A stretch of 55,489 nt of DNA, filler included, from Sphacelaria rigidula (taxonomy: Eukaryota), in NCBI GenBank assembly GCA_964200075.2. It is 5 parts of 5 records of this genome, joined end to end, with 100 filler letters (N's around TTAATTAATTAA, not from the genome) between each part and the next. Parts side by side here need not be neighbours in the genome. Positions count along the whole stretch, not along the records: positions 33,357 to 44,373 come from CAXNAA020005528.1; 4 more parts are not named here. One strand, 5' to 3'. The stretch's first letter is position 1, and each line of letters opens with the position of its first letter. A program made the position numbers and the translations under genes. Below are positions 1-55,489 of this stretch, in pieces. The notes beneath the pieces were generated by a model. It saw only the letters and a program-made list of their open reading frames with translations. It was not told where the DNA came from and searched no databases.

Positions 1-609
1 GTATCCACATGGAAAAAAGGAAACGAGGATATGTTGTCTATGGGCGATAAAATTCCGTCGAACGGCCTGACAAAAGTTCGGAGGCTAACACCCCCCCCGA
101 TTCGCGCCTTCAACTGTGAGTTTTCGTAAGCCAACTCAAACCAAGAAAGGCTCTCTTCGCCTGGAATATTTCCCGCCGCACACTGCACTTCCGTGATTCG
201 TGCTGTGACGCCAGCAAAGCGCACAAATTTGCGAATTCAGCACCGAACTACACCGCGGGAACGCGAGGTTTTAAGTGCTGTTTACCAATGAAGACCGCGT
301 CGCTATTTTATGGTGCCGTGTCGTGTCGTATCGTTCCAGAGATTTACGTGTACCACATCCTACCGCACTGCGCATCACACACACCATGCAGTGAAGTCCC
401 GGGTCCTACGATAGATACAAGCGAAAAACCGCGGCAGTAGTACTACGTGTGGCTCAAACACGCATGTGAAACCTCAAAACTGCAATCTGTTTTAACTACA
501 GTGGTGGGCGGTCGAACTATTCAGCGGGGTTTGGGGGTTTCACTCGCGTACTACTCTTCGATAGAGGTCGACATTGCTCGTAGCGTCGGTAGATTTTGGT
601 ACAATAAAC

Positions 610-2396
610 CACGGTTAGGGCAAATCAATATTTATATGAGTCGACTCGACATGACGCGCAAGCAGTCATGCTGTATAAACCGTNNNNNNNNNCATCTTGC
701 GCGCATTACAGCTGTGAGAAATTTACGCATGGTTCAGGGCCCATCGAAAGTGAAGAGTCAACCTGTATACAACTTGTCAGTCCCGCATTAGCCCGAAGGT
801 GGAAAAAATGTGCGGGCGCTCATCCCCAACAAGTTGGCCAAGCAAGTTGTACATGACTTTCCCGACTCATGATAATAAGAGATGCGTGACATGTACAACC
901 AACCGATGCATCCAAATTCTCAGCGCAGAGTTGACTTATGTGCCCATTATTTACTCCGGAAGTCATGGAAGGTATGAAGCGAGAACCTTCGCGTTATACT
1001 GAGCCACGCACAAGCTAAGAAGCTGTATAAATTACAAATGATGTACGACTAGTGTGATCTATTCATTGAAATGATGGCTCTGAGTTGACTAAGAGTCATC
1101 ATGTCACATCGCCAAATATTCTGAAAGCATCGTGTGCGCAGTCGGTACCGTTACCGTTCACGGTACGGTAGGGTATCACAGTAATGTTCTGTGTTATACT
1201 GCGGTGCTCTGCGTTGGGCTTGTTCTGTTGTGGTGAGTGTAGTGTAGTGCAGCGTACAGTGTTGTATTGTGGGAGCGCACAGTATGCTGCCGTGCTGGTT
1301 TGTGCGGAACTGTGCCGTGATGTGCTGTAGTGTGTATTGTAGTCTAGCCTAGTGTAGCGTAGCCTAGCCTAGCCCAGCGTAGTGTATCCGTGTTGCTGTG
1401 CTATGCTTTGTTGGGCCCGGACAAGGAAACCCCGAGTGGGTTCTGTCAATGTCCGTTTTTACATAGCAATTGCCAACTGCGGTGAATCACCGTACACCAC
1501 TACGCAACTTTGTTCACGATGTGCAATCTACAATATCCTCGATGTTTTCCTCCCGTACTATGATACCGGCCACATCCCCTTCACTGTCGGTTAGTCTGAA
1601 GCACAGAAATGTTAATAGTGCTTCGTGTACCGGCACGGCGGAGCAATTCGTACAGGTGCTTTCAGTACAATATTGCGTGTTGCCTTCCTGTGAGGTCCCA
1701 ACACAACAGCATACGACCACGCCGTCGATGGTTGTTGATTGGAAGAACGCATATTTCCACCATTGCGCAGAGGTACCGCTCGTGCACGGTACTAAACAGC
1801 CGCGGCGAACTGCCGCGCCTCCTTGTACCTGCCGGATCTAGTATCATGTTGACTCGCCATGATACGCAAGCAGTCATGCTGTATAAACCATTGGTCCGCT
1901 GAGTCGAGGGTGGATTACACATATGCGGCGCATTACCCATAGCAAAAAAATACGCGTGATACAGGCCCCATGAACATGAAATGGCAGAATTCAACTCTTT
2001 GCCCAGTGTTGGTCCCACATTCACTCGAGGGTGGATAATATATAACATATTGTGCAGTGCAGGCATCTTGCCGCATTACAGGTTTGACAAAAGTGTGTGT
2101 GGTTCAGGCCCCATGACTGCAGATTAATTAACCTTGTTGACTTAGGTAGGTCCCGCATTCACCCGAAGGTGGGAAACATATACCAGCGCTCACGTCGAAC
2201 TTGTCGCACATGGCGTGCATGTAAAAGCCATCCACACTTTGAGTCACGAAGAAGGGTTGACTGCGTGAATTACATCACGCCTTGAGTCATGAAGAATGGT
2301 TGACTGCGTGAATTACAACTGATGTATGAACCGCATGATTTATTCATTAAGATGATGACTTTGAGTTGACTCACGACTTGATTTGCCCTAACCGTG
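610..2396. mobile_element. Inner inverted-repeat element with two diverged ~500-bp direct copies
   Basis: Perfect 19-bp inverted repeat CACGGTTAGGGCAAATCAA (610-628 / 2378-2396). Internal direct copies at ~636-1097 and ~1848-2375 share CGCAAGCAGTCATGCTGTATAAACC, TCCCGCATT-CCCGAAGGTGG and ATTCATT...TGAGTTGACT. Confidence 0.6.
1185..1410. repeat. Degenerate 5-bp-period microsatellite (TGTAG/TGCAG/CCTAG-like)
   Basis: Pentamer periodicity, e.g. GTGTAGTGTAGTGCAG and CTAGCCTAGCCTAG. Confidence 0.55.
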
Positions 2397-3324
2397 CAAA
2401 GTTTGCCTACTCAGTGCGCTAGGGTCGAAAAACCGTGTTTCACGGTCAATTAACACCCTCCTGATGAACGGGGTATTGACTCGTTTCGCCCCGTAACACC
2501 AAGTAACACTGACTTGGGTGCTGTGTTTCGAAAATGATCTGTTTTGTTGTACCAAAATCTGCCGAAGCTAACAATTTCGAGTTCTATCGAAGAATAGTAC
2601 GCGAGGAAAACCCCAAAACACCCCGAAATAGTTAGACCGCCTACTACTGTACATCCTTAGAACGAGTAAATCGTGCGTTTAAGCGATACCCTCCCTGTTC
2701 AGCTACCACATACACGTCCACAGCCCTCATACGCATGCCTGGTCAAACTCCTTTCTCAACTCTTCTAGCCTTCCCTGAAACTCTGCAAAAAAAGCACTTT
2801 TTGCCGTCTGGCGTGCTGAGCGTGGGACGTTCCCAGAAAGCGAGTGTGGCCAAACATGCATTTTGATTTGAAGGACACAATGCAAAAAACAGCGCTCGAA
2901 TCGCACTCGTGGCCGACGAGATCCTCTCTGATTCAGCCGGCCTATCGATGGAATTTCCCCAATAAGCCACCGTCACCGAAAAGAGCAAATCAAATAGAAC
3001 CACGTGGGCGGGACTGAGGCGGGGCAAAATGGGAGAAGAGGTCTCAATCGGAGTAACTTCGGTTCTGTTAAAAGTGCCCCAGGGTATAATGCACCCCGAC
3101 AATTCAGCAACAGAGAAACATTGTTGCTTGGTTACCCAGTCGCTCTGGGGACCCACGTTAGACAGCGTGGTGAACACTGGAACAGACCACACCATGGTGA
3201 CTGTCTTGTGCTCTTCTGTTTCTTGGTTGCGCAGAGTCTACCTCTAACGTCACATGCGGCCTACCGTCTGTACATCATTCCTGCGCTGCCACGAAGCTTC
3301 AGTGTTGTGTTCACATATATTGAA

Positions 3325-4195
3325 TTGGCATGATCGAAATATGAACAGGATCGAGATGACCCACCGTGGACTCCCAAAGGTTAACTTTCAAAGCTGGGGG
3401 CAGGACGAGTTCACACTCTCCACAGATTTCTTGTAAATTGGTCCATGGTGATAGCCATAGATAATGGGAGCAATGAGAACGAACGCAGGGAGGAAGAGAG
3501 AGAGACAAGACAACACTCTACTGAACTGTACTGTCCTGCATTGTACTGTGTAGCCCGGTTTTGTTCTGTGCCTTGTTTCTCGGCTTTGTCCATCTATACA
3601 CAACCATCTTCAGGGCGAGTCATTTGTTGTGCATTGGCATAATTTTAACTTGAAAGATGAATGCAAGACCCAGATTTCCAACCATCGAGGCCCAAGGGTT
3701 CACTTTCAGAGCTGGGGGCAGGACGAGTTCACGCTGTCAAAAGGTTTCTTTTTATCTGGTCCATGGTGATACCAATGAATAATGGGAGCAATGGGAAGAA
3801 ACGCAGGGGGGGGCGGGATAGAATATAATATTTTACTGAACTGTACCGTTCTGCATCGTGCTGCATTGTCCTGTACTGCACTGTGCCTGTTCGGTTTTGT
3901 CCATCTACACACAACCACCTTCAGGGTCAGCCATCTGTTGTGCACTGGCATAATTTTGACTTGAAAGATGAACGCAAGACCACGATGACCCACCGTGGAG
4001 GCTCACAGGTTCAACGCTTTTCAAAGATTTCGTGTAATCTGATCATTGGTGGTGCCCATAGAAGAAGGGAAGGAAAGCCGCGGGGGGAGAGTGAAGACAA
4101 CACCGCACTGTACCACACGGCTCTTGTACTGCATTGTCTACATTCACCCCCAGGATGGGTCATCTGCATCAAGATAATCTATACTTGAAAAATGA
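3325..4195. repeat. Tandem repeat, ~315-318-bp unit, ~2.7 copies
   Basis: CTGGGGGCAGGACGAGTTCAC at 3394 and 3712; ATGACCCACCGTGGA at 3356 and 3986; TGGCATAATTTT-ACTTGAAAGATGAA at ~3635 and ~3946. Confidence 0.85.
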
Positions 4196-4411
4196 ATCAT
4201 CAGTACGACCATGAGCAATGCACCTGCGGCAATGTGTGTAATGTGGGCAAAAGGCCTCCTGAGGTTCTCTCCGAACCGACCGGACGGATCCTTTGTTTCT
4301 GACTGGCTGGCTTGATTTGTCCATCAGGAAGAACCGGGACACTTTGGGGGAAAGTTTCTTATATGTTTTGTGAGCGATTCGCATCCCTAACTGTGCTTGC
4401 AGAGTTCAGGT

Positions 4412-4782
4412 TGTGTGTGTGTTGTGCGTTATCATCCCATCTATTCTGCACGCCGGTCTACACCTTTCGGTATATGTGGGCGCACCATCCGGGGTCACAC
4501 AGGAGGGAGGCCAACATAGAATTCTTTTATTTCTCATTTGTTGTAATTCTCCACCTTTCTTCTGCGGTGCTTGCCTATACTTGTTATCGCGAGAGGGGTT
4601 CAGCAGTCCCTTTTCCTCGTCGACTGTGAAGTCGATTTTGTGTACCTACGACGTGGTGGCTCTCCACTGCTGGGCGTTGTGTGAGGGAAAATCCCAGATC
4701 GTGTGACTGCACCGAGATTCGAACCCACGACCCAACCGTCGGAGTGCTTCGAGGTCACCAACTGAGCCACCGGGGCGACCGG
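4412..4782 (-). mobile_element. tRNA-derived SINE, family 1 (copy 1)
   Basis: Minus-strand head CCGGTCGCCCCGGTGGCTCAGTTGG (A box) ... GGGTTCGAATC (B box). The ~350-bp body is shared with 16343-16683 and 18683-18973, and there is a (CA)-like 3' tail. Confidence 0.85.
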
Positions 4783-5282
4783 CTGTTGTAGTCAGACATA
4801 CAGTAGTACAAAAATACAAGTGCAGTCTGGACTTGTGTTGTTATGGGTGCGCTTGACCGCCAAAAATGGGCAAAACAAGGTCACCGACCAAAATCACCAA
4901 CAGGCACGAACGAACCGACTTTTGCGGTTCTTCTGGACTTGTGGGGTAAAATGTGCCTCACGTCATCGGAAGAGAACAACATGAATCCAAATTCATATCG
5001 AGAAAAAACGAACTGCATTCTAAAATCGGAACCCTGAGGTGGCTGTTATTGGCATTCCAGCGTATCGCAAGCGCGGACGAAACGCGACGCAGTGGCATGC
5101 AATGTATGAGGAACAACAACGGAAATCATGGTGTAAGGGAAAAATGAATGGGCTGGGGAAACAAAAGCAAACGCGAGGCAACAGACACATAGACGCTGTT
5201 AGCCCCTTCTTGCATCGTAGCCCATGTCTCGCCGTCCCAGCGATTGCAGCTGCGCACGTGACGGGCAAAATATTCTACCTAG

Positions 5283-5945
5283 GTGTTGGCGAATGACGTC
5301 TATCGCTTTGGCCACACCAAGAACATGTCAGACGCCGCCGCTAACTTTGCGGAGTCGCTCCTAAGGGGTCGGCAAAACCAGGACGCTGAACCAAATTTTT
5401 GGGAGGATGCGGATCGAATGGGCCAACATCATGTGCTCAACATGCGACGGAGCCACATGTCCTGATGAACTTCAATGAGGACGTCCTTTACACATACGAG
5501 TGGAGTACAATCAGTCGCCGGGTGTGTGATGTGGGCTGGGCGGATGTTGGTCGACCACCTCGTCATGTGTGAGGAGCTGATTTATCGGATGTCATCGTTC
5601 CGCAATTTTTGGCGGATGAATGACTCGCCTTGTGCAAGTGTATTTGTTATTCCGTGGACATGGCTTTTCATTTCATGAATATAATCTTAACCCTTTTGAA
5701 CCCGTTGACGATTTTTGTTTTGATGAATCGGCGTCTTTTTTCAAGTCAAAATGATGCCGATTCTCAAAAACAAAAATCGTCAAGGGGTTTCAAAAGGGTT
5801 AATCGGACTTCAAAGATATACGAGGCGTAGTGGTGATAGGGCCGTGTGATGATGGGTCAGTCATCACGACGAAATAGTGCCCGGAGGGCTGACTGCGGGA
5901 CCTGATAAGTGTCGAAGACAGCGGTGAGGATATTTGGATCCGTTC
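5283..5945 (+). pseudogene. Decayed PIF/Harbinger-like transposase N-terminal relic
   Basis: Fragments in shifting frames, FRNFWRM..(fs)LCKCI and ISVE..(fs)TAVRIFGS, resemble the F..FRM...F..LC..L and ISVE.+LA..L..L..G motifs of Harbinger nucleases. Broken by stops and frameshifts and interrupted by a MITE. Motif match by eye only. Confidence 0.4.
5691..5798. mobile_element. 108-bp hairpin piggyBac-type MITE
   Basis: TTAA (5687-5690) | CCCTTTTGAA...TTGACGATTTTTGTTTT..GAATCGGCGTC // GATGCCGATTC..AAAACAAAAATCGTCAA...TTCAAAAGGG | TTAA (5799-5802). Almost fully palindromic, with TTAA target duplication and CCC/GGG ends. Confidence 0.85.
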
Positions 5946-7257
5946 AAGACGGTCACAGAAACATGCCTCTTTGCATCCAGCTTGGATTCAGTTCTTTCCG
6001 AGAACTGAATCTCGTGCCGAGCCAAAGGTTTTTAGAACTCTGGATGAGTCCGAAGCGAAGCTCGTGATCTGAATTTGAGTTATCAAAACCACTAACCGAG
6101 AAGAGAAACTGAATTGCCTCTGAAGCTGTGATAAGCATGCCCTGGCATTCAGCATGAGCTGTTCTGCGTTGAACTCATCATTCATTTTGCTGGATACCGC
6201 TTGCTGTCATCATTCTGCTGTTTGCAGTTCGATAAGGGTGAACTAATATATACAGTTAGGGCATACATGAATAAATATATCGCGTGTTCGCTTGAAGTCG
6301 CTAAATTCTATGTTTATTCCCCGACACTTCAAGATCTGCGTTGACAAGATGTGTACAGCGATCATGGTAACCAACGCAACTGAGATAGAAGTAAAAACGA
6401 ACTAGTGCACGGACATGTATGAGGCCTTCCAACGCTAACTGTCCGTAACATGGTGCTTCCAACCGGGATCGAGCCGGTGACCTTGGCAACTTCAGTGCTA
6501 TCGTCAGGGAGGGACACATCAACGTCATCTCCCCTGCCTTGGCTCCCGAACATGTTACAGGGGCGTGATTTTCTTCATGCATTCAGGCACAGTTGCGAAT
6601 GACTTGCTTTCACTGTAAGCACGAAGAGCGGCGCCTCATGTCGCATGTCAGACATGAGATCATGTATACAGATGAGGTCGAAATTAGACATGAGTTGAAT
6701 CCTACTAATTCGAGTGTATACTGTGAGGGTACATCGAAGGTAGTAGTGGTTGTGCAACATGATGTAAAGTAATTGACCTCAGCATCGAAAAGGCAGGCGC
6801 GGTTCAAATATATTGCGATAGCATGTACAAGAGATTGAACTGGACTCTGACTCTACCGAGATGCTATCTGCTAAACTTCGTGCCGAGTGGATAGTTGCAG
6901 GGCATACCCCCCCAACGTGCCTGAAGCATCATATTTCCCTGCGTACGCCTTCGTGCGCTTACCATCTGTTTGGCGGTTTGCCTCTAGGTTACAACGTATC
7001 AAGGCAAAAGCAAGGCTGGATAGCAGCAGATCGATTATGCTTGAAACGACTTCGATGGACCCACGCACGTGGCTAATCACGGCGAGGAATTACAATTCAA
7101 ATACCCGCAATACCATTAGCTATACACATAGGGCAGCTGTTCATGCTGAAGCTTCTGATGTCCGAAATACCACAGGTAGTTGAGTCTCCGTCCGCATACG
7201 GCACTATTGGGACAGGAAAGAAGGAGTCGGGATCCCTAAGTCCTGCTAACAGGTGTC

Positions 7258-7707
7258 ACTGGTAAGTGGGGCAGGAGGGGTGAGCTATGCATCGAAGCAT
7301 TGGTATAGGTGGTGAGTAACGTGGGGTCATATTGCGAAAAGTTACAACGATAGGGAACAGGATTTTTGAGGGCTGCTAATCCTACTAACAGTAAGATACC
7401 TCCGATGAAGATTCTAGGGTCAGCGGTAATTCCGATTCGTGTCCACCCAAAAGATAGGGTAGGGGAGGTGTGGTGTTAAAGAATGTTACTGGTGATTGGG
7501 GTAGGGGGGGTGAGCTAGCTATGTATTGAAGCATTTGTATATAGGTCGTTAGTAACGTGGGGTAATATTGAAAATTAGTTCCAACGATGGGGGACAGGAT
7601 TTTTGAGGGCTAACCATAGTAACAGTAGCATACTTCCGATGAAGATTTTAGGGTCAGCGGCAATTCCGATTCGTTTCCACCCAAAATATAAGGTAAGGAA
7701 GGTATGG
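7258..7707. repeat. Tandem duplication, ~230-bp unit x2
   Basis: ACTGGT-A-TGGGG..GTGAGCTA at 7258 and 7488; CCGATGAAGATT-TAGGGTCAGCGG-AATTCCGATTCGT-TCCACCCAAAA present in both copies. Confidence 0.9.
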
Positions 7708-9762
7708 CTCAGGGTGGTCGATGGATTACTATATTGATTTATTTTAGGAGCTTTTTTAGGAGAAGGAAAAACAAGAATATTATATCTTTCGAGGGGCGAT
7801 CAAAATTTCGGCCTTCGCCGAGTGCGTTGTGGGTACGGTTCGTGTCTAACGGTACCCCAAACCTCGAAGCTGTCGACACCGACCACCCCAACAGCCACGG
7901 AGATTAGATTCGGCGGCGCGGGACCTCTTCTGTGCCGTAAAGCAAAGCGCGCCCAGTGAAGACCCTACGGGGATGCTGTCTGGTGAGAGTGAGCTGGCAG
8001 CATGAGATGAGGTGTGGAAAAGCCTTGGAGTGGCGTGGGAGGACGCTGCTACGCTTCAGCGGATGCTGAATCTAACGGAGGACGTAAGGTCAGAAGGATT
8101 CGTTAGCAAGCTAGTCCCGGGCTACGTGCGAGGACCTCAACCGCTGGAGCGACAACTGGTGTTGATCGAACCCCAGAAGCCGTTCGATTTAGACGAGGAG
8201 GCAGAAGTAGGGGTAGCCAGAGGGGTACAGTGGTGGGATCCACATTTGCCGTTAGTCTGTAAGGTGGTCAATACCGCCAAAATCGCATGCCGTTGGAAAC
8301 AGGGGCCACCTACTACCGTATCTCATGCATGACCGCGTACGCAACTGAGGAAGAATAGCAGCATCCTTACCCTAGCATCCGCTAATGCGCGATGACTGTT
8401 TGTGGAACCGTAATGTTACACTGGTTGTGCATACATGCTACAAGGCACGATGCTATGCGAGCCATATTGTATCGCTGTTCGCGTTGTAGCGACGTTCAAT
8501 GTCGAGAACGACCTGGGTAACCCATCTATCTGCAACAGTAGACCTCTGATATTTTCCCATTACTTCACCTTGACAACTCACGCAACAATCAACGAACGCC
8601 TGGGCGCGCGCCCGCCTGCATTTTTTTTCTCTTTTATTTTCGCATTTTCAGTTTTTTTTCGTCTGTCTTCCTTCCCTCGTTTTCTCTTCTCTTAATTAAA
8701 TTTTTGTATCTCAGCTTCTTCTCTGCTGTGTTACACTCCTTCTTATGTATTTCACCCTGGCTTCACCATAGATGTGAAACCAATGTACGGGTGCCTGCCT
8801 GGTGTACCACAGGAACGTAGTGGGTGCAGGACTCGCACTCTGTCCGTTAAACGTCGAAGTAACCAATTGACCGCGGTGTTGATTTCTCTTCCACAGGTAG
8901 TTCATCTGCCGCATATCTGTATCAAGTTTTACCCGTATCTCTTGTCAACAAAAACTGCGAGTCCAGCTAGGACGAGCCGAATCCACGACCCCTCTTGATG
9001 TTTTGAAGGCCTTTTTTTCTGTCTTTTGGGCATTTTTAGTCTAGAAATTGCACATCCTCACATCTTTCGCCTCTCCAATGTACGAGTTTGGACCAAGTAC
9101 GCAGAACTCGAATGACGCGTCAGAAATACCGTTTTCGATCGGAGTTGTTCAGGCACATCAGAGGTATCTAAAACTCGAGATTCCCGGTGTATTCCACAGT
9201 AATTTACAATTGAATATATCGTGAACCTCGAGTTTGACATACAACTATTCATAGGGGATATGTGCCGTCAATGCCCCTTGAAAAAAGTAGGAAATAAAAC
9301 GCATTCTCGCCTCCTACAGCCCATCGACAAAACGGAGCTTCTCCTCAAATCCACCCCGTACCCTCGCTAGACGTAACACCAGAGGTACACCGGATCTGGC
9401 ATCAATCGTTTGCCCAAGTACCCTTCCTAGACATCCCTTACGACCTTTTTTAGGTGGCAATAGACTACCCGAGGACCTCATGTACCTCATACAGTCGGCG
9501 CACGCCGCTACCCAAATCACCAACAACAGCAACCATGGCATTCGAGGAAACGATGTAATGCTAATTTATGTCGTTCACCAAAATACAATTGACCGAACCC
9601 GGCGTGTAACTTTCGGACGTCGAAATTCCGGGAAACTTTGCCCACGACCAACTCCCCGCATCCCGACAATCCGGCGGTGGTTTTGCCGCACTCAAAACAC
9701 CCCGAAAACGTCCATTTGTTGTCCCGCACACCGGAAAATCGAGCGGCAATCCCGAAACATGG

Positions 9763-9763
<1 letters not shown>

Positions 9764-9810
<47 letters not shown>
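9764..9810. repeat. (CA)n microsatellite
   Basis: Uninterrupted CA run. Confidence 0.97.
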
Positions 9811-9814
<4 letters not shown>

Positions 9815-10271
9815 TTCTCCGTGTTTCCGGTGCATATTATTACATCGTTCCCGAATTTGGTTCTCGTCTTATGGACCTCCTCTTGGCCTTGTCACGAGAA
9901 CCGCCTCTTTCACTATTGAGAAACGCTATCCCTTAACCCTACCCCTCAGCCTACATGAGAAAGATCGTAGGCAACCCCACCTGCGCTGGCAGGGCGAGCG
10001 TAGTATGGTGTGCGCTGGTGGGTACTAGCATGACATGGTCAGCCGAAAACTGGACTAAAATAAAGGGGAACGGGAAGTTCATCATCTGCGGCGAGACTCC
10101 GAAACGGGCAAGCACCCCCCACGACGTGGTCTATGGAGTCGTACGCCTTCTGCAGGCCGGTAGAGATATAGAGAAAATGTTCAATAGGGGCATTCCTGGC
10201 CATCCCAACCCCTGCAGTCGACGTAAATTGTGAACCTGAAATATGTGCATGACACGTGTGTGGGGATCAGG

Positions 10272-10360
10272 ATTTTTCTTTTCGTATCACACTTGGAACC
10301 CCTCCCCTTTCTCGGGACGAGTCCGTGGTGTATCAAGGTATTAACCCATCTCTCTCCTTG
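10272..10360 (-). mobile_element. SINE family 2, 5'-truncated 3' end
   Basis: CACACTTGGAACCCCTCCCCTTTCTCGGGACGAGTCCGTGG...AACCCATCTCTC matches 46393-46461 and 48698-48775. T-rich stretch on the left is the A-rich tail on the minus strand. Confidence 0.7.
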
Positions 10361-11019
10361 GTATGTGGACAAAAAAATGTTTTCGAGATGGTGAAGCGGT
10401 GAGGAATGAGCTTGACGATCACGCACCTCGTCTCGCACGCGCTCTCTCCCCAAAGAGCCGTTCTTGTACACGAGCATGACGAAGCATGATGATTCCTCCA
10501 CCGGGTTGACCATTACATGTCCCTGTGTGTTTTCGTCAAACATATCAACATTTATATGTTAATATATTCGGTGCGATTTTTTGTTTTCCAAGTCAAAGTT
10601 ATTGAAACAATAAAAATGACATGTTTTTTTTTTCGGAGGGGGGGGAGTGGACTCATGATATCATATGACGGTCATGGCCGGGGGGGGCTGATTCCACGAG
10701 GAAAAGGGCTCATAGATGTGTCGGACGATCGAACACACCAGCGGTGCGCTTGTATCTGGGTGAAAACGGTGTCAAGCAGTATGAGTGAGCATTATTTATC
10801 AACAATAAGCGCGTTTGAACAATCATTGTTGCTATCAGCGACGATGCGACGCGAAATTTCGTGGAAAAATGGCCCAAAAATCCCCTTATCGTAGCATAAT
10901 TCTTCGAGTCACCCCCTTCCTCGGGAAAAATCCAAGGAAAAAAAAAACGTGGTATATTTTTATTTTCCATGTGGAACTGGGGGGGGGGGGGGTAGAGGGG
11001 GAAAGGAAGGATAGGGTAG

Positions 11020-11119
11020 NNNNNNNNNNNNNNNNNNNNNNNNNNNNNNNNNNNNNNNNNNNNTTAATTAATTAANNNNNNNNNNNNNNNNNNNNNNNNN
11101 NNNNNNNNNNNNNNNNNNN
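11020..11119. other. Artificial contig-join linker
   Basis: 44N-TTAATTAATTAA-44N, stop codons in all six frames. Confidence 0.97.
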
Positions 11120-11780
11120 CGTCCCGGCTTTGTAGGGATGCGAGGTCAATGGTCTGATGACTATGGCATGCATGATCATGAGTACACCCCGCCCCGAAAC
11201 ATACGTGTTCACTCTCCAGCAAAGACAAACCCGAAATCCTTTGCCACGTACTGCACAAAAAAAGTCATACGGAGTAAAAAGCCTGGTCGGTGATGACCCT
11301 GTGACCACAAGCACCCGCATTGTATTGTGCAGCTGACGTATGCACCACGGAATAATGTTGCTTTTTGGAGGACATGAGTAATCGCTTGTTCTCATTGAGG
11401 CTACAATCCGTTTTCAGGGGTGGCGTCACTCAATAATCAAGAAGATTCGACCAATCATATATTCTTCCAACGAACTTCTTGGCCAACCAGAACACTGCGG
11501 GCACCTTTTCTCGTTTCTCTCTGCAGACGCTGTGCGTATCATGTTAGCTGAATACGTGATTCCCATCACGAGCAGAGGGGCCTCACAATCGTAGCAGGAT
11601 GCAGCTCACCGTTCATGCGACTCGCCCAATACACCACGCCGCTTCGCGCTTGATGATTGAGTGCGAGCCTGGGCCGGCGGTAACCCGGCGTCCCGACTTT
11701 GTAAGGATGCGAGGTCAATGGTCTCATGACTGCGGCATGTATGATCATGAGTACCCTCCCCGCACACACACACACACACA
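11120..11780. repeat. Direct repeat pair (~85 bp, ~570 bp apart)
   Basis: CGTCCCGRCTTTGTARGGATGCGAGGTCAATGGTCT-ATGACT...ATGATCATGAGTAC at 11120 and ~11689. Confidence 0.8.
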
Positions 11781-13684
11781 CAAAAGTGGCTGGTTTAAGG
11801 AGGCAAAATCTACATGTAGCGTTTGGAGGGGTACTTATTTGACTGTCAGGAGCTCCAGATGCGGATCAGATTATTCCAGGGGAATAACAATTCAAACCTT
11901 GCGCATGTCGCGTGTCGCATCACCACAAACGCTGCGCGATAAATCACCTGCAGAATATTTATTTATGCAGTTTCGGTTGATTTTTTTCTTACCTTGTGTT
12001 CTTGTGGGCATGACCTGTTCTGTTTCGTCGATTGGTGTTTTTATATATTATTCGTATACTCGATGTTTCTCCGCAGATGGCATTCCTGCACACAGGTGCA
12101 AGAGTGACGGTGCCTGACAGCGCAGCATCTCGCCGCACCCCGACGCACCAGCGGCCAGTATTTCATTCTCCCGTTTCTCTGTGATGGATCGCATCTCCTG
12201 TTTTCTCCCGGGAACTTCCGCTGTCGTCGCGGAATTTCACGAAATTGTACATTCTCTGCCACTTCGGCACCACTGACTACCCTGCCTCTCTCGTTCGTTT
12301 CCTTTCAGGGAACCCGTCACTCTGAGACGAGGGACTTCGCCAGCCGTTTGCCTCTCCTTCGTGCTAGCGACCACCACTGTTCACGAGTGAATCAATCTCA
12401 CGCTTCCCTTCTCGGAATTTAGCGCAACCTGCTACCTGGGCACCTCTCGGAACTTGTACTCAAGAGAGGCCTTGAAATGATGCCGATTAATCAAGAGATG
12501 GTCGGCCGTTTCTCTGGGATAAATCCCATCTCCTGCTGTCCGTCCGCACCTCTCTCGCTGTTGGCCACACCTATCTATTTCTCTCATCACTATCCAACTT
12601 GTCTCCTTTCTGCAGCACTTTGTTTTGTTGGAGCTCACCGCGTGCGGCGCCATGGCGCGAAGGTGCCCGTACATCCGAGGATAGCGTGCTATGACAACCA
12701 AGTGATTACCATGTAGAGTAGTCCACCTCTAGTACACGTACAGGTGTATGATGAGCTGCAGGGTGGTGCAGGAGATGTGGATATGAGGTTTCACTTCATG
12801 ATATCAGGTCATGGGATATTTTCCTGAGTATGACTATGACTACTTGACATTATGTGTCTACGGAGGTGCAGCAGGTTACTTCCGATAACGAAGACTGTGT
12901 TTTGTGAACAGCATCTGTCTTGAAGTCTCCAAGCCATAGTGAGGAGGAAGCCCTTGGAGCAGTCTAGTGACTTTGTTCTGAGTCCAGGAGGGGTCCATAA
13001 TAAACCTTTATTCAGGGAACCCGCTGGTTCATGGCAAATGATTGTTCAGCTGCGGATAGTTTCTGCAAAAATATCTTTGTTTTGTACACGAGAGGTGTGC
13101 AGTCTGTAACGCGAGGCAGCTCGTGAGGGTTCTATAGCCAGTATGAAAATCCGACCTTTGTCAAGTAAAAATGATGCCGATTCCACAAATCAACGCCTCG
13201 TGCGCTAAAGGTGTTTACCGGAAGCTTGTAGCCTGGCGAGGAATGCGACGTCGAGCACATGCATAGTGAGTTCTTCAGTACATCAGTGCCATGCTGTGGC
13301 GCAAACGTGCCCGGTACATCCGAGAGTACTGTGTTATGACAACCACAAGTGGAAGCCAGTGTGAAAGTTCGCAGGCGGATCGCTGCTGCCCATTTTCGTG
13401 CCTCAAGACTTTCTGTCCGGAGCCGTACGGTCTGACTTCGTCGCGAACTGTATCTCACCACAGGGGTATTTCCTACAGTGATATCATGGCCGTTGATTGC
13501 ATGTACCTCAGACTGGGCGGGCCAAAGAGTTTCAGAGAATTTGTCGCTTCCCGGCTTTTGCGTAGTCGGATGGCCGTGGTCGGCGAAAGTGCGCGACGCC
13601 GGGCGCGTTGACAACGATTTCTTCTGTAAATAATTTCAGTCGCCTACCTGCTGTACTGCTGTGTATGGCTGTATATGACCCATG

Positions 13685-14000
13685 AGGAACTACCGCCGCG
13701 GTCAAAAGGTTAACCCTTTGACGGCGAGAGTAAAGCATCTGTTGAATCGGCATCCGTTTCACCTGAAAAGTTATGCTTGGTTCTGATGACCGGTGCTCGC
13801 AGTCGAATGGTTAACCCTTTGACCGCGAGGGTAGGTCACCTACTGAATCGGCATCATTTTCACTGGGAAAAGTATGCGTGGTCCAGATGGACTACCGACA
13901 TCACGGCCTAAGGGTTGACCCTTCGACCGCCAGGGTAGGCCATCTGGACCATCGGCGATTCAACAGATGACCTATTTTATATGGTGGCGGTCAAAAGGTT
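13685..14000. mobile_element. Tandem array of ~100-bp piggyBac-type MITEs joined at TTAA
   Basis: Junctions GGTCAAAAGG|TTAA|CCCTTTGAC (13710), GTCGAATGG|TTAA|CCCTTTGAC (13811), AAGGG|TTGA|CCCTTCGAC (13915), and a final GGTCAAAAGG|TT (13999). Two units carry the GAATCGGCATC core also seen in the 5691 MITE. Confidence 0.75.
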
Positions 14001-14441
14001 GGATTATTTCGTATCACCAACACGACACATGCACCAGCACAATATATCCACGCATCTATATCTGAGCGCACCGAGTAACCCTTCGCCACTACGCTCTTGG
14101 GGACAGTACAGGAATCGTACAGTGAGATGAAGCAAAAATGGCACAGTACTGCAGTACACAAGCAGTTGCAAACAGAGTAGTGGTGTATTATGTTCAAACA
14201 TCCAACTACCAGAGAATGAAATATGTCGCGTTGAAATGATTGATGTGATCCACCAGTCGTTTTCTGCGTCACGAAGGGCATTTTGTTTTTCCAAGTACCC
14301 GGAAGCAGTTGTGATTTGATGCCGAACACCTGGGGCATAGCTTTCGATATATGTACGAGAAGTTCAGCCACGAACCAAATCTTGAACGGAATCGCTCGAC
14401 TCTTCGACCACGAGGGTAGGTAGGTCATCTGGCTATATTAA

Positions 14442-14847
14442 CATGTTTGCGAGATTAAGAACGGATTTTGCTTTCGGAACGAGAGGTTTCTCGTTATCTA
14501 AAACAAGACGGTCTAATCGCCCGAAACAGCCGTCACCCCCCTGAAGGCCCGTAATCTGACGGGAGTTCAGCGCAACTGGATTTAGAATCGCCGTGACGCC
14601 TTCCATGAGATAAGGCTAAACTGTGCATTTCCCCCCCCCCTAATTTGAGTACGCCCCTAATTTGGTTACGTTCTTCCTTATAACTCTGTACTGACCAAGT
14701 CTATTTCAAATCTGTGTGAACAAAATTCCCGTCACGCCACGGGCTTTCAGAGGGTGACGGCTGTTTCGGACGATTCGACCGCCTTGGTGTAAGTCACGAA
14801 TAACCTTCCGTTCCGAAAAAAAAAACGATCCCAATCTCACAAACAGG
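14442..14847. mobile_element. ~405-bp MITE with ~150-bp imperfect TIRs
   Basis: TTAA|CATGTTTGCGAGATT...TTCGGAACG...CCGAAACAGCCGTCACCC...TGACGGGA mirrored by TCCCGTCA...GGGTGACGGCTGTTTCGG...CGTTCCGAA...AATCTCACAAACAGG. Right TTAA is degenerate. Confidence 0.75.
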
Positions 14848-15639
14848 TTCTTCTATGTGGTCATTTTCCAAGTTAATTTGATGGTGATTAAACACATGAC
14901 CTATCTATGCTCGTGGCCAAAGGTTCAATACGGGGAACAGGTAAAGTACTGCAGATCGTTCCACTGTTACTCGTGACGACGTCTGGCGTGAATTTTCCTC
15001 TGAAGATGGACCGAATGCTTTGCGGAATTTCTACTTGGTGGTGGTGTTTGCTTCCTTCTCAGATTAGTTGGACTGTTTGTTTGGATGGTGGGTGCTGTTC
15101 CGGGATGTGCATCGTGTTTTGACTCTGAAGAAACAGTCGTGATACAAGAACTGCTAACTGTATCGGCATATGCTGATGTGCGGCAAAAACGGGTCACAAA
15201 ATTTTCGCGCGAAAATTCAAATGGAATTTCATCAGGGGTATGGATACAATGGATCCAAAAAAGCCGTACGTAGTAAGCCGCGCATAGTACTAATACTACT
15301 TCGTTAGGCGATTCAGCGCCAATTTTCCCTAGGGTAGAGTAGTAGTACGAGTAGTTCGAGGTTTTGCCGATTGTGACACCTCGACTAGTCTTACTGTACT
15401 TTTCCAAGAGCATCCCAGCGCCCTTTCCGACCTTTTTGTCTGTCCACTTTAATTTTTAGCCGGTACTTGAAGCCTTTTCGGGTCGCTCGCGGTACCGTTT
15501 CTGTGGACTGGTCGACAAATGATTCATCCGGTCAAAAGTCGAACTGGGCGCACACAAGTCCGAAAAAATGGGCTACAATCCTACCCGAGAGTACAATAGC
15601 AATTCTGCATGAGGTGGCACAAACCGCCGAACCACGTAT

Positions 15640-15870
15640 GCCGGCGAAACAAGGCACTGACTCATCAAAACAGGCTTTCTTGAAGAGATTGTTCGTTGCA
15701 CAAGAGCAAGCGGCTTCATACGATTTACCCATCCCCCACTCCCATGCCAAGCAACGACCTCTAAAAGTGAACAGGATGATATTGCCTGCACGTGTATGGC
15801 GGTCCGAGCTACAGTCAGTATCATCTTCGTGACCTCTCTTTGAAACGGCGAGGCAGTCGGAAAGGTCATG
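15640..15870 (-). pseudogene. Possible pogo/Tc5-type (CENP-B-like HTH) transposase relic
   Basis: Translation ...EVTKMIL..RTAIHVQAI...WHGSGGWVNRMKPLALVQRTIS resembles the F.AS.GW+.RF+.RH.L..R motif of HTH_Tnp_Tc5. No intact continuation. Confidence 0.3.
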
Positions 15871-16342
15871 GCGCCATCGACTGGTAACTATATACTGGAA
15901 ATATTCATCAATATGAGAGAGTTTCGCGAAAACAAATCTGAGCATAGAGTCATAGTCCAGAGTGGAAACGTTGAAAATTCACGGTGTACGCTAAAAAGTT
16001 CATAGTGGAAGCTGATATCACGTGGCTTGACGTGGTTTTTTTGTCGCGGTTATCGGCCGCAGGTTCTGCCGATTCATGAGTGCTTCGAAAACAGACGAAA
16101 GGGCCAGCGCGCACTGAGATAGGAGAGTTACGATAGCGCACCCACTGCATTGTTGAAACTGCGACGGTCACCGCAATACAGCACAGTGCTGCTACTGAGA
16201 ATAGTTGAAAGTACATCCCAATGCGATGCAGTAGAGTACAGTGCAATGCAAGCGCGACGGTAGAGTGCCGCAGTACAGATGGACCAGAGTGGGATATGTA
16301 CTGTAACAGACAGTAGCCACAGAGGAGCATATGACTATCTTG

Positions 16343-16683
16343 TCGTCCCATCTGTTCTGGACGCCAGTCTACACCTTTCGGTATGCGTGGGCGCACCAGC
16401 TGGGGTCACACAGGGAGGTCAACACAGGAGTTTCTTCTCCTTAGTTTATTTTAGTTCTTCTCCTTGCTTCTGCGGTGCTTGCCTTTACTTTTTATCGCGA
16501 GAGGGGTTCAGCAGTCCCTTTCCCTGGTCGGCCGTTGAGTCAAAGTTTGTGTACCTACGACATGGTCGCTCTCCACTGTTGGGCATTGTGTGAGGAAAGA
16601 ATGCCAGATCGCTCCGAGATCGAACCCTCGTCCCAACCGTCAGAAGGTTTCGAGGTTACCGACTGAGCCACTGGAGCGACCGG
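16343..16683 (-). mobile_element. tRNA-derived SINE, family 1 (copy 2)
   Basis: Colinear with 4432-4782 (TCTACACCTTTCGGTA, TATCGCGAGAGGGGTTCAGCAGTCCCTTT, TGTGTACCTACGAC). A box TGGCTCAGTCGG and B box GGTTCGATCT on the minus strand. Confidence 0.85.
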
Positions 16684-18682
16684 GAACAACTGTACAAACA
16701 GTACAGTGCACAAGTGCATTGCAGTGGTAACTGTAGTACGTCCAACTGAATAACAGGGCAAACCGCGAGTACCCTACGTCGCATCATGATGTCAACCTAA
16801 ACCACGGCAGACTCGGCTACATTCATCAGCAGTACAGCACTGCCTCGCGGGTGTCAGGTCAACTTGTGCCGCCCACTTGGTGTGTGGAACATGCACGCGA
16901 TGGCGGCGCATGGCCAGCTGCTGCAGGAGACGCACGCGCGCGACTTCTCCGAAACGCAGCCGCCGTCTGCACTACTTTAGTTCTGCTTTTATTCGGCTGA
17001 GCCATCATGCCAGATGTGACAGACATCCGTCCTACGTTGCTGCTGTGGGTGTATGGCGTGCGAACTGGACGCGATGTTGTTGTGTGAGAGTGATGGTGCT
17101 TCGGTATTATAGTTCCTCCTCGTTCCGCTATGAACTATGAAGAGGCACATGCAACAGGTTTCAGAGTGAAGAGGTGCGAAAGGCACTCTGACTCCGTAAG
17201 TCTCGCTCTGAAAAAAAATCATGATGGAAAGTGCACCGCTATCGGCGATTTTCCCGTCCACTCCGACTCTTAGCTGGGAAGAAACATTTTCGGAAACTTT
17301 CTCTTTTTTGCAACAGCGATGATCCAGAGGTCGACGACGACACTTGACCTTAACAGTACCGACGCACACACCGTCAAAGAAGACGATACGAACGGTAATG
17401 AAGAACTGTGCATAGAGCATCTTGCTTTATCGTTCGGTGCGATGCCGACATGTTGCCTGCAGTGGATGCGTTAGTGATGCATAAATCAAAACAGACGGCA
17501 AATTCGCTACCCACCCACCCCTTCGGCTCACACGGCTGCACCGCCATTTTAACCGCGCCGCGACATTTTTGTGCCATGCCCCCTCCTCTGCGCGATCTGA
17601 TTGGCTGCGCAGATCAATGTAATACTTCAATGCTTTTTTAAATCCTGAGGCGTTAGGCAGGCCATGACTATAACAAATAAAGGCCCTCTACTTGAATCAA
17701 ATTGCGCACTTCAATGTACAGGTTACCCCGCGGGCGCGGAGCCCTGCTGGCAATTAACTTTTATAACTGGATGGGGTTCATTTTTTTCGCGGGCAGGTTA
17801 TCTTATTTCGCTTTCACGGACAGTGCTACACCCGCTGCGCGATCGCCAACCTTCACACATCCTCTTTCTAGGGTCCCATTTTTTTCTCTAGAAAATCAAA
17901 TTATGTGCAACTCATGGGTCCAGCGCCGACCACTCCACATTATCCTTTGCGTTGCGTAACGCTCCATTGAGCGGTGGCGCGAAGCGCCAAACATCTTGTA
18001 ACATTCATGGCCGTTACAATTTCGGTCAAACGGCTTGCCTGCAGACAGGAGTCATCTTGCTGCATTTTTTCACTTGATTTTGGAATACATATCTGTCGGG
18101 GATTTTGTTCTCTGAAGCTCTGAGAAGCTAGCATTTCTTATTTACTTGATTTTAGAGTACACTGTTTTGCTGATTATACGTATCAGTCTTTTTGCTTGCA
18201 TTTCGCTGGACACTACGGTGCGTTCCAGTTCTGCGTGGGTTTCGAGTGCATACGCTTTCCGCACTGTGTTGTGCATGGCGTTCCGACGTTGCGAGGCGTC
18301 CCGTTTGATGCATTTTCTTGGTGGACGTCTCGGTGGAACCTTCGGCCGTCGGAGATGCCACCGCTCGACCGCACACAGGCCACAGTCATTCGCAGAACCG
18401 GCATCGTTTTTACTTGAAAACTGCATCGGCATCATGCTCAGTTGAATCGAAACTGTGCGAAACTGCAGCGTGCCATCGCTCTCCGTTTCACTCTCGGGGC
18501 ACACGTTGAGCACATTACGATCTTGCCCGCATATCGCATCATCTCGACTGGACTTCCCTTTTACTGTCTCTGGACTGCTGTTGTAGCTGCTGCCGCTGCT
18601 GCTATCCTGCCGTGTATGCGATTATTTTATCATGGGGCGTTTAAAACAACGGGTTCTGTTTTGTCAAGATTTGAGTCGGCAG

Positions 18683-18973
18683 CCGGTTACCCCGGTGTCT
18701 CAGTTGGTAACCTCGAAACCGCATGACGGTTGGGTCGTGGGTTCGAACCTCAACGCAGTCACACGATTTGGCATTTTATCTCACACAATGCCCAACGGTG
18801 AGGAGGGCGACTATGTCGTGGGTGGACACAATTCGACGTCACGGTCGACAAGGGAAAGAGACCGCTGAACCTCTCTCGCGATAAATGATAATGCAAGCAC
18901 CGCAGAGGGAAGGTGTAGAACTAAAACAAATAAGAACAAAAAAACTCCTGTGTTGGCCTTCCTCCTGTGTGAC
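18683..18973 (+). mobile_element. tRNA-derived SINE, family 1 (copy 3, 3'-truncated)
   Basis: CCGGTTACCCCGGTGTCTCAGTTGGTAACCTCGAA...GTGGGTTCGAACC head; the body is the reverse complement of the other two copies and ends at CCTCCTGTGTGAC. Confidence 0.85.
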
Positions 18974-19299
18974 ATGTAACGCTCGCAACTATCACTGGTT
19001 TGCGCGGGTCACACACACAAATAATCGCTTCTCATTGAACTATGAACAGATTTGTGCAAGGTCACGCACAGCTCAGTTCATGAGCAGCTCCGGATCACGT
19101 TGTGTTTATTTGGTTTGCGGGGGAAATGAGTTCCCCGCGTTCGATCAAGCTGTGTGTTTCCGGTTTGCGGGGGAAATGAATTGTTCCCCGCGTTCACCTC
19201 TGGTTGTGCTGGGTTGTTGGTCATGTGTCAAGCCTTTCCATGCGCCTCTGTCAATGGGGCACCTATGTTCCTCCTCTGGCCAGAAACATGGGGAAAAAA

Positions 19300-20215
19300 T
19301 CATGTTTGGAATCGGCATCAATTTTACTCAAAATAGTATCGGCATCATTTGCAGTTGAAAATCAGAAAAAGTATGAAACAGCAGCGTGTCGTCTTTTTCC
19401 ACTAAATCTGGGGCGGGGTTGACATGCCTCGAGCGCGTTGTGATCGTCTCGACTTTCCTTCATTTTTTCTGTCTCTAGATTGCTGCTGTAGCTGCTGCTG
19501 CTATTGCACAGCACATGTATTTTAATTTTCATTGGGCACTGAAAATAACGTTATCTACTTTTTTAAATCCTTCGGCCGCCAGGGTAGGTCATCTGGGCCA
19601 CGCAGTAATTTTTAAGTGCAAGGGATGCCGACTCAACAGATAATCTACCATGGCGGTCAAGAGGTCAAGTTGGAGTTGCCACAAATCATTCCAAAATTGA
19701 ATCGGCATCGCCTTCGGTTGGAAACCAAATGCATGGCCCAAATGATTACCCTCGCGGTCTGGGGTCACGAGGTTCATAGCGGTGATAACGCCGAGTCGAG
19801 GAAGGAAACGGTGAAGAGGCCAGCAGAAAGTGTTATTTCCCCGCAGCAGCTCAGCTGAAGAGCAGCTACGGCTTGGGCCGTTCCTTTTTTGGTTTGCGGG
19901 GGCAGTCAATTCCTCAGGTCCACCTTTGATTGTGATAGGTTGTCTTGAGTCTTCGTACCTACCCCCGTCATCCATGTTCCTCTTCGGGCTGAAAATGAAA
20001 AAGGAAAGTCATCTGTGGGATCGGCATCGATTTTACATGAAAATCGAACGGGCACAATGCTCATATGACAATCAGAAGATACGACAAGACATCGTGCCGC
20101 CGCTCTCCGTCAACCCTTTGACGGCGAGAAGAGTAGGTTCTCTGTTGAAACTGCATCGATTTTACGAATAAGAGCATGTATGATTCAGATGGATTACCCT
20201 TGCGGCCAAGAGATT
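19300..20215. mobile_element. Cluster of decayed piggyBac-type MITE fragments
   Basis: Recurrent (GA)ATCGGCATC cores (~19309, 19339, 19700, 20020) and TIR-like CCTTCGGCCGCCAGGGTAGGTCATC (~19569) and CCCTTTGACGGCGAG (~20114), the same family as 13685-14000. Confidence 0.55.
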
Positions 20216-20859
20216 AATTGTAGTCCACCTCTTGAGGCAGGGTGTTTCTCATCGACTTCTGAAAAGGATTGCGCAAGGCCTCGAACAACGTGCTCAACTC
20301 ATGAGCTATCTGCTACTACGGCTTTGCCAAACTGTGCCATGTACCATTACGTAACGCACATGAGTATCAGCGCCTGTACCCCATGTATCTTGGCTGTCGA
20401 TCCATTGAGTGTGGCGGCGATAGTCGCCGAAATTCTTGCGTGTGTATGTATATATATATATATATAAATATGTATGTTCCCTTCTCGAATCGTACCCTTC
20501 ATTATGCCCTCCTTCCTGTCTCATCAGGATGATTCCGTCGTCTGAAGGCTTTTTCTTCCTGGCGTTCGTGGCTAACCTCGTAGTTTTGTGATCATGATCT
20601 CCCACTGTTTTTGTTTGATCCATCGTTGCATGTTCGTTATAGCCCCGACCTCCGTCTCCCTCGGGACGAGTCGGTAGCCTCGAAGGGATCACGCGACCCA
20701 TACGCTCACCAGCACCTGCCTCGTAATTCATTATCAAGTGTTGGTTCGGCTTGTCCGCAGCTCCTCGACTTTTGCGGGTATACTTCGTGGTGTCTTGCTT
20801 TCTTGTGACACGTGAATACTGGTGCTGGTGCTGGCGCTGCTGTCATTTGGCCAAAACAG

Positions 20860-21246
20860 GCGGAACTGGTAAAAAACGCCGTTACCCTGCAGGGAATTGC
20901 CGGAGATGCTCTCCTCTCGAAACGGCATCAGTCATCCCGCAAAAGGCCTAGACAAGAGGCGGACCAGCCCCAGCTTCACCACTACAGCAACAGCGATAGA
21001 GGCGTCATGTCGCAATCCCCTCGGCAGAACGGCGACTCATTGAGTGGCTTGCCACCTGTAGATACCGCCGGCTTCGAACATTTGTTCGGGGATAGCAGTG
21101 GGCTATTCGGCATGGATGGTCAGCTGGGAGTGATGGGGGAGTCGGCGAAAGATCCGGCCGAAAGCCTGTTCGAGAACACGCTGAAAGCGTTTTGTTGCAT
21201 GGCGGGAGGTGGAGAGGGGGGGGAACAAGACCGCCCTCCGATGCAG
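20860..21246 (+). CDS. Isolated internal exon (phase 0-0, 129 codons) of an unknown protein
   Basis: AAACAG|GCGGAA...ATGCAG|GTGCGG. Open for 387 nt with coding-like composition: AELVKNAVTLQGIAGDALLSKRHQSSRKRPRQE...SLFENTLKAFCCMAGG. Contains an NLS-like RKRPR. Partner exons not identified. Confidence 0.6.
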
Positions 21247-22138
21247 GTGCGGTTTTTTTTAGTGGTTGAGTTTTTTATTGATTGTCGCACATACAGGCGA
21301 TTCTCGAGGGATCAAGCCGTGGTTTGCAGAGAATATCAAAACGTGCATGAGGGGAGCACGGGCAAAGGAAGGAGAAAAAGTACATGACACTGGAGAAAGT
21401 ACGGGAATAAGAGAAAAATAAATGCAAAGTACAAATCCAATACAGCATAACAAACATGTATATGTGAAAGAGAAAGAGACCGGCAGAAAATTACACAGTA
21501 TCCCTCGATCGTATGGAAAAATCCGATACAGGTGCGTATGCATGCATGCATGCATGTATGTATGTATGTGATGTGATGTGATGTAAGTATGCATCAACTG
21601 GCGATGAGTCCGCGACAAACACCTGCGGTAATTCATCCTCTCACAGGGGGTATAGTACCCATGTCAGGTCTCCTTTTTGTGAGCTTCTTGATGCGTTTTT
21701 CGTGTCGTGACGAGGCTTGTAGAGGTGTCCTTCCCCACCGGCTGACGGGAAGGACATTTTTGTGTATATTTATCACATTTGTTCGGCGTGTGTTGGGTTT
21801 GTAAGTCAACACCTCTCGCATAAGATTTTTTGCGGAAGTTTCGCGCACTATGCTTGCTCATTTCCCTCCGTTTGTATGGGGTTTTTTTCCCACTCATCTC
21901 TGAGATTTGTGTTTGTTTTTTCTGTTAACCCGGTTTCGAGCCCCGTGTAGTCACGAGGTATTTGAGTATACATGCTATTGTCGTCATTGTGAAAAGGCGA
22001 CGAGTACTCGGCAGATACCTACAGTAATTTACCCGTCCGACAGGGTCGTCACCGTGTATCTACCATCCAGAAGGCGCATAAAGCACGCACGACATTTTCT
22101 ACGATACCCCCCCCCCCCCCCAAAAAAAAAGTGCTTCG

Positions 22139-22238
22139 NNNNNNNNNNNNNNNNNNNNNNNNNNNNNNNNNNNNNNNNNNNNTTAATTAATTAANNNNNN
22201 NNNNNNNNNNNNNNNNNNNNNNNNNNNNNNNNNNNNNN
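22139..22238. other. Artificial contig-join linker
   Basis: 44N-TTAATTAATTAA-44N. Confidence 0.97.
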
Positions 22239-22447
22239 CCCCCCCCCCCCGAGTGATGTGTGTGACAATTTCAGGGCGAAAACGGTCAAAATGTCGTATG
22301 TTGCTGTTTTCGCGTTACTGGCCATTTTTTGTGCCTTTCTTGGGAAAAAAACGGGAAGGTATACTTTTTCTAGGCCATTGCCCGATACATAATGTCAGAC
22401 TCTCTGCAGAGTTGTCCTCAATGTGCAGGTGCTGCGACAAATCCTAC

Positions 22448-25400
22448 CTGACGCTTCACGGCCCCCAGCTGCACATTCTGCCCCTCCAACCGAGCCGCAC
22501 CGACTCGGGCACTTTCTAGTCTGGCCTGGTCTTCTTCGTGGTCGGTTTGTGCTCGTTGAAGATCCTTTTTGCGGCGGAACAGAGCGTCCTGCGCAGCCTT
22601 GGCGCGTGCTTCAAGGGTTCTAAGCGCGTCTGCGTCTCGACTACCGGGGTCAGCTCGCTGGAAGCTCACTCTCAAGTCGACGTTGCGGGCGTTGAGATGC
22701 TGCAGGGTTGATTCTAGTGCCCGTATCTCGCGCTCGCACCTGGGACAGTGAACGGCGGCCGTACTAAAGATCCGGGTCGGGATTCGCAGATTCCATCAGA
22801 GCGGGAGAGACGTCACTCGGCCAAATGACCCTGTGCACATATTATGTACAATGCGAGCATCCTGCTCGAAGCAGATTGTCTTTATCTAGGCCACAAGCTC
22901 CACATCACACATCACCGAGAGAGAGCATAATCGTACCCGTTGCCAACCAGCTGAATGGAATGTCTTTCCTGCTATTTCGTCAGTGCGGACTCGCACCTGC
23001 GGATTTCTTGATCCAGTTCATCGCCTTCTCGCTGCAACTCTTCCCGTTTCTGCGCCGCGGCGATGATGAAGTAGGCCTGGGAAGAACCGGGACCACCTCC
23101 GCCACTTCGGTCGTCGTCGGCACCGCCGGATCCAGCACAGGCGAATCCCTTGGCCAGAGTCTCGTACTTGGCTCGGAGCTTTTCTACGGCTTGTCGCCGG
23201 TCGCCGAGCTCCAGCTGCACTCGGTGGCGCTCCTCTTCCGCCGCTTTTAGCGTGGCTCGTTGGAGATCCCAGTGTACCTTTTAAGTTCGATGTGTGAATC
23301 CAGCGGTTTGTTCCGGGTTTCCATGGAAATTTTCAGACGTGTGCACTCACCCTGAAAAACTATATGTATGGACAATTGTTTCGACCCACGTTTAAAAAGA
23401 AAAGGAAGGAGAATGAGGGCGTGGCTGCTGAGGACAATATCGTTGAACCACATTCGGTCCACCGGACGTAAGCGAAAGGGGGACGACCTAACACCTACTC
23501 GAGAGCGTTGGCTACACCTCGAACGCAAATGACTTCGGCTACCGCTCTGTGTGATACACCAAATTGGTGGGAAATATGAAGCTCACTAGCGCCGAGCAAA
23601 GCGCTACCTGTGATCCCAAATATATTCCAAGGTAATATCAACAAGCTTATCACCAACACTTGTGGAGCCTACACACGGATAATATCTCTCATCGCCAGAT
23701 TACCTGTATCTCCGCCTTTCGCTCCTTCATGCTCATAGCCAGCTGCTGTCTCCTGTTCTCCAGACTGAATACTTCGTCTGCGGCACCGTTTAGGGTGTCT
23801 CGCAGTCGTTTTACCTCCAGCCGCATGACGTCGTTCGACACCATTAGCTCTTCCTTTTTCTGAGACTCCCGCCTGGTTTCCGTCGATCAGGTACGATCAT
23901 TTGCTTCGTCTGTGTGGACCGGTGTCTTTTTCACGTGCTAGTGAGGTTCAGCGCGGTCAGTCCGTATGGACGACGGAAGTACGCTTTCTTTTCTACGGCT
24001 CCAACATCGGCGGGCTACACCTTCCGCCGGGAAAACAGTACGCGACATCAACCATTCGCCGTTTAATGAGCATATGCTTTGGATTGCCAACAGTGTGCTA
24101 AAAAAACATGCAACAGCTTCAACAAAAGCGACGTGCCTGACGTCGCTCTCGGCCGCGCGGCACTCCAGCTCGAGCTCGTTGATGGTTTCATTCAGCTCCC
24201 CCTGCTGAGCAGACACAACCTCTCGTCGCCGCAACGACGCCCGTAGTTCGTTATTAAGCTTTCTTGCCTGAGCTATAAGCATCTTTTTCTCTTCGCGGAC
24301 AACGTCCACTTCACCCTAAAAACACAGGGCGTCGTTTCAGACAAAGCACAACAAGGGGAGAAGAGTAGAGTGTACGGTTTGCCGCGAACCCGTAACGTCC
24401 ATCCTAGCGGCAGGTGAGGGATCGCGGAGAAAAATCTTCTCGCAGACTCAAAGAGTGATCTGAGATATGCGTTTCTTCTAGTAGGGCTGCGTTGCCGTAC
24501 TGCCATTATTTTAAAACGAGCAAAGCAACAAACAGCCTGTGTCAATCTTTACGACCTGGACCTCTTTCATGTCCGAAATCTGTTGCATATTTGTGTAGAG
24601 ATATATATACCTGTGAGAATCTGATGTGTATCGCGAATGCTCGATGCTACTGCGGCACAATATGATCACATATCCCACCAACCTCCAGCTGCTTAATCTT
24701 GGCGTTGAGTAGCTGTTTCTCCTCGTCTGTGCGCTCTCCCATTCCCCTCGCGACCTTCCTCTCCATTTTTTGGATCTGAAACTCAGCGGAGTAAATCAAC
24801 TCCTGCTGCCGCGTCTGATCTTGGTCCAAGGTGTGTATCTTCGTCTGCAAGTTCTTCATGGTCGCCTGGCGGGAAAAATAGTACAGGCGGATAGATTGTG
24901 GATTCAACTCAGGATGCTACCCTTGGTGTGAGTCCGGTTGCTGCCGCTATCACGATCACTCGGTGGCGCTCTTGAGTGGCCACGTGGTGTACTTACTGTA
25001 GTGGAAGGATCGAATGACGTATACATCAATCAGGGGACCACTCGACAATGTCGCGACATTTGTGTTCTCCATTCACGTCACCATGTTGTTTCACTAAGGC
25101 AGGATGTACCTTACCTGTGACCCACAGATCTCGGCGATGAAATTAGCCTCTTCCTGGCGGAAGGCGTAAAGCTTCTGACTGTCCCGGAACATCGTCTCCT
25201 TCACCGTGGCCAGACTCTTCTTAGCCGCTCTTTTGTTTGGCGGTATTTCCGTGGAGAAGAGGTGACAAGTGACGATCATCGTCGGGAAGAAGGAACGGCA
25301 TGCGACACAATAGGTCTTGAGTATAGCCACATACGTCTAGGTTGCTACCCCGCTTATGCCAAGTACGTGCGATGACAAGGGTGCTAATGTTATGTAGGGC

Positions 25401-28400
25401 ATGAATCAGCCGTCGGTCCATTCACCTGAGCTGCATAATAGAATGTAATACAGAGTGGACGCTCTGGCGGGGCTGCAGGGAGGCGGATAGGTGTGGGATA
25501 CTAGCGTTCAAAAGCGTATTGACTGCCATTACTGGTATCATGTGATGAGTGGTAAATAACGTCTGCTGTAAAATGGAGCGAAAACTGAGTACGATAAACA
25601 TCAACCAACGTTGAGACTAAGGAAAATGCCAAACATTGAGGCACCCTTGTCCTCTCGGCCCATATACATGTGTATTTCGACATGATCACGGGGTAACGCA
25701 TCATGAACAACAGTCCAATAGCCGAACAGAAAGGTACAATACTGCGCTTCACAATGTTTAGCGATCAGCACGTGGTGCTCACCGGAAATCCGCTTCACGT
25801 TGCTGCAACTCCTCCTCGGCCGACTTCGCCGTCGCCTCGGCTTTGTAAGTATTGCCAGTCTCTGTTTCTACCCGATGCTTTGACACCTGGCAGTATACAC
25901 GGATCGTTAAAAAGCAGGGTGAGTGCATTTTGCTCAAACTTGAGTCAAAGAGTCTCAGACCAGGATCTCTGGATCAAACAAAGGCCGATGAACACGCGAT
26001 TCTCCCGCGAATGGGGGTGCTATCGAACGTGGTGCCAAAGGGCTGATCACTGGCCAAACAAGGCGCATTGATGATGCTCTTGTAGCGATAACGGCAACAT
26101 CATCTTCTGCGGAAGGTGTTTCATTTCTATTCCTGCCCAGCGTAGATGACTCACCTGGTACTTCCGTCTGGCAGTGTCCAAGCTAACTCGCTTTTCTTCG
26201 ATTTGCGCGGTAAGGTTGGCGTTTTCAGCATGCTTGCGAGCCAACGCCCCCGCACCATTCCCAAGAGTATTTTTCACCACTTCGAGCACGTCTCGAAACT
26301 CCTCCAGTCGTGTCTGAGCTTCCTGGCTCTCCTGCCGCCGCCGCTGCACCGAGCGCTCGAGGTGCTCAATAGAAGTTTGTACCTGAGATTTGACCCAATG
26401 TTTACCTTGTTTGATCAGAACTTGCGGTGTTGATGCTGTCGCAAAGTTGGACGACCAGGATGTGGGCATGATGTAGGCTACGTAGACGTTTGCTCAAGGG
26501 CGGCATTTGCCAAGCATCATTATAGACCCTCTGTCATGTGGGTGAATTTTGAAACGCTGTTCCATTTTATCAGGTATTGGAAAATCATCGTTTGCTCCAT
26601 GTTTCCTTATATTTCCCCTTTCTCGAGTTTGTTTTTGACGGGTGTTCCCGTTTGTTTCCTCGGGTACATCTTGTCTCTTGTCTTGTCCCCGAGGCTGAAT
26701 CCCTAGGGGATCAATAAGTGTGTGACAATCAATTAATATCAACACTATAGAATGTAATATACACTGTGTATCGCCCATACCTGGCACGCCACCTGCCGGT
26801 GAGTAACACCGCCGAGTGACGACTTTTCAACCATTCCCGACACCATACAAAGTCCTACTGTGCTGAATCAGGGCTCGCAGTACACCTGCCCTCCTGGATA
26901 CCACCCCCAAGTGAGATTTGTTTTCGGGTCCCTCATTTATGAGGGGTTGCATACACCGTACCCTACGGTACTTCCTGCAAACAGCAATACGTGGCAGTAT
27001 ACACATGATAAACGACGCTGACAGCGGCACTTCGGGGGACTTGCCAAAAATCTCCATACTTCAATTGGATTGCTTCAACCGCTAGGTACGAGACGCAAGC
27101 ACTGAAACGACCAGTTTTTGTTCGGAAGCAATGCTTGTCAGTCATTTCGGTTACCGCCACTGATCACGGCGAATGATTGACCCCCCAAACAGGTTGGAAC
27201 AAAGAGATGTTAGTGCCCGAAAGACGATCCTACTCACTTGGTATACGTGGTCAACGTAAGAACTGTTGCTTTTTGGTCAGACGCTTCTTGTTCAAGTTTG
27301 TTTTAGTAACCATGGCTCATCACGACGGATGACTGATCTCGGGAATGGGGAATCGATAAATATCAGTACCCGACACATGAGGATTTTTTTTCCTAACAGC
27401 AGTCTTAAACTACTTCCGTGCTCATCGATCGTCGGGGGATCCAACGAATGCACAGTACCAGGTTGTGGTCCCGAAAGACTTCCGCTCGATCGAATCCTAA
27501 CCGTCCTGGTAAACAATCTCATGTTGCGACGCTCTCCTGTGTGTATGCTGTACCGGGTGTGTTACCACACTGCATGCAAAATCAAGCGTCGTCGATGCCG
27601 AATGGGAGCACATGCTCCCATGGAAGACTGGCCATCACAGGCACCATGTCGGTGCTCTAGTTGCAGGGTCTAGGTTCGGGGATGTAGTGTAGAACGCACC
27701 CAGGTAAATAGTCCTGGAGAGTGAAAGTGTTTCCCCGGGGACCAGACAGCTGGCAAGCTATTGTTCGTGAGACATGATCATCGTGCATGATCTCTAGGGG
27801 ATCGGAAGGAGTAAAGCCCCAGGCCCTTTAAGAATGTCACTCTGCACCCTCATGCTACAGCCGAGAAAACGTGCTTCACCGAATCAAAATTGGGCGCATT
27901 ACACCTCTCCCTACCCCATACGGATTCCCCCCCCCGCGGTACTGCCATGTCAACGCACAATTGGGAAATGCTGCTTTTGAACGGCCTGTTTCTCGTGCCA
28001 GAAACCGGCGGAAACTGTTGATCGAGTAAAAGAACAGTTCGAATGTTGGCTATTGTACTGTACACATTCAGTGAATTTGGCTCACCTCCTGGTTGTCGTT
28101 CTTTTGCATTTTGAGTCGAGCGGCGTTTTGCGCGAGGGTCTCCTCGCGTTGGACCCGGATTTGCCGCGTGGCGGCATACTTTTCGCCAACAGCGTTTATC
28201 TCGGAGTCGCGTCGGCGAATGCCGTCAACAGCATTTTGCCACTGGCGTATGAGGTCCTGCCGCTCAGCGTGTAACCGTCGAAATTCGTCCGCGGTATTGT
28301 CTAGTTCGACCTGTAATCCATACAAAGCATGCGCATGTCGCAATAGTGTTGCTTTTTGGAGTCGTCAGATCATATTCACATATACACAAACCCGATTGGT

Positions 28401-31196
28401 TCTCCGAGGGAAGGTAAACGGTGCTATGTGCATGACGTACGTGTAGCGAGGCGATTTCTGTTTCGTGAGACACGCTGCTGATGGGTGGTCTTATCGCAAC
28501 ATAACTAAAAGGCTACCGCCTCTGGGCGACTGTAGGGCAGTCTGCGCGCTCAAGGTCCCTGACTTCACACAGATCTACTTCGCGGTCTCTCAAATCAGTT
28601 TTTTTTTTTCACAAAATACAAAACATGCACGCGCTTCGGGTGTGGTCGCAAAACCCTTGCTTTGCCCTGTCATGCCACATAGTACTCAAAAGAACTACCT
28701 CCGGTGGCTGATGTCTTTTGAATCATTGTTCGGTCCGCAAAGAGTATATCAAGCAATTAGTGAAACTATTAGACGGGATGCAATGATACTCATAGATCAT
28801 CTTACAATGCTACACCATCTAGAAGCTCATTTGTAGGGCCATGCTGCCGTTTTACTTCGACACCGATACGTATACATATATATATACATACATATATGCA
28901 TTTTCCTTGCCTGTTTGGCGGAGGATTCCGCTTCGAGATTCTGAAGCTCTGCCCGTTTTGCTACCACAGACTTGGACAGCCGTTCCACCTGAAGACTGAC
29001 CGGGACAGGGCACGCATCGTTGAAGAAGGAGCGTGAGGTGCCACACATTACCCGAGGCATCTTTAATCAGCGACGGCGCCCAGAAAAATGTAGGAAAAAT
29101 CTTGTGTCGTTGTAGCATGCGATTGTGCGGCATGAGGTGGAAGACCTGATGGACAAGTTGCCGATCCCCAGGAGTGCTCCGTTTCAACCTGTTCCACCAT
29201 GGCACGTGCGGAGCTTAACATGCACAACAAAGCGCTGCAATTGTATGTTTCCTGGACAGCCTGTTCCTTGTATAGAAATGAGTAATTTGTGTGAAACACA
29301 GAAAAATGGTGAAAGAAGCACCTTCTATGATAACCATTTTACCTCAGGTCCTTGATCTTGACGTCATCAGCCCGGGCATACTTCTGAAGCGCCAGGTTGT
29401 CCTCCTCCTTCTGCTTCGCTGCCAAGGCCCACTGTTCCAATTCCTCTTGGTTCCAGTTCATCTGGAGTTTGAAACGATCCATGGCCTCGTTCCCGCTGAA
29501 AATGTTGTTCTGGACGATGTTGAGCTTGTCTTGGACCTCTTCGGCCTCTACCACAAACCTTCGGGCTTCGTTTGTATACCTGATGGGGTGAACCAAACCA
29601 CAATCGTTTCTAGTAGGTGCGGATGAGCTCGAAGAGACACCTTGCTCTTCGAGTCTCAGCACATGGGAACACTCTGTTTGTTCAGCCAACTCATTCTACC
29701 TTATTTCACCTGATGAACACGTTGAGCCTGATTGTGCACATAAAATGGCATACTATAGTAGCTAGACGCTCTGAAGTATGTACCTGCCAGCCTCTCTCGC
29801 CGCCAGGGCACACAGGTGCTCCTCGGTTGCGATCTCCTTCTTTTTCGCGTCCATTAAGGAATTGGTGTGCCCTACCTCTTGGCGAACATTCTTAAGGTGT
29901 TCTTCCATAATTTGGACGCGCTCCCGGTTGTCGGCCAGAGCTTTATCGGCCCCCACTACCATTTTTTCCCGCCTCTGGGTACATGCAGTAATACGCAAGT
30001 TAATCAATCACGCGGCGATGTGAGGAGCGCCTTGCATACCTCATTCAGCTTGGTTGCCATCAGGGGGGAGAGCTGAAAGGGTCCCCTTTGCTTATGTAGT
30101 GTACTTGCATAAAAACTAGTGATGATTTGGGACTTGCCGGTTTCTACAAAATTGAAGCCTGTTCGAAAGCTGTTCGTAGGTGTCTTGTGGTCAATATCAT
30201 GAAAATGTGAATAAATGCATATCGCAAATGCGAACTCCTCGACGACTTCGCGCTAACACAACCCAAGCGAATGAGTAAGCATAGAGGTAAACTCACGACG
30301 ATTCTAATCTCTGAGTGGTTAGCGTTTGTTGGTAAATTGTTCTTGCTATTGGTGTGCTTATGCCACTGCGTAACCCGCCGACGTACGCCGCAAGGCGAAC
30401 GCTGACTCCTAGAGGGTGGAACCGGACGACAAGTAACTCGACGACCGATTCCGCTGTCACAGCGCTATTGACAACGTTTTCGTGAGATTGAAAGTAGAGG
30501 ATAGAATTGGGAGTGAGAAGCGGTCAACTGTTTCATGAAGAGTTTAAGTTCCGAAATTCCCCTCTACGAGACCAGGTACGCTTTCTGTAGTAGAGCGCCA
30601 CTGAAGCCCTTGATATCCCCAAGTAGGATATCGACGTGTAGCTGTAAGCACACGTCAGTGTTACAGGCAAAGACAAGCACCCACAAAAAGTGAAATTGGT
30701 CACGTTAACGCGAATGTTAAAACCCACTCTCAATCAACGCTCCACTCTCAATCTCACACAAACACTGTTGGTTGTTGAAGACGCCTTCTCGATACGATAC
30801 TGTATGCGCTCGCTTGTACAAGTTCAGCACACGGTACGTGCTCGCTAGTCGTGCTCGCTAGTCGTAGCTTAGGACGAGGGTATGAAGTGATATTCTGATA
30901 GCCTGCGCGTAGCAATCGTACTTTCTGGCATCTCGTTAGTACAGTAGGAAGTAGGTCCCTATCCTCCTATCCTGTCTCGTCCCTCGAATCACCTTTACTT
31001 CGTCGTTGAGCGCTTTACTCTGCTCATTAGCGAAGATCGGCAAATCATCCACGCCCGGAATGACATCAGCACCTTCCCTGGCGTCCACGATTTGACCTTC
31101 GTCCTGCCGTTCTTCTACCCTTGATCCGTCGAACATCCTCTGATCCTGCCGTCCCAGACGGCCGTCTGCACCCCTCTCTATACCAAACTCCATCAT
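22448..31196 (-). CDS. CCDC39: Coiled-coil domain-containing protein 39 (FAP59, axonemal 96-nm ruler); 13 exons, 3' end missing at contig edge
   Basis: Exons 31196-30993, 29974-29784, 29579-29343, 28995-28911, 28310-28086, 26382-26155, 25886-25783, 25229-25115, 24865-24683, 24315-24137, 23872-23704, 23277-22997, 22739-22448 join in frame (831 codons). Diagnostic family motifs: LPIFANEQSKAL, MEEHLKNVRQE, FKLQMNWNQEELEQW..KEEDNLALQKY, QQELIYSAEFQIQKMERKVAR, SQAYFIIAAAQKREELQREGDELD..EIRALESTL. Confidence 0.95.
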
Positions 31197-32635
31197 CCGT
31201 TCTGCATTATTGTTTTCAAGATGCCGTCAAGGAAGAGCGTAAAGTGGTGCGCAGCTTTCTGGTTGGCCAAAAACCAAGCATAAAATCTGGTTGGCCGTTA
31301 TTCCTTGCCCTTTTCCGTCAACAGTGCAAGTATCACGGTAGATATTCTGGTTAATTTTCGCCGCCAGAATTCATCCTCCACTATTCTCCCTGTTGTTACC
31401 CGCCGGCATATTTGAAAGGTACACAAAATATACAAAATACCATCTTGCTACGCTCTGAGATTACAGAGGAAACGGGAATTGGGAGGCAACCTGCAAGTGT
31501 TGTACACTCGCTTCAAAGAGAACATGACTCACCTGGTGTACAGCACAACAGCGGCCAACTATTACGAGACTGCTTGGGGCTCAGGTCCTAACCGTAGTCA
31601 TAGCCTCACTCGAAATGTGAATGTCGTACTCTGATACATTATCGTATGAATTGGTACAGGACCAACAACAGTTGAGTCTCATGCCTGAGGCTGCATTTTC
31701 ACTTGACTCGAAAGGTTCCAAGGCTCTTCGCGTGCAAGGCAAGCTCTCGCATGGCCATCCTTGAACCGACAACAACGGTGATGACCTCATGTGGCCATCT
31801 CTAAACCGGGCACAAGGCCCACTGACCATCTTTGCATCGGACGAGAAAGCGAAAATCTCACATGACTATCTCGGGAACAAAACCGAATCAGGTCACGTGC
31901 GATAAGTACCGATTACTAGGTGAAAACTTGTGCACAAGGAAATTCGTGTTCGCCGTGTTCGTTGTTTGCGTACTATAGTTTCATACACTATATGCCTTCG
32001 AACTGTTGAAGATTTACGTCCAGTAGTCCTACTACCTGGTTTTCTCCGATGAGTGTGTTCAATTACAGGTACATAAAGAAGTTGTCACCTACCAGCAAAT
32101 CGCACACTCACCCTAGTGTGGCCTCGGAAAGGCCAAGAAAAACACCGCTTGAGTTTCCTACAGCATATTTTCAAAAACGCAACGCTACAAATTGAAAAAG
32201 AAAAACCCTAGGTTGTCCGTATTTCTTGCGGTGGCACAAACAGGCATTCTTCCAAAACCACCATCATTTTGGCTCGAGAATGCTCGTCGCAAACACTATG
32301 TATGTGTAGTTGTGGCTCGAGGGAATGCTTCGAGAATGGATACAACGCCGATGTTTCGATATTTGAAAAATTGGAAAAATGGTCGATCCGATCGTTACGG
32401 AAATACTCATGATCACACAAAGTACACATGGTGGACTGTGTCACAAATAATTAATCCCATGTGCGCCCATCTTCTGAACCGTGCGCAAGTTTCACATTAC
32501 AGTAGTACGAATCTCTGTGAACTGTGCGGCAAAAAAGTAAAAGTCTCAGATGACCGTCTTCGAGCCGGGCACAAGTCTCACGCATGACCATCTCTGTGAA
32601 CCGGAAGGTTAAAATGTTGAAAATCCCACGGTTGT

Positions 32636-33175
32636 GTTCTGTAAGGTACGGGTACGTTCTGTAGGGTATGAGATTCCTTGCAGAACTTACAGAACTGTCG
32701 GGTACAAAGGGTATCGGTATGAACCTCTTATAGAGCTCACAGAACTGTCGGGTACCGGTATGAAAGTCTTACAGCATTTACAGAACTTGTCGGGTACGGT
32801 ATGGGAGGCTTACAGAAAAACGGTACCGGCGATCGGGTAACTATTTTTGGGCATACCCGCCCCTCGGGTTAGGGTAAAGGTTTTGTGCAGAACTCACAGA
32901 ACTGTCGGGTAAGGGTATGGTAGGCTTACAGAACTCACAGAAACTGTCGGGTAGGGTGAGGACGTTGCACAGAAAACCGTACCCGCAATCAGGTATCTTA
33001 TCAAGAGCGTACCCGTGCCCCCCGGTAGCGGTACGGGAGTCTTACAGAACTCACAGAACTCTCGGATATAGGGGTATGAAAGTCTTAGAGAGATTACAGA
33101 ACTGTCGGGTACCGGCATAGAAATATTACAGAGTTTACAGAACTGTCGGGTACGGTAAATACCCGGCAAAATACC
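32636..33175. repeat. Minisatellite-like repeat (ACAGAACTCACAGAACTGTCGGGTA units)
   Basis: About 8 diverged copies of CAGAACT(C/T)ACAGAACTGTCGGGTA...GGTATG, with a short inverted copy (TTCTGTAAGGTACGGGTACGTTCTGTA) at the left end. Confidence 0.9.
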
Positions 33176-33256
33176 CCAAGTATATACGAGCTGGGCCAGC
33201 CTAGAGGCTGCATGAACGTTTGCAGGCGGATGCGCCGGCCAATATTTGGAGTTAGA

Positions 33257-33356
33257 NNNNNNNNNNNNNNNNNNNNNNNNNNNNNNNNNNNNNNNNNNNN
33301 TTAATTAATTAANNNNNNNNNNNNNNNNNNNNNNNNNNNNNNNNNNNNNNNNNNNN
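33257..33356. other. Artificial contig-join linker
   Basis: 44N-TTAATTAATTAA-44N. Confidence 0.97.
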
Positions 33357-33590
33357 GGGGGCGTACTCATTTGTTGCTCGCCTTAGTCATTTGACCATTG
33401 ACCACGCATCCCTTTCGAGACGGAGCACCGTCAGCTGGGGGAGGGGGGGGGGGGTGGCTGTCTCGATTGTAAGGGGTTGTACTGATGGCCTGTGTCACTC
33501 TATGGATGCACCGTCTGCGTTATCTTGTGTTTTGTTCCCGCACGAGCAAACACGATTTATAACAGGTTTTAGGTATTCCAAGGAATCAGT

Positions 33591-33852
33591 TGTAATGCGT
33601 GAGAGGACCGCGTGCTTAGAGAACCGCGCCGTAGTCCAAAACACCTCAGGATCGACGTTTTTCAAAACGAATCGGGCCAGTCCCTTCAGGTGCCATGCTC
33701 CTGACTAAATACCTAACACTAATCCTGACCCCAACCCTAACCATAAGGATGTTCAAATCCCGATGCGGTCCTCTAAGCACGCGGTCCTCTGTGTGACTTG
33801 TCAGTAGTCTGGTTGGTTGTCTCTTAAACCGTCACACCTCTCACGCATTACA
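33591..33852. mobile_element. Small nested inverted-repeat element with internal CCCTAA-like tract
   Basis: AGAGGACCGCGTGCTTAGAGAACCGC (33602) / GCGGTCCTCTAAGCACGCGGTCCTCT (-33790). Outer IR TGTAATGCGTGAGAGG (33591) / CCTCTCACGCATTACA (-33852). Internal CCTAACACTAATCCTGACCCCAACCCTAACC. Confidence 0.65.
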
Positions 33853-34196
33853 CAGTCGTCAGTGGTCGTATTGTTGGCCTGTGTCACGTCCATGTATGGA
33901 TGCACCGTCTGCATGCTTATGTTTTGTTCCCGCACAGCAAACACGATTTACAACAGCGTATAGTTATGCCAAGAAGTCAGTCGTCAAGAAGATGTTTGGG
34001 GCTTGATACAGTCACGATAGAGCCGTGATTTGATGGCGCTCTTCTTCGAAAGGGGTCATACCGCATGACCAATCACAAGGTATACAATGCATTCGTTGCG
34101 AAGGTCACCATGATATGACCCACACAACCCGACCCCCTCCTGGCCCATGCTCAACCCTATCGCCCGATACGATGAATCCGCGTGCCTCACCAACAG

Positions 34197-37100
34197 GATA
34201 ACGACGCTACTGATGAATCCTCCCGCTGGTCGTGCAAGCCCGACCTGAGCGCAAGCTTGGTATGCTCGATCACTTACACCTTCGAGGATTCGCTCACCCT
34301 GGTCGGGCTCGCCGTCGGTGAGTCGTCCCTTGTTTTATCCAGCACTCTTAATATTTTGGCTGTGACGGGGTGATTTGTTCGACCCGCACGTCGCTCGGAG
34401 TGATGCTCCGGAGCAATAGGTTTCCAAGACATTATTAAAAGTATGGCTGTGGCTTGTGTATAATACACAATGTTCGACTGTCAACTTGACAGGAACAAGC
34501 GGTTCACCACGTGAACCCAGCTCTGACAAGTGAGCTCGCAGAGGCTGCACAGTGTTGTTGGACACTTGCTTGTGCAAGTAAAGAAGAGAAGATGTTTGAC
34601 AGTTGGCGCTTCACTCGGACGATTAAACACAACGAAACGCTGGGTTCCTTATTGACGCGGAAACCAATGACAAGCTGACAGTTGGCTTGATTGAGTGGAG
34701 AAATAACAGAGAGTGACCACGAGTTGGTATCTCGGAAAACTGGCCTATCTCAACAAAACCGTTCGTACTATGAACTATACGACTTGAAATATATGGCCAT
34801 AAACTCTACATCCACAAAGTCTTGATGCTATGGACGCTGCGAGTCAAGCTCTTCACTATTCTGACATTAACAGTTCGGCCTATCCGTTCATCAATCCTAC
34901 GTAGCTCTACGGTCAAAACCCGTTCGTACTGTCTGCTCTACTTTCTACTGATGTTGCTGTTCAAAACCGTAACTTAGTCTGCCGCTAACGTTGTGTACAG
35001 ATGTGAAATTGATTTCTTTCCGACGGACATGACGCGTGAAGCGATTGAGGATTAGAATAGTGAACTTGAGCGTGGTCGAAATGTAGTTCTCAGGCCTGAG
35101 AGCATACAACGGACAATTCTATAAAATGAGGCTGTACACTAAATGAGGTTCAACCCCAATACAGTGTTTTTTCCAAACTTTCAGCGATGGTGTCCGATGA
35201 TGTTGTTGTCGGTCTGATGTCCCTCGATAGCGTAGATACTTTTCAGCGTATTTTACCGACTCTGTGAGCTTACAGCGCTTGCCGAACCTGTCATTTTCCT
35301 TCGTATCATCCCCCCAAAACATACAAATCAGGGAAAACGACGGTTTGGGTCAGCGCTGTAAGCTCACAGAGTCGATAAAATGCGCTGAAAAAGTATCTAC
35401 GCGATTGAGGGGCATCAGACCGACCAAAACGTAATTGAGCACCATCGCTGAAAGTGTAAAAAACACGGTTTTGGGCTTGAACATCATTCTAATGTACAAC
35501 ATCATTTTTTAGAACTGTCCGTCATACCTGGTAGATTTTTTGGTACTGCCACCGCCAATTGTGGAGGTCACTCGGAGCAATGCTCCGGAGGAAGAGGTGT
35601 CCAAGACAAAACGCGTGAAGCGACCTAGGATGAGAAGAGTGAACTCGAGCGGGGTCGAAATGTAGTCATCAGGCCTGAGAGCATACCTGGTGGGTTTTGT
35701 GGTACTTCATGGTCAAGTAGTTATCTGTCCCTTTCGACCGCGCAGCAACGCGTTACGAACTTGCTCGGGTTGAACACGGTCGTAATTCCCCCTCTTTACC
35801 CTCGTCGATCCTGATGACCACCAGCGCTGTTCAGAGGAGACGAAACGGTGAGGACCATGGAGATATACCTCGACGACGAATTGATCACTACTTGGTCGAG
35901 TTCGGGCACTACGACGGATTTGGAAGGCATAGATTTCGATGCTGTGGGGGAAACCGTGGAATTGCGCGGTGTCCTCGCCGACTCGGAGTGGCTTAGCATA
36001 CTGGAGGTAGGCACTAACATAAATAGCCGGCACCCGATAGCGACCGGCTACGCACGCACGATTTGATTCGCTCGCTCGGATTGAGAATATGTCTAAATAG
36101 TACCCGACCAACAGTACCGCCTTGTATCGTCTTTCTCCAAGCTCCTAACGTACACCCTTCGCCCACATCTGGCGTACACCCGTGGTAGAACATGCCTTCA
36201 CGCTGAGCTGTGTCTTTGCCTACTCGATGATGATTCTGAAAGAAGATGGCGCGCTGGAGGTTGTTTTATTTCCTCAACAGAGTTGCGAGTTCCCGTCGAG
36301 TTCCCGTCGAGTTTCCGTGCTTTTCATTGCACGGTATCACACACATCGCGTGCCCAGGACAGTACGAAGACAAGTGGCTGAGATGTGACCCGGAGTCAAC
36401 CAGCTCGAGCTTGCGTTGAGCACCAGGATTTCCATCCTTGCATCCGGTTGGAGCTTGGTTGCCCATGTGGCGTCGTGCCTTGTCGAAACCAATCGACCGT
36501 ATTCCGTCAAACTTTCTCCGGACCTTGGTTCGTCGACGCCAGTCAAGTGTTTTCATGACCCAAGCCAGTCCAGTGGTATCCTTTCCCACAAGGTGCTGGA
36601 GCCGTTCGCTGCATTCAATTTTGCTGTATTCAGGTGTTTTTTCGCCGACAGTTGGTGCTCCTTGTTCGCCGTTCACTCTGATGGTGTAAAAAAAAACACA
36701 TAGGTGGAGATCTTTGTCGTGACGGCCGATGACGGTAGCACCCCATCGCCCGTCTCGCCATCGACGCCCGCCCCGAGCCTCACCCCTACGCCCACCAACA
36801 TCGACGCCCCCCCCGAAGGCGAGCTACAGCCAGTGGGTCTAATTCCGCTGGCCTATGGGGACGGTACGGTGTTGGAGGCCTTTTATGCTAAGGTGCGTAG
36901 AGGTGTCGTTGTGCCGAAGAAACCATGTCCTACACCAGTCGGTCGACGTCTGTTGAGAAGCATACAGCAATTGCGTGTGGAGGTATGGTCGGTGTTATGC
37001 GTTCATAGTGGCAAGTGCGTGGCCTCCTGCTTGTGCGTGTGTGACGTGCTGTTGTCTGCGTGTGCTCAGTGTATTTTCAGTGCCGGCTCCCTCACTGCAA

Positions 37101-40100
37101 CCTCCGTTTCCAGCTGTTTGTGGTGGGATGATACCGTAGTAGGTGGTAAAACGAGGTGATTTGGTGCTGACGGATGTTGGACGTTTCATTACTAGATTTG
37201 CACAATGCATCGACGGAGAACTACGAGACCGGTTCTGTTGGCGTGTCTTTCCTTCTGCGAAAGCTTGATTCGGTTCTTGTCTCGTTGTCAAAGGGATGGT
37301 GCTGCTCTGAGAGCACCTTGCGCAGAAAGAAGCCCAAAACATGATCCTGTGTCCCCCGGCCGAGGATAGCCTCGGCGTAGAAACGAGTCGTTCTCAGCAC
37401 CCTTCCGTTTCCACGCATTCGGGGCTCAGAGGTAGCCTTTGAAGCAAATAGCTCGCGCAAAGCTATGCCTCCATTATCCCGGTGAACGCACGTCTGCCGT
37501 ACTATGTTTCGATATTTTGATATTGTATCTTGACCTCAAGGACGGAGACTTTTCAACGGAGTGGACGTGCACTGGGGACTCCACATCCGGGTGCGGCCTC
37601 AGCTTCCGGTTGGATTACTACCGACACATCAAGCAGATCAATATCGGTATGTGCTGCCCGGTGCATGCTTTTGTTTTTGGTGCTACGCACCACAGTGGCG
37701 TGCCACGCGTGGAGTACTCCGTGTGTGTACAAAGGTTGTCTTGCGCCCTTCTCATGTGAGGTCTACGGCTGTGTACCTCCCTCCTGAGACAGCTGCTCTA
37801 GCGCAAGGTGGATCCGCCTCTCTCGTATCCAAATCTATCTCTTTTCTACTGCATAAGTTCGCATGAGCTTCAACGTGACGGATAGCACACCGTAAAAGAA
37901 GTGACATTTGACCTTACAAGGGTTGTGCGTGATACTTCCTCCCGTGTGATGTTGCTTCCGCGGGCACAGATTTTGGGGTCACCACGTAGGACGGGAGTGA
38001 ATACGGAGCATTGCCCAAGCTTTGACACCCTGTCGCTTTTCTTCTTTCCGTGTCTGCTCTTGCGTCGTTGCCCATCAGCTGCATCCGACGGTGATGATGG
38101 TGCGGTGGACATCATGATCACAGGAAGGAATCCAAACTTTGACGCCGGTGAAAACGTGAGTGGATTCTCGTGATGCCGCATGTTTGTGACGTTCGCTTTT
38201 GAGTTGAAGCATGTTTTGTTTTGGAATAATTTAATTTTCGCCATACCCTCTCCCTCCCCTCCCTCCCCTGCCGTCCTCAATGAAAACCCGCTGCGGCAAG
38301 GGAGCAACTTATCTCTCACCCTGTACACGTCTGGCACCTTCGTTTCGTGAGCTAGATCAAAACTCTCCGTGACCGTCGACGTTCGTCAAAGTTTCTTCGT
38401 TAGCCACGCCATCCTGTTTTCAACAACGGGAAATCCGTTACTCCTCGGAAGAAAAGCCGTAAACACATCGGGTCTACCAGGCATCGAATCCCCTACTCCG
38501 CGCCAACTGCTTTGAACACGAACCAGTTAAAGCATCGGGCCGTGGCGGCTCTTGATCGCACAATACTGCGTTATGCGTCCTGCTCCAAGCCTTATCCGTG
38601 CTTCCCTAAAGTTTTCCTTTTAACATATGTTTTCACCAAAACAGCACTTGGTGTACAGTATGCGTTGATCTTTTCGCTTGCTTCCGCCGCCGGTCGCTCG
38701 GGGCCGTCTCTCCTAGGTTATAGGCGCTCTAGGTGACCTTTTCCGACGAGGCAAAGCGATGACTAGCACTCACATACGAATATACCAAAGCTATTTATTC
38801 CATGAACTCGGATGGCTGAAGGATGGTCTTTTGCATGTTGTGGGCATTCTATTCTCAATCAAGGAAGTACACCGCATGAAATGGGAGCATACGCTGTAGT
38901 CTCCTCGCTCGGGTAGCCGGTCTGGTCCTCCTTCGTTCCACGCGCTACACTGTTAGTACCATCTAGTTCTGGGGTACAGCTATCAATGTAGATGGCACGT
39001 GGACGTGTTACATCGGCATTCCAACAATTCAGCAACTCTGCACGTGTCACCTGTCCGTTCCCTATCTTCCGTTGCTTTCACCCTCCGTCCCCGTTGATGT
39101 TTCCCTTGGCGGGGGGATCGTGGTTCGTCGACGCAACGGAACAGTTTGAGGTGACGGTATCCAGCTCCGGATCCACCGACGGCTTCGAGACCTTCGACTT
39201 TGACTTCTTGACTACGACTATCGAGATCGACTCGCTTTTCACCAGCACGGGACAGACGCTCACCATCTCCGAGGTTCGTCAGCATGACACACCACCAACA
39301 ACTTAGTCGCCTGTCAGTATAGAGTAAGTCGCATGGTACTCGCATGCGCAGGTACAGTATCTGTCACATAGCGTTGTCGACCGGGATCTGCGGATATTGA
39401 TTACACGGTCGGGCATTGTCACGAGCACCCATTCCGTCAAACACTGACTGACCAACACAACAATGTGCTGATAGTGTTGCGAAATGTTGAGCGCAACACA
39501 GCGCAAAGTGTAGATTTCTTCAGTCGAAGTTGTTCGTTCCGATGGGGATGGTAGGCACGGCAATTGTCATTCGGCTGTCATAGTTGTGTCGCCCGCGTTT
39601 TGGCTCCATACTGTTTCCAAGGGTACACGTAACATTCGGTTCGTTCGAAGTTAAAGCTTCCCGTGGGTTCATGGGTTCGTCCATTTTCCGTTGTTTTCCG
39701 CGTGTATTCTTGTCGAATTTCGGTTTTCTCTTCATATGATTTAGCTATTACTCTATTCGTGTCTTCTCTCATGACGATTTATTCGCGATTTCGCCCGTGT
39801 TATCCACGCTGCGATAGTCGCTATGTGTAGATTCTACGTTTCCCAGCTGTTTTGTGTTTGTGGGCTCTTCGATTGTCTTCTCTTTACTTGTATTCGTTTT
39901 AATTTTTGTCCGGATTTGTCGTCCCTTCGCTCCTTCGTCCATTTCGCTCTCGCATTACAAGATCGAATTCGTGGAAGAGGTGCAAGAGGGCTTTGTTCCT
40001 GTCACCTCCTTCAGCCCGCCAGACGTAGACCAGGTATGCTTTGCAGTTTGTGCTCAAAATCGCTCGTACATATGTTATTTTCTGTTCTTACAAAAGTAAC

Positions 40101-43100
40101 GTTTCGTCAGATGAGTCATATACACTTGTTTGCTTCTTGTTTCGGGGATCCAAGTTCCCGGTGGGAGAGAATGCGTTGCTATGATATTGTTTTTGCTTCC
40201 GCCAACGCCATTTGTTCTGTTGACGAAAGCCCCATCTCACCCTTGTGGCTGAAACGGCTGCTAGCCTCTTCCGTGCACGTGGACAGTGACACCACACGGA
40301 CGTCCCGTACCACGGTCATCGTTCGTCAATGGGCATTTCGTGCAACAAGTGAATACCTTTGAGTACACATGATGACTGTTCCGAGCATTATTGCGATGAT
40401 CCCCTCCCTACAACGCATAGATACTGGACAAGGATCCATTGCATAGGAGTGACAAACGTGAGCTAAACGTAAGCGTGTTCAAAAGGTTTATTGTCTTGGT
40501 GTCTATGATGAGTGAGAAACGACCCCTCGCCTCTCTAGAAGGTCATCCTCCTGGCGTTCAATAAGCGATCCCGCGGTAGATGGGTCGAGAATTCGTCCAA
40601 AGTGGGTGTGATACAGCCTCTAAACATCCGCGTGGACACCACAGTGCGGATAAAGAGTCCAGCATAGTGTCCGTAGTGACTCTCTCTCGGTAGCGTCTGC
40701 TAATAGTACTGAATATACTGCGCGCGCTGCCGTCCGTCCGTCCGTCCATATCGAGCACCATCTCGAGGCATACCATTACACCCATTGCGTGATCCAAACC
40801 CATCGAACGAAAGCACGCCACTCTGAACCCATATTGATAAAGTAATGTCTCTCTCGTGTGTTCGGCTTCTGATGATCCGTTGTTCTATCTGTTCTTTCGT
40901 CTTTTTGTGCTGGGGGCGGGCGGGCGGCGATGTGTCGTGCATGCCGCACAATCCATCACGTGTACATACACTCATCCAGTTGCCAGTAACAGGAGGCTTT
41001 GCGTTCATGTCGGAATCTGCGGATACCCTTGGTGAGGATATCTTCTTCTCCTTCGCATTTTTCGCGGAGATAACGGCGGTAGAGCTCCAGTTCCCGGTGG
41101 GTGACACGTACATGTTCGATGTACAGCTGGTCATCGAAGGGGAGGACGCAACTGTGGAGATTTCGGTGAGATCACGCCGCCGTCGGGATTCCGCGATATC
41201 CGTGCGCGCGTGGATGATTTCATGGGCAGGGGGGGAAAACAAAATCACATATAGATACGGGTTTGCCGCAAAGGTAGACGTTTCAGTAGCTGAATCAGTT
41301 CACCAAACTGGAATGGAATAATACACAGTGCGTACGTCCGGGGGGTAGTTCGGCTGGTCCCAGGGCGTGTTTGTGTGTGTCGCTCCTTCCTGTTGTTCTA
41401 TTTCTGGGCGCCGGTTTGCGCTTGTCGTCCGCCCCCATCTCGGTTGCGCTTGGTGGATGGGCAAGCGTTGGTGACCTTAGCGCCAGAATTCTGCAATAAC
41501 GGTGAGCAAGTATGCGACGAGATGGTGACATATGGCTGGAGGGAGAACTGTGATGCACTACTCCGCGGGGGCAGCTACACTTGACTTACATTGGGGCTGC
41601 CATACGGCTAGAGCTGCTGTCAGGGGATGTCTGATTGCACGTGCGGTCTCTGGCTCGAACCTTGGCTTTGCGGGGAACAAAAAATAAAGCAGCCCCTACA
41701 ATTGTACTCTCCCAGATCACTGAATCCGCGAAATGCGCACAGAAAAAATGATGACGTTGTGCAGAAAAACAAGCTAATCTCCAGGCGTGCATGACCCGGA
41801 CCGGCCCCATTATTGTGCATTCCGGGACAATGGTAGAATTCCATGCACCACGAGCAAGAGCAGCAACAGTCGGCAAACAGTACAGTGCGTCGCTGAAGTC
41901 GCCCGGTCTCTGTTTTTCCTCGACAGGGCTTCGAAAGCGCAGACGTCACAGGATGGCAGAACTTCGATGTGAGCCAGTCCCGCAGCACCGGCCAGATCGT
42001 GACGGACGTCCGCATCGTTATGCAGGGGACTGGTTCGGGTGCTACGGGGTTCTCACTGCTCGACGCTCGATTCGCGGGTGAACTCGTGGCTAACCCCACC
42101 GACGTTATCACCGTGAGTTTTAGTGTGCTGTTCTTAGTTGATGTTGAAAAGAAGCCTCCAGTATTTTAGTTGCAGCCGATGATTAGGATGAGGTGGTAGA
42201 CTGAACGCGACGTTAGATCCTATGGTTTAGGCAAAGAGCGATTCATACGCTCACGTTGTTACGCTCTGCTGCGCCGTTGATAGTGTGTAAATACGTTAGG
42301 GTATTCAGCACGCAAATTGTCCTTTTCCCTTGCCGAATTTCACGGTTTCATCCCATTCTTTTTTGGCGCGACATACATACCTAGGTCGGCAGCGTACGCA
42401 TAGAGAGGTGGACCGGCGGCAGATACCCCGATTATGTGGGGTCAGGCACCAGCGACCAGCAGGTCATCCAGGCTGCGATCTGCGGGGTGAAGAAGGCTTC
42501 TTTTGACGGTGTTGACTGTGTAGGAGAGGATCCCGACGCTACCGGCACGGTAAGATTTGGATTTAACCCCGCCACTGCGGTAATGTTTCTGTCGAAAACT
42601 GTTATACGGGGGAAGTGGTGTTCTTCAATCAACTAGATGGATCTCATCCTGGATGACGACCGAGTGAATCGTACCGTGTGGATGAAAATGAACCTTCAAG
42701 CTCGTTAGAAAACTGTCGTGTCACGAAGCAGTACATGAAGCTGCGGTTGATGTGCCGGGTTTATTTTTGCGCCGAGGGTCACTCGTAAACTCGTAGCCCA
42801 CCCATGCCGTCGTTCAGCAGCCGGTGTCCGCACACGTTTTCTGTACCCCAGTCAAGCTGTTTCCTGATAGGGAACCGGCGAAAGAGATTCAGCCAAACAT
42901 ACTTTGCGAGATCGTTTGGTAAAACTGCTCGCTTTTTATTTTCTTTGCTGCTACCCTCGAGTTAAACAAGCTCGAACATGGATGTTCCCGAGTTAGCGCA
43001 CAGCAAGTTGGTGCGCTCACGAACAGAAGGGTAGAAATGACGCCTTTTCGATCGGGAAGGTTTTACGCGGGTGGCTTTTGGTGGATGTCAATGCATTAAA

Positions 43101-43364
43101 CTATAACTCGACTGGTTGTATAGTGCGGATGTTCCCAGAGTAAAGGTGGATGCCTGTCGAGGTCAAGGATATTCCTCGAAGGTCGACATGCCACCAACTA
43201 CGTGTCGAATGGCTACGCTACGTCTGTTCTTCTGTGTACGTGACGCGGTACTCAAACGTTTTGACTGTCGTCGTTTTTCGTGCGTATTAGGTGGAGCTAT
43301 CCATGGGGAGCTACTACATTGACGGCAACATTTTCCTCAAGTCTGGTGTCCACCTCAAGGGCCA
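34197..43364 (+). CDS. Partial multi-domain extracellular-type protein: 3 tandem F5/8-type-C/discoidin-like domains, PTS linker and start of a right-handed beta-helix (pectin-lyase-like) domain
   Basis: Exons 34197-34317, 35825-36006, 36704-36892, 37541-37646, 38079-38155, 39145-39273, 39962-40033, 40980-41165, 41927-42112, 42385-42549, 43291-43364 have AG/GT borders and compatible phases (495 codons, no stop). Motifs: D....SRWSC...CSITYTF...ALFRGDETVRTMEI...SSGTT...WLSILEVEI; DGDFSTEWTC...LTISEIEF; DYVGSGTSDQQVIQAAI...GTVELSMGSYYIDGNIFLKSGVHLKG. Both ends are incomplete. Confidence 0.85.
35109..35522. mobile_element. 414-bp fold-back MITE in an intron
   Basis: ACGGACAATTCTA...ACTTTCAGCGATGGTG...GTAGATACTTTTCAGCG...GACTCTGTGAGCTTACAGCGCT mirrored over ~190 bp, ending TAGAACTGTCCGT. 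Flanked by CATAC(A)/CATAC(C). Confidence 0.85.
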
Positions 43365-44373
43365 GTAAGAACATCTATTCCACCCTGTGCTTCGACTACC
43401 ATGTAACGCATTCATCGTGTTGCTATCCACTCCTAATCACGGAACCGGATACATGCGTTGACGTCAAAATTCATGTCGCAACCATATGTGGGACGAGTTC
43501 TGGGCATAAGTCCCGCTTGGCGCCTGTAGGCGCCTCGGCCGTTATGCATCTCGTCTGTTCACCTCGCAGAGGAAATGTCCACACTGGAGATATATATGCA
43601 GGAAGTTGTGCAAAATATAGGCCCATCTCCACTGCGGATTATTCCACTCCTTTACGGTAATTTGAATACTGAAAGCGACCTCTGCTTCTGTGCAGCAGTG
43701 TAGTCCAATGTTTCCCGGGTGGAGAGGGGAAACGTTCCTCCTCATGTGTGCCAGCTTCCGCGGGGTTCATTTCCTGTGAGTACGGATAGGCTACACAGTA
43801 GGTGCGTATTTTCGGTAGATTGAGGCAGACAGCGAGACAAGAGAGCACATCTGAACTGCAGGACTCGCAAGTGATTTCAACATCTGAAATGGCTTACACC
43901 ACAGCATATCTTGTTGGCGCGTCGTGTACTCTTGACTATGCATGCGGTTGGAAAAGAAAGGTGATAGCCTCCCGCCTCCGCGGAATCATAGGGATGCGAG
44001 GACCCCCCATGCATTGCAGACGCGCAACGTCAATTGCAGCAGACTGATGGCATTTGTTGTCACGACTAAATTTACCCCTTCCCCCCCCCCTCCTTAGCCT
44101 GGTCCGGCGAGAATCCAGCGTGCTCTGTCCCGGCTTTGTAGGGGCGAACCCCCGATATGGCTGGCGTCGGTTGGCGATAACGCTATAAAACACGCCACTC
44201 ACTACGGAAGCTAGGGAACTAGGTTACCGCTTTTTTTTTGCGCACTTGCGTTTTTTTGCGGTAGCCATGATGGTAGTCGAGCTAGATCATGTGGTGCGGC
44301 GTGGGAGAACCTCAACTCCGCACAAGGGGAATGATCGTTCCACGTAGTGTTTACATGGTGAGGTACCCATGAG

Positions 44374-44473
44374 NNNNNNNNNNNNNNNNNNNNNNNNNNN
44401 NNNNNNNNNNNNNNNNNTTAATTAATTAANNNNNNNNNNNNNNNNNNNNNNNNNNNNNNNNNNNNNNNNNNNN
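44374..44473. other. Artificial contig-join linker
   Basis: 44N-TTAATTAATTAA-44N. Confidence 0.97.
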
Positions 44474-44571
44474 TGTAGAAAACGTCAAAGTTCCGGCTGA
44501 GGTCATTGCACTCTAAAAGCAAGTGGACCGGTTCTCGGCAGAAAAACGCGATTTCACTGCTCAATTTGAAG

Positions 44572-45105
44572 TTGTTTTCCATGAAATTTTGACACGGCAT
44601 ACATGGGGTATATGTGAAGCCACTACCGTTTGCCTCCTCTTTCTTTCTTTTTTTCCTCGTATGTTATGGGTGATCTAAATTTCGGAACAGTTTTTTTTGG
44701 TGCAAAAGCGCCGACAACTCATTAAAAAAAAAAATGTTAAGGCGGGACAGTAGGGAGTTCAAAACATACCTCATGCGCATCGTATCGAAATTTCGTGAAA
44801 AAATACTTGAAATTCATAAGCATAACCGCGTTTCATTTTTTCGTGGCTGGTTCATCTCCACATGGAAACCCGTCTTGGACACGAACACGCGATTTAACAG
44901 CTGAGTTTCCGGTCGTTTTCGATGAAATTTTCACACGGTATACATGTGGTATATGTGAAGCCCCTACCGTTTGCCCCCCTCTTTCTTTTTTTTTTTCCTC
45001 GTATGTTGTTGGTGATCTAAAGTTCGGAACAGTTTTTCTGGTGCAAAAGCGTCGACAACGCATTAAAAAAAAATGGTAAGGCGGGGCAATAGGGAGTTTA
45101 AAAAA
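44572..45105. repeat. Direct repeat, ~190-bp shared core with ~341-bp period
   Basis: ATGAAATTTT-ACACGG-ATACATG-GGTATATGTGAAGCC-CTACCGTTTGCC at 44581 and 44922; both copies end TAAGGCGGG-CA-TAGGGAGTT. Confidence 0.9.
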
Positions 45106-45930
45106 ATGGGGGTAAATTTTCGCCTCACTTTTGCATCAAGAACACATATATATTTCGTTTCTTTTTTCAAGGTAGCATCGTCTGCGTCATGTTTGTCTTC
45201 TGGACCTAACCGTGGCATCGTCGGCCTCTCTGGTGGGTAGAAATGAGATACACCTTACAGTTCCCCTAACTTGAGGGATAGAGAAAGTATGATGGGTTTC
45301 GATGTTTGTCAAAACAGGCATTCCCGTCCGGATAGGGGATGGGAGAATACCCGTGTTAAAGATGAATAACATGGACGATTAATTTTCCCTCTTGTATCGC
45401 CCAAATGTGCACACACCGTTCATTCAGGCCTCCGTCTAGCTGTATCGATGGAGATATATATATATATATAGAAAGATATAGATATAGATATAGACGTATG
45501 GTTTTTCAGCTGTCTCGTGTATTTGTTTTCGGGTTTCTTTCAATATGTCTCCCATCCCACGAGTCTAAAAAGCGACCGACTGCGGTACCAAAGGCTGGAA
45601 GTAGTAGTGCCTTGGTGCCTACCTTGTGTTTTGCCATCCGTCACCCGACGTATGTTGCCAGATTACTCGCGCTCACTCTCGCCCGTCAATGAGACTACAA
45701 GGGACGGTCACTGTGAGTATCTTCATATAGTTATCTGTATATATGAATATGAAAATACTCCCGTGCAGATTAGACGAGAAAACTCGTGGTTGTTTTGCGC
45801 TCTCTCAAATACCAATACATTGTTGCATCAAATAACACGCCACGTAAAACATTTTCTCTCTCACGTTTTTTTGTGGGCGCTAATTTATTCATTATTTTTT
45901 TTTATTATTTTTCGTTTTGTTGACAATCAG

Positions 45931-46293
45931 CGAATCGGCGTGCTGTTAGACCGGGTGCAAAACACGCAGGAGCATGAGTTGCCGGAGCTCGGCCGGCGTG
46001 TGAAGGCCATTGAGACCTTCCAGTCACTAGGGGATGAGGTACGAAGCACGGAGATGGTGACCAAATACGTCTCATATTATTTTATCTGTATTTTATCTTT
46101 CGTTTTTTCTTGTCTTTCTTTTCCGCCAGACAAAATCGTGTTGCTCATTCTCCTTTTTTTTTTCTTGGTTCTTGTTTATTGTTTTGTGTAGGTAACACGA
46201 TGTTGTTGTTGCTGCTGCTGCTGTTGGTATTGCTATCCTCCTGTTGTTGTTATTATTTATGATTGTCATTATTATTATTATTTATTATTATTA

Positions 46294-46371
<78 letters not shown>

Positions 46372-49300
46372 TTATATATATATTTATTCGTCACACTTCG
46401 AACCCCTCCCCTTCCTCGGGACGAGTCCGTGGTCTGAAGGGACCAACCCCTCTCTCCCCGGTATATGTATTTCCCGCTATTGCCGTGATCTAACGTCGTT
46501 GTCGTTATTGTCAAGATCTCATGCTGCTGTTGTCATTGTTGTCGTTGCTGTTGCTCTTGTTGTTTTTACGTTGTGCAGGTGACGCAGGTTCGGATGCGGC
46601 AAGAAGACGGACGAAAACGCCTCGCGGACGCTTTCTCGGCCATGTCGGCGTACATACAGCGCTACCGCTGTCAGGAATCGGAGTTCGATCTGGGTGCCGC
46701 ACTTATGAATCCGATGGCCGATTGTGAGCAACGAGATGCGAATCTTTCCATCACCCAAAACGAAGAACAGCAGCGATATATTTTTTTTCCGACGGGACGG
46801 CTGTGATATTCATTACTACCATTTTGCCTAATCTAACCCTTGACTACAAATGCCATCTACGCCGATTTCATTTACAGCTGGTGCATGTACAGCTGACAGG
46901 AGTCGGATTCTGATGATTATTCTCACAGGTGATTATCCGAGCAGAGTAAAAAGCAATGAGGCAAGGAAATAACACAAGGGCGCACACACATACCCATGTA
47001 CAGTATTGATACACATACACATTCACAGTCATATTCACGTAAACGTACACCAAATTGTATTTTTCATCATCTATAGACGACCGTTCTATGTGTACCTGAC
47101 GCTCTCACGAGCCATAAAAGAGGTACAGGGTACATGTTACCACAACACAAAATGTCGAGGTTTTACCAGCCACGTGATCGGCCGAAACAGCCTCATCATG
47201 CCCATTTGCGGCGAAAAACGTCACAGGTACTACTGCATACCTTTGTGTTCCCTCGTTTCTCCCGAACCTGTAGCTGAACTTTGCGCCTGGAACTAAGCCT
47301 GGCGGAAACCGTACCTGAACCTGCCAGTTGTGAGGAAGCTGAACTGAACATGCCATCTTTTCCCGCCCTCTCAGCAGTGGCAATAATAACGATGACCTTA
47401 TGCACTGCACTGTCGAGGTCGTCTTTCGGGGTACAGTAGTCCAAACCTTTGACACGCGTTCCGATATACCAACGACATCCAAGAGTCATCCTACGATACG
47501 GGGGAGGGGGGGTATTTCGGGCCACTTATTGCACGAAATATCAAGTCAAATCGTCGCTGAAAGCAGCAACGGTTGTTCAAACGGGCTCGTTATGGATATA
47601 TGACGTTCATGCATACTGCTTGACACCGCTTTTGACCGAAGGCAAGCGCACCACGAGTGTGGCAGGTCGTGTGACACATCTATGAGCCTCTTTTTTAGTG
47701 CAATCAGGTGCTCCCCCTCCGTACCGTAGGATGACTCCCAACTCTTTCACACGTCGAACAGATCGTGAGCTTCCCTAAATGGAATAGCTAGTCGAAAGGG
47801 ACTATCTCTCCCATCCGTCGTCCAGTACATGACAGGGGGGCCTGAGGAAACAAGGCGTTTACCTCGGCGCTACGCCCGCGTGCTCGGCGTCCAGGGCCCC
47901 AGGGAGCACATACGGGAAAAGGGGGCCGAATGAGCTACAGTAGCGAGCGTATTTATTTATTACTATTTAGGGGTGTTTAAGGCATTTCCTCGCGTACTAC
48001 TCTTCGAGAGAACTCGAAATTGCTGGTGTCGGTGAATTTTGGTACAATGGACAGATCATCTTTGGAGTACAGTGCCCAAGTCAGTGCCAGTTGATATTAT
48101 CGGGGCGAAACGAGTGAATACCCCGTTTATCAGGAGGGTGTTATTGACAGTGAAACACAGTTTTTCGGCCCTAGTGCGATGAGTAGGCAGAATTTCTGAA
48201 AAATAAAACTGTACATTTTTTCACGAAGATGATCAGGACAGACTCGATCGACCGAAAATGCAGAAGAGTGAGAATCTAGGCTGAAACGTGGCAGGACCCC
48301 CGATGTGACTCAATATTGAATACATATCATTTTTTTTTAGGAATGTGGAGCGGATACAAATGTCTTCAGATCCCCGATGTTATAAGCGGTGGCAAGCGAA
48401 AAGAGCCCGAGAAAATAGCCAATTACGAAAAAATCAGAAAATGCCACAAAATGAATAGACCACCCACTACTGTAGCTCATGATCCAGATCACACTTATAA
48501 GAAGTGATGTTGAGGTAGCTCCTGAGTTTTCCGGCGTGTGGGATTTTTGCGCCGAGGGTTGCCGGGTGCATTGAGGGGTAGAGGTACCAGATTTGCCCGC
48601 GATAGACTAGACACCACGTGTCTGGACAAGATGATCAGGCGCAGACAGTGCCCACCTAGGCAGGATCTCTTATTTTTGTTCTTTCTTTATTTTTGGCCAC
48701 ACTTCTAACCCGTCCCATTTCTCCCTCGGGACGAGTCCGTGATCTCAGGAGATCAACCCTTCTCTCTTTTGCCCCGGCACAGTACACGCCCTTGCACTTT
48801 GGTATCGCGGATTGGATCATGACCAATACTCTATCCCGCACCGTGACGACTCCTTTCCTAATATATTAAAATAAATAAAAAACGTTTTACTGCTGACGTG
48901 CGGCTTTTCAACTACAGGAATCAGTCTCGTCTCAGCAGGAAGCATGAGTACATCTAGCGATGACCGAACCCACATTTTTTCCGACCTAATAGCGTCAGGG
49001 ATACCATTAGACCCACCGGGGCGCGGCAGTATGGCATGGTAATAAACGGGCACTTGCGGGTACGTCACAAGTTAAGCGGCGTCGGGCCAGGCTAGTACTG
49101 CGGTGGGGGACCACGTGGGGAGCCCTGATTTAACTTGATGTTAAAGGAACAGAAGCAGAGCCCCCTACGTCATGCCCCACCGTAGTACTACAATAGCCTA
49201 GCCCGACGCTATTTTGACGTGTAACGATAAGGTGTGACGTGTACCGATAAATGCCCTGGATAAAAACGTTTTCTCATTATACAACATAACCATCATGGTA

Positions 49301-49645
49301 ATCATTTCCTGTCTTCCGCGCTTCATAAATTCATCCACTCCTTGTCCAACCCTGCTATCTTCCTGTTTTTGAGTTTGGGCACACACTCCTTTAGTTCCTC
49401 TCTTGTAAACTCCCTCTTCACTTCTTTTGTGCCACTATCCTCTTATTGTGATGCCTCTACATTTTGCCTGTGCCCACGGGGGGGGGGGGGGGGGGGGGGG
49501 GGAGGGTTTATTCCAGCCCGGGGGGAACTGAGGGGGCGGTTGAGGGGGGGATCGATGCAACAAAAAAAAAAAAGGGGAAANNNNNNNNNNTTGTCCCTCT
49601 CCCTTCTTTTGTCGTTGGGGGTGGTGTGTTTGGGGGGGTGGGTGG

Positions 49646-49678
<33 letters not shown>

Positions 49679-52600
49679 AGGGTTTATTCCAGCCCGAGTC
49701 GAACTGAAGCGGCGATTGAGCTGGTGATCGATGCAACTAATAAAAGAAAGGTGATACAATTATGATGACGAGGGCGAACAATTAACCACCCACGTGCTCC
49801 TCGCTTACGCGTCCTCTCATTTATCTATTCCCGATGTTTTTTCGATAAAATGTTGAGCTCTTTTGAGCCATTTCCATGAAGTGGATGATGTGTGAAATTC
49901 GTTGCCCAAAACAAGGGGGTTCATCGGTTGCGATGTACACCGAAACATAAGGCTGCTTGACGTGCATTCTCGCTGACTACCGATATCAACATCGGTCGAA
50001 GTACCTACTCTCTATAGTACATATGTATAGATAGATCGACAGATGGGTACCTCTGCCTCGAGCAACGTCTCACCGTGGACTGCTTTTGGCAGCCATTGGG
50101 TTGAAATCCCCTTCCATGGGATGACTATTTTTCTTGCTTTTCTTGGTCATTGTCCGTGCCCGCATGCCTCTTGACAAACAGGCATCGCCGAGGTCGGGGA
50201 TAAACACGCCGCCGTGAGAGACCTTCACCAAGAAAACAAGGTAAGAAGACTATGGATGCCAAGAGTTTGCGCCGATAGCCGAAACTACAGGGGTCATTTT
50301 TTTCTTTTTTCACCCCCCGCCCCTGATATTTTGTCCATTTATTCCGTGATCTACGAACAAGAATATCTTGGGTTTTTTTCGTGTGTCTACATGCACGGAT
50401 TTTTTTCTTCAATTGGTATTTTGTTGGGCCCTCGGCAAGCTATTATAGATACAATAAACAAAAAGGGAATGCTAAACGTTTTGTGCACGTGGGTGTGTAC
50501 TGTGTGTGTTACGTTCTGTTCGAGTGTTCTTCTATGATCGTTTAGACACACGGCAGACACTGTGATTATGTCTCGTAACTTGTGTCTCATGCTGCTTTTC
50601 GTTTTGATAAGCGAACGACGGCCGATTCAGTTACTTCTGTGTGCGTATATATTCATCCACACTCTGGCCCTCCGTTCAGTAAGATGGCAGCGGTTGCTGT
50701 CGATAGCTGTGGATGGAAGATGACCGTAGAACAAACGTTTTGAGTCAATCACAGCACACTTTAGTTCGGGCGAAAGCAGCCAGAAAGCCAGCCTGTGGCC
50801 ATCGTTGTACGTCGTGGCCATCGTGATACATTCCTCTCGGAGCGGGCCTTCACGGTCGAAGAAGGCCTACCTACCACATGGCGAAGGTGTACAAAAGACG
50901 TGAGCAGTCAGGCTCATCTTCTGAGTAGTGAGCAGTAGTACATTTGATGCTGTTTCTGTCAAACTACCCGGAAAATCCGAGATTCGTTTGACGGCTGACT
51001 GAACACGCCGCAAACCGACGAAACGAAACTTGTTTCTCGAGATTCCCATACTTTTGCGGTCCTTGTCTTGCTTTTTTTTATATTATACGTAATGTCCCAT
51101 GAAGATATTGAAAAGTGTACTTTTTACCACGTGTCCGTGCTGAGGGTTCCGGATTCATGAGGTGCACCGTGGCGGTGCTTTGCGAGTAGAGGGATTGCTC
51201 GTCAGGAATGTTCACTGACAGGACGGCTGCCTTTTTTCCCATTCCTTCTTTCTTTTTCTTTTTTTCCCCTTTTTTTCCTCTTCATTATTTTGTTTTCAAT
51301 TCCCTTCTTTTTTTTCATTTCTTTTTTCCCTTTCCCTCCCTCCCTTGTGTATCCTTCTTTATTTTCCTCTTTTCCTCTGTTGTGTTCGTTTTCGATATTT
51401 TTGTTTTCATTCATACGGTGGCAATTCGTTGCTGTCGTATTTTACAACGTACGTCCTTTTTATTTGTTCCAGGATTTGGATACCGAGTTCGATCACACCC
51501 TCCGGCGGTACATCATGGGCGTCAACGACTACATGGAACACCACCGCGAGCTGGACAACCATGGAAAACAATTCCACAGCATCAATCATCGTAGCCCCAA
51601 TAACTCCCCCCCGCCACAGGGGGTAGTTGGAGATATGGACTTGGCAAACAGGCGAAGGACCATGAACCAGGTGCATTGCTGCATATCTCCGTCAGGATCT
51701 CAAGTCGGACGTTTGTTATCGGCACCTCTACACTTTCTCTACAGTGCGCACAACTCACTAGTTTGGTTTTTGCGCAATACTGTACTGTACTGTACGACAC
51801 GTCGAGTGTAGGTATTATCGTGTTATGCTTTAAACATGATACATGACCTATGTTATAATTTGAATTTCGGTAGAAGAGCTTGATTGGTCCGAGGAACATT
51901 GATATTTTAAATGCATTGGAACAAGCGCGCGTCGCGTCAGTCATGCTTTTCCTCGTATGGTTGTGTTCCTTATCTAGTATAATTCGTGTGCTTTCCCGGC
52001 AGGTCGAACGCAGTAGCGATGCTGCAGTAGTGATCGATCTGGCAGGCGACAATAACGACGACAACAACAACAACAATAGCAACAACTACAACAACTACAA
52101 CTACAGCAACTACAACAACAGCTACTACCACAACAACATAAACAACCATAACAGTCACAGCAGAGACAGCGGGATTCAAGACGCCACGGGGACCCAGCAG
52201 CGATTTTCCTCGGCTCATCAACGCCAACAACACCACCATCATCACCATCACCCGCAGCCACGCGGGGAAGGGAGGGGAAGCAAAATCTCCTCCCGTTGGA
52301 TGGAGGGGTATGGTGCCATGTCTTCAGGCGGAGACATGGCGACCGCAGGGGCGGGCATGATCCCGGGGGGCGCGGGAATGCAGCACATGCCACACCATGG
52401 GAGACACCACGACATGGGAAATCATCATGGTCGACAGCTGGAGTCTTTAGACACCATGAGTAATTCATCCGGCGGTGGAGGTGGAGGTGGAGGTGGAGTG
52501 CGGATATATGGAATGGCGCCATCGTCTCACCCTCCCGGCTCTGCTGCGGCAATGGGTATTGGTGGTGGGCAGGGCGCATTGGGGGTACTCGGCGCACGCG

Positions 52601-53757
52601 AGGGTGGTGGCCCGCTGGGGGACAGGTCATTTCAGGAGCAACAACACCATCAACGACAACATCAAAAACCTGAAGGGTGGAGGTCTCAGCACCATGGTGA
52701 ACGGCACGATCAGCAAGTTTTAATGCAGCAGCAACTTCAGCAGCAGCAGCAGCGACAACAACAACAACGCGGCGGTGGGCCGCACCGAGATCAGCCGGGA
52801 GGGTCGTCACCTACGCCCGATAAACTATCTCTTTCCCCACCGCGAGGCATGCTATTTCCGCCGATCAGCAGTGACGCTACTGATCCCAGCGCGCCGCATG
52901 TATCGACGACGTTGGGCGGCGTAGGTGACGGAATCAGGCCCCGATCCATGTCTCCCGCTGCTGCTGCCGCCGCCGCCGCTGCCGCCGTTGCCGCCCAGCA
53001 ACAAGAAGAAGGGGAGGGGGTTCAACAGGTAAGGCACCTGCTGCGCGTGCGGCAAGCAATGCTGGGCGGGAGCAATGGCGGCGGTGATGGAGGCAACAGT
53101 CATAGTGCCCCGTCATCGCCGGTAGCCGCAGGGCCGGGCAAGGGACAACCGCCGACGAGAGGTGCTGCAAGCGATGCTGGTATTTTCGACCCACAGCAAG
53201 ACCACGCATTGCAGCAGCACCGCCATCGGCCTTCTGGCAACAGTGTCAACCATGGAGAGTCGGCGAGAATAGGAGTAACCCCCTCGGCGGTCGCTGCAGT
53301 CGCCGCCGCAGTTGTCACGGCTGCAGCCTCTGCTTCATCGGCCGGCGGCGGCGGTGATGCCGCCCCCGAAGATGCATCAGAAATGATAGGGTTTGGGGGC
53401 TGGGATACGTCGTCCTCGGCAGACGCAGGCGCTCCTACCGGTGCCTCCGCTGCTGCTGTCGCGATGAAGAAGCCCGATAGCTTCTGGGGGGACAACGATA
53501 ATGCCGGGGTAGCGGCGGCGGCGGCAGCGGCGGGCGAGAGTGAGGGGAAGGCGAAAGAGGCTGCGGCCGAGTATGGCAGTGTCGACCCATCCATTGGGGA
53601 TATCATGGGCGATGGCGATGAGGATGATGGTGTGGTCAAGGGTGTCGAGGGAGGAGACGAGGCGTGGGAGATTGAGGAAGGAAAAGATGAGCGGGGCGAA
53701 GAAGGGGAAGACCAGGACGTTGGCCAGCATGCGCAAAAGAGACCCCGGCGGGAGTAA
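45931..53757 (+). CDS. 3' part (5 exons) of an uncharacterised coiled-coil and low-complexity protein, probably nuclear
   Basis: Exons 45931-46038, 46579-46723, 50182-50240, 51473-51670, 52003-53757 (TAA) join in frame with AG/GT borders: RIGVLLDRVQNTQEHELPELGRRVKAIETFQSLGDE-VTQVRMRQEDGRKRLADAFSAMSAYIQRY...C-IAEVGDKHAAVRDLHQENK-DLDTEFDHTLRRYIM..., then a 584-aa N/H/Q/G/A-rich exon ending QKRPRRE. 5' exons are absent from the contig. Confidence 0.8.
46268..46369. repeat. (TAT)n microsatellite
   Basis: Long ATT run in an intron, adjacent to a SINE family 2 3' end. Confidence 0.95.
46383..46462 (-). mobile_element. SINE family 2, 5'-truncated 3' end
   Basis: CACACTTCGAACCCCTCCCCTTCCTCGGGACGAGTCCGTGGTCTGAAGGGACCAACCCCTCTCTCCCCGG, homologous to 10287 and 48698; followed on the minus strand by an AT-rich tail. 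Confidence 0.75.
47938..48472. mobile_element. 535-bp Tc1/mariner-type MITE in an intron
   Basis: TA|CAGTAGCGAGCG ... GACCACCCACTACTG|TA. The first ~250 bp is the reverse complement of 2397-2649 (GGGGCGAAACGAGT-AATACCCCGTT-ATCAGGAGGGTGTTA). Confidence 0.8.
48669..49026 (-). mobile_element. tRNA-derived SINE, family 2 (apparently full length)
   Basis: Minus-strand head CCGCGCCCCGGTGGGTCTAATGG (A box) ... GTGGGTTCGGTC (degenerate B box); 3' end CACGGACTCGTCCCGAGG...GAAGTGTG plus A-rich tail AAAAATAAAGAAAGAACAAAAATAAG. Confidence 0.65.
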
Positions 53758-54849
53758 ATATTCAAAAGTGGCGTTTAAGCGCCGGTAGGGAGTCTTGGAA
53801 GTGGTTGTACCTGCTGGCTACTCTATCGTTTTGCGGCCTTTTGCTTGAGATTTTGTTCCATTTTGTAGACTCAAGATCTGCCGTCTGTTGACGACGTTTC
53901 GCCGAACAAGGGGCATAAGTTGATGTTCCATTCCTCATTTTACCTTCTACTCACTCAGAACCGTCGTTGGCGACTGTGCGGGAGAGAGAGCGCTTCAAAC
54001 GTAAACTGCGCAAGTCGATGTGCTGCGTACTCTGATATTGAAGTAGCTCGGCGGTGGGGTGGCAGTGTTTTCAATCGAGTTTGAGGTATGGGGTACGAGA
54101 AGACCGTGAGTATTTGGGCTTCTGTCAGCTATCGATTTGATTTGAATTTCCAACTGGAGTTGTTGGCTGTTCCAACTAGAGTTGGTAGCTGAGTATGATG
54201 TATCGCCGATAAGCGATAGCGCAGCACAGATGTGTTCATGGTGCTTGTTGATATTTCTGCAATAGGGGTGCTTTCGCCTACGGCTGCCGGGAGGGAAGGG
54301 GTCGGGGGGAGGGGGGTGGCATCCACTAGCATGGACCCGTCGTTGGGTACAACATGAATCACGCGCTTCCACGAGAGTATCTAGTCACCGTGTCAGAAGA
54401 AGTAGCCAGCGGTGAGAAAAAGGTAACCTCGATGTCTCGTCAAAGAAACATGTGTGATTACTATTATAATCTTCACCAGAAGAATAATCTTGATTCACCC
54501 ACCTCCTTGAAGTCATCAGGCCGTCTCATCGGCAGAATCAACCTTTAAGTGAGTAGTGCAACGTGACCCCTGGGCTCGCAGTCAATGTTTAGTGTCACGG
54601 AGCACCGAAACACCCAACCTCGGCTCTCTGTTTCCTTGAGACGAGGCCGCGAACATCCATCGCGCAAGGTCTTGTTTACCAAACGATCCCATCCCGAAGA
54701 GAAATTTCAGCGACGCAGGTTATCGCGGTGTGGCCCCCACAGATGACGAAGATATCTAGGTTGGACATTTTCCCAACTCCCCGAATGATGATCCTCGGTA
54801 TCCTACAGTACAACACTGGGGAACGCTCACGTTTCTTTTTCCGCCTGAC

Positions 54850-55450
54850 CTACTATGTCTTGTCCTCACAGCCCAATCGTGATGCTCATGTGCATATGAA
54901 GGCGCGTTGCCGTTCTCACATATTGGGTGAAATTATCGTATGCACCACTATTTTACCCTTGCAGCGCCCAACGATTTCTGTTTCGAGAATACGTCCTGGT
55001 AGTCCCGAAACATTTGGAGTGTGATCATTTTATGCCTAAAGGATCCTTGTGTGACCCTCTGGCGCTAAACCGGACTAGAATGTATGTCAAATTTCTTTTC
55101 GGGAGTATGGTAGGCTCAGCGGTCAATGTACACGGTTGAGCGCGCCATTTGTTTTTTCGTGGGGTGGTACTTGAAAAGGTGACCATACGACTGGCCAAAT
55201 ATTGGGTATAGTGAAAAAAGTGAAATCCACTGTAGAGCCTGCCTATTGTCATTTTCCAGTTGACTTCGTGTAAACTTACGGTCATTTCCTGGTTGTTGTT
55301 GTCTGATTGTAGGACGATACAGAATACCCAGTATCGAGGAGTGCTGCAGATGTTTCGTAGGATCATATTAAGATTTTCCGAGAATAATAAGATCAAAGGT
55401 ACACGTACGCATGCCGTCACCGTCGGCAACTGCAGCTGAGTCATGGTACG
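54850..55450 (-). pseudogene. Possible decayed Ty1/copia integrase fragment
   Basis: Minus-strand pieces in different frames, RHAYVYL, CIVLQSDNNNQE and LGIK*..TPN, occur in the order of copia rve motifs (R..WVY.L, +RSDNGGE, GI....T.P..P). Heavily disrupted. Confidence 0.3.
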
Positions 55451-55489
55451 ATTGGAGAGGGGGGGGGGCGTTCTCATGTGTTGCTTGCC

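What the first reader, a model, noticed from the sequence alone, without database searches (positions are those of the whole stretch)
34197..43364. Hidden 11-exon gene: tandem discoidin/CBM32-like domains fused to a prokaryote-style beta-helix enzyme cap
Seen: eleven short exons, invisible as a unit in the ORF track, splice in frame into an acidic, beta-rich 495-aa fragment with three repeated ~120-130-aa modules and a Pro/Thr/Ser linker. It ends in DYVGSGTSDQQVIQAAI...GTVELSMGSYYIDGNIFLKSGVHLKG. Established: D..aIQ.AI...G.V.l..G.Y.i...i.lkS.v.l.G is the N-terminal cap of right-handed parallel beta-helix polysaccharide enzymes (Pectate_lyase_3-like superfamily, including phage tailspikes). D..SRWS...i.f...R...l.I.EveI is the F5/8-type-C/CBM32 pattern. 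Inference: a modular cell-wall polysaccharide enzyme (alginate or fucan lyase, hydrolase or epimerase) that does not look like a typical mannuronan C5-epimerase start. The DY..xGT.DQ..IQ.AI variant resembles bacterial, archaeal and phage beta-helix proteins, so the catalytic domain may be horizontally acquired and later intronised. The catalytic core is off the contig, so activity is unknown.
Basis: partly seen in the sequence, partly recalled or inferred. Interest (0 to 1): 0.72.

Follow-up and report, generated by a model that had tools for sequence, protein, structure and literature searches.

The report
Uncharacterised brown-algal alginate-binding wall protein
This is a real, spliced brown-seaweed gene from a widespread but undescribed family of secreted proteins that join bacterial-style alginate-binding modules to a beta-helix shaped like alginate epimerases but lacking their catalytic motif, so it may be an overlooked cell-wall remodelling or binding protein.

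Summary
The 11 exons are real. They splice in frame to 495 aa, and all 10 introns are joined in 3 of 3 RNA-like runs and absent from the DNA run. The fragment is the middle of a gene from a brown-algal multigene family (at least 8 copies in this genome; Discosporangiales to Fucales). Full-length relatives carry a signal peptide, 1-3 CBM32 modules most like the alginate-end-binding CBM32 of AlyQ, two degenerate sandwiches and a ~330-aa right-handed beta-helix. The helix's best structural matches are AlgE alginate epimerase modules (Z 27-28, tied with a phage protein), but the YG(F/I)DPH motif is absent. A different conserved groove set (D573, D629, R634, D666, E725) sits there, and the divergent subfamily lacks most of it. 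No prokaryotic or viral sequence homologue was found, so transfer is untested. Probable Ectocarpus orthologues are 19-88-fold higher in upright than basal filaments (raw counts), and their orthogroup is absent from three kelps. This copy has one CBM32 fewer than its sister gene and lacks the key arginine. Best reading: a secreted alginate-directed wall protein, possibly a new chain-cutting enzyme; non-catalytic binding is nearly as likely.

The parts
34197..34317 (+). Exon 1 of the fragment (aa 1-40): inner part of the canonical CBM32 (D..SRWSC, Ca-site-equivalent Asp/Ser). Signal peptide and first ~40 aa of the module lie upstream, off this contig.
35825..36006 (+). Exon 2 (aa 41-101): rest of the CBM32. 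Trp equivalent to AlyQ W303 kept; Arg equivalent to AlyQ R248 replaced by Thr in this copy.
36232..36368 (+). Point in intron 2 where about 1.8 kb of the sister paralogue (L038), holding a whole second CBM32 repeat, has no counterpart.
   Evidence: mRNA joint 36006 to 36704
36704..36892 (+). Exon 3 (aa 102-164): end of CBM32, Pro/Thr/Ser linker, start of module 2.
37541..37646 (+). Exon 4: module 2 (degenerate CBM32-like sandwich).
38079..38155 (+). Exon 5: module 2.
39145..39273 (+). Exon 6: module 2; Ser/Thr at the W303-equivalent position in 40 of 41 family members matched.
39962..40033 (+). Exon 7: junction of modules 2 and 3.
40980..41165 (+). Exon 8: module 3 (divergent all-beta domain).
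41927..42112 (+). Exon 9: module 3.
42385..42549 (+). Exon 10 (aa 417-471): N-terminal cap helix of the beta-helix with an invariant Cys pair.
43291..43364 (+). Exon 11 (aa 472-495): first beta-helix strands; ends in a phase-2 GTAAGA donor shared with the sister paralogue.
43365..44373 (+). Intron 11 up to the contig end; 75% identical to the sister's intron over 708 nt. The sister's next exon lies about 1.15 kb after the donor, which is just beyond this contig.

Best explanation
The gene encodes a secreted, acidic, modular wall protein of a brown-algal family, directed at alginate. Shown: exon structure, splicing, family membership, signal peptides and folds of homologues. Inferred: the N-terminal CBM32 module(s) dock on unsaturated uronate chain ends such as PL41 lyases leave. 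The beta-helix groove then binds the chain through a conserved carboxylate ladder (D573, D629, D666, E721/E725, P0001 numbering), probably bridged by Ca2+, with R634 and H687 beside it. It cuts the chain by lyase- or hydrolase-type chemistry unlike the Tyr/His epimerase centre, loosening the wall of growing upright filaments. This copy is a derived paralogue with one CBM32 and no carboxylate-binding Arg, so end-docking is probably weakened.
For: Family profile hits AlyQ CBM32 at E 6.6e-12; the next PDB hit is at 0.024. AlyQ CBM32 binds cleaved, not intact, alginate; W303 and R248 are implicated (PMC5651945 passages). R248-equivalent is Arg in 73 of 74 family modules matched, W303-equivalent Trp in 72 of 75. 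AF2 model of P0001 has pLDDT 85; top matches are AlgE-type alginate epimerase/lyase modules, Z 28.0, 27.1, 27.0. In the main subfamily (47 sequences), 5 of 20 groove-face positions hold a charged residue conserved at 85% or more, against 0 of 22 on the other two faces (faces assigned by hand). Hydrophobic N-termini in 14 of 16 long homologues inspected and no strong internal TM segment. Probable Ectocarpus orthologues are 19-88-fold higher in upright than basal filaments, neighbours 1.3-1.5-fold (raw counts). dN/dS against the sister gene is 0.32.
Against: No known catalytic motif (0 of 234 stored proteins carry YG[FI]DPH). D629 and D666 are replaced in the divergent subfamily (5 sequences) and in the Choristocarpus member, and R634 in the divergent subfamily. 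Residues shared by all three groups are mostly cap or structural. The AlgE lead is slim: a phage protein ties at Z 27.0 and the non-alginate proteins PfbA, phi29 gp12 and RbmB score 25-26. An AlgE-like profile scores the family at most 22.5 bits, no better than generic PF13229 (22-33 bits). Very high read counts also fit a structural protein. The helix body of this copy was not found.
Confidence: 0.38

Rival explanations
1. Non-catalytic alginate-binding or cross-linking wall protein: a pseudo-enzyme beta-helix that lost the Tyr/His dyad and binds uronan chains through Ca2+, with CBM32s tethering chain ends (works like the adhesin PfbA).
For: In the 1:1 coil register the AlgE Tyr149, Asp152 and His154 positions hold Asp, Val and Arg. 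No groove residue is invariant across the whole family. PfbA matches at Z 25.5-25.7. Counts reach 1e4-1e5 reads per library for the probable Ectocarpus orthologues. CBM repeat number varies from 1 to 3.
Against: Conserved charged residues cluster on one face in the main subfamily, which suits an active site as well as a binding site. CBM plus linker plus beta-helix is the usual enzyme layout (general knowledge).
Confidence: 0.32
2. It binds or cuts a different wall glycan (fucan, beta-glucan or another uronan); the alginate link is coincidental.
For: Beta-helix matches to GH28, GH87, GH91, GH110, PL31 and tailspikes lie within 1-5 Z of the top. CBM32 specificity varies (PMC5651945 passages). 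The orthogroup is absent from alginate-rich kelps. This copy lacks the R248-equivalent.
Against: Both independent halves point to alginate proteins as nearest solved relatives, and the uronate-binding Arg/Trp pair is kept family-wide.
Confidence: 0.18
3. This particular copy is truncated: its mRNA reads into intron 11, stops at TAA 43366-43368 and lacks the helix body.
For: No second copy of the sister's downstream 1.7 kb or of its exon 12 at the expected ~80% identity was found in G000. The RNA contigs shown end within exon 11. It already differs from its sister by a lost repeat and a lost Arg.
Against: G000 holds only contigs of about 5.45 kb or more, and a later helix exon was found for only 4 of 8 family genes. 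The donor and intron are shared with the intact sister. Exons 10-11 have pN 0.06 and 0.02 against pS 0.18 and 0.12.
Confidence: 0.08
4. It is a true mannuronan C5-epimerase of AlgE type.
For: AlgE A-modules rank first structurally. The Choristocarpus member's third coil resembles the AlgE motif coil and keeps the Asp152-equivalent.
Against: The YG(F/I)DPH(D/E) motif, and the Tyr and His whose substitution leaves about 0.5% activity or less in AlgE7 (PMC8824271 passages), are absent in either alignment register.
Confidence: 0.04

Closest known systems
AlyQ CBM32 (Persicobacter PL7 alginate lyase; PDB 7D29, 5XNR)
   Same: N-terminal modules align at E 6.6e-12 with the Ca-site Asp, W303 and (family-wide) R248 positions kept.
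   Different: Extra Cys pairs; 1-3 tandem copies plus two degenerate sandwiches; fused to a beta-helix, not PL7. The window copy has Thr for R248.
Azotobacter AlgE mannuronan C5-epimerase/lyase A-modules (8JA4, 2PYH, 5LW3)
   Same: Best structural matches, Z 27-28, rmsd 2.2-2.4 A over about 265 residues, same cap type, similarly acidic.
   Different: 17-20% identity; no YGFDPHE motif; Tyr, Asp and His positions hold Asp, Val and Arg; CBM32s at the N-terminus rather than R-modules.
Brown-algal ManC5-E (AlgG-related) and PL41 alginate lyases
   Same: Multigene families acting on alginate, with bacterial origins proposed (PMC11468063 and PMC4444821 passages).
   Different: No DPH motif in the helix. 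[quoted passage not shown] No direct sequence comparison with either was run.
Ectocarpus Ec-21_001320/001340/001350/001360, orthogroup OG0000085
   Same: Four tandem secreted 'galactose-binding domain-like / pectin lyase fold' genes. Three listed lengths (1155, 1050, 1150) fit family proteins of 1154, 1049 and 1149 aa in the tandem cluster CBJ48546-49.
   Different: Automatic labels only. The identifier match is my inference from order, length and domains, not a sequence comparison.
EsV-1-164 (Ectocarpus siliculosus virus 1)
   Same: An Ectocarpus gene annotated EsV-1-164 has signal peptide, F5/8 type C and pectin-lyase fold; the viral protein is a Foldseek hit at E 1.7e-9.
   Different: 16% identity, TM-score 0.17, rank 16 among generic hits. 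No sequence was obtained, so shared ancestry is untested.

Membership tests
CBM32 / F5/8 type C | Profile match to PF00754 or PF22633 above cut-off | tested here: met
   Homologues P0006, P0007 and P0010 pass. Window module 1 scores 125 bits on the family profile. Single window exons gave 0 Pfam hits in 11 of 11.
Uronate-binding CBM32 (AlyQ type) | Trp equivalent to W303 | tested here: met
   Present in window exon 2 and in 72 of 75 family modules; absent from module 2.
Uronate-binding CBM32 (AlyQ type) | Arg equivalent to R248 | tested here: not met
   Thr (ACG) in the window copy; Arg in 73 of 74 family modules matched and in both modules of the sister gene.
Uronate-binding CBM32 (AlyQ type) | Binding to cleaved alginate | not testable with these tools
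   Needs a binding assay.
Right-handed parallel beta-helix (PF13229) | Coiled parallel beta-helix with N-terminal cap | tested here: met
   PF13229 above cut-off in P0001, P0003, P0004, P0006 and P0080; model pLDDT 85 and Z up to 28. Shown on a homologue; the window holds only the cap.
Pectate-lyase-3-like cap (PF12708) | Score above the 27-bit cut-off | tested here: inconclusive
   14.6-16.7 bits for P0004 and P0001; 25.9 bits (E 1e-5) for P0080.
Mannuronan C5-epimerase (AlgE or AlgG type) | YG(F/I)DPH(D/E) motif with catalytic Tyr and His | tested here: not met
   0 of 234 stored proteins and 0 of 53 helix parts; register comparison; motif from PMC8824271 passages.
Mannuronan C5-epimerase (AlgE type) | Acidic residue equivalent to D178 | tested here: inconclusive
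   D666 is Asp or Glu in 44 of 44 main-subfamily sequences under a hand-set 1:1 coil register; hhalign preferred a shifted register.
PL41 brown-algal alginate lyase | Sequence similarity to PL41 | not tested
   No PL41 sequence was in hand.
Horizontally acquired gene | Nesting inside a prokaryotic or viral clade | tested here: inconclusive
   No alignable prokaryotic or viral helix homologue, so no tree with donors could be built. Language-model neighbours are bacterial or phage but generic.

The most novel reading that the evidence does not exclude
Brown algae carry a third, unrecognised class of endogenous alginate-modifying protein besides ManC5-E and PL41. It descends from an AlgE-type bacterial A-module fused to AlyQ-type CBM32s before the brown-algal radiation. 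The Tyr/His epimerase centre was rebuilt into an Asp/Arg/Asp chain-cutting site that works from lyase-made chain ends in erect filaments, and kelps lost this subfamily.
Probability: 0.22. Interest if true: 0.82.

Novelty: new variant of a known kind. Interest (0 to 1): 0.5.

Why it matters
How brown algae loosen and pattern their alginate wall during growth is poorly understood, and a 2024 survey lists PL41 as their only polysaccharide lyase family (PMC11468063, passages). A highly expressed, developmentally regulated, multicopy secreted family with alginate-type binding modules and an epimerase-shaped helix is a directly testable candidate, by recombinant assay and Ectocarpus knock-out. It could also give a new alginate-tailoring tool. 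If it proves non-catalytic it would still be a major undescribed structural wall protein. The locus itself is an ordinary intron-rich paralogue; the interest lies in the family.

Tried and rejected
Pfam on single exons: 0 of 11 hit. Single-sequence AF2 of P0001 was poor (pLDDT 42) and was not used. Foldseek on the whole four-domain model gave only generic sandwich and helix hits; modules 2 and 3 were not folded and searched alone, so their family is open. No prokaryotic or viral relative: phage tblastn of exon 10; pattern scans of genome, viral and metagenome contigs, 108, 101, 256 and 2 candidate stretches, none confirmed; word-seeded searches scoring 7,999 candidates each. The HMMER library search gave 294 hits of which 150 were listed, mostly unnamed exon-sized pieces; 144 were not seen. 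Sequence search of PDB found no beta-helix at E up to 1 or 10. NCBIfam gave generic beta-helix models for the family (16 and 7 of 50 members), plus response-regulator models on one fused gene model; 25 of 64 families were shown. Profile-profile comparison with AlgE-like modules (7 of 80 fetched loci passed my filter) gave 93-97% probability but slipped coils, so it does not fix the register. Acidity as an argument against alginate action was rejected: AlgE-like modules are as acidic. P0176 as independent support was rejected: it is a public partial model on a contig of this same length. No listed run is on record as RNA. RNA cover after exon 11 could not be resolved because 25 joints and 172 loose ends were not shown. 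The 3' half was not found in G000, nor a divergent-subfamily member; both are weak because short contigs are not held. The tree is the quick version. Ten literature searches found no paper describing the family; subscription journals are not covered. Earlier scan findings: none.
Full report
Context. The window is five contigs joined by N-linkers. The finding lies on the contig at 33357-44373, which is G000:C5528. The organism is a brown alga: a public partial protein model identical to aa 302-391 of the fragment is labelled Sphacelaria rigidula.

Observation. The eleven exons splice through AG/GT sites into 495 aa without a stop; exon GC3 is 0.71 and intron GC 0.50. None of 20,000 random block sets was open. 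All ten introns are joined in contigs of runs X1, X2 and X3 (one study, RNA status guessed by the tool) and in none of DNA run X5. The three modules are unequal: 125, 38 and 0.8 bits on a family CBM32 profile, and no BLASTP self-repeat.

Family. Exon 10 found full-length homologues in Ascophyllum, Sphacelaria, Scytosiphon and Ectocarpus. Wider searches gave 33 and 52 proteins. Every one whose source names an organism is brown algal, including Pylaiella, Hapterophycus, Nemacystus, Laminaria and Undaria; one search adds Cladosiphon and Choristocarpus. Several Logan and ENA entries are unnamed. The fragment aligns end to end at 47-53% identity with its 15 best matches and groups with P0010 inside the main subfamily (SH-aLRT 97, quick tree). 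A divergent subfamily at 27-32% identity holds the Laminaria and Undaria sequences. G000 has at least eight family genes. Full-length members have a hydrophobic N-terminus (14 of 16 inspected), no strong internal membrane segment, one to three CBM32 modules, two further sandwiches and about 330 aa of beta-helix.

Sister gene. L038 plus L028 appear to form a sister paralogue, 70-82% identical in DNA across introns. Its exon differences match the 'other letters' seen in run X2, so it is transcribed too. dN/dS between the two is 0.32 over ten exons; exon 8 was left out because it is not on either sister contig. The sister has a second CBM32 repeat in about 1.8 kb that the window lacks between 36232 and 36368. 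The window's mRNA joins exon 2 directly to exon 3 in phase 0. The sister shares the exon-11 donor and continues about 1.15 kb later into the helix, a position just past the end of the window's contig. The window's own 3' half was not found. G000 holds only contigs of about 5.45 kb or more and a later helix exon was found for only four of eight genes, so this is weak evidence; truncation is not excluded.

Binding modules. The family profile's only strong PDB sequence hit is the CBM32 of alginate lyase AlyQ (E 6.6e-12). By the passages read of PMC5651945, that module binds cleaved but not intact alginate, has a Ca site at D209/T214, and uses W303 and probably R248. Counting along the alignment, R248 falls on the Arg of the family's G..R.T motif and W303 on the Trp of EWLSI. 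These are kept in 73 of 74 and 72 of 75 modules matched. The window copy keeps the Trp but has Thr for the Arg. Module 2 has Ser or Thr for the Trp.

Beta-helix. AF2 with 50 sequences modelled P0001 at pLDDT 85 with three all-beta domains and a capped right-handed helix. Structural search ranks the alginate epimerase/lyase 8JA4 (Z 28.0, rmsd 2.3, 265 aligned, 20%) and AlgE4 and AlgE6 A-modules (Z 27) first. A Geobacillus phage protein ties at 27.0, and phi29 gp12, PfbA, a Paenibacillus alginate lyase and RbmB follow at 25-26. The fold is therefore secure and the AlgE preference slight. The epimerase motif YG(F/I)DPH(D/E) and catalytic Y149, D152, H154 and D178 (PMC8824271 passages) were tested. 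No stored protein has the motif. Counting coils from the cap against AlgE-like modules fetched places Asp629, Val632, Arg634 and Asp666 at those four positions (register set by hand, while hhalign slipped coils). The Choristocarpus member is intermediate in that coil and keeps the Asp152-equivalent. In the main subfamily the groove face carries D573 (47 of 47), D629 (45 of 46), R634 (41 of 46), D666 (42 Asp and 2 Glu of 44) and E725 (42 of 44). The other two faces have no conserved charged residue. The divergent subfamily keeps only D573 of these and has its own set, so no catalytic residue is family-wide.

Expression and distribution. Four tandem Ectocarpus genes, Ec-21_001320/40/50/60, are annotated as secreted galactose-binding-like and pectin-lyase-fold proteins (PMC6368402 supplement rows). 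I match them to the family's tandem cluster CBJ48546-49 by order, domains and three lengths; this is an inference. Three are in the gametophyte-upregulated list. In PMC12629598 supplement rows their raw counts are 19-88-fold higher in upright than basal sporophyte filaments, against 1.3-1.5 for two neighbouring genes. Counts are unnormalised and vary widely between sporophyte samples. Their orthogroup OG0000085 has 8 or more models in seven species and none in Macrocystis pyrifera, Saccharina japonica or S. latissima. This agrees with my finding only the divergent subfamily among named kelp proteins.

Origin. No prokaryotic or viral sequence homologue of the helix was found. Language-model neighbours are generic bacterial and phage helices. 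The CBM32 is clearly bacterial-like. An ancient transfer is plausible, as proposed for ManC5-E, PL41 and GH88 (PMC11468063 passages), but cannot be tested without alignable donors. The family has been inherited within brown algae since at least the Choristocarpus split.

Mechanism. Best reading (0.38): a secreted alginate-directed protein that docks at unsaturated chain ends and cuts chains at a Ca2+-bridged Asp/Arg/Asp groove. The Ca2+ and Arg-as-base roles are by analogy with PL1 lyases, recalled rather than tested. Rivals: non-catalytic binder or cross-linker (0.32), another glycan (0.18), truncated copy (0.08), true epimerase (0.04). It works like a CBM32-beta-helix polyuronate protein; it is not a member of the C5-epimerases.

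Literature seen. Passages only: PMC5651945, PMC4444821, PMC8824271, PMC11468063 and bioRxiv 10.1101/2024.02.19.579948 (no mention of pectin, galactose-binding, beta-helix or discoidin). Passages and supplement rows: PMC6368402, PMC12629598. Supplement rows only: PMC3879662 (Esi0025_0100 and Esi0270_0027 listed among gamete-expressed genes); PMC10112911 (no hit). Ten searches found no description of the family. Brown-algal wall proteomics in subscription journals and bioRxiv supplements could not be seen and may list it.

Verdict. Real gene, ordinary as a locus. It belongs to an apparently undescribed brown-algal family that is a good candidate for wall remodelling. New variant of a known kind; interest 0.5.

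Noticed in passing
window 22239-33256, minus strand (e.g. 29342-29695, 26050-26493, 22975-23280): Exons of a CCDC39 (flagellar coiled-coil) gene on an unrelated contig; PF24161 at E 4.5e-23, 3.9e-7 and 3.8e-16.
   Followed up: partly
window 11020-11119, 22139-22238, 33257-33356, 44374-44473: N-runs with a TTAATTAATTAA core join five separate contigs, so neighbouring contigs are not genomic neighbours.
   Followed up: yes
window 33357-33790, 35230-35560 and 44014-44373: High-copy repeats with very high depth in both DNA and RNA-like runs; they flank the gene and probably broke the contig.
   Followed up: partly
window 34390-34431/35567-35608 and 35026-35107/35605-35686: Short direct repeats (86-87% identity) flanking the repeat element inside intron 1.
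   Followed up: no
window 51874-53754, plus strand: 627-aa low-complexity Q/H/G-rich open frame with no Pfam hit.
   Followed up: partly
P0031 (Nemacystus model g11873): A family member with an N-terminal response-regulator receiver domain; probably a fused gene model.
   Followed up: no
L032 and L033 (G000:C7789, C18394): Two paralogues have an extra intron inside the exon-10 region and lack the intron between exons 10 and 11, showing intron gain or loss within the family.
   Followed up: no
L044-L123: The AlgE-type YGFDPHE motif occurs in many non-Azotobacter genomes (Bradyrhizobium, other Alphaproteobacteria, cyanobacteria, Bacteroidota); only 7 of 80 passed my filter for a full capped A-module.
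   Followed up: partly
P0081, P0122, P0226, P0227, P0228: A divergent second subfamily with the same architecture but a different groove (Asp/Glu609, Arg611, Glu664, Asp689); the only form among named kelp proteins.
   Followed up: partly
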